A stretch of DNA of 63,490 nucleotides, the filler included, from Limisphaerales bacterium (lineage in GTDB: Bacteria; Verrucomicrobiota; Verrucomicrobiia; Limisphaerales; SIBE01): NCBI GenBank assembly GCA_044225505.1. It is 3 parts of 3 records of this genome, joined end to end, with 100 filler letters (N's around TTAATTAATTAA, not from the genome) between each part and the next. Parts side by side here need not be neighbours in the genome. Positions count along the whole stretch, not along the records: positions 43,742 to 63,490 come from JBGAIN010000154.1; 2 more parts are not named here. One strand, written 5' to 3'. Both the position numbers and the translations under genes were made by a program. Positions 1-63,490 of this stretch are shown piece after piece (the stretch's first letter is position 1; each line of letters opens with the position of its first letter). Below the pieces are notes generated by a model. The model saw nothing but the letters and a program-made list of their open reading frames with translations, ran no database searches and was not told where the DNA came from.

Positions 1-698
1 CCCGCTGGCAATCGTGCAAGCAGCTTAAGCAAGAAATTCTCGTTCACATGCGCCGTCTGCAGGAGCCCGAACACGCGCGAGGTATACCGGACGCCACAGG
101 CGTCCATCCTCGATCGAGCTCGACGCGCCAGCAAGCCGAACACCAACGCGTGGCTTAATCGATATCCCCATCGGCCGGAGGCGAGCTTCAAGTTGAGGCC
201 TAACGGATCGGACGTCAGGCGAACCGCGCGGATTCCCCATTCCTTTGCGCGGCTCAGCAGAATATCGAGAACCGTGGGATGCAAGTGAATGTTCAAGTGG
301 CCATTCACGTGATCGAGCGTCAAGCCCGTCTCGCGAAAGCGGACGATCTGGGTCTCAATCTCGTGCTCGAGTTGCGGGCGCAACGAACCACGGAAGAAAT
401 AATTCATCCCCGCGGAAACAGGGTTGCTGGAAAACTCACCACGGGTTGCCAAGCCAGGAATGGAAGACGATGGAGACGCGGCCCGGCCGCACACGAGCGT
501 TAGGTGCAACCCGACACCCAAGGTTGGATTCTTTTCCGCAAGCGCCACCGCTTCAGCGCACGCCGCATGGCTCACCATTAAGCTCGCTGTGGTGAGTATC
601 CCCTCCTGATGGGCTCGCACGACAGCTTCGTTAATGCTGGCCGAATGTCCGAAATCGTCCGCATTAACCACCAGGCGGCGTCTCTCATTGGACCCCAT
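1..698 (-). CDS. hpnK: HpnK/ChbG(YdjC)-family deacetylase, 3' end runs off the window
   Basis: Absent from the ORF track. Manual translation from ATG at 698 gives MGSNERRRLVVNADDFGHSASINEAVVRAHQEGILTTASLMV...GLHLTL...LDHVNGHLNIHLHP, which contains the YdjC NADDFG and H-x-x-G-H motifs. Overlaps the stop of the upstream hpnD. Confidence 0.85.
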   Translation of the reverse strand, partial: MGSNERRRLVVNADDFGHSASINEAVVRAHQEGILTTASLMVSHAACAEAVALAEKNPTLGVGLHLTLVCGRAASPSSSIPGLATRGEFSSNPVSAGMNYFFRGSLRPQLEHEIETQIVRFRETGLTLDHVNGHLNIHLHPTVLDILLSRAKEWGIRAVRLTSDPLGLNLKLASGRWGYRLSHALVFGLLARRARSRMDACGVRYTSRVFGLLQTAHVNENFLLKLLARLPA

Positions 699-1554
699 AA
701 TTGGGAACCCAGGCCCCTGACCAGAGTCGAAACCAAGTTCGCAGAATCAGGAAAATCTTCTGCCCTTTGGTCAGTCGCATCGGCCCGGAGTCGAAGACGT
801 TGAATTGGCTCGCCTCGAGCTTTTGGAGCAGCCTCCAATAAACGGAACCCATGAGTTCCGCCGTCGCCATCGACCGGCGGTCCTCGGGTGGCAGCGATTT
901 GCGAGCTTGAAGGTAAAACTTACCCGCCCGATCCGCGACGCTTTGAGCTAGTCTCAAATATCGCTCCGAGTAAACCCCGTCCAGGATCTCCTTCGGCTCC
1001 ACCTGAAACCGCTTGAGCTCAGTCTGGGGCAGATAAATGCGTCCGCGCAAGGCGTCGCCATGGACATCTCGTAAGATATTCGTCAACTGCAGAGCTTTTC
1101 CTAAATGGACGGCATACTCACGACATCCTGGATTTTGGTAGCCAAAAATCTCAATACTGAGCAACCCCACAACGGACGCCACGCGATAGCAGTAGAGATC
1201 CAAAGCCTCGTAGGTGGGATAACAATTGACGTCCAGATCCATCTCGACGCCTTGAAGTAATTCGTCGAACAACCGGTAGGGCAGCTGATGCGCTGCGATG
1301 ACGGGCTGCAGTTCGCACACGACTGGGTTCTTTGGGATCCCACCCTCGCAGGCGATTCGGACCTGGCTGCGCCATTCCGCAAGGCGCTCCCGACGTTCCG
1401 CAACCGGGCAGGACTCTTCATCCGCCACGTCGTCGATCTCACGGCAAAACGCGTAGAGAGCAGACATTCCGTCCCGTTTGGCTTTTGGAAGAAGGACAAA
1501 AGCCAGAGCCAAGTTTGAAGCGCTCTTGCGCGTAATCGCCTGGCTCAGTTGCAT
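685..1554 (-). CDS. hpnD: Squalene/phytoene synthase family (presqualene diphosphate synthase HpnD)
   Basis: YAFCREIDDVAD, YCYRVASVVG and LQLTNILRDV..D..RGRIYLP motifs. Start moved to ATG 1554 (MQLSQAITRKS). Adjacent to hpnK. Confidence 0.85.
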   Translation of the reverse strand: MQLSQAITRKSASNLALAFVLLPKAKRDGMSALYAFCREIDDVADEESCPVAERRERLAEWRSQVRIACEGGIPKNPVVCELQPVIAAHQLPYRLFDELLQGVEMDLDVNCYPTYEALDLYCYRVASVVGLLSIEIFGYQNPGCREYAVHLGKALQLTNILRDVHGDALRGRIYLPQTELKRFQVEPKEILDGVYSERYLRLAQSVADRAGKFYLQARKSLPPEDRRSMATAELMGSVYWRLLQKLEASQFNVFDSGPMRLTKGQKIFLILRTWFRLWSGAWVPNYGVQ

Positions 1555-1561
1555 CGCGACA

Positions 1562-2017
1562 TCAAAACGGCTTGCCCGATTCTTGAGATTTGGCAGGAGG
1601 CAATCCGCCTGTCTCAGACAGGGTGGGATTCCGGGATCGATGGGACCGCCTCCGAACTCGATATTTATAGCGCCGCTTACTGGCATGGCCATCGCCGTCC
1701 TCGTCGTCAACAGCGTCGTTGCTATCGCCGCCACTGCGGTCCAAGGCTCGGGACGATTCACTGGGACTTTCATCGCCCGCCTCCGAACGGTGGGAACCCT
1801 TATACACACGTTCGCCACCACTAACGTGCCGACGGCGTTTGCCCCGCCCTTTCATCCAAAAGTAAACGATTCCAGCCAAGACCAGGAGTAACAGAACTCC
1901 GACCCCGATGATGAGCAAAACATCGGAGAGCAATAGGGATGACAATCGCCCAAACGACCGGTTCTGCTTGGGCAATTCCAGATTCAGAGCACCAAAGAAA
2001 ACTGCGACCGACGTCAT
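1562..2017 (-). CDS. Hypothetical single-pass membrane protein with charged tail
   Basis: Hydrophobic stretch LLIIGVGVLLLLVLAGIVYFW. Start overlaps the regulator stop (ATGA) and the gene ends 7 nt before hpnD. Confidence 0.6.
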   Translation of the reverse strand: MTSVAVFFGALNLELPKQNRSFGRLSSLLLSDVLLIIGVGVLLLLVLAGIVYFWMKGRGKRRRHVSGGERVYKGSHRSEAGDESPSESSRALDRSGGDSNDAVDDEDGDGHASKRRYKYRVRRRSHRSRNPTLSETGGLPPAKSQESGKPF

Positions 2018-3441
2018 CGGCTGTTGTCCTTTCCTCCGCTTCCGCTCTCTTCTTCGACAGCCTCTTCCGAACTGATATTGAGCCGCTGCATTCGATAACG
2101 CAGGGCATGGCGGCTAATTCTCAGTTGTTCCGCCGTCCGCGTGAGGCTGAAATGGTTTTGTTCCAGCACCGTCGCAATCAGTTCCCTCTCAAAATTCGCC
2201 ATGGACTCGTCCAAAGACCGAATCTCAGGTACCCCAACCGAGTCTCCTTTCCGCAAGCGCGTCTCGATATGGAAATCCGGGAGACTGGTTTGTTGAATCT
2301 CTGGCTCGGTCTCTAGAATGATGGCACGCTCAATCACGTTACGTAATTCCCGCACGTTTCCGGGCCAATGGTGATTGAGAAGCTGTTGTTGAGCAAGCTT
2401 GGAAAGTCCTTTCACATTCCGATTCATCGACGTCGCAAAATGCTGCAGAAAATGCTGCGCCAATAAGAGGATGTCCTCTCCCCGCTCGCGCAATGGAGGA
2501 GGACGAAACTGGACGACGTTCAACCGATGGAAGAGATCTTCGCGGAAATGGTTCTGGCGGATGGCGTCGATAATATCCCGGTTGGTCGCCGCAATTAAAC
2601 GCACATCCACCCGCAATTCCTGATTGCCCCCTACCCTCGTGAATGTCCCGTCTTCCAGAAATCGTAAAAGCTTGGCCTGCAATGGGCGACTCATATCGCC
2701 AATCTCGTCCAAGAAGATGGTGCCCGCATCCGCCTCCTCCACCCGCCCGGGCTTTTGCTTCATCGCCCCTGTAAAGGCGCCCTTCTCGTGCCCAAACAAT
2801 TCGCTCTCCAGCAGGAGTTCCGGGATCGCCGCGCAATTGATCCGAACGTAGCTCTTATCGGCTCGGTGGCTCAAAGTGTGAAGCGCACCCGCAACCAGTT
2901 CCTTACCAGTCCCGCTTTCCCCCAGGATCAAGACAGTGGCATCGGTCGGGGCGACGGTCTCGATCAACCGGCGGAGCTCACGGATCTTTGGGGCCTCGCC
3001 GATCAATTGCTCAAGGCTATACGTCTCGCTGGCCTTAGCCCGCAAGGCGGCATTCTCCATGAGCAACTTGTGGCGTTCTGCGCAACGAGCGACGGCATGA
3101 AGGAGCTCTTCCGGGGCAAAAGGCTTTGCGAGGTAGTCGATCGCACCGGATTTAATGGCCTCGACGGCCAATTTTGGAGTCGCGTAGGCGGTAATCATCA
3201 GGATCGGCAGCTTAGGCCATCGATTCCTTACTCGATCGAGGAACTCATAGCCACTCATGCCATTGAGCCGCGCGTCCGTGATGACCATGAAGAACTTCTC
3301 CTTCTCCAGGATGCCGAGAGCTTCTTCGGCCGACTCCGCGGCCCGGAACTGGTAACCCTCGTCAGCCATCACGGCTTCCAGCGAGAGGCGCATATTCCTC
3401 TCGTCATCGACTACTAGTAATGGTGGCAACGCGTCGCTCAT
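2014..3441 (-). CDS. Sigma-54-dependent response regulator (NtrC/AtoC family)
   Basis: REC domain (VVDDE, ITDAR, DYLAKP), GESGTGKEL, GAFTGA, WPGNVREL, C-terminal Fis-type HTH. Confidence 0.95.
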   Translation of the reverse strand: MSDALPPLLVVDDERNMRLSLEAVMADEGYQFRAAESAEEALGILEKEKFFMVITDARLNGMSGYEFLDRVRNRWPKLPILMITAYATPKLAVEAIKSGAIDYLAKPFAPEELLHAVARCAERHKLLMENAALRAKASETYSLEQLIGEAPKIRELRRLIETVAPTDATVLILGESGTGKELVAGALHTLSHRADKSYVRINCAAIPELLLESELFGHEKGAFTGAMKQKPGRVEEADAGTIFLDEIGDMSRPLQAKLLRFLEDGTFTRVGGNQELRVDVRLIAATNRDIIDAIRQNHFREDLFHRLNVVQFRPPPLRERGEDILLLAQHFLQHFATSMNRNVKGLSKLAQQQLLNHHWPGNVRELRNVIERAIILETEPEIQQTSLPDFHIETRLRKGDSVGVPEIRSLDESMANFERELIATVLEQNHFSLTRTAEQLRISRHALRYRMQRLNISSEEAVEEESGSGGKDNSR

Positions 3442-4880
3442 TTCCTCAGTCTCATGACTGTTTGCGCGGGCATCGCTATTGTAAAGCAGGTGCCCTTCCC
3501 CAGTTCCGATTCGACTTGGACCGTTCCACCGTAGATCTCTGTGTTGTGTTTGACAATAGCCAACCCTAATCCGGTCCCTTTCTCCTTGGTCGTGTAGTAC
3601 GGGTCGAAAATGCGCGCTAGCTTGTCCGCGGCAATGCCAGGCCCCGTGTCTCTGATATCTATCAAGACCGAGTAATTCTCAGCATACCGGGTCATCACTT
3701 GGACCGATCCCTTGCCGTCCATTGCCTCTCGAGCGTTCTGGAGGAGGTTGACGAAAACCTCGGACAAATGATTCCTTTGCAGCAGCAACGGCGGCAAGGC
3801 TGGTGCGTAATCGCGAACAATCTGAACCTCATACTTCGCAGCGGGCGGAAAGACTCGTTCCAAAGCGCGGTCCAACTCCTCGGCCACATCGATCTTTTCA
3901 ACGCGGCCTTCGGAAAGCTGGGCGTAGCCCATCAATTCCGTTAGAATACGGTCGGATCGATCGACCTCTTCGCGAATGATCTGGATCTGCTGCGTGATTT
4001 TCTTTCCCTCCTTGACGGTCCGCTGGAGGGTAAACGCGGCATTATTAATAATCCCAAGCGGGTTTTTGAGTTGATGCGCAATTTCCGCCGCCAGACGCCC
4101 AGCCGCTTGCAGTTGCTGTTGCCGGACAGCGTACTCACGCGCTTCGGACTCCACCTGACGCCGTTTCTCTTCTGCAACCCGTTCACGATCAAACAACACC
4201 TGGACGCCCGTGCAACAGAGCATCATAACGGCAAGCAGAAACACTCGCAGCAAAAACCCTTGGGCAACGACATCACTCGGGCTCACCTCCGCAGCTAGTT
4301 GGGGCTCCGGATCGACGCGCGCCAGCCACTCCTCAAGGCGGACTTCAAACAGGCTCGCGAGGATATAACATAGAATCACGATCAGATTCAGAATGACCTG
4401 ACGCGAAGTGACAGGAGTACTAACGGTATTCCGAACGATAAACCCGAGGAACACCCAGTAGAGCGGGCTGTCCGCGCCGCCCGTGACCACCGCCAGAGCC
4501 GAAAGAAATAGGGCGTCGAACCACGCGCTCGCAAACACTATCCGCGGGATCCAGTTCGCCGGCAACTGGCGCATCCCCAAAAGCATGCTCGCAAAACCCA
4601 CGCTCGCGACTACATAGATCAGGAAGTAACGGCGAATCACTTCCAGGGCGACTTCCTGAGCAGGAACTTCCGCTGAGACAATTTCGCTGGAACCACTAAA
4701 GTCCCCAAACCAATTAGAGAAGAAAAGATAGTAAACGACGAGCGCGATCCCGGCCGCCCGCACGGGCAGGCCGATATTGCGCTCCATGTACGCGATTCGA
4801 GATATTTGCTGATCCAGGTCTGGAGCGGGCGCGGAGAGCAGACGGGGCAACGACTTGATAGTATGCCAGGCAAAGCTCAT
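3438..4880 (-). CDS. Membrane sensor histidine kinase
   Basis: Multiple TM helices, H-box AAEIAHQLKNPL, NLLQNA, DTGPGI, GTGLGL. Confidence 0.95.
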   Translation of the reverse strand: MSFAWHTIKSLPRLLSAPAPDLDQQISRIAYMERNIGLPVRAAGIALVVYYLFFSNWFGDFSGSSEIVSAEVPAQEVALEVIRRYFLIYVVASVGFASMLLGMRQLPANWIPRIVFASAWFDALFLSALAVVTGGADSPLYWVFLGFIVRNTVSTPVTSRQVILNLIVILCYILASLFEVRLEEWLARVDPEPQLAAEVSPSDVVAQGFLLRVFLLAVMMLCCTGVQVLFDRERVAEEKRRQVESEAREYAVRQQQLQAAGRLAAEIAHQLKNPLGIINNAAFTLQRTVKEGKKITQQIQIIREEVDRSDRILTELMGYAQLSEGRVEKIDVAEELDRALERVFPPAAKYEVQIVRDYAPALPPLLLQRNHLSEVFVNLLQNAREAMDGKGSVQVMTRYAENYSVLIDIRDTGPGIAADKLARIFDPYYTTKEKGTGLGLAIVKHNTEIYGGTVQVESELGKGTCFTIAMPAQTVMRLRK

Positions 4881-4999
4881 GGTTGGCTGACCTCAAATGA
4901 GCACGCCTTCGTCAGGGCAGATGCACGGCGCATCGTAATATTACTCTTCCGCGGAATAAAGAAATTAAAGCAGCTCTCTTGCCATTGTCCGGCTGCGCC

Positions 5000-5539
5000 T
5001 TAGCCTAAAATTGAAATCGCGCGTTTCCCAATCTCCTCCACGTCCCAAAGCCGCCCAATCCCTTCATACCCACAGGATAACATCCCCTCTGAAGGCCCAA
5101 TAAACTCGGCCCCGCGTTCTCGAAGCAGTCCCACATTCTGCTGAGTTGCGGGATGAAGCCACATTTTGCCGTTCATCGCGGGCGCAATCAGGATCTTCGC
5201 GCTGGGATTCAACGCCAGAGCAATGCAGGTCAGCGCATCGTCCGCAATTCCCAACGCGAGTTTGGCGAGCTTGTTCGCCGTCGCAGGAGCGATGAGCAAC
5301 ATATCGGCCTCGTCTGCCAGCGTGATATGCAATGGCTTCCAACTGCCTTGATCGTCATACAGATCAGTCACGACCGGATTTCTCGACAACGTCTGGAAGG
5401 GCAGCGGGGTCACAAAGTGCAGAGCGTCAGTCGTCATCACCACGTGCACGGAGCATCCCTGCTTAACCAAGTAACTTGTGAGATCGAGCGCTTTATGAAC
5501 AGCGATCGATCCGGTGACTCCAACAACAATCTTTTTCAT
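5000..5539 (-). CDS. coaC: Phosphopantothenoylcysteine decarboxylase (stand-alone CoaC flavoprotein)
   Basis: GVTGSIA, IAPATAN, APAMN..MW.HP, LSCG..G.GRL. No CoaB half is fused. Confidence 0.85.
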   Translation of the reverse strand: MKKIVVGVTGSIAVHKALDLTSYLVKQGCSVHVVMTTDALHFVTPLPFQTLSRNPVVTDLYDDQGSWKPLHITLADEADMLLIAPATANKLAKLALGIADDALTCIALALNPSAKILIAPAMNGKMWLHPATQQNVGLLRERGAEFIGPSEGMLSCGYEGIGRLWDVEEIGKRAISILG

Positions 5540-6165
5540 CCGTCTATCGTCGGAGGTGGAACTCGGAAATTCCGCATCCGTTCGGCCGCAACGATGGCTC
5601 GCACACGTTCCAGGTCTTCCGCCACCGTCTGGCTCAGAACGAGATAATCAAAGTGCTTCCATTGCGCAATCTCTTGTCGGGCAACGCTTAAGCGCTTCTG
5701 GATCGCCGCCGGTGAATCCTTGGCCCTCCCGCGAAGCCGCTCCTCCAAGATGCTCAAGGAACGCGGGGTGAGAAATATCGTCACCAGAGCCCGGTCAAGT
5801 TCCGGGTCTGCAGCAGCGTGGGTGCGGATCGCTGCCGCCCCTTGCACATCGACATTCAGCAGCACGTCACGGCCTTGCCGTAAGCGGCCGAGCACCTCGG
5901 ATTTGAGGGTCCCGTAGCTATTGCCGTAAACCGTGGCGTGCTCGAGAAAGTGACCCGCCTGAACTCGTTTGAGGAAATCTGCCGGATCAAGAAAATAGTA
6001 GTCTATGCCCTCTCGCTCTCCCTCGCGGGGGGCGCGGGTTGTGCACGTGACCGCTCGGGTTGTATTCGAATCTGCCGCTAACAGTTCCGCAGTCACAGTC
6101 GTCTTCCCCCCTCCTGAGGGAGCGGAGATGAGGACCAGTAATGACGTTGTGCCAAGGCTAGACAT
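5536..6165 (-). CDS. gmk: Guanylate kinase
   Basis: SAPSGGGKTT, TTRAPREGE.EG.DYYF, YGNSYGT, DVQGA. Confidence 0.95.
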   Translation of the reverse strand: MSSLGTTSLLVLISAPSGGGKTTVTAELLAADSNTTRAVTCTTRAPREGEREGIDYYFLDPADFLKRVQAGHFLEHATVYGNSYGTLKSEVLGRLRQGRDVLLNVDVQGAAAIRTHAAADPELDRALVTIFLTPRSLSILEERLRGRAKDSPAAIQKRLSVARQEIAQWKHFDYLVLSQTVAEDLERVRAIVAAERMRNFRVPPPTIDG

Positions 6166-6175
6166 GCAACCGGGT

Positions 6176-7057
6176 CTACTCGACGTTTTGAACCTGCTCG
6201 CGCAGCTTTTCGAGCTCGGTTTTTAAGGCCACAACCTCGCGTGATATCAAGCTATCGCTGGTTTTCGAGCCGATCGTGTTTACCTCGCGATTAATCTCCT
6301 GCGCCATGAAATCCAGCATCCTCCCGACCGGCTCTTTGGCCTTCAAGGAACCGGCTAACTGGTTGAAATGACTCTCCAACCGAGTCAATTCTTCGGAGAT
6401 ATCAGATCGGTCCGCGAAGTAAATCACCTCTTTTACCAGACGCTCGTCATCGACTGTGGGAAGTTCGAGCCCCGCTTTCTTAATTCGTTGCCGCAACTGC
6501 TCCTGATACTGCTTCACCATCAACGGCGCCCGAGCCCTGATTTCTCGAAGGGATTTTCGCATGCTCGTGAGGCGTTCCTGCAGATCCGCGGCAAGATGGG
6601 CTCCCTCCCGCTGGCGCATTTGAACCAGAGCGTCCAAAGCATGTTCTAAAGACTTTTGCACGAGCGGCCAAACATTCTCAGCGTCGGTAATTTCATCCTC
6701 GGTCCGAAGCACACCGGGTGCCCGGAGCAGCACTTCGAGCGGAATCTTGGTCTCTAACGCTAGTTCCTTCCCTAGTTTGGCGATCTCCTTGGCGTAGGCC
6801 TTGGCGAGAGGCACATTCAACTGCACCTTGCCGCCGTAATACCCATCACCAGCATGAACCGCGACTTTCACCGTCAATCGTCCACGCGCGATCCGCTGGT
6901 TGACCTGATCTCGAATCTGCAATTCGAGCGACTCAAGTTCACGCGGAACGTAGACATTCACCTCAGCCTGTTTCCTGTTTACAGAACTGACTTCGGTGGA
7001 GACCTTGAGGCCGCTGCGCGAAGATTCACCGCGGCCGTAACCAGTCATCGATTTCAT
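6176..7057 (-). CDS. yicC: YicC/YloC family endoribonuclease
   Basis: MKSMTGYGRG start, DISEELTRL, GRMLDFMAQEINREVNTIGSK, LREQVQNVE. Standard position upstream of gmk. Confidence 0.9.
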   Translation of the reverse strand: MKSMTGYGRGESSRSGLKVSTEVSSVNRKQAEVNVYVPRELESLELQIRDQVNQRIARGRLTVKVAVHAGDGYYGGKVQLNVPLAKAYAKEIAKLGKELALETKIPLEVLLRAPGVLRTEDEITDAENVWPLVQKSLEHALDALVQMRQREGAHLAADLQERLTSMRKSLREIRARAPLMVKQYQEQLRQRIKKAGLELPTVDDERLVKEVIYFADRSDISEELTRLESHFNQLAGSLKAKEPVGRMLDFMAQEINREVNTIGSKTSDSLISREVVALKTELEKLREQVQNVE

Positions 7058-7166
7058 TGCTGCCCGGACTATGAAGAAGGCTGGGAGAAATGTCGAACCT
7101 CCTTTCAGCGCCGCAGATGGACTTCCCACCCGACGCAGAACCGGTGAGAAAATGAGTCGCTTCCGA

Positions 7167-8402
7167 TCAACTCGGCATGGCTAAACCGATCTTGGCCGCC
7201 ACCTGCGCCACATCCTTGTCACCTCGACCAGACAGATTCACAATGATGACGTTCTCTTTGTCTAATTGGGGCGCCCGCCGGACGACCTCGGCGATCGCGT
7301 GCGCCGATTCGAGTGCCGGAATAATTCCCTCGAGCCTCGCCAGCCGGGTAAAAGCATCCAGCGCTTGGTCGTCTGTAGCATAGGAGTATTCCACTCGCTG
7401 CTGATCCCGCAGCCAGGCATGCTCCGGACCCACCGCAGCGTAATCGAGCCCCGCTGAAACGCTGTGCGTTAGTTGAATTTGGCCATTCTCGTCCTGCAAC
7501 AAATACGAGCGTGTGCCTTGCAACACACCAAGGCTTCCACCTTGAAACCGAGCCGCATGCTTATTAGGTTTGATCCCTTCCCCACCCGCTTCCACACCGA
7601 CAATGCGGACGGCGGCATCCGCTAAGAACGGATAAAAGAGTCCGATCGCATTTGATCCACCACCAACGCAGGCGATCAGCAAGTCCGGCAATCGCCCCTC
7701 CGTCGCTAAGATCTGCTCCCGCGCCTCGTCTCCGATGATTCGCTGAAAATTGCGAACCATGAGAGGATAGGGATGCGCGCCGTAGGCCGTTCCTAGAATG
7801 TAGTGAGTGGACCGGACATTGGTTACCCAATCGCGCATTGCTTCGTTGATCGCTTCTTTGAGGGTTTGCTGTCCCGCTTTCACCGAGACGACTTCCGCTC
7901 CCAGCATCTTCATACGAAAGACGTTCAACGCCTGGCGCTCGCAATCCACCGCCCCCATGTAAATGACGCACTGCATTCCGAACATCGCGGCCACAGTGGC
8001 CGTCGCGACCCCGTGCTGTCCCGCCCCGGTTTCGGCAATAATGCGAGTCTTGCCCATTCGCCGCGCGAGCAGCACCTGGCCGATGCTATTGTTGATCTTG
8101 TGGGCGCCGGTATGCAGCAGATCCTCGCGTTTAAGGTAAATCTTGGCGCCACCCAATTCGCGGGTCAAACGTTCAGCCAAGTAGAGCGGGGTCGGACGCC
8201 CGCAAAACTCCTTAAGGTAATACGTCAGTTCCTTTTGAAAGGCCGGATCGCGCTGCGCCCGAAAATACTCATCCTCCAATTCCTGGAGCGGGTGCATGAG
8301 AGTTTCAGGGACATAACGACCTCCATACGGCCCAAAATGACCCTGGACATCGGGAACGGCAGCCTTTGCGACGGTACTCACTCCCCCAAATCTAATGGAC
8401 AT
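7167..8402 (-). CDS. trpB: Tryptophan synthase beta chain
   Basis: [52 protein letters not shown]. Start uncertain (8402 or 8381). Confidence 0.97.
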
Positions 8403-8508
8403 TCCACTCCCGTGAAAGCGGAAACACGTGTTCCGCAGAAGTTCGCAGAGAGTTTTCACGCGAAATCCTGGACGGCGCTCCCCGAAACCCGCTATGGTCG
8501 CCTTACCC

Positions 8509-9744
8509 ATGAAGGCTATTGACGTTATCCAGACAAGGATCCAGAAGAAATGTTGGCACGCACGACACTTGTGCAGTGCCTACGCCTCAGCTTTGATTGT
8601 CACCCTCGGGCTCGGTGGTGCGCAAGTCCTGGGCGCGACGGAAGTTCCCGACGGTGTTTGGGTTCGGCCTGGGTATATGTTGAGCGTCGCGGAAGGTACT
8701 CTGAAAGCGCCGCGATTTCTCGCCTTCGGGCCCAACGGAACCTTGTTCGTGAGCGTGCCCAACGCCGGGAAAATCGTCGCTTGCCAAGACAAGGATGGAG
8801 ACGGGGTTTTCGAGACTTTGACCACCTACGTGGAAGGCCACGATCCAAAGAGTATTCTCCAGGGCATGCAGTGGCACGAAGGCTGGCTTTGGTTTGCCGA
8901 GGTTTCCGCAATCTATAAATCGCGCGACACCGATGGTGACGGCAAAGCGGACGAGATCATTAAAGTGATCGGCGAAGATAAGCTCCCGATTACCGGAGGA
9001 GGCCACCGCTGGCGTGCGTTGATGATCCATAAGAACCGCATTTATACCCACGTTGGCGATCAGACCAACGCCACGGACGAACCGGTCGATACCAACGAAC
9101 GGAAGAAGATCTGGACCTTCGCCATGGACGGCTCGGATAAACAACTCTTCGCCAGTGGTGTCCGCAATACCGAGAAATTTGTCATTCGCCCGGACACCGA
9201 GGAAATCTGGGGTGTGGATCACGACATCGATATGCTTGGCTACGAATGGGAAAAAGACAAAAAGGTGGGCCAACCGATCACCGATTACAACCCGCCCGCG
9301 GAACTGAATCACTACAAGCAAGGTGGTTTCTATGGCCATCCCTACATCTTGGGCAAAAACATGCCCAATCCCAATTTCCTGACCCGCCCTGACATTGCGG
9401 AACTGGCGTCAAAAACGACCGTTCCGGAATGGCTCCTGCCCGCTCACTGCGCTGGCAACGGCATGATCTTTTATCATGGAACTCAAATCCCAAATGCCCG
9501 CGGTGACGCATTCGTGGCCATGCGCGGTTCTTGGAACGCCACCGAGAAAACCGGGTATTGCCTATCGAGAATCTTGTTTGAAGACGGACGACCCTATGGC
9601 GAGCAGAAGATGGTCAGCCTCTTGAAGAAAGGCACCGATGTTCTCGGACGCCCCGCGGATTGCGTCGAAGCTCCGGATGGTTCGATTCTTTTCAGTGACG
9701 ACACCGGCAATAAGATCTACCGCCTCACGTATAGCGGGCGCTGA
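8509..9744 (+). CDS. Secreted PQQ-dependent sugar/L-sorbosone dehydrogenase-like beta-propeller
   Basis: Signal-like N-terminus, D.DGDG repeats, FASGVRN, GFYGHPY, RGSWN, GRPAD...PDGS.L.SDD. Confidence 0.8.
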
Positions 9745-9746
9745 GG

Positions 9747-10616
9747 TTAAACACCCCTTCCGCTCCGCGACCGGATCAACTGGCGGCGACATGCGCTGAG
9801 CAGTCGCTTCCATGATGCTCGGAGAAAGGCCGGCTCCACCAAAGCCTCACGCGCATACTTTCGCCCTGCGAATCTCACATCGATTTCTGCCTGAATAATC
9901 GTCTCGTCACGATTGTTCGCTAGCGCCAGGACGCGCGAATCTGGCGCCACAATTTTCGAATCTCCTGCGGACCACAGCCCGTCGCCTTGCGGTCCTACGG
10001 AATTGGCAAACACATAGTAGACCTCGTTTTCAAAAGCACGGACCGCAATCCCATCTCGTCCACCGCGCTTTTGTTTTGAAACCGGAAGTGCGTCCAGCCC
10101 TGCGTTGGGATGAAAGACAATTTGCGCGCCCATCATCACGGGCAGCCGCACTAACTCCGGATAGCGACGCTCATGACAGATGATCGAAGTGCACGCAATT
10201 TGATCGAGCCGAAAGTAAGCCAAACTGTTGCCAGGAACAAACCAGCGTCGGTCCATGGAGGTCAGGTGAATCTTGGAGTATCTAAAGGATTCCCGTCCTC
10301 CACGGTTAATCACGAGCAACGAATTAAAGCACTTGCCTCGGGTCCAGGTTGGACTTCCCAACAAGACATGGCATCGATTGCGCCGCGCCGCGCGCCGAAC
10401 CCTCTGCAAGGCGACCTCGACGTCGGCCATGGAAAGCGCGGCAAAATCGCACCGATACCCTGTCAGAGCACATTCCGGGAATAGGATCACGTCGGTCCCC
10501 TCGCGCGCGGATGATTCAATCGTCTCGCAAATAAAGTCAGCGTTCTCGCTGATCCGTGAACGAAACTTCATCTGCACCGCAGCGAGAATGAGACGGGTCG
10601 ATTTCACAACCGTCAT
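9747..10616 (-). CDS. Carbon-nitrogen hydrolase (nitrilase superfamily)
   Basis: Catalytic E-K-C motifs FPECALTGY, YSKIHL, IICHE; RAFEN. Confidence 0.9.
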   Translation of the reverse strand: MTVVKSTRLILAAVQMKFRSRISENADFICETIESSAREGTDVILFPECALTGYRCDFAALSMADVEVALQRVRRAARRNRCHVLLGSPTWTRGKCFNSLLVINRGGRESFRYSKIHLTSMDRRWFVPGNSLAYFRLDQIACTSIICHERRYPELVRLPVMMGAQIVFHPNAGLDALPVSKQKRGGRDGIAVRAFENEVYYVFANSVGPQGDGLWSAGDSKIVAPDSRVLALANNRDETIIQAEIDVRFAGRKYAREALVEPAFLRASWKRLLSACRRQLIRSRSGRGV

Positions 10617-11071
10617 TAGTTCGCGGTGGGTCAAATTTGCCAAGAGGAAAGAAGCGACAAGCGTGACGAGGTCTCTCGATGAAAGCGACCGCGGCGGTAT
10701 CTCGCCGCGACAGAGGCCGCCGGATGAAATGAATCGCTCGTTTAGCGTTATTACAAATCGAGGGCGATTGGTTCAGCGATTGCTGGTTGAAATCGATCAG
10801 GATCTAAAGTCCTTCCAGACACGGTGGTTAGTCCTGCGCTCACCTCTCATGGCCATGGCCGAATGTCCAGGATGTGGACAGACGCACGCACTTTAGCAAT
10901 CGTCCCAAAGCTCCACGACAACCGCAAATCTCTGAAAAGCTAAATGATCGAGACTTTTACCCGCGTTTAGGCCTGGTTCATAAGCCGGGACGCCCAGCGG
11001 ACTGGATCCTCGCAAAACTGGCATCAAACGTGATCAGAACCGACACGAACATTAATTAAGATTAAGTTACA

Positions 11072-12022
11072 TTGAAATCCGCAACGCCAATCTTAACAAG
11101 GTTTCCCGAAGGACCTACTGCTTGGTGGGTCCACGCCGCAATATTCCTTGTTCTCTTTCAGTTGGCGGCGCCGGTGAGTTGGGCCGCCGATCGAAACCCC
11201 GGACTTTTTCGGGTCGGTTTCGGCAGCAGCCTGTTCAGCGAGGTCAACGAAAACGACGCGCGAGCTGCCATCAAAGTCTGGGGTGAGGCGATTGCCAAAG
11301 GCCGCGGCATTCCCACGGATCCAGACCCGCTCATCTTTAAGGATGCGTCGACGTTGTCCTACGCCCTCGAGCATCAAGTCATTGACGCCGTTGTCATCAC
11401 CATTGCGGACTACGCTAACGTCCAATCCTCTGCCCGCCTTTTTCCGATCTTTACGCTTATCGCCGGCGACCATAACACCGAGCAATACCTCTTGGTCGTG
11501 CACAAAGACAGCAACATTCAGACTGTCTCGGACTTGAAAGATTGCCGAATGCTCGTTCACCTCAACCCGAGGCTCTGTCTGGCATTGCCATGGCTCGACA
11601 CGATCTTCAGTGAGCAAAAGCTCTCGCCCGCTTCCAACTACGTAGCCAGTATTTCGACCAAGACCAAACTGGCGCAAGTGGTCCTCCCCGTCTTTTTCCG
11701 ACAGAGCGATGCTTGCATCGTCGGACGCAGCGGATTCGAAACAATGAAGGAGCTCAATCCGCAAGTCGGGCAGAAGTTGAAAGTGATCGCTGCCTCGCCC
11801 GAACTTGTCACCGAGGTATTGGCTCTCCGCGCCGATTACCAACCAGCTTTTCGAGAGCAACTGATCTCAGCATTGCTCGATTTGCACAAGACGCCGGCCG
11901 GGCAACAGGTCCTTACTCTCTTTCACGGGGACAAAGTTGAATTACGGCCGCTCTCCAGTTTGACCAGCACTCTGGCACTCATCACCGGAGAGGAGAACCC
12001 TCGGGCAAGCGTTGAGCACTGA
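11072..12022 (+). CDS. PhnD/SsuA-like periplasmic substrate-binding protein
   Basis: Signal peptide; LVVHKDS.I..VSDLK and VFFRQSDACIV...ELNPQVG.KLKVIA.SP pattern. No ABC permease adjacent. Confidence 0.7.
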   Translation: MKSATPILTRFPEGPTAWWVHAAIFLVLFQLAAPVSWAADRNPGLFRVGFGSSLFSEVNENDARAAIKVWGEAIAKGRGIPTDPDPLIFKDASTLSYALEHQVIDAVVITIADYANVQSSARLFPIFTLIAGDHNTEQYLLVVHKDSNIQTVSDLKDCRMLVHLNPRLCLALPWLDTIFSEQKLSPASNYVASISTKTKLAQVVLPVFFRQSDACIVGRSGFETMKELNPQVGQKLKVIAASPELVTEVLALRADYQPAFREQLISALLDLHKTPAGQQVLTLFHGDKVELRPLSSLTSTLALITGEENPRASVEH

Positions 12023-12151
12023 GGCGGACGGGCAACGCATTAACATCTCCGGACAGAGCCTCAAGTCAGACGGACGCCCATTCCCACTCGAAAACAGGCG
12101 GCTCACACCGAAACCACCGTCAGTGGAGCTGAGGGCACGGTATCGATTGTT

Positions 12152-14062
12152 TCATTCATGAGCAGGGTTCGACCAGCGCCGCCCCATGGCATCGATCAAA
12201 CTGGGCGTGATAAACAGCACGACTTGCTTTGCGTTGACTTGAACTTGGGCTTGAGTCGGAGAAACCAACGTGTGAAAACCGCTAAGCACCGCCGTTTGCT
12301 TCAACGGAATTGTCATCTTGGTGGTGGTCTGCGCAGCACTCAATCGAGGCAGGGGGATCTGCACGCGAACAGGATCTTTGCCATCGACACTCTGAAGGTA
12401 GAGTGGTCCAGGGTCATGATAGCCAAGAAAAGCTGTCAGTTCAGGAATGATCGTCATCTCAACACGCTCTCCATCGTCGCGCACGACCGGAAGCAGATCC
12501 ACCGACGAACCAAAGGGAATGGCACTGGTGGTAAACGTGTTCGTTTCTCCAGCCACTAATCCGCTCACGATGTTGCGCACGTCCACGATCTGCACTCGAG
12601 CTTGACGCCCGTTCAGCGTGATGATCCTCGGAGCGGCCATTACCACGCATTCAGGCTGCTTTTCAAAACGTTGTCGCAGGTCGGCAAACTCCGGTTCTGT
12701 CAGCAGTCCGAAGCCACCTCGCGAGACAAGTTCGATACCGCGGAGGGCCGGATTGTCAAACAGGCTGGCGCCTGCTCCGAGGTTCGATGGGCCCTGGACG
12801 ATTCCGCTACGGTTGGTAATCCACACAGGAGAGCCATCGCGAAACTGCCGCAACCGCGCGTCCAGGCCGGTAGTTTGGAGCGCCGTGGCCGTGATCTCCA
12901 GGAGCGTCATCTCGACCATCACCTGCGGCATTTTCGAGCGTGAAAGTTCAGCCCGGTTCGTTTCGTTGGCGATTTTGGGGATAGCGGCAGGAGATTGGAC
13001 TAACGCCGGAGCAGTTTCATTCGGAGATTGGGCGACGACATGCCACCACGGAATTAATAGCCCCATAATGAGCGCCAGCGCCACGGCCCAACCGTTGCCC
13101 ACGCCTGTCGCAGGGGGACGGTCGACGACTCGTCTGATGCGCTCCAACAAGGGACCGTCCGTGGATGCGAGCGACCACGGGCTCGCCGAGACGCGCATCG
13201 ATTCCAGATTGGCCAAAGCTCGGGCGTAAAGCAACGGGTCGCCACACATCATCACGGCCACGTCGTCGCAACAGTGCTCCCGCTCCAGTCGAATCTGCGC
13301 CGACACCCACCACACGAGCGGGTGGTAAAATAAAAGCGTCTCGGCCAAACTCTGCAGGAGGTTGACCAGGTAATCGTGCCGGCGGATATGCGCGAGTTCA
13401 TGCCCAAGAATGGCATCGATCTGCGCGACGGGTAAGCCGCTCAGGCAACTGATCGGGACTAAAATAATCGGCCGCAACCAACCCAAAGTCATGGGCGTCC
13501 CCTCCTGCAACTGCAGGAGTCGCACCGTCTGAGTCAGGCCGAGCCGCTGAGACAGCGTCTGCAAGCGCTCCGCCCAGGCTCCATCGACCGGCACGGCTTT
13601 TTGAACCAAGCGCTGCAAGCGTCGCCATCCCAGGCCGAGACGAAGCGTTAAGACAAGAACTCCAAGCCCCCACCCCCACAAAACGAGCCGGATGTGATTG
13701 TCGATCCAAGTTCGGACAGCGCCATCCCGATTCGACGGCCCCACATAGGCACGGTAAAGGCCCACTGGCTCATCAACGCGATGGAAGCGGGGCACTGAGG
13801 GGTTCGCACTTGGAAGCGTCACGCGGGCATATTCGGGCACCACCTGCGGGACAATCGGCGAGGCGAGAAACGTTACGACTGGTACAATTAAGAACATGGC
13901 CATGCAACCGCAGCAGAGCACGTAGCGGAGCTGCGCCGAGTGGCCGTGTAGCGTCGCGAGCGCGAGCTTCAGCAGCAGGGCCAGGAGCGTGGCTTGCCAG
14001 ACAAAGTGAATCAGGGCCCACCCGATTCGCAGAGCAAACGAAGGGTCAAAAAGGAGATTCAT
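12152..14062 (-). CDS. BlaR1/M56 metallopeptidase-family membrane sensor with secretin-like C-terminal domain
   Basis: GWALIHFVWQ, HELAHIRRHD, FYHPLVWW, EREHCCDD. C-terminus has AAPRIITLNGRQA, V.LLP.V, I.PE, QTAVLSG and VLFITP.LI, resembling a secretin C-domain. Confidence 0.85.
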   Translation of the reverse strand: MNLLFDPSFALRIGWALIHFVWQATLLALLLKLALATLHGHSAQLRYVLCCGCMAMFLIVPVVTFLASPIVPQVVPEYARVTLPSANPSVPRFHRVDEPVGLYRAYVGPSNRDGAVRTWIDNHIRLVLWGWGLGVLVLTLRLGLGWRRLQRLVQKAVPVDGAWAERLQTLSQRLGLTQTVRLLQLQEGTPMTLGWLRPIILVPISCLSGLPVAQIDAILGHELAHIRRHDYLVNLLQSLAETLLFYHPLVWWVSAQIRLEREHCCDDVAVMMCGDPLLYARALANLESMRVSASPWSLASTDGPLLERIRRVVDRPPATGVGNGWAVALALIMGLLIPWWHVVAQSPNETAPALVQSPAAIPKIANETNRAELSRSKMPQVMVEMTLLEITATALQTTGLDARLRQFRDGSPVWITNRSGIVQGPSNLGAGASLFDNPALRGIELVSRGGFGLLTEPEFADLRQRFEKQPECVVMAAPRIITLNGRQARVQIVDVRNIVSGLVAGETNTFTTSAIPFGSSVDLLPVVRDDGERVEMTIIPELTAFLGYHDPGPLYLQSVDGKDPVRVQIPLPRLSAAQTTTKMTIPLKQTAVLSGFHTLVSPTQAQVQVNAKQVVLFITPSLIDAMGRRWSNPAHE

Positions 14063-14109
14063 AATGAAGAAGGACGGTCAAGTCGCGTAGGGTCGAGAAA
14101 TCGACAATG

Positions 14110-14493
14110 CTATCCCCTGCTCTTTTCCAATTCATCCAGCAAACGCCGAATCTCCGCCAGTTCATCCCGGGACGCTTGTCGCGAAGACAAGGCATGCAAG
14201 ACCAGTTTGCTCGCCGAGCCTCCAAACGCTCGCTCGAGCAGGTCTCCGACAAGCTGCCGTTGGGTAACGGTTTCAGGCGCGGTCGCCCGGTAAACATGAC
14301 TCCGCGAGGATTCATCACGCCGGACCAGCCCTTTCTCGGCCATGATCTGCATGAGTTTCAGGGCGGTGGTGTAGCCCGTGCCCGGTTCCAGTTCGTCGAG
14401 AACCTCTCGGACGGTGCACGGACCTCGGCGCCAGAGCACACGGAGGATAGCGAGCTCAGAGTCCGTGGGACGTGGGAGTTTATGAGTTGGCAT
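14110..14493 (-). CDS. BlaI/MecI/CopY family repressor
   Basis: PTDSELAILRVLW..GP.TVREV, GYTT.LK.MQIM.EKGLV.R, FGGS..KLV. Confidence 0.93.
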   Translation of the reverse strand: MPTHKLPRPTDSELAILRVLWRRGPCTVREVLDELEPGTGYTTALKLMQIMAEKGLVRRDESSRSHVYRATAPETVTQRQLVGDLLERAFGGSASKLVLHALSSRQASRDELAEIRRLLDELEKSRG

Positions 14494-14519
14494 ATCGAGG
14501 TGAGGCGTTATACGGACCC

Positions 14520-14563
14520 ATTCTACGAATCACTTCGTAGATGTCAACGAAATCTTTCGTAGA
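14520..14563 (-). promoter_or_regulatory. Sigma-70 promoter overlapped by two palindromic operators (putative BlaI autoregulation)
   Basis: TCTACGAA-tcac-TTCGTAGA (14522-14541) and TCAACGAA-atct-TTCGTAGA (14544-14563). Minus-strand TTGACA (14547-14542), 16 nt, TAGAAT (14525-14520). Confidence 0.75.
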
Positions 14564-14795
14564 CACGCATCCATGCCCCTCCTGCCCACTCCAGCTCTCC
14601 GGCGGTAGATCGCTCTTTCATATCCCACTCGCACCTTTAACGGCATCGCCGGTGCCTTTCCCCTCTCCACAGGTCTGCCAATATTCACCCCGGACTCCAA
14701 CGATGACCCCGACGGCGATCCCGGGCTTTGAGTTCTTGAATGTTATTGTAGGTGCGCGGAATTTATTCCGCCGCGGGAAGGCGTCACTCCCGCCG

Positions 14796-15090
14796 ATACG
14801 CATGTTCGATGTTCAACCAAAGTGCCTCACGATGGCTTGAGCCACTCCCGGACACAGCCGGCAGCGTAGGCAACTGCGCCCATCATCCAGGAAGCGGCGA
14901 TTCATGGCCAGGGCCTGCAATCACAAGCCATTCTCAAGTTTCTGGTGTCGCTCCCGTCCACCGGCAACGCTTTATATCGTCCGCTGAGGATACTGCCCCC
15001 CCAGTTTCCACGCCATTCCAAGAACCAGCCGCTGCCTCGCCTCAAGCGTCAACATCTAGATTGCATTCCTCGCGGCACTGACCCTTTCGA
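14796..15090 (-). mobile_element. Internally deleted RAYT (REP-associated tyrosine transposase)-derived repeat, copy 1
   Basis: Highly similar to 62466-62757. Minus strand has TTGACG, then MAWKLGGQYP joined (frame change) to LSGRYKALPVDGS..NLRMACD, resembling the RAYT N-terminus and FSGRYK motif. Confidence 0.6.
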
Positions 15091-15576
15091 TGACACGGTT
15101 TCCCTCCGTAGCCGACGATGGCCACAGGCGGAACAGAAATCAGCTTTGAAGCACTCGCCTCGTCGGCTACCCAGGTCTGATCCGCGAGTCCGTTCCCTAA
15201 CTTCCGGAACGAACGCCTGACCAATTCCCGCCGCGGCGAAAGGGAGCAGCGCTCCACTCGCTTAACAAATCTTGGCGTGGTCGCGTCTGGGCGTGCGGAA
15301 CGCATTCAGCCATCCACCCGCTGAGTGAGCGACTGGCAAGCGATTTGTTCATTACAACAGGAGCAACCGTTCCTGATTCTGTGACGCTGGCGGCATGACT
15401 AAGGTGCCTCGAAACCCGCTGTCGCACCATCCCAGCTATGCCTTCTGCAGCGCGATAAATACCTGCTGACGGAGAGGTGGACCGGGCAATTGATCGCACG
15501 GTTTGGGAACGACCGTCTCAAACCGAAGATCGGGTGGTGACAAAAAGTCACCAAATCACGGTCGCGCACCGCCAAA

Positions 15577-18500
15577 TCAAGGCAGTCGGACGACACGATA
15601 AAAGCGGCGCGCGTCGGCCGCGAGATCCAGATCGATCGACGTCAATAGGTCCGTGGCTGTTAAATCCTCGCCGACTTTTGTCCAGTCGCGTTGCTGGAGA
15701 TCCGTCTTGAGCTCGACTTGGTACCGTTGTCCGGGTTCCGACGGCCATTCCAGCTGCCAGCGCCGCGCGCCGCTCACTTCTGACGTTGCACGGATAGCCA
15801 CGGTCAACCCGCTGTTAAGTGGCCCGGTATACTGCACCGTCACGGTCGCTACCGCGGTGGTAATCGAATTGCCGCGCAGATCATAACCCTGAACCTGGAG
15901 CACATTGGACGGCTCGCGAACCGGCACTTGCACCTTCCAAGTGGTGACCGTGCTCCACGTCACGGGATATTCCACGTTGTTCACTCGAATCGACTTCACT
16001 TCCACCGGCGCTTCGCCAGTAAGCGTTGCAGGACTGGCGTCTATGGTGAAGCTGCCAGGGGTCGTAACCGTGAACGACGGTGCGTCGACTCTCTCGAGCT
16101 GGCTCAGGATGCTTTCTCGCGCACTGGCAATCCACGCCTGCACACCCGCAGGAGAACTGACGTTGAGACCTTCGTCGCGAAACACGGCGAATTTCTCATC
16201 CATCATCGGGTTCACGTTCTCGGCCTGCATCGGTCCGAGGCAAAGTTCCTTATACGCTCGCCACATCGCGCGACGGAAAGGTGGATTGGCCAAAAGCCGC
16301 TGCATTGGACCATCCCCGCTATTCACGGCGAAAAGGTTTTGCCCTGGGCCCCAGGAACCGCTGTTCCCGAGGACAATGTTATAGTCCCAAACGAAAAGGT
16401 TCCATTTCCCCAAGTCCGGTTTGTAGCCGTACATGTTCTGTTCGTTTTGCGCGCCGAAGGAATCCCAGTTTCCCACGGCATGTTCGACCGCAAAAGTGCG
16501 CATCCATTGTTCCGCGTCCGCCACCTGCTCGAAGGCGGCCGCTTGGGCCTCGGCCCCGACTGCGTTGGCGGCGTCGACCAACTCGAAGACGGGACGGTAA
16601 TCGTTGGCGGTCGATTGCACGGCGCGCCCTAGATAATTCCAGCGGTAACGGGCCAATTTATGTACGCCGCCGGTTGTGAGGAACCGATTCAAGCTGCACC
16701 ACGCGTTGTTGCTAAAAGGCAGTGAACGTCCCGTGCTGTTTCCAAACTCAAACCACGGTTGCAGCTTGAATAGATAACCGTCCGGATCCTCTGGAAAATA
16801 CTCTTCGATGACGTCGTTTCCCGGCGTTTGGGTATCTTCCATTAACGTGCCCCGGCGCTGACCATTGATATACATCGCCACATAACGCCGGTAGAGCCAG
16901 GGCAATCCCAACTGCCGCACAAACCAGAAACAAGTTTGTTCGCGTTGGATGGTGGCATCGTCGAACGGACCATTTCCCGGCGCATGCACCTTGTTAAAAT
17001 TGTCCGTGCCCAACAAAAGGTCATCGAGAGGAAACTCGATCGAGTAGTGACCGTCATTCAAAGGTGAAGCGAACCGCTGGTGATAAGGGCTCCCAGCGTA
17101 GCGGGATCCGAAGTTATAGATCACACGAGAGTTTCCATAGACGAAGGTCCCGTCCAATCGTTCGTTGCTTAACGCCGGACGTCCCGCCCAAGTGTCGATT
17201 GCCGCCTTCGTGAACCATTGACGGTAAATCCCAAACCGGGTGTTCGGCTGCGGATCGCCAAACCGCACCAGGCACTCCCGCCCTGGTGCGTCCTTGGGAA
17301 AATTGGCGCTTTCCCCAAACGCATCTTCCGCCCGAAGAAAAAAGGCCACCAGAGTTCCTGCAGGTTGCCCGGGAATTTCGCCGCTAAATATTCCGTCGCC
17401 CGCGACCGCATCCGGGCCCGAACCATCGTCCACCATCTTCAACGATGTCACATCGGTCTCCAGGGTCAATTCGATATTGCAGCGTCACTGCATGGACGCC
17501 GTCTGAGTCCTCCACTCCCGCCGTAACGACAACGGCTTCCCCTGCCGCTGGCACGGCCGGATAAGGCGTCACCCCCCGAAACGCAGGAGGCGCGTTGGCT
17601 TTCGCGCGGCTGTTACGCGCGCCAGGGGTACCAGGGCTCGCGGCCAGCGGCAGTACCCCGGTTGCTTCCATGTAATTTCCGTGCAGTCGCAAGAGCAGCT
17701 CGGGCCAGCCAGCCAGCCATCGCGCTTTGGCCCGAATCGTCACGGTCTGGCCAGGGGTGGGACTAGTCGAAAGTTCAGCGCGAATCCGATTGGCACCGGT
17801 ATCTCCGCGGGAACTGGCCCGAATGTGGAGTGATTGCCCGCTCGCGTATCCTCCCTGGGTTTCGAGGCTGGACCGAACGTGATTGCCCATGACCACCCAG
17901 CCATCCAAACCGCTTTCAAAGTCTGGGTTGGGCACGAGATTGGCGCCCGCTGGAGTTTCAAAGACCTCGACATCATCCAAAAGGCATTCGCCTTCCCCCA
18001 GCAGCATAACCTCGACGTTCAGGATGGGGCCATTGTTATAGCCTTCGCCATAATCGAGCACCGCCGTCGCCTCGATCGTCGTCCAGGGCGCTCGGGCGGT
18101 TTCGTCGCTGTCCGCCCAATTGCCCGCCAACCGATGGTTGGCCAACGAATCGATCAACTCCAGGCTACTCCCTCCGCCGTGCGCCCATTGCCCCCAGCGT
18201 CCTCCTCCGCGCCACGAGACTTCATCAACCACCACATCCGCCACATTGGTCACAGTGACGCCGGAACGGTCAGTGGTGACGCTCACGTTCGGACGAGCCA
18301 AGGCCAAGCGTTCCCCCCCGCGCGATAGGCGGCCTCCGAAAGGTCCGAAGGTATTCGATCCGGTGAGACCGGGCGGAAAAATGAAGTCGATTCCGGCTGT
18401 GAAACGCCAACCGGTCAGATCCACGGAAGCGACCGCGGCGTTGTAAACCTCCACAAACTGTTCGCGGTCATTGCCTGAAACGGGTGCATACAAAATCTCG

Positions 18501-19546
18501 TTGATGACCACGTCGCTGATTCGAATAGCGCCGTTCCCCAGGTGGGGCGTTGGCGCCTGCATTGGATACCACTCCTCTCCACCCTCAGGAGACCGCCCCG
18601 TCGATACGTTCGACGCTTGCGCTCGGAACCGCACCGCGTCGAGCACCTGGGTTCGCGCCGGGTTTTTCAAGTAAATCGTCTCCCCTGTTCCATCCAAACC
18701 GAAACCGAGTTCGGTTTGGAAGAAAGCGCGAAATCCTCGGGGGGCGAGCGTGGATCCCGGTGGAATAACAAAACGGTCCACCTGTGGATCATCACTTAGG
18801 CTGCATCCAGAAATGTCCACGGTCTCATTCGAATGGTTGTAGAGCTCGATGAAATCTTCCAACGGCGGATCCGTCCGGGCTAGAATCTCGTTGATCAGGA
18901 CGGAACGTAATGGAGTCGCGTGAGCCACCTCCGCCCGCCCGGGCGATCCCCCCACCTCGTCACCTAGTTCCCAAGCTCGTGCCTCTCCTTCGCCGTAGGA
19001 CGGACGCGCCAAAACCAAGGAGTGCCCCGTTCCGTCCGCACCCGCTGGCCACGGCGGATTATTCGAGTAATTGATCTCCAAAAGAATTGCTCCGCGCTCG
19101 CTGAGCAACCGGACGGTGCCGGACGTTTTCAATGATCCCCGATAAGGCCCAACCACGTTGGTTGCGGTGGAAAGTGCCAGGATGTCGTGCGGGGCTTTTC
19201 CAACGACCAGGAAACCGCCTGCGGGCAAAGTCGTTCCGGGTGCGAAGGTAAACTCCGCGTCTCCCGCTAACTGATAATTGCTGAGATCGACCTGGAACGG
19301 TGTGGAGTTGTGGAGCTCGATGAATTCCAGGCTTTTACCGTCCGCCCGGTCGGCCGGTTTGACCATCAACTCGGAGATTACCAGCCCAGTTTTTCGACTG
19401 GATGGTCCGAGCGTCTCAATGGGGCCTCGCGGGCTTTGAAACACCGGCGCCGCTGCAGCGAGCGGCACCGTTAGCAGGCAAATCGTAACCCCTGGAAACG
19501 CAAAAGCATAGGCGCGCAGAACGGAGAACGGATAGAACGTGAACAT
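15577..19546 (-). pseudogene. Lamin-tail-domain / CotH-kinase secreted protein, frameshifted near 17460
   Basis: Three LTD repeats (VISELM..EFIELHN; INEIL..DFIELYN; VINEIL..FVEVYN), CotH motifs (GYLFK, VGNWDSF, WDY), C-terminal ...FYRV domain. Split over ORFs 17384-19558 and 15577-17469 by one extra base at GACCCT(G)GAGACC. Confidence 0.75.
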
Positions 19547-19974
19547 GGTGTCACCCAATCATACTGCGAAGCTTCCAGAGACGCAAAAAAACAACGTATA
19601 AGCAATCTTACACAGTACAAGCCACTGCTGGGCAAGGACTAAACCACGGCGCTCTTGCCACTCTACCGTAATGTCGGCTGCTGCCGAATGTCCGCGACTT
19701 CATGGGCGCGCGGACTTCGAGTCCGCAGGAACGGGCGCGCGGAGGGCAGGCTGAGGATTATTCCAGGCGCAGTCCGCCAACCGAGGCTTTCTGCGGAATA
19801 AACTCCGCGCTCCGATCATTTCCGAATCGAGAATCAAACAGCAGCAACGCCAAGAATCAGATCCACCCACTGAGTTCTGGTGTCGCGACAAAGCAAGTCT
19901 ATCCTCCACCTTTTTTCTGGAAACGCGCCCGTCGGGAGCGCGTATCCGCAGAGACCTTGCGCTCTTCATTGCTA

Positions 19975-20063
19975 TATAACACGGAGATAACACGGATATA
20001 GCTCGGGTTTTATCCGTGTTATATACCTGTTCTTTCCGTGTTAAATCCGAATTAAAAGCGAAT
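19975..20063. repeat. Palindromic array of ~11-bp units (ATAACACGGA / TCCGTGTTAT), copy 1
   Basis: tataacacggagataacacggatata...tatccgtgttata...tccgtgttaaa, ending ttaaaagcgaat. Related copy at 36801-36900. Confidence 0.65.
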
Positions 20064-20133
20064 CAACTCCGGCGAGACCCTTTGAACATTCCGTTGACCA
20101 CTTCCGTCTGAACTCCTTAAGATCATCTAAACT

Positions 20134-21006
20134 ATGCAAACCCACGGATCCGTATTCTCTTACCCTCCATCCTCCTCACTCTCTCGGCGAAGCTTCATCC
20201 TACAAAGCTCCGCTGTCGCCGCAGGATTACTGTTGCCCGCGCTCAGCCCCACCCAAGCGGCAAAAGCCCACAAGATCCCGGTCGGGCTTCAGCTCTACTC
20301 GCTCCGAGACCAGTGCAAAACCGATCTCCCTGGCATGCTGAGTCAAGTGTCGAAGATTGGGTATAAAGGTGTGGAATTCGCCGGATACCATGGTCGGACG
20401 GCGCAAGAGCTTCGTAAAATGCTGGATGATAATGGCTTGGTGGCATGCGGAACCCACACCCCCTACGAATCCATCTTGGGGGATAAATTGAAAGAAACCA
20501 TCGAGTTCAACCGCACTATAGGCAACAACTTCCTCATCGTCCCTTGGATGGAAGGAAAGTCGAAACAGGAATGGCTGGACAAAGCGAAGCTGTTTAACGA
20601 AGTCGCGGCGAAAGTCAAAGCGGAGCACATGTTCGTGGGATACCACGCCCACGCCCACGACTTTCATCAATTTGAGGGGAAATCAGCCTGGGACCTGTTC
20701 TTTGGAACGACCAAGCCAGAAGTGATCATGCAACTCGACACGAGCAACTGCCGGGATGGCGGCGCAGATCCAGTCGCCGTTTTAAAGAAGTATCCGGGCC
20801 GTGCGCGATCCATTCACATCAAGGCTTCCGGAGGCGGCCCTGAAGCGGTCATTGGCGAGGATCAGGTCCATTGGAAAGAGGTTTTCGCCTTCTGCGAAGG
20901 GAAAGGCAAGACGCAGTGGTATGTGGTCGAACACGAGACCAGCAAAGACCCGCTCGATGCTGTGAAACGGAATTTCGAGGCGTTGAAGAAAATGGGGAAA
21001 GTGTAA
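20134..21006 (+). CDS. Tat-exported sugar phosphate isomerase/epimerase (xylose-isomerase-like TIM barrel)
   Basis: SRRSFI twin-arginine signal, GLQLYSLR, GY.GVEFAG, GYH.H, QLD, HIK, VVEHE. Confidence 0.85.
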   Translation: MQTHGSVFSYPPSSSLSRRSFILQSSAVAAGLLLPALSPTQAAKAHKIPVGLQLYSLRDQCKTDLPGMLSQVSKIGYKGVEFAGYHGRTAQELRKMLDDNGLVACGTHTPYESILGDKLKETIEFNRTIGNNFLIVPWMEGKSKQEWLDKAKLFNEVAAKVKAEHMFVGYHAHAHDFHQFEGKSAWDLFFGTTKPEVIMQLDTSNCRDGGADPVAVLKKYPGRARSIHIKASGGGPEAVIGEDQVHWKEVFAFCEGKGKTQWYVVEHETSKDPLDAVKRNFEALKKMGKV

Positions 21007-21073
21007 GTCACACCGGACAGAGCACTTGGTACCGTGAACGGACGCCGTGGAGAACGGCGTCCGAAGAAGTCAT

Positions 21074-21170
21074 AGCGCCACCAGGCGGCGCTCTCCAAGA
21101 CACTGCCGTGCAAGGAGTAAGCCCCTGCGCTCCGTGCGGTTTTGGACTGCGGTGGACCTCCACCGCTTTT
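21074..21170. repeat. REP-like paired palindrome between convergent genes
   Basis: agcgccaccaggcggcgctctccaaga and inverted ttttggactgcggtggacctccaccgctttt: two GC hairpins in opposite orientation. Confidence 0.55.
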
Positions 21171-21190
21171 CCGGAAGAACAATCCGTGGT

Positions 21191-21745
21191 TTAAGCTTGG
21201 GCCGGAATCATTCCGGCTTTGCGGGCGTAGTTGAAAAGCCCGCCGGCATCGACAACCGGACGCACATCGCCCAGCGGTTTGAACTGATACGTCTTGCCCG
21301 TGTTGTGCACCTTGACGCTGCTGGCATCGAGGTCAACCGTCACCACATCGCCCGTCTTTAACACATCGCACAGGCGATCGACGCATTCACAGGGATAAAG
21401 TTCACCGGTGGCGACACAGTTACGGAAGAAAATACGCGCAAAGCTTTCCGCGAGAACGAGTTTAGAGCCAGCAGAGCCCATCGCGATAGGGGCGTGTTCG
21501 CGCGAGCTGCCGCAGCCGAAGTTCTTCCCTGCCACGACGATCGGAAAGTCGGTATCCAGGAGCCCTTCCTTCACGAAACGAGTCGGATAGAGCGCATCTG
21601 GAAGTCCGCACAGCGCATAGCTGCCCAGTTTCTCGTATTCATCCGGGATCGTTGGCACCAAGGTCAAGTATTGTGCCGGAATAATCTGATCGGTATCGAT
21701 ATTATCGCGCACCACATAGACCGGTCCGGTAAAGACGGATTGCAT
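21191..21745 (-). CDS. leuD: 3-isopropylmalate dehydratase small subunit
   Basis: DNIDTDQIIPA, GKNFGCGSSREHAP, AESFARIFFRN, GGLFNY. Confidence 0.9.
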   Translation of the reverse strand: MQSVFTGPVYVVRDNIDTDQIIPAQYLTLVPTIPDEYEKLGSYALCGLPDALYPTRFVKEGLLDTDFPIVVAGKNFGCGSSREHAPIAMGSAGSKLVLAESFARIFFRNCVATGELYPCECVDRLCDVLKTGDVVTVDLDASSVKVHNTGKTYQFKPLGDVRPVVDAGGLFNYARKAGMIPAQA

Positions 21746-21891
21746 AGCGTGAAATGTGGCAAGCGGCGGAGGGGCTTTCAACTGAAAAGAAATCGGACCG
21801 AACCAAATGGCCAGCTGGGGCGTTCAACGGTTGAAGTGAATGTCCAGGTGAAACCGATGAGTGAAATCCAATCACGGATGGGGTTTAGCCA

Positions 21892-22057
21892 ATGAAGAAC
21901 CGCGAGGCTACTCCCTCCCTCTTGGCATCGGTGCGATCGCTCTTCACCTGGACGGACGAGCAAGCGATGGGGCGCGTTCAAGCAACGGGGGACGCGCAGG
22001 CTTTCGCGCAACTCATGCGTCGCTGGCAAGGCCCCATTCAAAACCTCTGCGCGCGCA
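21892..22057 (+). CDS. ECF sigma factor N-terminus, cut by contig end
   Basis: TDEQAM.RVQ..GD..AFAQLMRRWQGPI pattern of ECF region 1.2/2. Confidence 0.55.
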
Positions 22058-22157
22058 NNNNNNNNNNNNNNNNNNNNNNNNNNNNNNNNNNNNNNNNNNN
22101 NTTAATTAATTAANNNNNNNNNNNNNNNNNNNNNNNNNNNNNNNNNNNNNNNNNNNN
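22058..22157. other. Artificial contig spacer
   Basis: 100-nt N block with TTAATTAATTAA at 22102-22113. Confidence 0.98.
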
Positions 22158-22715
22158 GAAGCCAACGTTCTTGAGAATCGAACTGGCTCGTTCAGGGTTC
22201 AGGTTGGTTATCGCCTTGATGCTGCCCGTGAGCATCCCCGGCATACGGCTAATCTGATCTCGGAAGAGTTTTCGCGTCTGACGAGCCATCGTTTTTTGGT
22301 CGAGATAGAGTTCTACACCGGTGATTGGCTGTTCAATGACAGCACGGAGGAGGGAGCCTTGAGCGGCATCGTGAGCGCACAGCGACCAAATCGTGTTGCG
22401 GAATGGTATTCCTTCCATAGGCAAATACTCGGAGTTTGCGCCGGTCAGTAACCGAGTTGTTCGCGCCATCAAATCCATTTCGCCGAACTTTTTGGAGACG
22501 GCTTGACCGTAACCGGGAGACGGCCTGATGAAGCTGCATTGGGGGCGAGCCTTGAACTCCTCCAACCGATCGCAAAGCCATTGGGCTCGCCCTTCGATCG
22601 ACTGGATTTGGGGATGCGCCCCGATGATGGACACGGTTGCGGCGATGAAAGTCTCGTCGCTGTCGTTGAGGGGCATTGTGCCCGCCTCATCTGCGTAGAT
22701 TCTGAGAATACTCAT
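22158..22715 (-). CDS. DUF3800-like (RNase H-fold) protein, 3' end cut by contig end
   Basis: N-terminal LRIYADEAG resembles the hYhDESG motif; second acidic strand LYLDQ. Confidence 0.5.
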
Positions 22716-22887
22716 GCCGGAACGCCATAGCTCGACTCAAAACGAATATGCCGCTCATGGTTGCGGAGTTCAAACGTTGCTGGAGCACCAGTTGTCTCCT
22801 GCATCGGAAAGGCCGGTCATGGTTGATGCCTTTGTCCGTCACCGGCTGATCCCTGTTTACGCAGCGTCGTGTTGATAGATAAAGGAA

Positions 22888-23145
22888 ATGAGTATTGGCG
22901 TTTTGATCCCGCCGCCCGCAACCTGGAAGCCCTATTTGCCGCCCGTGCCCAGGCCAACACTCCAGCCCAGGCCCTGGCAAGAGCCGGATACTGACAGGGC
23001 GGATCTTGCTACCGACCAGCGATGGAGCGAGGCAATCCTTGGCTACCTCAAGGCACACTGGCGAGGCAGGCACCTGCTGTGGCGCGTCGTCAATGCCGTC
23101 GTTGCCGCTCTTCAAGACGTTTACGGTTCGCGGTCGAGTAGATAG
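22888..23145 (+). CDS. Hypothetical protein, shorter paralog of the downstream gene
   Basis: Aligns by eye with 23149-23583 over ~73 aa (TW.PY.PPVP.P; DLA.D..W..AILG.L...WRG.HLLW.V..AVVA). Confidence 0.55.
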   Translation: MSIGVLIPPPATWKPYLPPVPRPTLQPRPWQEPDTDRADLATDQRWSEAILGYLKAHWRGRHLLWRVVNAVVAALQDVYGSRSSR

Positions 23146-23148
23146 GGC

Positions 23149-23583
23149 ATGAGTGTTGCAATACTTGTTCAACCAGCGTCAACTTGGCGACCCTACGTGC
23201 CGCCCGTGCCCAAACCAGGCAACATGGCAAGGCGGGCTGAACCGGAGCGAGACTGGGAGGACTTAGCGGCGGATGAGGATTGGACGGGAGCGATTCTCGG
23301 ATTCTTGCGCAAGAACTGGCGTGGCAAGCATTTGCTCTGGCATGTCATCGACGCCGTGGTCGCGGAAAGTCGTCCAGAGGCCAGGTGCCTGGTCCGTAGA
23401 GCCACGAGGGAAGCGCTTTCGGCCATGATGGAACTGATCCGCCAGCGGAGGGTGATGAGACACCGGCGGCGTTGGGTTGCCGCTCTGGAATTACCCGCCG
23501 AGTTGCAGCCGTCCGGGTCAGAGATCAGCTGCACGGTCTCGGAGAGCGGTCAGAGTGCGAAGCGGCGACAGCACCTGGGGTGA
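23149..23583 (+). CDS. Hypothetical protein (tandem paralog)
   Basis: Protein-level similarity to the upstream ORF supports coding status. Confidence 0.6.
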   Translation: MSVAILVQPASTWRPYVPPVPKPGNMARRAEPERDWEDLAADEDWTGAILGFLRKNWRGKHLLWHVIDAVVAESRPEARCLVRRATREALSAMMELIRQRRVMRHRRRWVAALELPAELQPSGSEISCTVSESGQSAKRRQHLG

Positions 23584-23950
23584 TGTTCACGTCAAAACGG
23601 TCGTTTACGGCGCAAGAGATTGGGCGAAGGGGGCTTGCGCCGCTGGCGTCAAAAACTACGGATCTTCGGCATTTTCGTTCATACCATTTTTTAGGCTGAT
23701 ACCGTGTCTTGCATATCGAACTCTCCCCCTGTTTCGCGGATCGGGACCGCTGTGGTTTGCGGCATCACGACGGATGTGCTGCGGTCAAACCGGGAACGAC
23801 GCGCTAATTCTAACGTTCCGGCGAACGGGTCAGTGCAGCGATACCGTGAAATCCTGGACACGCAGAGTGTCGGTGGGCGCTCCGGGCATCATGCTGGAGC
23901 CGTGTTGATGGTTGGAACATTTTTGCCGTTGATTGCCGTATTGGAGACGT

Positions 23951-25210
23951 ATGAATACTATGCCTCAGGAAACAGCCGTGTCAGAGAACGATGAGACCAT
24001 CGACCTGCGTGAACTCGCAAGAGAGCACTGTCTTGCGACCCGCTCAGAGGAGATGTCCGTTGACGAGTTTCCCGAACTGGCATCAATCTCACCCCGTTTC
24101 TTCTACCGCTTCCTGCCTATTCCCAATGAGCCGCGCCCCGTTCCAGAATACGTGTATGTTCCCACAGCCGAGGACTGTGGTCTTTTGGGCGATGAACGCT
24201 ATCGTTACGAGATTTTCATCTCCGACTGGAACAACACTTGGGAGGCGGGCGCGTGGCGACCGGCGGTGCTGCATTTTAAAGGCCCCGATCAACTTCGCTG
24301 GGTTGCCGAAAGAAAGGCCGATGTTCGCCTGGTAAGTCGAGTGGCAGCTCACAGCTATGATGCTTACGCGCCGCTTTATCATCTCCTTCCGCGAGGGACT
24401 CTTGAGCGTTTCGGCTTGCCGCCGCTTCGTCGGGGAATCTGGCCCCACATGCGTCAGGACCACTTGCTGGAGCATGTTCTCCCGGCGGATTTTGACAGCC
24501 GCCTGGAAGAGGCAATCACGTATCATCTTTGGCCGTTATTGGGGGCGCGTGGTGCCCCGACTTGTTTTTCCAGCAGCGATCCGATCCGAATGCTTTCCCA
24601 CAACCTCGACTATTGGCTGCCCTACAGTTACATCGTGGCGCAAACTCGGATGCGGGGGTTCCGGCGCACCGAGATCGAGAGCGACTCTGAGCGAGCGGAC
24701 TACCTCGCGCAGAAGGATCAGATGCCGCCAGGGGTCACCCTCCAGACTCCTCTTCGGGGCGGGCCGCTCTGGATGGGCGAATACGAAGCCCACGAGGCAA
24801 CCCATGAAATGGTTGAAGTCGCCGATGCACATGGCGACTTGCGAGCGATTGTTGACGCGGTGCGCTCGCACAGGATCAAGGATGACTTCTCGGAACGTTG
24901 GTCCTTTGAGCGCGAGGATTTTGAGCGGAAACTCTATTCAAAACGTAGCAAGGCCAAGGTGACCTTTGTTGAGCTGGACGAGACGATTCCGGTCCACGGA
25001 CCTCAATCCGAAGTGCATGAGAATCTGCTTTGGGAGGATTTCATCAGCCTTCTTGACGTGAAGGAGCGTCGAATCGTGGTCTGTCTCCGAAACGGGGCGA
25101 CTAGGTTGGCCGAGATAGCGGAAGCGCTTGGTTACGCAAACCACAGTCCGATCTCTAAGCAGCTTGCGAAAATTCGTGATAAAGCGAAGCGGTTGCTGGA
25201 AATGGGCTGA
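23951..25210 (+). CDS. Hypothetical protein with C-terminal sigma-70 region-4-like HTH
   Basis: ~420-aa ORF ending LLDVKERRIVVCLRNGATRLAEIAEALGYANHSPISKQLAKIRDKAKRLL. Confidence 0.7.
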   Translation: MNTMPQETAVSENDETIDLRELAREHCLATRSEEMSVDEFPELASISPRFFYRFLPIPNEPRPVPEYVYVPTAEDCGLLGDERYRYEIFISDWNNTWEAGAWRPAVLHFKGPDQLRWVAERKADVRLVSRVAAHSYDAYAPLYHLLPRGTLERFGLPPLRRGIWPHMRQDHLLEHVLPADFDSRLEEAITYHLWPLLGARGAPTCFSSSDPIRMLSHNLDYWLPYSYIVAQTRMRGFRRTEIESDSERADYLAQKDQMPPGVTLQTPLRGGPLWMGEYEAHEATHEMVEVADAHGDLRAIVDAVRSHRIKDDFSERWSFEREDFERKLYSKRSKAKVTFVELDETIPVHGPQSEVHENLLWEDFISLLDVKERRIVVCLRNGATRLAEIAEALGYANHSPISKQLAKIRDKAKRLLEMG

Positions 25211-25308
25211 CCCGTCGAAAGATTCTGGCTTCCGGACGGTGCTAAAACAGTTGCCTTTAGCCGGTCCAGACCATTGCTCCTCGTTGCCAAGCACGCAGGT
25301 TTCCTGAG

Positions 25309-25596
25309 CTACTCGTAGTCCTTTCTCACGTTGTCTATCCTGTGGTCCAGATAAGCGATAAAATCCTCCATGAGCTTTACCATTGCTGGCTGGCTCTTCT
25401 TCAAATTCCGAAGGAGCGTAGCGCTCGACTGAATATCCGAGATTGCGAGGAGCTTCGCAGCTCTGGACATTTCCGGCCTGCGACGCTCATAGTCGTCGAG
25501 CCGTGATGAAAGCGCTAGGCACGAGGCCCGCTCGGCTTCCGAAAGAGTGGGACAGGCGTCCAGCTGCTTTCTTGTTATCTCAGAGTGGTTGTTCAT
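25309..25596 (-). CDS. Small hypothetical helical protein
   Basis: 95-aa ORF from MNNHSEITRK with protein-like composition; no motif recognised. Confidence 0.4.
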   Translation of the reverse strand: MNNHSEITRKQLDACPTLSEAERASCLALSSRLDDYERRRPEMSRAAKLLAISDIQSSATLLRNLKKSQPAMVKLMEDFIAYLDHRIDNVRKDYE

Positions 25597-25615
25597 GCTC
25601 AGCAATTTATCATTT

Positions 25616-25927
25616 TCAGCAACGCGCTTCTGGAGTGGGAGACTTAGTGACGAAGTCCTCGAAGTAGATTTCTCCCAAGCTGTCGGCGACGCGGATGATT
25701 TGGACTTCAATCGGTTCCAGGCTGAGCCGGTTCTCGCCCCCATCCGTTGCCACCGTGGCTACCGCGCTCATGCCGGGGATCTCCGGCTCACAAACAAAGA
25801 TAGGGATCGGCTTCGACGCGATCTTTCTCAGGCGGCTCTGAGTGGCTGAGAGTTGAGGCCACTCCTGGTTCAGCGCCAGCTCTAGGCTTCGTCGCAGCCG
25901 TGCGAGCCTGTTGTCGTTCAAGCGCAT
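25616..25927 (-). pseudogene. Truncated NurA-like nuclease N-terminal fragment
   Basis: VATVATDGGENRLSLEPIEVQIIRVADS resembles the first catalytic hAhDG strand of NurA-type nucleases; stops at ~103 aa. Confidence 0.45.
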
Positions 25928-26160
25928 CCGAGGTCCATTGTTAGACACAACGGCGCTTGGATTCACAGGAAAAAGCTGGGAGGGAGGTCAGCGCGGAGCG
26001 CAAGAAAGCCAAACTCAAGACCGTCACGGACGCCGAGAGATTCGACCGGGTCGCTTCTTACCGAGCGGACATTCAACAGCAGTATTTCCGCAAACCAGTC
26101 ACGGGCAAAGCAGGGCGTTGCGATTGCCGCCGTGCGACGCTGTCGGGACCGATTCGATGA

Positions 26161-27030
26161 TTATGGTGTTGGAGGCAGCTGTTTGGGCGTGCCACCTGGC
26201 TTATCCAATTTGCGGATCTCGCGGTGGGAGGTTTTAAGCTTTTTATGGACTTGTTTAATGTCCTCGGCGGGTGGCAGATCCTCCGGCTTGCGCCCACTGA
26301 TGTCGATCATCGTGCGACGGACCTTGCGACCAACTTCGTGCGCCGTGTGCTCCAAAGCCTGCTGACCCTGGATTTTTTCGGCACGGATCTTTTCCTCGGT
26401 CTGTGTTACGCGGAACAGATTAGCCGCTAGCTCTGTCTTGCCCATGAAATCCAGGGGTGAACGTCCATCGGGCACTCCTTTGAGCCGCCGAATCTGGTAG
26501 AGATCCAGGTTGTAAAGCCCGCGATAGCCAGCGTTCTGGAATAGTCCGTATTGCGTTACTCCGGCCTGATACGCTGCGCCGCTCAGAGAACGCTCGTGTT
26601 CAGAAAGCTCAGCCCTGATGCCCACCCGCTCGACACCGTCAGCCTGCTCAAGGCTCAGGCGACACGCTTCGGCCCAGGTCACAAAGTAAGCTTGAGCTTT
26701 TGCTACCTGTGGCTTTTTGGGATCGCCGTTCATTGCCGCCAGATAACAGGCAAAACGAGACAGTCTGTAATCAGTAACCGTCTTTCCGCCGACCACCCGC
26801 TGTTCCTGAATGATATTCTCGAAGATCGGGACGTTGAGGCTCGTTAGAGTCACCATTGCTCGCTCGATGGCCTTGCGGAAGGAATGAAGCCCATCGTAGC
26901 CAAGGAGCGCAGCCAAATCCGAACCCCACCAAAAACGAAAACCGTTGTCGTGTCCCATTGCCTCGAAACCTGGCTTCTGGGGCTCCAGATGGAAGGGGCT
27001 CTCACCAGTGGCATCAGACGCTGGACTCAT
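26161..27030 (-). CDS. dinD: DNA-damage-inducible protein D (DinD / BRO-like)
   Basis: DYRLSRFACYL.AMNGDPKK..VA.AQ.YF, FQNAGY.GLY, LDFMG.TELAANLFR.TQTEEK, VG.KVR.T...SG..PEDLP. Confidence 0.9.
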   Translation of the reverse strand: MSPASDATGESPFHLEPQKPGFEAMGHDNGFRFWWGSDLAALLGYDGLHSFRKAIERAMVTLTSLNVPIFENIIQEQRVVGGKTVTDYRLSRFACYLAAMNGDPKKPQVAKAQAYFVTWAEACRLSLEQADGVERVGIRAELSEHERSLSGAAYQAGVTQYGLFQNAGYRGLYNLDLYQIRRLKGVPDGRSPLDFMGKTELAANLFRVTQTEEKIRAEKIQGQQALEHTAHEVGRKVRRTMIDISGRKPEDLPPAEDIKQVHKKLKTSHREIRKLDKPGGTPKQLPPTP

Positions 27031-27170
27031 GCCGCCGAGCTTCCCACGACCATGCCTGAAACGGAAGAGGAATTTGGAGATTGCCGCGCACGCGCACAAA
27101 CAGGCGAGCGAGCGGCGATGACCGGGGAATTTTTCCTTCGGCGCAGTCGGCCATACGATATACTCGGCTC

Positions 27171-28505
27171 ATGGCCGACACCAAAAAGTTTCGGCAGGCG
27201 ATTAAGGAGGGCGATCTCGAAGCATTGAAAGCGATGACCGCCACCGGCTTCGATGTAAACACACGCTACCAGCACGACTGGACCGGCCTTCATTTTGCAG
27301 CGAAAGGCACCAACGCAGCGATCGTGAGACTGCGTGTCGAGGCCAAGATGGAGGTCAACGTGCTTTCTGAGATATGGCAGACGCCGCTCGACGTGGCGCG
27401 GCACCACGAATGCGAAAGCGTGATAGACGCGCTGCTCAAAGCGGGCGGAAAGCCAGCCGCAGACATCTGCGTCCACGCTGCGGTGTTTGCCGGGGATGCT
27501 GGCAAGGTCAAGAAGCACGTCGCGGCAGGTGCGGACGTTAACGGGCTCGTCAGAGGAGAACTGCCGTTGTGTATCGCCCTGGAGCGCAGGCGCTGGGCCG
27601 TTGCCCATTACCTCTTGAAGGCGGGCGCTGATGTCAAACGAGCCCAGGCCGACAAAGACACCGCCCTCCATTGCGCGGCCCGATCGGGCGCGGACGAGCA
27701 GATCATCAAGAAGATCATTAAAGCCGGTGCTGACGTGAACGTTCGCGGGGCCTGGAACTGGCGACCACTAACCGTTGCGGCAAATGCTGGCGACCTGGAG
27801 ATCGCATCGCTGCTCATCGCGCATGGGGCAAAGGCAAACTGCGAGGCGGCTCGCGCCGCCCTGGACGACGGCCAAGATGAGGTTGCCCGGATGCTGATCG
27901 ACGCGGGCGCGAGAGTATCGCTTTGCGAGGCGGTGAAGTGCGGCCATGTCCCTACCGTCCGGAAAATGATCCAACAGGGCGCAGACCTGAACGCTCCTGA
28001 TGAGGACTCCTCCCGATTCCCGCTCATCCTGGCGATCGAAACCGACCGAACCGAGATCGTGGAGATGCTACTCGCCGCCGGAGCCGATCCGAACGCGCAG
28101 ACCCCAGTCCGCCACGGGCGCGAATACGTTTACGGCGGCGATACCCCTTTGCACGAAGCCGTTGGCTGCGGCTCGGCTAAACTCGTAAAGCTGCTGCTCA
28201 CCTACGGCGCAGATCCTGACGTTCAGGATGCGGGCAACGAGAGCCCGCTTGAGCTGGCGAAGAGAAGAGGCCGTGGCCACCTGGTGGAGGTAATGGAGAA
28301 GCACCTTGAAAGCAAGATCACCAGGAGCGCCGTCGAGAAGCTGCTCACCACCGCCGCCGTGGCCAGCCTCTTGAGCGTGGACGAGCCTTTCGTCCAAGAC
28401 CTCATCCGCCGAGGCAAGCTTAGCCAGCTCAAGCTTGATCCGGTGACCGTTCGGATTCCGGAAAGCAGCGTGGCGGGATACTTGGCGAGCTTAAGAAAAA
28501 AGTAA
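27171..28505 (+). CDS. Ankyrin-repeat protein with C-terminal excisionase-like (HTH_17) domain
   Basis: Many TPLH.A / GADVN repeats; C-terminus LLTTAAVASLLSV....V..LIRRGKL...K....VRIPESSV. Confidence 0.85.
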   Translation: MADTKKFRQAIKEGDLEALKAMTATGFDVNTRYQHDWTGLHFAAKGTNAAIVRLRVEAKMEVNVLSEIWQTPLDVARHHECESVIDALLKAGGKPAADICVHAAVFAGDAGKVKKHVAAGADVNGLVRGELPLCIALERRRWAVAHYLLKAGADVKRAQADKDTALHCAARSGADEQIIKKIIKAGADVNVRGAWNWRPLTVAANAGDLEIASLLIAHGAKANCEAARAALDDGQDEVARMLIDAGARVSLCEAVKCGHVPTVRKMIQQGADLNAPDEDSSRFPLILAIETDRTEIVEMLLAAGADPNAQTPVRHGREYVYGGDTPLHEAVGCGSAKLVKLLLTYGADPDVQDAGNESPLELAKRRGRGHLVEVMEKHLESKITRSAVEKLLTTAAVASLLSVDEPFVQDLIRRGKLSQLKLDPVTVRIPESSVAGYLASLRKK

Positions 28506-28667
28506 TCGGCTCGTTCTTGTGCCATCCCAGGCTTAGGAGGAGGAAGTAAACGTGGTCGTCGAAGAACAAAATGCCCAACCTTGGAATGCCTTGGACAATC
28601 TTGGTGTTGTTATGCGCTACCGTTATGCGTGAGCCAGTGCCGTTTTGTAAGTGGTTGATAGAGAAGA

Positions 28668-28744
28668 TGGAGCGAGCGAAGGGATTCGAACCCTCGACAC
28701 TCACGTTGGCAACGTGATGCTCTACCAGGCTGAGCTACGCTCGC
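28668..28744 (-). tRNA. tRNA-Gly (GCC)
   Basis: GCGAGCGTAGCTCAGCCTGGTAGAGCATCACGTTGCCAACGTGAGTGTCGAGGGTTCGAATCCCTTCGCTCGCTCCA; cloverleaf with encoded CCA. Confidence 0.97.
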
Positions 28745-28892
28745 TTCCGCAATTAGCGTGATCACACTACGGAGATTTCACCTGATTGCAAGCCCTCTTT
28801 TGCAGCGAATAGCGCCGTGCGCGCGACTTCGCGTTGCGTGCCTCCGCGCGCATCGGGGAATCCGCCCGGCGCGCTGTCCCCATTCTTAAAAA

Positions 28893-29090
28893 CTACTTGC
28901 GGGCGCTGAGCACGGCGCCCGTCACCAGCGCCGCCAGACCGACCCCGGCCAAACCGAGGGTCCCGCGCCCCGGGCCTGGAGTATTCGGGGTGGTGTTGCC
29001 CAAGTTGAGCAACACGATCGACAGGAGAAGCATGCCGGTCACAACGAGAAGAAGACCTGGCAAACTTGGTTGCGCTTTCGTCTTTTTCAT
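28893..29090 (-). CDS. Small two-TM membrane protein
   Basis: MKKTKAQPSLPGLLLVV... with two hydrophobic segments; AGGA 5' of the ATG. Confidence 0.5.
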   Translation of the reverse strand: MKKTKAQPSLPGLLLVVTGMLLLSIVLLNLGNTTPNTPGPGRGTLGLAGVGLAALVTGAVLSARK

Positions 29091-29697
29091 GGCGATTTCC
29101 TGAAGGCTGCGGCGAGCCCATCGAGCGAACGACATGGAGGCGCGACAAGCTCGCCTCTCGAAATCAAACCACAGGGACCTTCAGATTCCAAGCGAGATGC
29201 GAAGCAAACGGTGGCGGACCCAGACCGACCGCGGCAAAGAATTGAACCCAGGACACCCGGAGGATCGCTCAGGACGACGAGAGGACGGGCGATCAAAACA
29301 GAGCGCCGATCACGAGGGAGGCTTGTCGAGTCCCAAGCGTTTCCAACGCTTGAGCCAGTTCGCGTAAGACTCCACCAGACTGGCTCGCCAGGAATTGTAG
29401 CGCTGCCAGTCCGGCTCAAGCTCTTTGAGCTGAAGAATGGGTTGGCGCCCGGTGCCGTCGCCTGATTCGCGTAGAACTGGAATCTGCGCCATAAGCTGCT
29501 AAGCCCGGCACGATTGACCGCGGCGAACCGAGCTAGCACCGCTAATTTAGCGCAGAAATACGCGGCGTAAACTGCCGTTCTTGGGAGGTGACGTTTACGG
29601 GGGTGAGCTTTGCCGCGGAGTTTTTCAAACCGCTTGCGCTTAAACAAAAAAGGCAGGATTTGAGTCCTGCCTTTTGTCACCTAATTGGAAACGGAGA

Positions 29698-29985
29698 TTA
29701 CTTCTTGCCCAAGATTGCGTCTTTGGCGGCCTTGGCCACGCGGAATTTTACGACGCGTTTAGCAGGGATCTTAATTGCTGCCCCGGTGGCTGGATTTCGG
29801 CCCATTCGAGCTTTGCGATTGACGAGAACGAGCTTGCCCAAGCCAGGGATGGTGAAGGAGTTCTTCGCGTTTTTGTAGGCGAGTTCAACCAAAGCTTCCA
29901 GAGTTTGGACGGCCTGTTTTTTGCTCAGACCGACTTGTTCGGCGATGGTTGCTGCGATTTGGGATTTGGATAGCGCTTTTGCCAT
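29698..29985 (-). CDS. hup: DNA-binding protein HU
   Basis: KSQI...IAE, IPGLGK, RKARMGRNPATG..IKIPAK..VKF. Confidence 0.95.
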   Translation of the reverse strand: MAKALSKSQIAATIAEQVGLSKKQAVQTLEALVELAYKNAKNSFTIPGLGKLVLVNRKARMGRNPATGAAIKIPAKRVVKFRVAKAAKDAILGKK

Positions 29986-30190
29986 ATTGCCCGGACGCTA
30001 CTGGTAATGCTGCTGGATTCAAGCCAGAAGTTTCTTTCATACCCCTGAATTTTTGATTCTAAAGCTTCAAAATTGAAGGTTTGGCAGCCCTGATGAGCGA
30101 AACGGACGCTTGCTCTGAAGGTATCGCCCGGGAAAATGCACCGGATAGATCTGCGATTGAAACCTCCGTCGACCGGCCTGGGAACGCCGC

Positions 30191-30538
30191 TTAGGTCTCG
30201 AATGATTTGCCGCAACCGCACGACTGGCGCGCCCGGGGATTGTGGACTTTGAAACCGCCGCCCGTCAGGCTGTCCACAAAGTCGACTTGAGACCCTGACA
30301 AATAACCGGCGCTGAAAGGATCGACCAGCACCGCCACGCCAAAGAACTCGGCGCGCGCGTCATCCGGTCGCTCTTCATCGAAGACCAACCCATACTGCAT
30401 ACCGGAGCATCCGCCCCGTTCGACATAGACACGTAGCGTCTTTCCCTGATTTTCCGGGTCCAAAAGCATGGATTTAACCTGCTCGGCCGCGTTTTCGGTC
30501 AGGGTGACTACGGGAGTCTTATCAGCGACATCGGACAT
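30191..30538 (-). CDS. A-type Fe-S carrier (ErpA/IscA family)
   Basis: LRVYV..GGCSGMQY, GGFK..NP.A..SCGCGKSF. Confidence 0.93.
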   Translation of the reverse strand: MSDVADKTPVVTLTENAAEQVKSMLLDPENQGKTLRVYVERGGCSGMQYGLVFDEERPDDARAEFFGVAVLVDPFSAGYLSGSQVDFVDSLTGGGFKVHNPRARQSCGCGKSFET

Positions 30539-30728
30539 GTGCGTCACGAAGGAAACTACCAATCGGCGAGGGCCTTGTCAAACGCCTGACCCTGCGAGCG
30601 CAAGGACACCGAAGCCGTCGGCGAGATGAGCAGCGCGATCGAGAGGCCGCGTTGGATACGGCGATTTCCTTTGGCCAATTTCGGGAGGCCTCGCACAGCC
30701 TTGGCACCGTGACGCAAAGCACGAAGCT

Positions 30729-33416
30729 TTATTTCGGACGCGATTGCCGGAGGGCTTCCAATCGCTTTGTCCAGGTAGAATCGAGGGCCGGAAGCGTTCG
30801 CGACATCGTTCGATAAAGGGTTTCAGCTTCGTCGAAGCGTTGGAGGCGTTCGGTGGCTAGCGTGCCCGCGGCCACGGCGGCGCGACCGACCCAGTAGGGA
30901 TCCGGATCTTCGCCTGAGCGAAGCCGCTTGTGATAGACGACGTTCAGGTAATGGGCCAGGGCAGCGTTGAGGAGCTCAAGGCGGTTGGGCCGTTGATCGG
31001 CCATACGTTCCAGGACCTGCCCGAGCGCGACCTCGGCCTGGCTGCGTGTGGTCACGTCTGCGTTTGGGGCCAGAACCAGTTGGAAATATTGATTGGTGGC
31101 CATCTCGTAACGATTCGTGTTCTGGGCCGCCAGTTGAAAGTGGCAGTTGGCAATTTTGCCCATGGCCAGTGGGGCAAGCCGGCTGGAGGCGAAGAAGTTG
31201 GTGATGCGCGCGAAACGATTGATCGCTTCCTCGAATTTCGCGAGTTTATTGGTCGCGTCGCGAGATTCCTCGATTTCAATATCGCCGAGCATGAACCAGG
31301 CTTCCGGGCCAATCCGGGGATCATCCACGAGGGGCATGAGGTACTTGCGGGCGTCGGGATAGCCCTGGCGAAAAAACGCGGCTTTGGCAGCCATGAGCAT
31401 GGCCTGTCGAATCAAGTCGGGACTCACGGAATTCGTGGCTTGGGTCAAAAACTGGTAGGATCGCTCGGCGCTCGCGTAATCTCGTTGATTCAAATAAAAG
31501 TCTCCCAACCAAAGCTGGGCCATGGCCGCGGGACCGGTGCCCGGGAAGTGGGAGACCAAATTGGTCAGAAGGGTGTAGGCGTTGGTTTCGCGCCCGGATT
31601 GGTAGTAGCACCAAGCCCGGTCAAACTCGGCTTCGGCCCGCGCGGGATGATTCGTGAAGTGCGTCACCCAATCGTCGAAGCGTTGGATGGCGGACGCCCA
31701 GTCGCCTTGTTTGGCCGAGCCGTGCGCGCTGGCGAGGCGGACCTCAGGAAGGAGAGGGGATTGGGTATAGCGTTTCTCGAAGTCGCTGAACGCCTGGTTT
31801 GCTTTCAAGAAGTCGCCCGCATCGTTCAAGGCTTGGGCATAAGCGAACAAAGCGTGATCGCTCCAGCGGCCGCCTGGGAACTCGCGCAACAGGCGTTCGA
31901 CGGCATTCTGTGCCGCGGGCAGATTTCCGGCCAGGGCCGCGGTGCGCACCACTTGATAAAGGGCCTGCTCGAGCAGGCGTTCTTTGACTTCCGGCACGTC
32001 GCTGTAGGCGTTCAACAGCGGAGCGTAGTTGGTTAAGGCTTGCGGGTAATCCTTCAGCTGCAAGTAACAGTCCGCCAGTTTGAACTGGGCTTGAGCGTGC
32101 TCGAGGGATTTGGGCAGGACGGTTATGGCCGTTTGCAGCGCTTTCTGACATTCCAACAGGCGCGTCGGATCATTGCGGAGCTGGGCTTCTTCCCAGAAAC
32201 ACCAGGCACGGTTGAGAAGCGATTTCCCGACCCAGACACTGTTGGTGAATTGACCGATGACCAGGTCGAACTGGGTCCGGGCCAATTGGAGCAGATTCGT
32301 GTTGGCGCTGAGGGACACGAGGTTGTTCGTTTCAGGATTGGTCGTGCCCACCGCGCGATAAGCCCGCAGATACGCTTCACCCAAAGTGAACCGAATTAAG
32401 TCGACGGCTGGATCTTGTGGGTTGTGTTCGAGAAACTGGCTCAACTGACGAAGAGCAACGGTCAATCGGTCTTGCGAGATGGCCAATTGGGCTAGCTTTA
32501 ATAGGGCCTGGCGCTTCTGTTCCCCGGAGACATCGGAAATCCGCGTGATCTCCTCATAACTCTGCGCCGCCAATTCCGGTTCTTTTTCTTCCAGGATCTC
32601 GCCTTTCAAAGTCAGTGAACGTGCTTGGAGCAGCGCGTTGCTACGGGCGGTGGCGAGCTTAACCAGGTTCGTGACGCGGAGCAGGGCGGCTTCACCCCGA
32701 CGATCGGACATCGCGACGCGGGCGAGCAGGTACTGGCGTTGCCACTCTGCTTCAGGCCCGAGCGGGTGACCTTCCAGGGCGGTCAATGTCTTTTCCGCTG
32801 CGGCAAGGTTCTTTTGGGCGTAAAGCGCTTCAGCGAGCAAGAAAGTTCCACGCAAGACGATGAGCCGATTGGTGCTGGTTTGGGCTGCTTCCACAAACGC
32901 GCTCCCGGCATCGTTGAGCAATTCGACGGTGCGCGCCGTGTCGCCCAGCTTAAACCGCGCGAGCGCTTCGCCATAGCTTGCTTCGAGCCGGAGTGGAGAT
33001 TTGGGATGATCCTTGAGCAGTTCGGCGTAAGTTTTGGCCGCATTTTCAAACTGGCTTAATTGGGATTGTGCCAAGGCAAGCCAGAACAGGTATTGGTCCG
33101 GTTTGGCGTTGTTCGTTTGCAGACGGTTCTCGAGCAACCGGACGACCCCGGCGTAATCTTTGAGCTGAAAACGACTTTGGGCCTGGAGCAGCGCGGCTTC
33201 ATCTCGATTCGTCGAGGCGGGAAAGGTCAATAGGAAGGAAGCGAATTCTCGTTCGGCCTGGTCGTACCAGCTGCCTTGGAAGAGACGCGCGGCGCCGGCA
33301 AAGACGCGCTGGGCATCATTTGTCTCCGGGGCCGCGGCGGCCGCGGTCCAGAGGCTCAGCGCGAGAGCAGCGACCCAGAAGAGCCGCCCGGTTGACCAGA
33401 GTTTAAAACAGCACAT
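30729..33416 (-). CDS. Secreted/periplasmic tetratricopeptide-repeat protein
   Basis: Signal peptide; many YbgF/BamD-like TPR units (A...Y..LL..P.S....EA). Confidence 0.85.
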   Translation of the reverse strand: MCCFKLWSTGRLFWVAALALSLWTAAAAAPETNDAQRVFAGAARLFQGSWYDQAEREFASFLLTFPASTNRDEAALLQAQSRFQLKDYAGVVRLLENRLQTNNAKPDQYLFWLALAQSQLSQFENAAKTYAELLKDHPKSPLRLEASYGEALARFKLGDTARTVELLNDAGSAFVEAAQTSTNRLIVLRGTFLLAEALYAQKNLAAAEKTLTALEGHPLGPEAEWQRQYLLARVAMSDRRGEAALLRVTNLVKLATARSNALLQARSLTLKGEILEEKEPELAAQSYEEITRISDVSGEQKRQALLKLAQLAISQDRLTVALRQLSQFLEHNPQDPAVDLIRFTLGEAYLRAYRAVGTTNPETNNLVSLSANTNLLQLARTQFDLVIGQFTNSVWVGKSLLNRAWCFWEEAQLRNDPTRLLECQKALQTAITVLPKSLEHAQAQFKLADCYLQLKDYPQALTNYAPLLNAYSDVPEVKERLLEQALYQVVRTAALAGNLPAAQNAVERLLREFPGGRWSDHALFAYAQALNDAGDFLKANQAFSDFEKRYTQSPLLPEVRLASAHGSAKQGDWASAIQRFDDWVTHFTNHPARAEAEFDRAWCYYQSGRETNAYTLLTNLVSHFPGTGPAAMAQLWLGDFYLNQRDYASAERSYQFLTQATNSVSPDLIRQAMLMAAKAAFFRQGYPDARKYLMPLVDDPRIGPEAWFMLGDIEIEESRDATNKLAKFEEAINRFARITNFFASSRLAPLAMGKIANCHFQLAAQNTNRYEMATNQYFQLVLAPNADVTTRSQAEVALGQVLERMADQRPNRLELLNAALAHYLNVVYHKRLRSGEDPDPYWVGRAAVAAGTLATERLQRFDEAETLYRTMSRTLPALDSTWTKRLEALRQSRPK

Positions 33417-33436
33417 TCAAAATCTCGCCGTGAGGA

Positions 33437-36397
33437 TTACTTGCGGCGTTCGCGTAGAATCCGTTTCAAATATTGTCCGGTGTAGCTCTCCGCACATTCG
33501 GCAACCTCTTCCGGTGTTCCGGTCGCTACGACCCGGCCCCCGCCCGACCCGCCTTCCGGGCCGAGGTCGATGATCCAATCAGCCGTCTTGATAACGTCAA
33601 GATTATGTTCGATGACGAGCAACGTATTGCCCGGAGCGCGCAGCTTGAAGAGCACTTCCAGCAGCTTGGCGACATCGTGAAAGTGAAGGCCGGTTGTCGG
33701 TTCATCGAGAATGTAGAGCGTCCGGCCTGTGGACCGGCGGCTCAGCTCCGAAGCCAGTTTGATGCGTTGCGCTTCGCCGCCGCTCAACGTGGTGGCCGAT
33801 TGCCCGAGCTGGACGTAGCCCAGCCCGACTTCCGCCAACGTCAAACACGGTTCGTAAATCTGCGGCACGGCCCGGAAGAAATTCACCGCTTCGTCGACCG
33901 TCATTTCCAACACGTCCGCAATGTTCATCCCTTTGAAATTGATCTCGAGCGTCTCGCGATTGTAACGCCGGCCTCCGCACGCTTCGCACGTCACGTAGAC
34001 CGGCGGGAGAAAGTGCATCTCGATCTTGATCAACCCGTCTCCCTGGCATTTCTCGCAGCGGCCGCCTCGCACGTTAAAGCTGAATCGGCCTGCGCTATAG
34101 CCGCGAATCTTGGCTGCGGGCAATTTGGCAAAGAGATCGCGAATGTCGTTGAACATGCCGGTGTAGGTCGCGGGATTGCTGCGGGGGGTCCGCCCGATCG
34201 GCGTCTGATCAATGACGATCACCTTGTCCAAGTTTTCAATCCCATGAATCGCGTCGTGCGCGCCGGGTTTTTCTTTCGACCCGAACCAACGCCGGAACAA
34301 GGCGCGCCGGATGATATCGTCGACCAACGTGCTTTTCCCTGAACCGCTCACTCCTGTGACACACGTGAGCGCGCCGAAGGGGATGCGCACGTCGATGTTG
34401 CGCAAGTTATTTTCCCGTGCTCCTTCGACCGTTAGCCAACCGCGTTGGGGCGACGCTTTCACGCGCTGTTTCGGGACGGGAATGCTCAGATCGCCGCTCA
34501 AGTATCGACCGGTGAGCGAGCGTGGATCCGCCAGCACCTGCTCCAGCGTGCCCGCGGCCACGAGATGGCCGCCATGAATTCCCGCACCCGGGCCGAGATC
34601 GATGATATGATCCGCCCGCCGGATCGTGTCTTCGTCATGCTCCACCACGAGCACGGAATTCCCCAAATCCCGCAGTCCTTCCAAAGTGTGCAGCAAACGT
34701 TCGTTGTCGCGCTGGTGCAACCCGATGCTCGGTTCGTCGAGAATATAGAGAACTCCCACCAATCCGGCGCCGATCTGAGTGGCTAAGCGAATCCGCTGCG
34801 CTTCGCCCCCGCTCAACGTCCCGCTCTCCCGATTCAAGGTCAGGTAGCCTAATCCCACGTCAATCAGGAAACCCAGGCGCGCGCGGACTTCGCGAATGAG
34901 ATCGTCCGCGATCTTCTTTTGGAAATCGGTCAGGCGCAAAGTCCCGAGGAACCGATCGGCATCGACGATGGAGAGCCCACACAGATCCATGATGGACAAG
35001 CCAGGAATGGCAGGAGGGCCAGCGGACAGGGCAGGGGGCCCGGACGCAGGCTCGGCCGAGACCCTGCTTCCATGGTCGGGAGCGGACTCGCCCAAGGTGA
35101 CGGCCAGGATCTCGGGCTTCAATCGGCGCCCTTTGCACCCATCACACTCTTCCGGGCTCATGAACGCTTTGAGACGGTTCTTGGTGAACTCGCTTTCACT
35201 CTCCTGATAAAGGCGCTCCAAATTCGGCAATACCCCTTCGAACGGCCGCTTGATCTTGCTCGCTTTGCCCGCGCGCCAAAAGGTGAACTCGATCTCCGTC
35301 GTGCCGGAACCGTAGAGCAGGACTTTTCGAAAGTCCTTCGGGAGCGCTTTGAATGGCGTCTCCAAGCTCTGTTCGTAATGCTGCGTCACGCCCCGCAACA
35401 TGCTCTTGTAATAGACAATCATCCGCTTGCCCCCGCGCCGCCAGGGCAGGATCGCTCCTCCTTCCAACGACTTTTCTTCATCGGGAACCACCAGGCCGGG
35501 ATCTAAGACAAGCTTTTGGCCAAGGCCGTGACAAACCGGGCACGCGCCGAACGGGGAATTGAACGAGAAATGCTTCGGCGTTAGCACGTCATAGCTCAAG
35601 CCTGTCGCTGGGCTATACATGCGGTTCGAGTAAAGCGTTTCAGTCCACCCCGCGGTGGCCTCGGCGCCAGCCGGCTGATGCAAAAGCACTAAACTTCCCT
35701 CGCCCCATTTCAGCGCCGTCTCGACCGAGTCGCTCAAGCGGACGCGAATTTTGTCATCCAAAACCAAGCGATCAACGACCACTTCAATCGTATGCTTAGC
35801 CTTCGGATCCAGCTTGAGCCGGAGATTGCTCGCTAGTTCCACCAGTTGCCCATCCACCCGCGCCCGCACGAATCCCTCGCGTGCGAGCCGTTCTGTGACA
35901 TCTCGAAACTCCCCTTTGGCCTCGCGAACGACCGGCGCCATCACCATCACTCGGGTCCGCGCGGGCATGGCCAGGATCTTATCGACGATGTCGCTGGTGG
36001 TCTGGTGGGTGATGCGCTGGCCGCTGACCGGACAATGCGGTTCACCCACATGGGCAAAGAGCAGCCGGAGGTAATCGTAAATCTCGGTGGTCGTCGCGAT
36101 GATGGATCGAGGGTTCGTGCCTGAACTGCGCTGCTCAATGGCAATGGCCGGGGACAACCCGTCGATATAGTCGACCTCAGGCTTCTGCATCTGGTCGAGG
36201 AACTGGCGAGCGTAGGCGGAGAGCGACTCCACATACTTGCGCTGTCCTTCCGCGTAAATGGTGTCGAAGGCTAACGACGATTTCCCCGATCCGCTCAACC
36301 CGGTGATCACAACGAAGCGATCCCGTGGAATTTCAAAGGTCAGATCCTTCAAATTGTGTTCACGGGCACCGCCGATCCGAATGAATTGCTTGGACAT
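33437..36397 (-). CDS. uvrA: Excinuclease ABC subunit A
   Basis: GAREHNLK, GLSGSGKSSLAFDT, two LSGGEAQRI signatures, GVSGSGKS, zinc-finger cysteines. Confidence 0.98.
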   Translation of the reverse strand: MSKQFIRIGGAREHNLKDLTFEIPRDRFVVITGLSGSGKSSLAFDTIYAEGQRKYVESLSAYARQFLDQMQKPEVDYIDGLSPAIAIEQRSSGTNPRSIIATTTEIYDYLRLLFAHVGEPHCPVSGQRITHQTTSDIVDKILAMPARTRVMVMAPVVREAKGEFRDVTERLAREGFVRARVDGQLVELASNLRLKLDPKAKHTIEVVVDRLVLDDKIRVRLSDSVETALKWGEGSLVLLHQPAGAEATAGWTETLYSNRMYSPATGLSYDVLTPKHFSFNSPFGACPVCHGLGQKLVLDPGLVVPDEEKSLEGGAILPWRRGGKRMIVYYKSMLRGVTQHYEQSLETPFKALPKDFRKVLLYGSGTTEIEFTFWRAGKASKIKRPFEGVLPNLERLYQESESEFTKNRLKAFMSPEECDGCKGRRLKPEILAVTLGESAPDHGSRVSAEPASGPPALSAGPPAIPGLSIMDLCGLSIVDADRFLGTLRLTDFQKKIADDLIREVRARLGFLIDVGLGYLTLNRESGTLSGGEAQRIRLATQIGAGLVGVLYILDEPSIGLHQRDNERLLHTLEGLRDLGNSVLVVEHDEDTIRRADHIIDLGPGAGIHGGHLVAAGTLEQVLADPRSLTGRYLSGDLSIPVPKQRVKASPQRGWLTVEGARENNLRNIDVRIPFGALTCVTGVSGSGKSTLVDDIIRRALFRRWFGSKEKPGAHDAIHGIENLDKVIVIDQTPIGRTPRSNPATYTGMFNDIRDLFAKLPAAKIRGYSAGRFSFNVRGGRCEKCQGDGLIKIEMHFLPPVYVTCEACGGRRYNRETLEINFKGMNIADVLEMTVDEAVNFFRAVPQIYEPCLTLAEVGLGYVQLGQSATTLSGGEAQRIKLASELSRRSTGRTLYILDEPTTGLHFHDVAKLLEVLFKLRAPGNTLLVIEHNLDVIKTADWIIDLGPEGGSGGGRVVATGTPEEVAECAESYTGQYLKRILRERRK

Positions 36398-36541
36398 ACA
36401 AGCCGATCTCTGCACCAGGACAATCGCCAACCTTAGCGGAGAAGTGGGAGTGAATCAACGAAACCTCTCCTGAAACACTCAGGCGTTCGTTGCGGAACGG
36501 ACCGGAATCGAGTCACCTAGAATGAACCTGTTGGTGGGGCT

Positions 36542-36632
36542 AAATCAGCCGTCCCTTCGGGACTTTGGAAATCTGCGCGCGGATTCCCGGCACTGGAGGT
36601 GCCGGGCTTATGCCACGACGTCCCTGCCGGGA
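36542..36632. repeat. REP-like hairpin cluster
   Basis: gtcccttcgggac, cccggcactggaggtgccggg and gtccctgccgggac stem-loops in the intergenic region. Confidence 0.55.
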
Positions 36633-36800
36633 CGCCAAACGCCTGTCCCAGAACGGGGGGAACCGCTTCTGTTCCACCGAAAACAGCGCGGAACCTCCAT
36701 TTGAATGGCAAATCGATCTGCGGCTGGGCCTTGGAAGAGAATATCGGACCAAGGCGGAGCGAACGACGGACGAGTGGAGATTCGCGGGTGATCCTTCGGT

Positions 36801-36900
36801 ATTTACAGGGAAGCAACAGGGAATTGAGAGGGATATAACTCGGATTGCACCCGTGTTATATCCGTGTTATATCCGTGGTATTCCCGTGTTAAAAGCGAAT
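36801..36900. repeat. Palindromic array of ~11-bp units, copy 2
   Basis: ggatataactcgga...ccgtgttatatccgtgttatatccgtggtattcccgtgttaaaagcgaat; related to 19975-20063. Confidence 0.65.
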
Positions 36901-36995
36901 GATCCCCCGGAAAAGGCTACCGAGTTCCGAGAACGGTCAGGTGGGACTCTCTAAAGCGGGTCGAAATCGCCGCGTAGCAGCGCGCGCAAACGGGC

Positions 36996-37184
36996 TTAAC
37001 GGCGTCCTCGTTTGTTGCTGTTGTTGTCTTTACGCGCTCCCAGCGACTTCGAAACGGCGGCGTAGAACGGCGCTTTTTGCTTGGGGTTGACCGAGCCCGC
37101 CGCCTTTTGCGGATCGGTCGTAGGGGCAGTCTCGTTGGTTTCGACAGTGTCAGTCTTGGACGGGGTGGTCGGCTTCGCTTCCAT
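36996..37184 (-). CDS. Small disordered hypothetical protein
   Basis: 62-aa ATG ORF, T/P/K-rich with basic tail. Confidence 0.4.
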   Translation of the reverse strand: MEAKPTTPSKTDTVETNETAPTTDPQKAAGSVNPKQKAPFYAAVSKSLGARKDNNSNKRGRR

Positions 37185-37405
37185 ACGACAGGGTAGACTG
37201 ATGAAAGCTAACTTGCAATGCAGCGTTCATCTCGAGCGCGGATGCGCTTCGCCATCCGAGGTGGCGAGCGTTGCGAACTCCCGGGTTCTCGCGGGTCCGC
37301 AGGCGTCACTGGGCCAGAATGCGTGAAAAACACGCATCGTTCGACGCCTAACGCTCCTCCCACTCCCCCTCTGCCTGTGCCGGCCGGGGCTGTGCTATCT
37401 CTTTA

Positions 37406-37707
37406 GAGCTGTAAATCCTTGAGGGATAGACCTGGCGTGATGCCCTGTTCCTCCCACGCGAGGTTAGCGTCTCCGGCCCTGTAACCGGCATGCCTTTTGC
37501 CTTGGTTTATAAGGTATGAGCCGTCCCCCCTCGAAGTGCCGAGTTTGCGGTGGTCCGTTGCACCGAGTGAAAGTCCTTCCTTCCAAGCTCGCGGGTTTGA
37601 TCCGGTATCGATGTGCCTGCGGGTATTGCGAGGACGTCAAGCCGGAGCGAAGTGAGAGTGGAGTCACCGCGGCGGCGACGCGTCCGAGCTAATCGACCTC
37701 TTTTTTT
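37406..37707 (+). ncRNA. Candidate structured non-coding RNA (family not recognised)
   Basis: -10-like TGCTATCT just upstream, several short hairpins, 3' T7 tract; no convincing ORF. Confidence 0.35.
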
Positions 37708-38021
37708 GGTTTCTGGTTACCAGAGGCGGGCTCTTTTGGGTTGTAAAGGAAACCAGTGCAAACGTGCGGCTCGCCGGGACCGCGGGGACACTTCCGTTCT
37801 CATACGATCTCGCGACACTTCAACGGAGCCTGGCCCAATGTGTGAGCAAAACCAGACTTCAACCGAAATTCGCGAAACTGGCCGCTTGGGAAGCCAAATT
37901 CCTCGTCTCGGCCGGTCGAGGGGAGGGGGCCGAACGGCGCGTTGGGAACCTCTTCTCAAACGCTCGCCAAAACTTTCGGCGGCTCGCCGATAATACTGGC
38001 CTCCGACCGATTTACATTTGG

Positions 38022-38279
38022 ATGGCCGAGAACACATCGCGCGTCGCGGCGTTATGTTTGAATCCGGCGGGCAAGCTGTTTGCCGTGGAATTGAATCGCG
38101 CGTCGCCGGTTTCTGTCGCCCAAGCATGGGCATTCTCGATTACTTGCCGAACCTGGGCAGACACTCGCCAAGTGGAGGATCGGCAAGCCGCATTGCAGTG
38201 GGAGGAAATGATCTTGAAAAGCCTGCAAGTGGCTGAGCCCAAACTCCGGGCGAACTCCGCACCTTCCGCCGGTCACTAA
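38022..38279 (+). CDS. Small hypothetical protein
   Basis: 85 aa from MAENTSRVAALCL, within track ORF 37764-38279. Confidence 0.35.
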   Translation: MAENTSRVAALCLNPAGKLFAVELNRASPVSVAQAWAFSITCRTWADTRQVEDRQAALQWEEMILKSLQVAEPKLRANSAPSAGH

Positions 38280-38602
38280 GCCTGGCGTTCTACAGCCGGT
38301 GTCGCGTCCGCCGCGGCGGACCGTCAGGAATGGGGGCGCGGTTGTCTCTGAAGGATCAGCCGCAGGGGTAGCGGACGAGTGCGGTAAGTATTCAGGAGCC
38401 AACCGACTCTACGGCTGGTGCTTCGCCCAGAGCCGCTTTCCGTAAGCATGGCGGAGGCGTCCAATCCATTGGCAACACATCATTCCCGGGGGACTCGGCC
38501 GGTCGGATTTGCAGGAAAGTCCTCGATGAGAATCCCACGACCGAATTATAATGGGAGGAAAGTGCTATGGCGTGATCCAAATAGGGGTGTCCCTGTTTGC
38601 CT

Positions 38603-39907
38603 ATGACCCAATCAAACGAAGAAGTTTCAGCGCGTCTTCGCATCGAACGGCCCGATCTTGAGCCGTTGCGCATCGAGCTTCCAGCAGGACGCTGTATCGT
38701 TGGCCGCGCGCGGCACAGCCAGATTCATTTAGACGACCCGACGGTTTCGGATGAACATTGCGAAATCGAGATTACCAGGGATGGGGTGACAGTGCGGGAC
38801 TTGGGATCGAGCAATGGGACCTTGGTCGACGATGAACTGGTGGGAGTCGCGAATCTCCGGGAGAACCAGCGCCTGCAAGTGGGGTCCATCACTTTTGTGC
38901 TCGAAGAGCTTTTGCCGGCGCGTCGTGAGGTGGAAGCCGAAGCGGCGTTGGCCGTGGAGACCCCGAAGCGCCCCGGAAACCCCGCGACTCACTGTGCGAA
39001 TCATGCGCAGGTGCCAGCTCGCTGGATCTGCACCGAATGCCACGAGCGATTCTGCAGCACGTGCGTCAAACAAGTCCGGCTGGAAAGCGGTCTGACCACC
39101 CTTTGCACCGCTTGCCATGGGCTTTGCGAACCGATCCTTCGTGGGGCGAAACCGACGCTTGCGCCGCGCAGTTTGGGAGGTGGCTTGGTCGAGGCCTTAT
39201 CCTACCCATTCCGAGGGAACGCTCTCCTGGTCTTGGCGGTGTCGACCGTATTTGCTTTGATCGCCAGCTTGTTGTCCGGCGCCCGTCCGCCGGGTCCCGC
39301 CGGGTCCACGCGCGGAATCGCCATCTTTAACCTCGTCAGCGGCATCGCGGGGAGCGGCATGGCGCTGATTAGCTTCGTGCTGGGTGCCGGTGTGCTCCTG
39401 TTCATTCGAGAAGTGTTAAAGTCCTCGGCGTTCGGGGAACTGGAACCGCCGGACTGGCCAAGCTTCGACTTTGAATCGATGCGTGAGACAGTCGTGGAAT
39501 TTACGGCATGGTCGTTGGTCTGCTTTGGGCCGGCGATGTTTTGGAGAATCTTTGTGGGAGACGGCGACGTGACGTCGCGAGTGATCGGGACAGGGCTGAC
39601 CGTTCTTGGCGCTGGCTACGGAGCTGTCTCGCTCCTGGGGATCGTCATTCATGATGGTCTGAGCGGTCTAAACCCTGTATTGGTAGTGGTTTCCATTCTT
39701 CGTGTTCCTTTCCAGTATCTGGGGTTTTGCCTGTTTGTAGCGGCGTTGGTTCTAGTGGGGATTGGCCTGGAAGCCGCGGCGCACCGAGTCAGCGCCGTCC
39801 TGGCGAGCACCCTGGTGGGCGCGGCTTCCACTTACGGGGTTCTTGTCTGCGCGCGAGCATTAGGGCGATTCTACTGGGCAGTGGAAGAAGAATTGGGATG
39901 GACTTAG
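38603..39907 (+). CDS. FHA domain + B-box-like zinc finger + multi-TM membrane protein
   Basis: VGR...VSDEHC...DLGSSNGT (FHA); CANH...CTEC...CSTC...CTAC; C-terminal TM bundle starting YPFRG. Confidence 0.85.
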   Translation: MTQSNEEVSARLRIERPDLEPLRIELPAGRCIVGRARHSQIHLDDPTVSDEHCEIEITRDGVTVRDLGSSNGTLVDDELVGVANLRENQRLQVGSITFVLEELLPARREVEAEAALAVETPKRPGNPATHCANHAQVPARWICTECHERFCSTCVKQVRLESGLTTLCTACHGLCEPILRGAKPTLAPRSLGGGLVEALSYPFRGNALLVLAVSTVFALIASLLSGARPPGPAGSTRGIAIFNLVSGIAGSGMALISFVLGAGVLLFIREVLKSSAFGELEPPDWPSFDFESMRETVVEFTAWSLVCFGPAMFWRIFVGDGDVTSRVIGTGLTVLGAGYGAVSLLGIVIHDGLSGLNPVLVVVSILRVPFQYLGFCLFVAALVLVGIGLEAAAHRVSAVLASTLVGAASTYGVLVCARALGRFYWAVEEELGWT

Positions 39908-39911
39908 TCCC

Positions 39912-40868
39912 ATGCGGCTCAGTCTGAAACTGTTGTCCCGAGTTGCCCTCTCCATGGCAACTTGCCTGAAATCGGGATTGCCAGTCCCCCGGTCGCTGGA
40001 ACTGAGTGCCGGTCCTGCGGATTCGAGGAGGCTGGCGGTCATTCTGGCTCGAGCTGCAGCTTGCTGCGATCGTGGTTCCACGATTTCCGATGCCCTCGAG
40101 CCGCACCGATCGGCGTTTCCGGGGTTCTTTCTGGCGGTACTCCAAGCAGGTGAGATGGGAGGTCGTCTGGTAGAAGCGTTCCAGCTGTTGCACGAGCATT
40201 GCGAGCGACTGACGCCAACGATGCGCATCTTACGCAATACCTGGCTTTGCCCTGCGGTGTGCATCCTGGCCGGATGGATTGTGCGGATCAGTTTATTGCT
40301 GTCGTTTGGCTTAATCGGCGCGGCTGGGCAAGTGGCGCAAGATTCTTTGGTGACCTGCGGCATCATGGTGGCAATCGCTTGGACTGTCTGGCGGGTGCCT
40401 TACGCGAAAGAATGGGTCGACCGCGCTTTGCTGCAGTTGCCTTGGGTTCGCACCGTCTTGATTCGTTCGGGGAGTCTCTTATTTCTGGCGACGTTCAAGC
40501 TGGTTTACGAAACGGGCGGATTCTCCGCGGTTAAGACCTTCGATCTGGCACTCGCGAGCGTGGGCAATTTGGCGCTGCGGCGGGATCTGGCCCGGGCGCG
40601 GGAAGTGATCGAAGAGGGCGACGGGTTCCCGGAAGCCTTTGAGGCGCCGGAGCTACTGGATGATTGGATAAAAGGGTCGCTCGCTACCGGGGCGATTTCC
40701 GGAAAGCTAGGCCCAAGCATCGCGCAAATCATTAAGACGGAAGCAGTGGCGTTGGAATCGGCGTTGGAATTGTTCAACCGCATCCTGCAGAGGCTGTTGG
40801 CGTATTCGATCGTTCTCTCCATCGTGGGAACGTTGCTCTTTTGCCTTAGTTCGGCGCCTGGAAGATGA
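39912..40868 (+). CDS. Type II secretion system F / PilC family protein
   Basis: L.SGLP...SL, G.TISDAL....FP....AGEMGGRL, repeated in the second half. Confidence 0.8.
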   Translation: MRLSLKLLSRVALSMATCLKSGLPVPRSLELSAGPADSRRLAVILARAAACCDRGSTISDALEPHRSAFPGFFLAVLQAGEMGGRLVEAFQLLHEHCERLTPTMRILRNTWLCPAVCILAGWIVRISLLLSFGLIGAAGQVAQDSLVTCGIMVAIAWTVWRVPYAKEWVDRALLQLPWVRTVLIRSGSLLFLATFKLVYETGGFSAVKTFDLALASVGNLALRRDLARAREVIEEGDGFPEAFEAPELLDDWIKGSLATGAISGKLGPSIAQIIKTEAVALESALELFNRILQRLLAYSIVLSIVGTLLFCLSSAPGR

Positions 40869-41017
40869 GAAACGGGTCAGCTCCAGCGGTCTTTGGGTGG
40901 CTTTTGTAACTCGCTTGCAGTGAGCTTAATGCAGTGGATTTTGGGGGTGGGCAAGCGGCGTTGGAGACCGCTTAGGGTTGCGGAGTTCGGCAAAATATGG
41001 CAATCTCTTCCCAGTAT

Positions 41018-41278
41018 ATGTCCGCATCCAACGACCGTTCGGGCCAGGCAGTCATCGATTTTTGCCAAAGAGTGGCTGATGGCCTGGATGCAGCTGGTAA
41101 CTGTCCCTGTTGTGCGACCGTCCTGAACGTTGAATTTTCAATTCAAGGTGTTCGGGTCAGCTGCCCCACAGGCTGTTTCTGTTTTGATTTTCGCCGCGAC
41201 CTCCGCGGAGCGTTTGTTTCTGGCCTCTTGGACTTCCCGGTCCAGGGCCAAGAGACCGCATTGAGGACCCTCGCATGA
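41018..41278 (+). CDS. Small Cys-rich hypothetical protein
   Basis: CPCC...CPTGC; co-oriented and ends 22 nt before the next gene. Confidence 0.4.
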   Translation: MSASNDRSGQAVIDFCQRVADGLDAAGNCPCCATVLNVEFSIQGVRVSCPTGCFCFDFRRDLRGAFVSGLLDFPVQGQETALRTLA

Positions 41279-41300
41279 GGTCCGGTCCCGGTGCTTTTTA

Positions 41301-43067
41301 ATGCAAGCAAAGGACCGTTCGGGACAGTTCCTTGCCCAGGCAAAAACCGCGCGGGACCAAGGCCGGTTGGACCAGGCTGAAAGCTTCCTGGCCCAGGCTG
41401 AAAAAGCAAACCCTGGAGATCCAGCGCTGCTGGCGGAAAGAGCCCAGTTGCTTTTTGCCCGAGGCCGCTATCCGGAAGCTTTTCAGCAAATCCGCCAAGC
41501 CATCGCCGCCCGACCGAATCAACCGGAGGACTACCTGCTGTTGGGCAATATCTTTCGTGAATCGGGCCATTCGGACGAAGCGAGGGACTGCTTTGGCGCT
41601 TGCCTGGAGCTCTCGCCAGGAATGGTAAGCGCGATGCTGTGCCTGGGTAACCTGGCCCGCGATCAAAGAAAGACGCGCGATGCCAGGCAGTGGTACGAAC
41701 GCGCGTTGCAGGCCAAACCGGGCGATCCCAACGTCCAATCGAACCTGGCCAACGTTTTGTGTGATCTTGGCCAAACGGCCGAAGCGATTCGCTTGCTGGA
41801 AACGTCTTTACGAACCCGACCCGATGCTTTGGCTCACAGCAATCTCCTGCTAACCCTGCATTACGATAGCCAGATCACGCCCGAACATATCGCTCGCGAG
41901 CAAAGGCGATGGGCCGGTCTTTACGCCAAGGGCATCAGCCAGCTGCCATTGCCGAGCGATCGGTCCAGCCTTCGGCGGCTGCGCCTCGGGTTCGTCTCCG
42001 CCGACTTCAAACAGCATCCCGTCGGGCGGATGATGGAGGTTCTCTGGCGGCATCTGGATCGTAAAGATTTTGAAGTGGTGGCGTATGACGCGGGCAGCCG
42101 AAAGGATGCGCTTGGGGATAAACTCCGCACCCTCGCGGATCGCTGGCAATCTCTGCAGGGCCTCGACGACGCTGCGGCAGCCGCGTTGATTCGGCGGGAC
42201 GGCGTGGATGTCCTTTGTGACCTCTCTGGGCATACAGCGGGCAATCGGCTCCTGGTCTTCGCCCATAAACCAGCTCCGGTACAGATGACCTGGTTTGGGT
42301 ATCCGAACAGCACCGGGTTGGACACCGTGGATTGGCGGCTCACGGATGACCTGGCCGATCCCCCAGGCAGTTCCGAGAGCAACTATACAGAAAAACTATT
42401 GCGCTTGCCCGGAGCGCCTTGGGTTTATAGAGCGCCCCAAGAATCGTTGCCTGTCCGCGCCTTACCGCACACGCGTGGTCAACCGTTTACCTTCGGCTGC
42501 TTGAATAATCCCGCGAAATCGTCGGAAGCGAGTCTGGCCGCTTGGATGGCGATTCTGCGACGTTGCCCCGGAGCGCGTCTCCTGCTGCTGACTCGGCAGG
42601 ACGACGAGTACCAGCAGCAGCTTCGCCAGCGATTTGCGCAGCAGGGCGTCGCGGAGAGCCAACTCGTGCTTGTGCCTCCGGGAACTCCAGCGCAGTTCTA
42701 CGAGTATCACTACCAGGTCGATCTGCTCCTCGACCCGTTCCCGTATAACGGGGCGGTGACGACGTGCGATGCCCTCTGGATGGGGGTGCCAGTCCTGACG
42801 GTCGCGGGCGCTTCCTACGTCTCGCGCCAAGGTCTTTGCGTCTTATCCAAACTGGGACTCCCAGAATGGATTGCCACAACTCCGAAGGATTATGTCGATC
42901 GAGCGGTGCAGCTCGCACACGAGCCCGGAGCTTTGGCGGCGGCCTCGTCCAGATTGCGCGCCCGTTTGGAGCGTTCGTGTTTCATGGATTACCCGCGATT
43001 TGCGAGTGAATTCACGGAGGCTGTTCGGAGGGCGTGGCAGGACGGTGCTGGTGGGATCGCCGATTAA
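41301..43067 (+). CDS. TPR-containing O-GlcNAc transferase / SPINDLY-like (GT41) protein
   Basis: N-terminal TPRs, RLGFVSADF..HPVG, DLSGHT, PAPVQ.TW.GYP.STGL, NNPAK, DPFPYNG..TT.DALWMGVP. Confidence 0.92.
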   Translation: MQAKDRSGQFLAQAKTARDQGRLDQAESFLAQAEKANPGDPALLAERAQLLFARGRYPEAFQQIRQAIAARPNQPEDYLLLGNIFRESGHSDEARDCFGACLELSPGMVSAMLCLGNLARDQRKTRDARQWYERALQAKPGDPNVQSNLANVLCDLGQTAEAIRLLETSLRTRPDALAHSNLLLTLHYDSQITPEHIAREQRRWAGLYAKGISQLPLPSDRSSLRRLRLGFVSADFKQHPVGRMMEVLWRHLDRKDFEVVAYDAGSRKDALGDKLRTLADRWQSLQGLDDAAAAALIRRDGVDVLCDLSGHTAGNRLLVFAHKPAPVQMTWFGYPNSTGLDTVDWRLTDDLADPPGSSESNYTEKLLRLPGAPWVYRAPQESLPVRALPHTRGQPFTFGCLNNPAKSSEASLAAWMAILRRCPGARLLLLTRQDDEYQQQLRQRFAQQGVAESQLVLVPPGTPAQFYEYHYQVDLLLDPFPYNGAVTTCDALWMGVPVLTVAGASYVSRQGLCVLSKLGLPEWIATTPKDYVDRAVQLAHEPGALAAASSRLRARLERSCFMDYPRFASEFTEAVRRAWQDGAGGIAD

Positions 43068-43249
43068 CCGCGGGACGGGGCGGTGGGGATTGTGACAAGC
43101 AAATCCGATGGTCGCACGGTATGGGCTTGGCTCGCGCCGCCCGATTGACCCTGGCGAATCGGCTTGCCGGATAGACCGAGGCGTGCGAATAGAATCTCGG
43201 CTGTTACGCCACGGGCCAGGAGTCTCTGGAAGTTTGCGGCCGATCGATT

Positions 43250-43326
<77 letters not shown>

Positions 43327-43641
43327 TTCCATTCGGCTTTAATGCGGACTGCTGTCTACGCTCACGGCGAGCGGCGCAAGTCTATCGGGAAGGGCGTTGG
43401 GGCCGGTCCGTTCCCAAAAACCCGGGCAGCCCGGGATCCGTTGCAGCGGCTGTCAACAATTTGTGGACAGCAGGTAAGTCTCACCGCCAGAACGAAATCG
43501 AGGGCAGCGGGCTCGTTGTGCGTCGCTTGGCCTCAAAATCGGTGCCCCCCTCCCAGACTCGCTTCCAGTGAGAGCAAATTCAGACCTCCTGACCCCTAAA
43601 GGGCGACTGCTGGGTGTCTTGGAAAATGGATGGCCCCAAAA

Positions 43642-43741
43642 NNNNNNNNNNNNNNNNNNNNNNNNNNNNNNNNNNNNNNNNNNNNTTAATTAATTAANNN
43701 NNNNNNNNNNNNNNNNNNNNNNNNNNNNNNNNNNNNNNNNN
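43642..43741. other. Artificial contig spacer
   Basis: 100-nt N block with TTAATTAATTAA at 43686-43697. Confidence 0.98.
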
Positions 43742-43881
43742 AATCCTCCGCACAACGAGATGACGCCATCCAGCCCCGGTTTGCGAGTCTTCCTCGAGTT
43801 ACCTAAGAACGCTTTTCAGTTCCACTTACTGTGGACGAATCCATCCAGAAGAGATGGAGACTACTGGCGCGGGCCGATTAT
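43742..43881 (+). repeat. 140-nt terminal direct repeat of contig 3 (left copy)
   Basis: Identical by eye to 63351-63490 (aatcctccgc...ggccgattat). Confidence 0.95.
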
Positions 43882-46800
43882 GGCATCTGTTTCTCTGAAG
43901 ATTTCAGACAACTCCCGATTCGCCACAGACCAACCCTTCTCCTTGAGGATACTGTCTCTCATCGGTTGGGATTCCTTCAACCGATTGTAGAAGTAATCAT
44001 TCCAGCGCTGGTTATGTGCTTGTTTTTCTGTTTGCCTCGCCAATTTCTGCTGGTATCGCTCGAGTGCACCTCCAGGTTTCGCGCCGCCACCGGCAGGCGC
44101 CGCGCGCGGGATGGTCGTTTTTGGCACGGTGGCTGGCCCACGAACCTGTGGCACGGTCGGGACCGTAACCGGTGCGGGCGGGGCGGTGGGCGGCTTGACC
44201 GGAGGTGGCGGAGATCCCTTGGGACCGGCGGGGCCAATTTTTCCCATGGCTACAGCGACCAGGGCTTGTCCGGTGGCATTTCCAATGATACGTCCCATAT
44301 CCTTGTCAGAGGTCTTGGGATCGAGCATTTTTACGATAAGCTTGTCTCCGTACGCGATACTGAGTGCTTCCTTGACGTTCCCGTTGCCGACCGCAGTGGC
44401 TACTGCTGGAAGTTTGCCCACCGTGGTCGTAACTTCAGTGGCCACGGCCACCATTGCCGCTGCGGGCAGCATAACGACGTTCACTGGATTGAGGACGTCC
44501 AAGCCCACCTCTCCAAGGCCCATGGCAAAACCCTTGTAAGCCTGGACGAGGTCAGTTCCAGTGGGGTCGATATTTGCCAATGGGGAATTGGCGCAATAGG
44601 CATAGAGATTGAGTCTTTGAGGTTCCTCGAGCCAGCTTGATTTAATGGTCCCGGCAAAGGGATCGACCCGGAGGAAACGGCCCAAAACTGGAGACTGGAA
44701 TCGAGCCTCCAAAAAGTTCAAACCACTCTCGCGATCGCGCTCTTTTTGTGTGAACTGGTACGGATCGGTGGTCTTGAACAATTTCTGAACGTGACGCGGA
44801 AACCCGAAGGGATAAAAAGAAGTTTCCTCCACCAGGACACCGTTCGCATCGGCCATCACGGCGGAGGATCCGAGGTGATCCTGATGGTAGTACCGGATGG
44901 TGAGGGCTTCGTCAGGAAGTGAAAGCGCCGCCTCGCTCTGGCCCTGGACGAACACTCCCTCACCCGGAGCCAGAGCTTCGGGAAGATTGGAAAAGCCGCC
45001 CAGAACGTCGGAAAGGCGTGCCTGCCAGCGTTGGAACATGGCGTCAAACCGCCAGACGGTCGTGTTCACGGGGGCGAATCCCTCGAGGTCTATGGCCTCG
45101 CCCACGGCGCCGGGATGGAACGTTCCTCCGGCAGGCGCGCTCGAGGGGGAGGAGTCCCCAGTGTGTTGGCCCCGGACAGTCACGGTCGAGTCAGCGACCG
45201 CGTTGATCCAAAGCACGACACCAGCCGGAATAGTATCGGTCGGCGCAAGCTCTTTAAAATCGCGTTCCGCCGCATCCCAGCGGAGCATCGCCGCTACCTT
45301 GCCCTCGAGGGCTAATTGCATCCCGCCGTTGGTCGCAGTCACGCCGAGTGAGCAGAGATTCCATCCACGCCAAAGCCGCAGCCGTTGGACCTGCTGAGTC
45401 GAGGAAAGCGTTCCCGTAACGCGGGCGATCCGTGTGTTCCCGCACCATACATATTTGGTGGGCACTCCGTTCTGCCGCACTTCGAAGTATTGATCGACAT
45501 AAACGGTGCTATCGATCTGGCCTGGGCTCATGTCTGAAGAACCTTTGGCAATCACTTTCTTCGTGATGCGCCGGTCCCGATGGTCGTAACTGTACTCGGC
45601 TCGAAGTTCAGAGTTTCCCACCGCCACAAGGCGGTCCTTAAAGTCCCAAGTGGTTTGGAGCCCGTCTATATCCAGCATGTTGCCGTTGGCATCGTATGGA
45701 TAATTGCGGATTTGGGATTGAGGATTGAGGATTCCAGTGAGAGCGTGCGGCCCGGGCGGATCTGTGGGTTGGCGTCCCATGCGACTGGTCCGACCGGCTG
45801 TTCCGCCGTACTCCATGCTGCCGAGATCCGTGACAGAACGACCCTTGTCGAAGTGCGGCATGTTGGAGGTCTGAGAGAGCATGTTACCGATGCGGTCGTA
45901 CCGGTAATGGATTTCGCCGTCGTTTCGTGGTGGAGCGCCAGGGACGGCGAAGGAATAGCGGATACCAGTCAGGCGATAGAGATCATCATACTCGATCTGC
46001 TGCCCGTTCCTGCGCGCGTCGCCTTCGGCAACGGAAGAGCTTGAGCGAAGATCGGTAATGGACCTTAGTTTGGACGCGGCATCGAAGTCGTAAGCAAAGG
46101 TAACATGCTCGAGGCCAAGCTGGGGTTGCCGCGTCCGCACTTGATTGAGACGCAAACGCGAGTCGTACTGGCTAGTGCTCTGCACTCCGTTTCCGTAGGC
46201 AAGAAACGTGAGTTGGCCCGCGGGCGAATACAGCATGTTGGAAATGATACTTCCGGTAGGCCCGCCCAGAACGCGTTGGCCGAGACTCCGTTCGTTGTAT
46301 TCGTAGCGAACGAAGTCGTTGTCGGGGTACTGAACGCTCTTCAAACGATTGAGCGAATCGAACTCGAAGCCCGTGCGGAAGGAGACCAATCCCCCATGCA
46401 GGGGATCGATCACGCGCTTCACCACCGCGATGGCGTGCTCGCGCGCGTCGTAAAAGTAGTGCTCCTCACCGGTCCGGTCCCAGACATAGGTCAGCAGTCC
46501 GGACGTATTCCGGGCGGTCATGGCGCTGCCGTCACCCACCTCGAGGTTGGTGAAAGGCGAATCGTAGAAGTAGGCGACATCAGGTCGGTTCAGCGGCGTG
46601 ATCGGCTGGGACGGATTGAACGCGGGGAACCGAGGGTCATTGTCATGGTAATCCTCGCTCAGCACCCGGTTCACTCCGTCAAAGGTGTAGCTAATCCGCT
46701 GGGCCTTGGCATCGGTAGTTTCGATGAGATTCGAGGCGTCATCGTAGGAAAAGCGCATCTGACCGCGATCCGGGTCATTCATAGAGATGTTCCGCTTTAA

Positions 46801-49800
46801 CCCGTCGTAGGCGAATTCCTTGACGTTTTGTTGCGAGTCGGTAATCCGAGTCAATTGGTCGTTCAGATCATGCGCGTAACGGGTCGTCCATGCGTTGGCC
46901 ACGTCCGCCGGTGTCCCGTCATCGTTCAGCCGGACAATTTCGTCCACACGAATCAGACGTCCCAGGCCATCCTGGAAATGGGCCATGGAAGCGCCGAAGT
47001 GGAGAGAGCCCGGATCCGTTTGGTTCGCGTCGTAAGACCGGGTCAGGAAAGGCTCGTAAACCGTCTTCTCGAAACTGGCGTCCGGATTGATGCTTCGGAT
47101 TTCCCGCAAGGTCGCGTCATACCAAGTGGCCGTTTTGTGAGCCTTCTCCAAATTCAAGCTGACCAGATTGCCTTGTTCGTGAAAGAGTCCCGTCCAACTT
47201 GGGTCTTCGATGTTCTCATAGTCCAAAAGCTCTTCGAGGCCTTTACCGACGAGTGAAAAGAAAGGGTTCAGCGCGAGGGAGTCGCTCTTGCGCGCGTTGA
47301 AAGTCACCGCGCCGTTGACGATCACAGCCGGGGAAGAACCAGCGCCGTAAGGCTCCGCCTCCTTTTTGGTCATCAGCTCACGCCCCAAGCCATCTGTAAA
47401 CTCACGGGAGATCATGTAATGGTCGACCTTATGTGGGTATGCGCCCGGGACTTTATCGAGCAAGCGGGTTTCGATGTAGTTCACCACGCCTTGTGTTCCA
47501 ACTGGAACGGCTAAAGCGTAACTGTATTCCGAGGTCGGATATTCGGGCGTATCCCCCGGTTTGACGATCGCAGTCAGGCGGGCGAACTGATCAAACGAAT
47601 AGCGAGTGGTGTTCGTATTGAAATCTGTCGAGGCGATGACAGTGCCGAAGGCTTCGTCGTAGGTCGCTCGAAAGGCTAGCGGTGGCTTGCCTCCACCAAC
47701 ATGGATTGTCTCCGCCACGGCATAGTTATGGAAGCGGGGGTCGTAATAAACTTCCCGGGCGTGGCCTTTGGCCACATCGACCACGCCACCCGGAGCATCT
47801 GCGAGCGGATCCAAAAGCACAACGGCGTTGCCATAGGCGTCGAATTTGTTTCGAGAGCTCTTGATGTAGGCGGCCGGATCCGAGGGCTCAACCCACTCCC
47901 GTTCCAAAGTGAGGTTTCCAGTCGTCACAAGGCCGAAATTCTCGCCGGCAAAAGTCTCGTCATCGTAGAAAGAGTCTGTGCGGGAAATGACCTTGCCGTT
48001 CAGGCTCTTGATCTCTTGCCGCTTGGGATGGCGCAAGATCCAAGCTGCCGTGTTCATCGCATATTCGGTGGTGGTGACGCGCTCGTCATTGAAGGCCGAG
48101 CGATCCCCGTTTTCGACAATGCCGTAGTCCACGCTCAAGGTCTGGTTTCCGAATTGGTCATAGCTGGACTCGGTCTCGGTCAGGCGTTCAACGCCTTGAC
48201 CGAGTTCTTTGCTGACTTTCGAGCTGGCCAATGGATGGACAAACTTAACGGTCTGGCCGTTGGTTCCTGTCTTCAGGATCACAGGGGGCACCGTCCAAGT
48301 CGTCGACGCATCCCAATAAACGCCTCCGTCCTCTTCCTCGGCCATCTGGCGGAGCAACTTGCCTTTCATCGGCTCATGCGCGCTGCCAGTGTCAAAGAAC
48401 GAACGCGTGACTAACGTAGGCGCGGTGGCGTCGCCCACATCGATCTGTTCAACCCTGGCAAAACCGCGGAACTGTTTTTGTTTGGGGTCGTAGTACCCAT
48501 CATGGTACCGGTATTCGGTCCGGTATTCATGTCCCAAAGAATCAGCGGTTCGAACGGAGGCCACCACCGGAATCGCGAATGGCACAATGTTCGGCCAGGG
48601 CTGGCCTGCCGCTTCATCTTCCAGCCGAAACTCGATCGAGCTGCGGTATCCCATCGTCGTCACTCGGCCGAGTCCATTGGCGATCGAGTTGAGGATGTTG
48701 GGTGTCGCCCCGCAGTTGATAATCTCGCCCAGGTCGATCGTTTGCAGCCGCGGTTCGGAAGCCGCATCCGCATAGACGAGGTCGGTCGTGCCATTGCCAT
48801 TCATATCAGCCCACCGGACGACGGCCCGTTGCCCGATGACCAAGGGCATGTCGACAATCTCGTTTCTCGGGCCCAACTGGTAATTGCCGCGGTTAATCCA
48901 ATACCAGAGTTGACCCGGCGCGGCGCGTTCCAAGACGATGTCGACCATGCCATCGCCGGTGACATCGGTCAGCTTAGCCCGGCGAAGTTGCTCAGGGCTC
49001 GGTGTCATGCCGGGCCACGGCACGGAGACGGCTTCGGCAAAGCGGCCGTACCCGAGGCCTGCCTTTACCTGTAGGCGTTCAGATTCCAAACGGATGAGGT
49101 CCGGCAAGCGATCTCCGTTGAAATCGCCGATTTGCACAGCCGGATCTGCCAGATCGAAAGCGCCGGGAGGTTCCACCGTGAGACTGGGAGCATAACGTGA
49201 ATCGCCCAGGTTGAACCAAATGCGGTAAGCGAAACCGCCGCCGACGCTGAGACTTTGGATGACGTCCATACGTTTGTCGAAGTCCAGATCCGCGGTTCGA
49301 ACCCCGGCGACACCGAAAGGACTGGGCGGCGAAGCATCTGGAGCAGCCATCCTCTGGCGCTCAGCCCAGCTGAGATTTCCCTGATTAGCGAAGAAGAACA
49401 CATCCTCAGCGGCCGATTTGACGACCAGATCCGCCAGGCCATCTCCGTTCATGTCCGCCAGGTGGGCCACGGCCAGGGCCGATTGCAGATTGACGCTCCA
49501 CGCGCGTGGGTCCCCCTTGAACTCGAGGGCAGACTGCCATTGTACAGCTCGGGCGCTCTTGATAATCCCTTTGTTCAAGAAGGCCTGGTGAGGCAGATCA
49601 CCGGCGAATGTTCGAATCAGGTCTGGCAACCCATCGCCGTTTACGTCGGCCAACTCCACAAACTCATTATCCATCACCGACGCGGGTTCATTGGTGCCGC
49701 CCAAGGCTTGGCCGCTGGCGGATAACGTTGCTGGGGGGTTGCAGACGGCATAGCCCAGAGTGGTGGGCGGCAGACGGCTGACTCCGTCGGAGCCCACAAT

Positions 49801-50763
49801 CTGCACGCTGGCGAGCAAGGACCAATGTGTGTTCGTGCCGGCGTACTTCAAGTAACCGAGTTCATAGCGATGGTTGAGGAGATCGGGCTGGCCATCACCA
49901 TTCCAATCGCCTTTGAAGTGGCCTGGCAAGTCCACTCCTTGGGTGCCGGTCAGGACCTGGCGCATGCGCTTGCCACAGCGCACCACGAAGCCCGATCGGC
50001 AATCCTCGAACCAATCGGACCGGTCTTCATACTCGAAAACCACGAAATGGAAGCTCGCCCATGGAGGCACTCCCGGACCGTAGCTGATGCGGTGGAGGAA
50101 TTTCTGGTTTAGGTTCTGATCACCGTCAAACGAGCGGTACTCATAGCGGATGGTATTGCCGCGCGTGTCGGTTTCTTTCTCGAGCAACCAGCCAAAGATT
50201 CGGCCGGTGGCGGCGTCTTCAATTCGGGCACTGGAGGTGAGACCGAAATCCAGTCTCGTTCCGTCAGGCAAGGTGCCTTCCCAATGGTCGCTCACTTGCC
50301 GGTATCGGACGAACGCACCTTCGTTTTCGCAGAAGTAAAAGCCATCCGCCTGCGGGACCAACTCTTCCTTCGTCTCGTTGATGAACCGGTCGGAACGATC
50401 CAGGCCAAGATCCTGGCCGTACAGAGGAATACCCCGATCGGAACGGCGTTGGATCATAGGCACGGGCAACGACCAACCGTAACCAACGGCGCCGTTCCCG
50501 CCGCCGCCCTCGTAACGCAGCTTAAGGGTGGGCTGATGTCCAGCAGTGCCGGGCGGCAAACTTAGGCCAATGCCATAGCATGCCGTTCCCGTATTAAGTG
50601 TGGGCTGAAAGGACTCGCCTAATCCTTCGATCGAACCGGGTCCTTTGGGCAACGAGATGGCCGACGGTGAAACACCATTCTTATCGGCGCCCTGAGCCAC
50701 AAGCTCAACAAGGAAAACGATCAGGCAGCAGTACGACTCAAATCGCCTTTTCACCGCTGTCAC
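43861..50763 (-). CDS. Fused TcB-TcC-like toxin: SpvB/TcaC N-terminus, FG-GAP propeller, TcdB middle domains, RHS/YD repeats, RHS core, variable C-terminal cargo
   Basis: ISLPKGPGSI.GLGE.F, GNG..GYGW, DWF.D.R.GF, D.NGDG..D repeats, FRGFARVEQ.D, YD repeats, YYHQDHLGS, FTQKERD.ESG, RFLRVDP, PLANIDPTG. Confidence 0.9.
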   Translation of the reverse strand: MTAVKRRFESYCCLIVFLVELVAQGADKNGVSPSAISLPKGPGSIEGLGESFQPTLNTGTACYGIGLSLPPGTAGHQPTLKLRYEGGGGNGAVGYGWSLPVPMIQRRSDRGIPLYGQDLGLDRSDRFINETKEELVPQADGFYFCENEGAFVRYRQVSDHWEGTLPDGTRLDFGLTSSARIEDAATGRIFGWLLEKETDTRGNTIRYEYRSFDGDQNLNQKFLHRISYGPGVPPWASFHFVVFEYEDRSDWFEDCRSGFVVRCGKRMRQVLTGTQGVDLPGHFKGDWNGDGQPDLLNHRYELGYLKYAGTNTHWSLLASVQIVGSDGVSRLPPTTLGYAVCNPPATLSASGQALGGTNEPASVMDNEFVELADVNGDGLPDLIRTFAGDLPHQAFLNKGIIKSARAVQWQSALEFKGDPRAWSVNLQSALAVAHLADMNGDGLADLVVKSAAEDVFFFANQGNLSWAERQRMAAPDASPPSPFGVAGVRTADLDFDKRMDVIQSLSVGGGFAYRIWFNLGDSRYAPSLTVEPPGAFDLADPAVQIGDFNGDRLPDLIRLESERLQVKAGLGYGRFAEAVSVPWPGMTPSPEQLRRAKLTDVTGDGMVDIVLERAAPGQLWYWINRGNYQLGPRNEIVDMPLVIGQRAVVRWADMNGNGTTDLVYADAASEPRLQTIDLGEIINCGATPNILNSIANGLGRVTTMGYRSSIEFRLEDEAAGQPWPNIVPFAIPVVASVRTADSLGHEYRTEYRYHDGYYDPKQKQFRGFARVEQIDVGDATAPTLVTRSFFDTGSAHEPMKGKLLRQMAEEEDGGVYWDASTTWTVPPVILKTGTNGQTVKFVHPLASSKVSKELGQGVERLTETESSYDQFGNQTLSVDYGIVENGDRSAFNDERVTTTEYAMNTAAWILRHPKRQEIKSLNGKVISRTDSFYDDETFAGENFGLVTTGNLTLEREWVEPSDPAAYIKSSRNKFDAYGNAVVLLDPLADAPGGVVDVAKGHAREVYYDPRFHNYAVAETIHVGGGKPPLAFRATYDEAFGTVIASTDFNTNTTRYSFDQFARLTAIVKPGDTPEYPTSEYSYALAVPVGTQGVVNYIETRLLDKVPGAYPHKVDHYMISREFTDGLGRELMTKKEAEPYGAGSSPAVIVNGAVTFNARKSDSLALNPFFSLVGKGLEELLDYENIEDPSWTGLFHEQGNLVSLNLEKAHKTATWYDATLREIRSINPDASFEKTVYEPFLTRSYDANQTDPGSLHFGASMAHFQDGLGRLIRVDEIVRLNDDGTPADVANAWTTRYAHDLNDQLTRITDSQQNVKEFAYDGLKRNISMNDPDRGQMRFSYDDASNLIETTDAKAQRISYTFDGVNRVLSEDYHDNDPRFPAFNPSQPITPLNRPDVAYFYDSPFTNLEVGDGSAMTARNTSGLLTYVWDRTGEEHYFYDAREHAIAVVKRVIDPLHGGLVSFRTGFEFDSLNRLKSVQYPDNDFVRYEYNERSLGQRVLGGPTGSIISNMLYSPAGQLTFLAYGNGVQSTSQYDSRLRLNQVRTRQPQLGLEHVTFAYDFDAASKLRSITDLRSSSSVAEGDARRNGQQIEYDDLYRLTGIRYSFAVPGAPPRNDGEIHYRYDRIGNMLSQTSNMPHFDKGRSVTDLGSMEYGGTAGRTSRMGRQPTDPPGPHALTGILNPQSQIRNYPYDANGNMLDIDGLQTTWDFKDRLVAVGNSELRAEYSYDHRDRRITKKVIAKGSSDMSPGQIDSTVYVDQYFEVRQNGVPTKYVWCGNTRIARVTGTLSSTQQVQRLRLWRGWNLCSLGVTATNGGMQLALEGKVAAMLRWDAAERDFKELAPTDTIPAGVVLWINAVADSTVTVRGQHTGDSSPSSAPAGGTFHPGAVGEAIDLEGFAPVNTTVWRFDAMFQRWQARLSDVLGGFSNLPEALAPGEGVFVQGQSEAALSLPDEALTIRYYHQDHLGSSAVMADANGVLVEETSFYPFGFPRHVQKLFKTTDPYQFTQKERDRESGLNFLEARFQSPVLGRFLRVDPFAGTIKSSWLEEPQRLNLYAYCANSPLANIDPTGTDLVQAYKGFAMGLGEVGLDVLNPVNVVMLPAAAMVAVATEVTTTVGKLPAVATAVGNGNVKEALSIAYGDKLIVKMLDPKTSDKDMGRIIGNATGQALVAVAMGKIGPAGPKGSPPPPVKPPTAPPAPVTVPTVPQVRGPATVPKTTIPRAAPAGGGAKPGGALERYQQKLARQTEKQAHNQRWNDYFYNRLKESQPMRDSILKEKGWSVANRELSEIFRETDAIIGPRQ

Positions 50764-53700
50764 TTAATTTCCCGAGTACGCATATGTTTGGAAGAAGATC
50801 CTGATATCCAGGACGCCATTGCCATCACGCTGCCCGTTTGGCAGCAGCGTGCCATTGATGAAGCGCTGAATCCCTTCGACGCGGTCGTTGTGGAGCGTGC
50901 CGCCAGGAATGATTAACAGCCAGCGTGTGTTCCACACGGACCGGCCAATCAACCGGCTGTCGCTAATCGTTTGAGCAGGATCGAAACTCCCGCTGTCATG
51001 ATAAGCCCGAAAGCGGGCGAACTGCCGAATGTCCCCGAGTTCATCGGATAGTGTGTCGTTCGTCGGAATCCAACGTGGGTTACTCAAGGCCCCTTCACTG
51101 AGTGGAAAGGGCACCGGCAGTTTTTGATCCAAAATCTTCCACTCGCGAATCGTGCCCGCATTACCGGTGGGCGAACGAAGCACGTCATTGCCGACAGGCA
51201 CGAGATACACGCGCGGAGTGTTGATCATGCCCGCCCCCAGATTGTTGTAATTGGCGAACCAGACACCCACCGTGCGAATCTTCGTGGCGAAATGGGTTGA
51301 GTCGTAGTCGTTGTCGCCTCCACCCGCGGGCCAACCGAAGAAATTCTGGCCGAAATTGATGGTGGTGGAGAACGGAATGACTATCGCCGGCTCGACCGCT
51401 TGCTGAGGTTGAAAGGGAATGCAGTATCGCTTGAATTCCTGGAAATCCAGCAGATTGTCAACGATGTTCCGCTGGAGTTCTTCCCGCCACAGCTTGCTTC
51501 CTTCCGCTCCGGGTTGAATCCGGAACAGCTCCGAGCGCAGAGAAAAGCGGCCAGTCTCAGTTTGGGGATTGTTAAACCCGAGTTGTCCCTTGAGAACCAG
51601 GTCCCAGTTCGTAATCATGCGAGCCATGGGATCGGCAAGCCCGGCGTCGCCTCGTCCAGCGCCGGTATGCGGTTGCCCGCCTTCAACGAGCCCAAGCGAC
51701 CTCGAACGGATGATGCTCGTCAAGAAATTGACTCCCGGCCCGCGCGAATCATTGTCTCCGAGGTTGGTTTCAAAATCGTAGGCCCGCGCTGACAGGTACA
51801 CATACATGGCGGCGAGGTCGAACTGAGCGCGGTACTTTTGCAGGGCGTCATTGCGAAAGATTCTGAAGGCCATGTCCTTGTAGCGATAGGACTGGACCTG
51901 AGTGGCGGTTTGGGCGCGAAAGCGAAGCCGGTCCTCCAGCAGCCGTTGTCCCCGGCTTAAGACGGACATTTGTTTGCTGATCGCTTGTTGCAGGGCTTCT
52001 TGAAGGGTAAAGATTTCCAGACGCAGAATGGCTTCCTGCCGGACGAGTTGCCGCAACTTGGCGATTTCTCCTTTGATCGCCTGTGTGTTGCTCAGATCAG
52101 TCAGTTCGATGCTTTGCTGGGCAGCTGCACTCTCTTTGGCATGCTGATATCCCAGTTGCTCGCGCCCTTCATCGTCAGCCGCATCTTGCATCAAAGACCC
52201 GGCGACACCTGCCACCAATTTGATGCCACCGCGAATCGGTGCGGTGAAGTCGTTTGCAAATCCCTGCACTTTCGTAATGGATTCCGAGGCGGCTTCACCG
52301 GCAATTTGGACGGCTTTGGCCCAGAACGACCAGCGTTGTTGCAATTGAGCGGAACGCCTGATCATCGCGTTCAAGTCTTCCTGTTCAGCCTTGGTCTTGT
52401 ACAGGATCTTAATGGTTTCCGCATTCACATCATATTGAGACTCGATCAGGTCGGCAGTCTCTTGGATCGTTTGGATGTGGTTGTCATATTCACGCAGGGC
52501 TTTTTGAAATCGGGCTCGCCCTTGAAGCAGTTCGGAGCGGGTCTGTTGAATCTCTCCGGGCGCCCTGCGTTTCTGGGTCCACGCGGCCGGCTTGATCAGG
52601 CCGAGGCCGTCAGAGGCAACCTCGAAAATGACTCCTTTGGGATTCGAAGAGACGTCGCCACCGACGAGGACCTGGTAATCCCGAAAGATCGCCGTGAATT
52701 GCTGCGTCGGGGGCGAATTCTCACCCATGAGTTCGGTGCGATCGACGTAGTCATAATGGTATATGTCCGGCCCGTCATAGCCACTGGGATAGGTTCCCGT
52801 CGGCCCGATATCGTCCGGGTAGGGATATCCGAAAATCTCGATCAACCGGCTTTGAAAGTCCGCTTCGTGTTCAACGACGGCTTTTTGAAATTCAGAGACA
52901 CTATCCGCTTGCCGGCGCAGCAACTGCGTGGAGTTATTGGCATGGTTAAAGACGGCAATGGCATTGTTCATCGCCCGGACGGCCCGTTCATAGGTCTGTT
53001 CGAAGTGAGTCTTTCCCTGGGCAACCTGATTGGGATCGATGTCAAACGGGACGACGTTCTTGGCTAAGCCGAGCGGGTTTAAGCCTGCGTCAGCCATATC
53101 TACCTTGGACTCAATATCGGTATAAGCGGCTGCGATGTCGCGCAGCTCCGTTACAGTGGTGCGGTCAACTTTTTGGATGCCCGTGTGGCTCGGATTCAAG
53201 TCTTTTTCCGGAAGAAGCGCATTGGCCACCAACCAATCAAAATAGGAGCCCTGGCCAGCGCGGCTGCCCCATTCGGCGAGCCCCCAAGCCCGGTCTTCTT
53301 GGGCATCCTGATAGCCTTGCCATTGCCCTTCCGGGTCCTCGACATATGCGCTTCTGTAAGTGAGACTGACAATTTCGGCGCCCGTCTTGGCCAGCGCAGC
53401 GGCGGCAGCGGCAAATTTCCTTTCGTCCAGAAAGTCCACCGAAACAGGCACACCGCCGACGAGCACGGCCTCAATGCGTGGCACCCAGGTGAAGTTGGGA
53501 TTCCGCAGCAGACGGTAGTAATTCTTGATCCCGGTCAGATAGGAACCCCAAGCATCGCCGTGGCCCTGGGGATAGAGCACCTTGGCATCCGCTTCGTCGA
53601 TAGTGCCGGATACATCCCCGCTTTCGTTGCGAATGTTATAGTTGAGCGCATAGGCGACTTCGCCGCCGTTGATGTCGCTGGTGAAATTCCATATGAGACG

Positions 53701-56700
53701 GTTGTAAAATGGATACGTCGTGATCAGGGGCAGCTTGGAGTTGTCGCGGCCCCGCAGGAGTGCAAGTTCCTCCTCGATCAAAGTAGCGGTCTGATTCATG
53801 AAGCAGTGGATGGAAGTCGCCTGGGAGCCGTAAACGCGATCGTCTGTGCCGAATGCTATTGTCGGATCCGCGGCATCCGCGTAAGCCTCGTTCCCTAAAA
53901 GTACAAACAGGTCGGCCAGCCGCCCGGCCGCCAATAACAATGCGTCATTCGCTGGTCCATAGTTGACGGCCGGCAACCCGTTGACGCTCAAACTCATTCC
54001 CCGGCGGAGGACGGTTTCGTACACCTCGATCAGTCCGAGTCTGTTAGCCGCTTCCTGATTCAGAGGCACAGCGCCGACGAATGGCGGGCCTGCCTGGCTG
54101 ATCATGCTGACGATCGTGTTAACCTGGTTGTCCTGATACGACTTGAATTTCTGTTCAAAAGGATTGATGCCGCGCAGCACACGCTTAATCCAGCCTTCGG
54201 CCAGCATGGGGGACGTCCAGGCGCTCCAGCCCTCGGTATTATTCGCAACCGCGCATAAGGGCGCCGCGCCCGATCGCGCCGAGGGCAGCGGCCGATAGCG
54301 GCAGATGAAGTAGTTGTCGGTCAAAGTGAATAGACCAGGCCCCTCAATCGTGATATCAAGTGCACCCTCACCCGTGGCGGGTTTCGGGCTAAAAACCGCC
54401 CACTGGTCGGGTGGATTAGTCGGGGGAAGACCGTCCACGGGCGGGCGCGTGCGCCATTCAAAGACGTAGGCATCCGCCCGCCCCGCAAAATCACCACTAT
54501 GACGGAGGGTGAGTTTCTCATCGAAAGGATTGTCCGATTCGATGACTTTAATCTCACCCTGATAGGTCGGACAGGTCACGCGAATGACCGCCAAACTAAT
54601 GGGCTCAGCTGGGGCACTCAGGTCGTTGCTGTTGGCAAATGCGAGGGTGACATATCCGGTCCTCTGCGCGAAGCCTGCGGTCAGGGCCAGTGAATCAAAG
54701 CCTTTAGAATCAGGTGGGACTTCGGTGACCGTTGCGGTCAGAGCCCCGAGTGCCGTAACGGCTGCTTGAAAAGTGGAATCCGTGCTCAAACCCGAGAGGA
54801 TGGCCCTGTCGCGAGCCGTGAGGACGTTCAGGAGAAGGTAATATTCCCCAGCGGGCGGTTCCACAAACCCGCCTTTGAACTTCAGCTTATGATTCACCGG
54901 GTCGTACGAGACGCGCTTGCGCAAGTGGGGCGGAAGTGTCGGGAAGAGTCTCAAGCCTTTCTCCGTGACAGTGGCAAGGTCGCCCGGAAGCTGGCTTAGA
55001 TCCACCTGATACTCCCGAGTGGGATCGATCAACTTGACACTGGTTCCCTGGCCCAGCTCCGAGGCTTGCTGATAGATGATCTCTACACTCGTCTGCAGGC
55101 TGATGTCCGGCAAACCGAACTTCGCTTTAACCAGCGTTTCGGCCACACGCAACTCCGGTGTAACCGGCCAACTGATGGTGTAGTTGATGTCGGTCGGAAT
55201 CTCCCGCGTTCCGCCAGGTCTCCGATCCAGCCAGGGAACGCACGCTCCGACCGACGGCTGTTGAGCTTCCGGGAAGAAAAAGCCGATCTGGACGGGGTAA
55301 AAGTAGCGCATGACGATTTCTGCCGGGCCGCCATCGTTGCCCGCCGCGCGCGCCCAGAAGTTGAGCTTTCGGTCGCGCCAATAAGGTCCGGAAACGCCGC
55401 TGGAAGCCGGGCATGCCTGAAACAGACTGAGAGGAAAGGGCGGTTGCACCAACGTCCCAGCCACCCCTGGATAATTGAAAAAGAAGGGCGCTTCCTCCGC
55501 GATCACCTTATAAACGATGTACTTCCACTTCAATGCGGCCGCAGGATCTCGATACTTGAGCAACGCATAAGGTTCGGAAGTAGAGGCCGAGCCCAAATCA
55601 TCGCGCAAGGCAAAAACGGATTCGCCTTGGCCTCCGTCGCGAATCAGAGCGTGCTCGTCGTTCGGATTGAACCCGGCGAGACCAGGATTATTCTGAAAGT
55701 ATATTCGATAATCCTTTTGCGTGAGCGGGTCGATCGGACCGCCGCCTTTCAAGCTGGCGATGATGATTTTGCTGGGATCAGACGGCCAGACAGCGTTATA
55801 CCGCTTGACGTAGGATGGCCATTGCACCCCTTGATTCACGTTGGACCACCACACCTCCAGAATTCCCTTGTTGACCGCGAAAATCTGTTTAGTGGTGAAC
55901 TCCGCCGGATCTTGAGAATCGCCGTCGTAAACCTCCCAATCGTATCGGTTGCCTTCCGGATAGTGAATGTATCCGGCGCGCGGTCCGGCGTGGCTCGGCT
56001 CGACTATTTCAGTGCCGATGTTCCAGTTGTTGATGGCGATAGCCTGCAGACCCGGGCTGGAAGATTGAACGGCCGCATCATCGTGGAACAGAGATCGCAC
56101 CACTTGGAAAGCGACGGCGTCGCCTTCGTCATACTTGAGCAACGACCATCCCGCTTGCGTTGTGGAAAATGAGTTGTTTGCCACTTGGTTGGCGTGACCG
56201 GCGGGCTCCTGGAAGGGCATCAGGGTTGCGGCCTTTCCCGCAGGAATTTTGACGTCCGGCCCTATCACAGTGCCTTGGCTGCGGACATACTTTTGATACT
56301 TTGCGGGAGTAGTGGGCCAGGCGGCTGTATAGCGGTGCAATTCATACGGCCAAACCACATTGGCTATGCCGCGTTTCATCCAGTATATCTCGATGTCTTC
56401 TGGATTGGCGGTTTTGCGTATCGCATAGAGAAAACCGGACTGGGGCGAAGGCTGCTTGGCATGCAGGTAAAGGAACTGGGATTCAGGCGATCCGGTCCCC
56501 AAACCGCGGATGACGACAGGAGGCGCCGGGGCGGCGGGAACGACAAAGGGCAAGATTTGAGAGCCGAGGTCAACTTGGTTGGGCGTTCCATCGGGGACCA
56601 GATTTGAACGGAGCGCGACGATCTCGATCCCAAGGAATTGCCCGTTTTGGCGAAACTCGACCAAGAGAAGCCCGGTTTTGTCTTTGGCGTAGAGACTGCC

Positions 56701-57426
56701 GTTTGGGGTCCGGATCAGGTATGGCACGGGATCATTGGGCAGAGCCGTATTCCAATGGAACGTCTGCTGGATCTCAGAGATATTTACGATGGGCGCTTTG
56801 GTCTGTGGAACCGGAAGGGGGTTGGCCTTGAAATCGGAGCCAGGATCCGGGCTGGGATTGTGTGTGTGATAGATCCCCACCGGATCGCTGAATGGGCGCC
56901 CGTCAATCAGGTATTTGACCGGGCCAATGGGACTGCTATCCGCCTTTTTCCAAGTGATTTCGACAAAGCCAGCTTCGTTCGCAAAGACCTTTTTGACATC
57001 GGGCAGGTAGAAGGCTTTCACCCCAGGATTGATCAGCGGCGCTTTGCTCAGATCCGCCTGCAGGGCTGCGTCCGGAATGATTTCCTCGCCGAAGAGGAAA
57101 TCGGCCTGACGTGGTTCGGCCACAGGCTGTGCGAAGCTGGATTGGACGAGATAGTAAGTGCCGTTGTTCGGAGTAACCACGGCGCCAGCAGCCCCGACAT
57201 TTCCACTGTAAAGAGCCATACTCTTGGGCTGGGGCGAACCGGTCAACCCCGGGACTGCGCTTGGCGCAGGGTTATAAATCTGATTCTGATACAGGAAAGG
57301 TGCGAGTGAATCGGCCTGCTGAGCTCTGGCCGAAAGGATCGGCAGCCATCCTATGAGCAGCAGGCCGACGACGTTCCAGTGGGGCCTGCGCGTGGACAGG
57401 AGCCGCCCGCTTTTAGGAGAGTTCAT
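50764..57426 (-). CDS. Large secreted protein with TcA-like helical shell/channel and TcB-binding C-terminus
   Basis: Signal peptide (ARA-QQ), beta/Pro-rich N-half, long coiled coils around a small-residue hairpin. FDLA...YL.ARAYDFE, KIRTVGV.F, WLL.IP and DIRIFFQ parallel TcA C-terminal motifs. Abuts the TcB-like gene. Confidence 0.65.
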   Translation of the reverse strand: MNSPKSGRLLSTRRPHWNVVGLLLIGWLPILSARAQQADSLAPFLYQNQIYNPAPSAVPGLTGSPQPKSMALYSGNVGAAGAVVTPNNGTYYLVQSSFAQPVAEPRQADFLFGEEIIPDAALQADLSKAPLINPGVKAFYLPDVKKVFANEAGFVEITWKKADSSPIGPVKYLIDGRPFSDPVGIYHTHNPSPDPGSDFKANPLPVPQTKAPIVNISEIQQTFHWNTALPNDPVPYLIRTPNGSLYAKDKTGLLLVEFRQNGQFLGIEIVALRSNLVPDGTPNQVDLGSQILPFVVPAAPAPPVVIRGLGTGSPESQFLYLHAKQPSPQSGFLYAIRKTANPEDIEIYWMKRGIANVVWPYELHRYTAAWPTTPAKYQKYVRSQGTVIGPDVKIPAGKAATLMPFQEPAGHANQVANNSFSTTQAGWSLLKYDEGDAVAFQVVRSLFHDDAAVQSSSPGLQAIAINNWNIGTEIVEPSHAGPRAGYIHYPEGNRYDWEVYDGDSQDPAEFTTKQIFAVNKGILEVWWSNVNQGVQWPSYVKRYNAVWPSDPSKIIIASLKGGGPIDPLTQKDYRIYFQNNPGLAGFNPNDEHALIRDGGQGESVFALRDDLGSASTSEPYALLKYRDPAAALKWKYIVYKVIAEEAPFFFNYPGVAGTLVQPPFPLSLFQACPASSGVSGPYWRDRKLNFWARAAGNDGGPAEIVMRYFYPVQIGFFFPEAQQPSVGACVPWLDRRPGGTREIPTDINYTISWPVTPELRVAETLVKAKFGLPDISLQTSVEIIYQQASELGQGTSVKLIDPTREYQVDLSQLPGDLATVTEKGLRLFPTLPPHLRKRVSYDPVNHKLKFKGGFVEPPAGEYYLLLNVLTARDRAILSGLSTDSTFQAAVTALGALTATVTEVPPDSKGFDSLALTAGFAQRTGYVTLAFANSNDLSAPAEPISLAVIRVTCPTYQGEIKVIESDNPFDEKLTLRHSGDFAGRADAYVFEWRTRPPVDGLPPTNPPDQWAVFSPKPATGEGALDITIEGPGLFTLTDNYFICRYRPLPSARSGAAPLCAVANNTEGWSAWTSPMLAEGWIKRVLRGINPFEQKFKSYQDNQVNTIVSMISQAGPPFVGAVPLNQEAANRLGLIEVYETVLRRGMSLSVNGLPAVNYGPANDALLLAAGRLADLFVLLGNEAYADAADPTIAFGTDDRVYGSQATSIHCFMNQTATLIEEELALLRGRDNSKLPLITTYPFYNRLIWNFTSDINGGEVAYALNYNIRNESGDVSGTIDEADAKVLYPQGHGDAWGSYLTGIKNYYRLLRNPNFTWVPRIEAVLVGGVPVSVDFLDERKFAAAAAALAKTGAEIVSLTYRSAYVEDPEGQWQGYQDAQEDRAWGLAEWGSRAGQGSYFDWLVANALLPEKDLNPSHTGIQKVDRTTVTELRDIAAAYTDIESKVDMADAGLNPLGLAKNVVPFDIDPNQVAQGKTHFEQTYERAVRAMNNAIAVFNHANNSTQLLRRQADSVSEFQKAVVEHEADFQSRLIEIFGYPYPDDIGPTGTYPSGYDGPDIYHYDYVDRTELMGENSPPTQQFTAIFRDYQVLVGGDVSSNPKGVIFEVASDGLGLIKPAAWTQKRRAPGEIQQTRSELLQGRARFQKALREYDNHIQTIQETADLIESQYDVNAETIKILYKTKAEQEDLNAMIRRSAQLQQRWSFWAKAVQIAGEAASESITKVQGFANDFTAPIRGGIKLVAGVAGSLMQDAADDEGREQLGYQHAKESAAAQQSIELTDLSNTQAIKGEIAKLRQLVRQEAILRLEIFTLQEALQQAISKQMSVLSRGQRLLEDRLRFRAQTATQVQSYRYKDMAFRIFRNDALQKYRAQFDLAAMYVYLSARAYDFETNLGDNDSRGPGVNFLTSIIRSRSLGLVEGGQPHTGAGRGDAGLADPMARMITNWDLVLKGQLGFNNPQTETGRFSLRSELFRIQPGAEGSKLWREELQRNIVDNLLDFQEFKRYCIPFQPQQAVEPAIVIPFSTTINFGQNFFGWPAGGGDNDYDSTHFATKIRTVGVWFANYNNLGAGMINTPRVYLVPVGNDVLRSPTGNAGTIREWKILDQKLPVPFPLSEGALSNPRWIPTNDTLSDELGDIRQFARFRAYHDSGSFDPAQTISDSRLIGRSVWNTRWLLIIPGGTLHNDRVEGIQRFINGTLLPNGQRDGNGVLDIRIFFQTYAYSGN

Positions 57427-57469
57427 GGTTTTGGCTGGTAAAAGGAGCGAATGCTCGGACGGCTGCGCG

Positions 57470-58627
57470 TCATTCTTGACCGGCTCGTGCTTCCGCGCCC
57501 TGCCGGATGACGATGCGGTCCACTTGCGCCTTCAACTCGGCCATGGCGCGCTTTAAGTCCTGAATCTCCAAGTCTCGCTCCTGGACAATCTGATGTAGTC
57601 CTTGGATGGCCGCCAACGCGACCCCGTCAGCATCGACGGTCGCTATGGCCGTCGAAACGTTTCCGAGACCAAACGCGGCCCGAAAATCTTGCGCCATCGG
57701 GCCGACATGTTTCACCCCGGCCTCTTCGGCCTTGAAACGCCACTGTTGAATGGGCAACTTCGCCACCCTTTCGAGAATGGACGCAGTATCCACCGGGGTG
57801 AAGTCGGCCTTGGCGTTGACGTCTGAATCGGAATTGATCGTCCCGCTGGCGCGAATGCTGCCGATGACGTGGAGCTTGTATCCCGGAGTAGCCGTGCCGA
57901 TCCCGACATTGCCGGAAGTTGCAATGGCGATTCCCTGTTCTGGCCCTCGGGGTAATCGTCCCGTCATGGCAATCAGTTTCAGCGTTGAGTCATCGAATCT
58001 AACGTCGGCTCGGTTGACGATTCCCATTGTCAATCCCGTTTCGGCATTGGGGCTGCCGAAGGCGATGCTTCCCCCGCTCCCGCCCGTCCGAAAAACCGCT
58101 CCGCCAAGGAGATCCAGCCGATAACTGGTGGAGGGGGGGGTGCCGATGCCTAAGTAACCGTCAGCTTGGATGAGATCACCTTTCAAACCAGCGGCGGTGA
58201 GCGCTTGAAATGCGTAGGGCGCCGCCAGCATCTGCTGCCGGGGAACGATCGGACTGCCATCACCCACCTTCAACTCGAGGAAGACTGAACCGTTCGCGGC
58301 GAAAACAGCACCGAGATCCTTGCCAGAAGTGTCTTTCGGACCGAGGACCAGGTTGAAACGCCCTTGCACAACGGGCACCTTTGGCCCCAGTCCGGGACCG
58401 CTCTGTCCATTGAACTTTTGCGGGCCCCATACGGGGGCACCACCGGATTCGACAGCATAGAGATTAATCTCGAGCTCATAATCGTTGGTTGGCATCGGGT
58501 TGCCAGCCGCATCCAGCAATTGCCCTTGGTAATTGATCAGCTGGGTGATCGTTTGTCCGAGGACCCCGGCGCGATCCACACCGACAAGTGCGAACAGCGC
58601 CACGAGAAGGAGTATTTCTTTTTTCAT
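57470..58627 (-). CDS. Secreted fibre/adhesin-like protein with peptidase S74 intramolecular chaperone
   Basis: Signal peptide, INYQGQL.D..G.P domain, G.VGIGT..P repeats, SDVNAK...W.FK...HVGPMAQDF...D..GVALAAIQGL, coiled coil. Confidence 0.85.
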   Translation of the reverse strand: MKKEILLLVALFALVGVDRAGVLGQTITQLINYQGQLLDAAGNPMPTNDYELEINLYAVESGGAPVWGPQKFNGQSGPGLGPKVPVVQGRFNLVLGPKDTSGKDLGAVFAANGSVFLELKVGDGSPIVPRQQMLAAPYAFQALTAAGLKGDLIQADGYLGIGTPPSTSYRLDLLGGAVFRTGGSGGSIAFGSPNAETGLTMGIVNRADVRFDDSTLKLIAMTGRLPRGPEQGIAIATSGNVGIGTATPGYKLHVIGSIRASGTINSDSDVNAKADFTPVDTASILERVAKLPIQQWRFKAEEAGVKHVGPMAQDFRAAFGLGNVSTAIATVDADGVALAAIQGLHQIVQERDLEIQDLKRAMAELKAQVDRIVIRQGAEARAGQE

Positions 58628-58668
58628 TTTGGCTGTCAGTTGACTGAGTATTGCGCTTGCGAATCGAC

Positions 58669-60513
58669 CTAAAGCCCGTCATTCAAGACACCGATCCGTG
58701 AGGCTTGGGTTAAACGAAAGCTTCCTAAGGCGTAGATGGTTTTAGCGTGCAGCCCGGTGATCGTTTCCCGATAAATCCCGCCCAATTGGTTGTCGCCCCA
58801 ACCGGCAACGGCGAGTTGGTCAGGATCAGCTGCAGTGAACTCGAGTTCGATTCGGCGGGTGATAGTAAACGACTCGATTCCTTCCGGGACCTTGCGTTCA
58901 AAGCGATCGTCCAGGTTGTCGTGATCCGGATGGTACCGGTGTTTGAACGGGTTGAGTGGATCGTCAAAGTCAATCCTGACCTGGCAGGTGAGTTTACCGG
59001 CGCCGAAGCTCCCCGCACCAGTCAACTCCACCGGCTTGGCAAAACCAAAGGCCGGTGAACTTATTCGTCGCGCCACCGCCTGGCCATCCCGCAGGGTTGC
59101 TCCCGAGAATCGCGGAATCAGCGCGTCGTCCGTCACCAAAACAAAGCGGCCCGGCTGATCGACGATTTTCAGCGAGGGATCGTCGGGATTGGCTTTCAAC
59201 GTTCCTGGTTTAAACATTTGCAGCACCTTCTGCAGCAATTGCACCTTGCCGGCGTTATCCACGTGCAGAATCACTCGAAATTGAAGAGGCGAAGCTGTGG
59301 CACTGGGCAAATCAGCTGTGGCAATGCTGGCCGGTTGATTGACCTTTTGTATCGCTGCTGTCCCGACCCACAAGCCGGCTCGCGGATGAGGCGTCGCGGC
59401 CGGATTGCTTTGAGACGAGCCTTGGAGCGAAGCCCTCGAAGCTCTAGCGGCGTACGTCTTAAGCCCTTCCGCGCTGACCGGAACCAACTGCCTGAAACCC
59501 GCGCCGTTCGAGACTTCCAACAAACTTTGATAGAGCGCCCCATTGGAATTCGCCGAAGGAACAAACTCAGGCATCAGATTCCGATTCACTTCGAGTCTCA
59601 AAATCCATTCTTCTCCGGGCGCGATGGCGGTCTGCTGCAGCGCGCCAGTCAATGGAATCCAGCTGAACTCACCTTGGGCAGCGTTCTGCCGAAAATAGGA
59701 AAGGGGCACAGCTCCAGCCAGAGCAGGAGACCTGCTATCGGCGGGGTTGCCCGAAGCAATTGGCCGCACCGTGAATGACGCCGGAGAGGGGGAGGTGTTC
59801 TTGATTCGCAGTGTCTGCTCGATGAGGAGCCGGCCGTACCTCAATCCGTCCCGCTGCTCCAATTGGAGTTGCACTGGACCAGTGTAAGTGGAGTGGCCCT
59901 CGCAATAGATCCAATAGGCCATCCCACTGCTCAGGACGGTCGTGGCCGGGTTGGAAATCAATTCCCATTGGCCGGCGGCACTCAGCCAATACGCGGGCTT
60001 TCCAGCATGAGCGGGAGAGCCCGCAAAAAAGGCTTGGAAGTTAGGCAGGTTATTTCCACCCACAGAAAAACCCACGAGGTTGAACGAATCCGCCAGCCAA
60101 CGCGCCGAGCTAACCACCGGCTGGCCGGACAGATTCCACGTCGTCGCTCCCACGCCGTTCTTAAGCTTAACCAGATAAGTTTGCCCACCGCGAAGGGTAA
60201 ACAGGTTGCGCGTTTCGCGGGCGGTGTGATCGGCGGGCAAATAAGTCAGCCAATTAGGCTGGCCGGGAAGCAATTCGTTGGGGTCCTGAATAAATTGGAC
60301 AGGTGAAAAACGCTGGTTCCACGCCCAAACGCTCTCGATGGGCATCCCTTTGAAAATACTGTCGCAGTCGTTTGGCTCAGGCTGCACCTCCAGGTAAACC
60401 GCACTCCAGCCAGGTTGGAGCGGAATCGTCTGGGTCGCCCACTGCCCGAGAAGAGGCACGGTCCCGCAGCCGAGGACGAGAATGATCAGGCCAACAGAAA
60501 AACGACGAATCAT
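58669..60513 (-). CDS. Secreted hypothetical protein (beta-rich, L.PGW.. N-terminal module)
   Basis: AAGGAG RBS before ATG 60513; signal peptide MIRRFSVGLIILVLGC; motif NPFKHRYHPDHDNLD. Confidence 0.75.
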   Translation of the reverse strand: MIRRFSVGLIILVLGCGTVPLLGQWATQTIPLQPGWSAVYLEVQPEPNDCDSIFKGMPIESVWAWNQRFSPVQFIQDPNELLPGQPNWLTYLPADHTARETRNLFTLRGGQTYLVKLKNGVGATTWNLSGQPVVSSARWLADSFNLVGFSVGGNNLPNFQAFFAGSPAHAGKPAYWLSAAGQWELISNPATTVLSSGMAYWIYCEGHSTYTGPVQLQLEQRDGLRYGRLLIEQTLRIKNTSPSPASFTVRPIASGNPADSRSPALAGAVPLSYFRQNAAQGEFSWIPLTGALQQTAIAPGEEWILRLEVNRNLMPEFVPSANSNGALYQSLLEVSNGAGFRQLVPVSAEGLKTYAARASRASLQGSSQSNPAATPHPRAGLWVGTAAIQKVNQPASIATADLPSATASPLQFRVILHVDNAGKVQLLQKVLQMFKPGTLKANPDDPSLKIVDQPGRFVLVTDDALIPRFSGATLRDGQAVARRISSPAFGFAKPVELTGAGSFGAGKLTCQVRIDFDDPLNPFKHRYHPDHDNLDDRFERKVPEGIESFTITRRIELEFTAADPDQLAVAGWGDNQLGGIYRETITGLHAKTIYALGSFRLTQASRIGVLNDGL

Positions 60514-60533
60514 ATGCTCCTTTAGTGCAGAAC

Positions 60534-63490: not shown

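Follow-up and report, generated by a model that had tools for sequence, protein, structure and literature searches.

Tc toxins have been described from insect-associated and pathogenic bacteria as machines of three parts, released without signal sequences. The solved TcA structures compared in this study are those of TcdA1 and TcdA4 (Photorhabdus), XptA (Xenorhabdus), TcaAB (Yersinia) and YenA2. According to a report on Type 3 ABC (Tc) toxins, these consist of a single TcA and a fused TcBC, and have no known receptor-binding domains (PMC12705794). A report on YenTc describes release by T10SS lysis and no signal sequences (PMC10847048).

We analyzed a window of 63,490 nucleotides, by which we mean the whole stretch of DNA at its full length. 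The evidence tips slightly towards reading a 2,220-aa ORF in it as the A subunit of a Tc-like injection system that is secreted and for whose kind we found no description. The genes of the locus, with the two parts of the TcB-TcC fusion discussed below, are as follows.

43861..50763, minus strand: TcB-TcC fusion, 2,300 aa (profile scans)
43864..44556, minus strand: putative cargo past the P-x4-D-P-x-G motif, 231 aa, 24.3 kDa, pI 9.75 (sequence)
44893..45387, minus strand: extra domain of ~165 aa immediately ahead of the RHS core (hhalign E 9e-5, probability 59%)
50764..57426, minus strand: TcA-like protein, whole ORF, 2,220 aa (ORF and fold searches)
57470..58627, minus strand: secreted fibre-like protein of 385 aa whose C-terminus is an S74 chaperone (profile scans)
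58669..60513, minus strand: 614-aa secreted partner (ATG at 60513; ribosome-binding site present)
60534..61376, minus strand: 'PEPD' partner with a signal-like N-terminus, a conserved ~130-aa domain and a variable surface-type tail
61500..62249, plus strand: divergent ECF-type sigma factor (profile scan)

As in Type 3 ABC toxins, one A gene adjoins a fused TcB-TcC, and the start codon of the fusion abuts the stop of the TcA-like gene. The fusion contains a signal-like N-terminus, SpvB, FG-GAP, TcdB_toxin_midN, RHS/YD repeats and an RHS core; with this adjacent fusion, a cleavage motif in the RHS core and a tip under 40 kDa, the locus has the defining features of a Type 3 Tc locus. The TcB part is 24–32% identical to 30 listed plasmid hits, and several of these are likewise fusions built in this layout. 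The A genes differ. Those of the plasmids are annotated as neuraminidase-like-domain proteins, whereas the window protein matches no such profile, and the two plasmid A genes scanned to the C-terminus match TcA_TcB_BD and ABC_toxin_N, whereas the window protein matches neither. In the window family, moreover, two partners are constant and a cocoon is mostly lacking.

The initial annotation of this DNA had proposed a TcA-like channel and a TcB-docking domain. All eight motifs it quoted were located in the one minus-strand ORF at 50764–57426 (aa 359, 536, 1703, 1733, 1868, 2047, 2169 and 2205). The span it gave, 50764–54100, covers only aa ~1110–2220; the N-terminal half that it also discussed maps to 54100–57426. 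Pfam and NCBIfam profile scans of the ORF gave no match, PDB sequences searched by phmmer and by profile gave none either, and tblastn of the C-terminal half against plasmids found no TcA. An HMM scan with TcA_TcB_BD (PF18276), which the initial annotation had named as a check, did not bear it out: the profile matched neither the whole protein, the C-terminal half nor the last 378 aa, while two plasmid TcA used as positive controls matched at E≤6e-48. The PF18413 and PF20220 profiles (Neuraminidase-like, ABC_toxin_N) likewise left the window protein unmatched; among the plasmid TcA controls ABC_toxin_N matched in 3/3 and Neuraminidase in 2/3. Using hhalign against the plasmid TcA genes, we obtained E values of 1.4e-4 and 5.7e-4, weak sequence support that counts against the TcA reading. 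The plasmid alignment had eight rows, one gene without the TcB-binding domain (L060) being removed before the comparison that reached the end of the TcA shell. The best single block spans 44 columns (E 1.4e-4, probability 52%) and bears out the first of the three motif parallels to TcA drawn earlier; the other two have no separate sequence confirmation. Atlas features place the C-terminal region in the TcA_TcB_BD cluster (0.90).

We also modelled the C-terminal half (aa 1110–2220). The parts of the A subunit, from its N-terminus, are listed below.

57322..57426, minus strand: Sec-type signal-peptide-like N-terminus, aa 1–35 (hydrophobicity heuristic)
56311..57321, minus strand: variable N-terminal beta region, aa 36–372, with repeat unit 1 (homologue domains and family coverage)
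54100..56310, minus strand: family-conserved string of Ig/FnIII-like beta-sandwiches, aa 373–1109, with repeat unit 2 (model, pLDDT 87)
53089..54099, minus strand: predicted helical pre-channel domain, aa 1110–1446 (model; Z about 9 to TPR/toroid chains)
53005..53088, minus strand: linker, 28 aa (family median 28, range 27–40)
52831..53007, minus strand: descending channel helix, part 1, aa 1474–1532 (model and structure alignment)
52555..52830, minus strand: insert of ~92 aa with a beta-hairpin, within the descending helix (model and family alignment)
52243..52554, minus strand: second part of the descending helix with the hairpin tip loop, aa 1625–1728 (model and family alignment)
51766..52242, minus strand: ascending channel helix, aa 1729–1887, ending in a motif shared with TcA (model and profile block)
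50767..51765, minus strand: C-terminal funnel/TcB-binding-like domain, aa 1888–2220 (Atlas features and structure alignments; no Pfam match)

The model contains a helical hairpin of ~150 + 159 residues followed by a terminal beta domain. Thus the two elements whose absence the initial annotation took as counting against itself, a hairpin channel and a C-terminal beta domain, are both present. The long helices that it placed on either side of an Ala/Gly segment were recovered at aa 1474–1532, 1625–1715 and 1729–1887, with a 13-residue tip loop. Hydrophobic residues occupy a fraction of 0.58–0.82 of the heptad a/d positions compared with 0.29–0.39 elsewhere, values for the best register chosen and without a shuffle control. 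Using Foldseek, all 21 matches at E≤0.001 were TcA and the first non-TcA match appeared at E 1.2e-2. Ranks 1–17 of a VIA structure search were all TcA, and most of these alignments pair model residues 341–1108 with TcdA1 ~2007–2516 at Z 13.1–15.4. A Foldseek-independent search of 48,161 chains placed TcA at ranks 1, 2 and 4, and among the matches listed only TcA extend into the C-terminal domain. Alignments of that domain, within the whole C-half model, reach the last residues of TcdA1/TcdA4. Several observations count against the TcA reading: the rmsd is 9–19 Å or more with TM-scores of ~0.2, and Z values of 13–15 are near the background of the tool for helical models. In the window protein, as in the solved TcA, a putative linker precedes a long helical hairpin with a tip loop, and a C-terminal beta domain comes last; the lengths are similar too. 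The protein is only about 10% identical to them, however, and differs in the ~92-aa insert and the 28-aa linker. The linker loop lies at the aligned position (model residue 341 pairs with TcdA1 2007), with 28 aa versus 45 in a Serratia plasmid TcA; the insert is poorly conserved across the family (median 105, range 88–177). A short linker, an insert that breaks the channel helix and a tip region whose mean hydropathy is negative argue against a TcA-type syringe. Taken by fold, the modelled A subunit has a TcA-type hairpin and TcB-binding domain. The sequence features first observed in this ORF are confirmed, and reading it as a divergent TcA whose scaffold differs is supported by the hairpin and beta domain of the model and by the structure searches that rank TcA first.

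The N-terminal half had been called Pro/beta-rich, which agrees with a Pro content of 9.9% in aa 1–1080 versus 4.5% downstream and with a model that is almost entirely beta. The internally similar segments also reported there were not detected as a repeat in a BLAST self-comparison, but profile–profile comparison revealed them (aa 328–372 versus 510–550, E 1.4e-7, probability 94%); coverage of the repeat region is duplicated in 8 of 136 diverse homologues. The proposal that this half is a foreign graft is refuted. Most 50-aa bins between aa 435 and 1085 occur in 128 or more of the 136 homologues (one bin, at 885, in 65), forming a conserved family core, and only about the first 330 residues vary (aa 35–330). 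In homologues the variable regions bear FG-GAP, PA14, LamG, PKD, RCC1, TSP3, beta-helix or disintegrin domains. Fold searches with the 1,075-aa multi-domain model, in which single domains can be missed, listed only generic Ig/FnIII chains, and no TcA was among the matches listed. The last domain (aa ~953–1085) is FnIII-like (best Z 8.3, rmsd 3.2, 102 aligned). An all-beta N-terminal half leaves about 335 helical residues before the linker, and in this the protein departs from the solved TcA. This pre-channel domain is alpha-solenoid-like in the model and aligns weakly to the end of the TcA shell; it is probably a shell remnant. As modelled, an Ig-type scaffold would stand in for the neuraminidase-like cap and for the greater part of the helical shell.

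Signal peptides were called with our own hydrophobicity heuristic. By this measure a signal-like N-terminus is found in 137 of 182 long A homologues versus 91 of 1,820 internal control windows, and in 27 of 27 TcB-TcC genes, whereas plasmid Tc genes mostly lack one (1/16). The Tc hallmark of no signal peptides and T10SS lysis release does not hold here, as the heuristic finds signal-like N-termini throughout the operon. No lysis gene (holin/endolysin, T10SS) was found among the scanned ORFs of the contig (C255).

The cargo tip is basic, has a single hydrophobic stretch and gave no match in a Pfam scan of its 231 aa. Since a TcB-TcC fusion with this basic tip directly adjoins the A gene, the locus most likely injects cargo in the manner of Tc toxins. 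In 24 related cocoon or module genes the tip is hypervariable and 170–270 aa long, and 8 of 25 scanned tips match Hcp, VanY, M35, M10-like or DUF4329 above cut-offs. By eye, no convincing small immunity ORF was seen directly past the cargo in 18 loci. Orphan RHS C-terminal cassettes occur in polymorphic toxin loci, and the related loci similarly contain short genes, made of an RHS core and a variable tip, beside the full cocoon gene. They differ from orphan cassettes in having their own signal-like N-terminus (9/10, compared with 0/7 at the same site of full genes). For this reason they look less like silent donors for recombination than like cartridges exported on their own.

Sampling 401 genomes from the phylum, we found the A gene in 56, and the family comprises 1,934 representatives at 50% identity (E≤0.001). 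The host of the present locus is a bacterium from sludge. All 56 carriers have the 614-aa partner, compared with 5 of 345 other genomes, and 44 have the PEPD partner, compared with 2 of 345. A TcB/SpvB match occurs in just 5 of 55 other carrier genomes, and the cocoon gene in 0 of 10 well-assembled neighbourhoods. These co-occurrence counts indicate that the conserved unit is the needle with its two new partners, the cocoon being optional. With neither a TcB query nor an SpvB match in 50 of the 55, cargo injection is consequently not the general job of the family unless another carrier serves. The cocoon gene lies directly next in 27 of 51 loci, and also in a second, short subfamily. In a midpoint-rooted tree of 81 sequences most cocoon-adjacent copies fall in one clade, a pattern in which gain and loss are indistinguishable. 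The initial annotation had noted neither the signal-like N-termini nor the pair of conserved partner genes, nor that no TcB is seen in most carriers.

Atlas yields no named family for the 614-aa partner, and neither its profile nor that of PEPD found a relative among PDB sequences. The N-terminus of the 614-aa partner is weakly resembled by the extra cocoon domain (hhalign E 9e-5). The 385-aa protein matches S74 (E 3.5e-11) and, far below the cut-off of 60 bits, Bdello_MAT_N (E 0.005, 16.5 bits). It is like the trimeric MAT fibres described for Bdellovibrio in its signal peptide, conserved beta-rich N-domain and S74 C-terminus, but is far shorter and lies within a Tc-like operon (PMC10769870). 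No credible likeness was seen between the PEPD domain and the fibre N-domain (E 0.02), and no fusions among the four operon domains in the proteins/ORFs examined.

We infer a pentamer, a pore, partner binding and a target, as follows. The subunits would cross the inner membrane via Sec instead of being released by lysis, and five copies of the A subunit would build a prepore together with the 614-aa protein and PEPD, two partners that may complete, cap or tether the scaffold. The variable N-terminal modules and the S74 fibre would bind a surface, and contraction of the linker would push the hairpin tip into the target membrane. In this clade, a docked cocoon would then release its self-cleaved tip through the channel. 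Targets would most likely be neighbouring microbes, with microbial eukaryotes somewhat favoured over bacteria because no clear immunity gene was seen. The three-gene A module would be the conserved unit, and the cocoon an extra that some lineages have retained or acquired. More broadly, and tentatively, since we hold it at somewhat below even chances, the family may be a widespread Sec-exported, cocoon-independent membrane-piercing organelle, in which a TcA-derived needle, two previously undescribed subunits and exchangeable adhesins serve for attaching to or permeabilising other cells. In one clade it would have become an injector, with a cocoon that takes up cargo cartridges exported separately, and classical Tc toxins would form a single specialised branch, released by lysis, within a far larger family.

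The same parts could serve other ends. The TcA-derived hairpin might be a non-inserting stalk, a rigid oligomeric rod by which the N-terminal domains, the tails of the PEPD proteins and the S74 fibres are shown as adhesins on the surface of the producer, with insertion lost and the RHS cocoon separate. Adhesin-type domains on or beside every component, the missing cocoon gene in 10/10 well-assembled neighbourhoods, the short linker and a weakly hydrophobic tip (mean KD −0.25 in the window protein, +0.28 in the family and +0.62 in Serratia TcA) are consistent with this. However, channel helix lengths are kept tightly across the family (medians 58, 91 and 159 aa), the Pro/Gly pattern of the tip and the funnel domain are conserved, and the cocoon gene is the direct neighbour in 27 loci and recurs in the second subfamily; we regard a stalk as unlikely. 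We have greater doubts about an export conduit, built in the producer's periplasm with its tip in the producer's own outer membrane and threading cocoon tips or passengers out. Sec would bring all parts to the periplasm, PPIase-type chaperone genes occur in several related loci, some tips (Hcp-like) are not obvious toxins, and no dedicated transporter for the outer membrane stood out on inspection of the contig and 10 neighbourhoods. Yet PA14, LamG, FG-GAP and disintegrin domains and S74/collar fibres are typical extracellular binders, which would make little sense within the periplasm.

A chance resemblance, in which a long antiparallel coiled coil and a generic beta domain have no kinship to TcA, draws on the missing HMM match and on SMC and chemoreceptor coiled coils, which score Z 10.6–12.3. 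We believe that this is very improbable: only TcA matches span the hairpin and the C-terminal domain together, and three structure searches, the Atlas features and the profile block converge on TcA, with a TcB-TcC gene adjacent.

Under our preferred reading of a secreted Tc-like injection system, the TcA profiles of genome surveys miss this family despite its size and its spread through the phylum. Supposed constants of Tc toxins (export route, shell architecture, partner set and cocoon requirement) are altered together, and a needle without a detectable toxin container in most carriers suggests that the machine may have a use not yet recognised. Two questions become testable, namely the role of a TcA-type channel without TcB-TcC and the origin of the Tc syringe. 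The locus also provides function leads for two unannotated protein families (614-aa and PEPD). No description of the A-subunit family was found in the literature, although dbTC and the Type 3 supplementary tables could include members.

RNA support is negligible (three small contig pieces from one run), and Rfam gave nothing credible at 60000–63490. The divergent ECF-type sigma factor is a possible regulator; at 2 of 51 loci a similar gene lies close to the operon.

All eight motifs quoted in the initial annotation fell within a single 2,220-aa ORF, the A-like protein. The coordinates proposed there, 50764..54100, covered only aa 1110-2220 (the C-half) of an ORF that occupies 50764-57426 on the minus strand. 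The operon order on that strand is PEPD protein, 614-aa protein, S74 fibre-like protein, A-like protein and a TcB-TcC fusion (the cocoon gene).

Features of the locus and of the C-half model
50764-57426, minus strand: A-like protein, 2,220-aa ORF
43861-50763, minus strand: TcB-TcC fusion
C-half model residues 365-423 and 516-606: descending helices, predicted structure
C-half model residues 607-619: hairpin loop, predicted structure
C-half model residues 620-778: returning helix, followed by a beta domain, predicted structure

By sequence, the A-like protein can barely be called TcA-like. It had no TcA match in Pfam, NCBIfam or PDB sequence searches, and the Pfam scan likewise returned none where a TcA_TcB_BD domain had been anticipated. 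In a profile comparison with plasmid TcA genes, the best block (44 columns, E 1.4e-4) coincided with the first motif parallel drawn in the initial annotation; with a deeper alignment the value was E 5.7e-4. The C-half model (pLDDT 76) contains a long helical hairpin and a C-terminal beta domain. Searched with this model, Foldseek gave 21 matches at E<=0.001, every one a TcA, and TcA also took ranks 1-17 when the Foldseek candidates were compared by VIA, a second structure search. VIA over 48,161 representatives placed TcA at ranks 1, 2 and 4, and among the matches listed the C-terminal domain was reached by TcA only. The TcA matches had an rmsd of 9-19 Å or more, and non-TcA coiled coils (SMC, chemoreceptor) scored Z 10.6-12.3; the assignment is based on matches that cover the hairpin and the funnel together, on a TcA-type score of 0.90 in the Atlas feature search and on the neighbouring gene. 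By fold the protein is TcA-like, as the divergent-TcA reading held.

Several features set the protein apart from TcA, whose domain definitions we drew from PMC11435725 and PMC6795518. The linker is 28 aa (27-40 in the family) compared with 45 in Serratia TcA, the descending channel helix is split by a variable insert of 88-177 aa, and only ~335 helical, alpha-solenoid-like residues precede the linker. In a 14-locus subgroup (G419, G224, G332, G281, G386, G335, G290, G368, G140, G353, G365, G149, G057 and G042) the C-half profile matched in two pieces with a break near position 300, which implies that a large insertion (about 110-460 aa) lies immediately ahead of the linker. The Neuraminidase and ABC_toxin_N profiles, both TcA features, had no match in the A-like protein; together with the beta-sandwich N-half (aa 1-1109), this fits the proposal of a different receptor or scaffold region. 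The N-half is Pro-rich as described (9.9% versus 4.5% in the remainder) and its model is a series of consecutive beta-sandwiches (pLDDT 87). Profile comparison confirms its two WP segments as a repeat (E 1.4e-7), with coverage of the region duplicated in 8 of 136 homologues. The N-half is not foreign, since the family core runs from aa ~435 onward; what varies is the first ~330 aa together with other insertions, where homologues carry FG-GAP, PA14, LamG, PKD, RCC1, TSP3, beta-helix or disintegrin domains. In one A-like protein (L050:7711-10206), an 830-aa extension at the C-terminus includes a periplasmic-binding-protein (ANF receptor-like) domain.

By our own hydrophobicity rule, signal-like starts were present in 137/182 long A-like homologues versus 91/1,820 controls, and in all 27 TcB-TcC genes versus 1/16 plasmid Tc genes. 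YenTc, in contrast, is described in PMC10847048 as lacking signal sequences and leaving by T10SS lysis. The nearest class is the Type 3 ABC toxins, with one TcA and a fused TcB and TcC (PMC12705794). The A-like protein is predicted to work like a TcA, but it matches none of the TcA profiles and departs from how that class is exported, so we did not file it as a standard TcA member. Neither ‘Verrucomicrobia’ nor ‘signal peptide’ occurs in the main text of PMC7861908 or PMC12705794, and the literature searched (main texts, with few subscription papers) gave no description of the A-like family. MAT fibres are described in PMC10769870. A conventional TcA-type gene with a TcB-TcC fusion was seen on an archaeal plasmid (Salinirubellus, L055:1775-18536).

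The TcB-TcC fusion comprises SpvB, FG-GAP, TcdB_toxin_midN, YD repeats and an RHS core, followed by a tip of 231 aa (24 kDa, pI 9.75), within the limit of under 40 kDa reported for TcC tips in PMC7861908. Tips of related loci are hypervariable, and 8 of 25 scanned had a family above cut-off: Hcp (four), VanY, M35, M10-like and DUF4329. The Hcp (T6SS tube) domains are RHS tips of four short, signal-bearing modules, all sited between the A-like and cocoon genes (L008:4299-4808, L015:14523-15044, L016:14460-14978 and L021:6552-7118). Such short genes, found in several loci, encode only the last RHS strands, an extra domain, core and tip; 9/10 have their own signal-like start, compared with 0/7 full genes at the same site. 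At locus L029 the cocoon ORF stops ahead of the core and three short modules come next, which suggests that modules may be loaded into the cocoon in trans, although a frameshift in that single assembly may explain this ORF.

Of 401 genomes sampled evenly across the phylum, 56 had the A-like gene; the 614-aa family occurred in 56/56 carriers versus 5/345 other genomes and the PEPD domain in 44/56 versus 2/345. Among the other 55 carriers, three matched the TcB query (two candidates scored per genome) and five the SpvB family, five in total; four single-contig carriers had no TcB/SpvB match, and in four carriers the search covered all but 8-24 kb. Ten well-assembled carriers had the 614-aa family nearby in every case, fibre N-domains in five and a cocoon gene in none. 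By these counts, which include non-independent kin, the family is mostly cocoon-less. In a 51-locus sample retrieved with the window's own peptides, and so biased to close relatives, a cocoon gene or short module was next in 27, absent in 16 that had 1.8 kb or more of sequence downstream, and 8 were uninformative. A TcB match lay elsewhere in 7 of 21 genomes whose locus had no adjacent cocoon, suggesting that cocoons can act from another place. The family tree fits cocoon gain or loss alike. A shorter subfamily (~1,100 aa) has the cocoon alongside in G095 and G105 and aligned to the family by hhalign (E 2e-8 and 9e-6). The source genome has two further A-like copies, one on contig C53 (57% identical, cocoon present) and one on C22 (38% identical), with no cocoon gene within the 24 kb read. 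Cocoon-less loci often go on with a PPIase-type gene, and some add a giant cadherin/Big_9 adhesin.

Related A-like loci
L116:9819-13166 and L119:11668-15795, minus strand: short A-like genes that begin with signal-like segments; one has a PKD domain; neighbours are fibre genes and a TcB-TcC fusion
L124:7212-16031, minus strand: C22 copy, two ORFs, break inside the channel insert
L097:3541-12999, L109:2811-13001, L045:3708-4760 and L047:7710-8774: PPIase-type/adhesin continuations

We lean towards reading the window locus as a Sec-exported syringe, in which adhesin modules and fibres would attach to a surface, the A-like hairpin would go into a membrane and the cocoon tip would then travel through the channel; the likely role of the 614-aa and PEPD partners is to complete the scaffold or to tether it. 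Across the family a Pro/Gly pattern is kept at the tip, which is only mildly hydrophobic, and slightly polar in the window protein. A non-inserting adhesin stalk is unlikely in our judgement. We give still less weight to an export conduit sited in the producer's own outer membrane. Chance resemblance to TcA we regard as very improbable. More tentatively, we consider the cocoon-less form a possible new type of organelle.

The source genome is 9.0 Mb (57% GC, 95% complete). The nearest related loci were mostly labeled Verrucomicrobiota, Verrucomicrobiae or Limisphaerales, which points to that phylum for the source genome. Among public runs whose habitat is on record, those with the best representation of the sequence were bioreactor and activated-sludge metagenomes.

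Contig and repeat
43742-63490: contig C255, carries the A-like gene, one of three contigs joined in the window
62439-62760, second copy at 14769-15090: ~310-bp genomic repeat

The ends of C255 share a 140-base overlap, the sole such case in 342 contigs, and contigs from 3/4 public runs rejoined 63350 to 43742. The loop runs through a multi-copy repeat, so either a collapsed repeat or a genuine circle of 19.6 kb could account for it. The ~310-bp repeat has no Rfam match and 13 near-full genome copies, itself included (87-94% identical), with many partial copies; it is possibly a small non-autonomous mobile element. Contig C248 (window 41301-43067 and 38597-40868), unrelated to the A-like locus, encodes a TPR and GT41 glycosyltransferase, an FHA protein and a T2SSF-domain protein.
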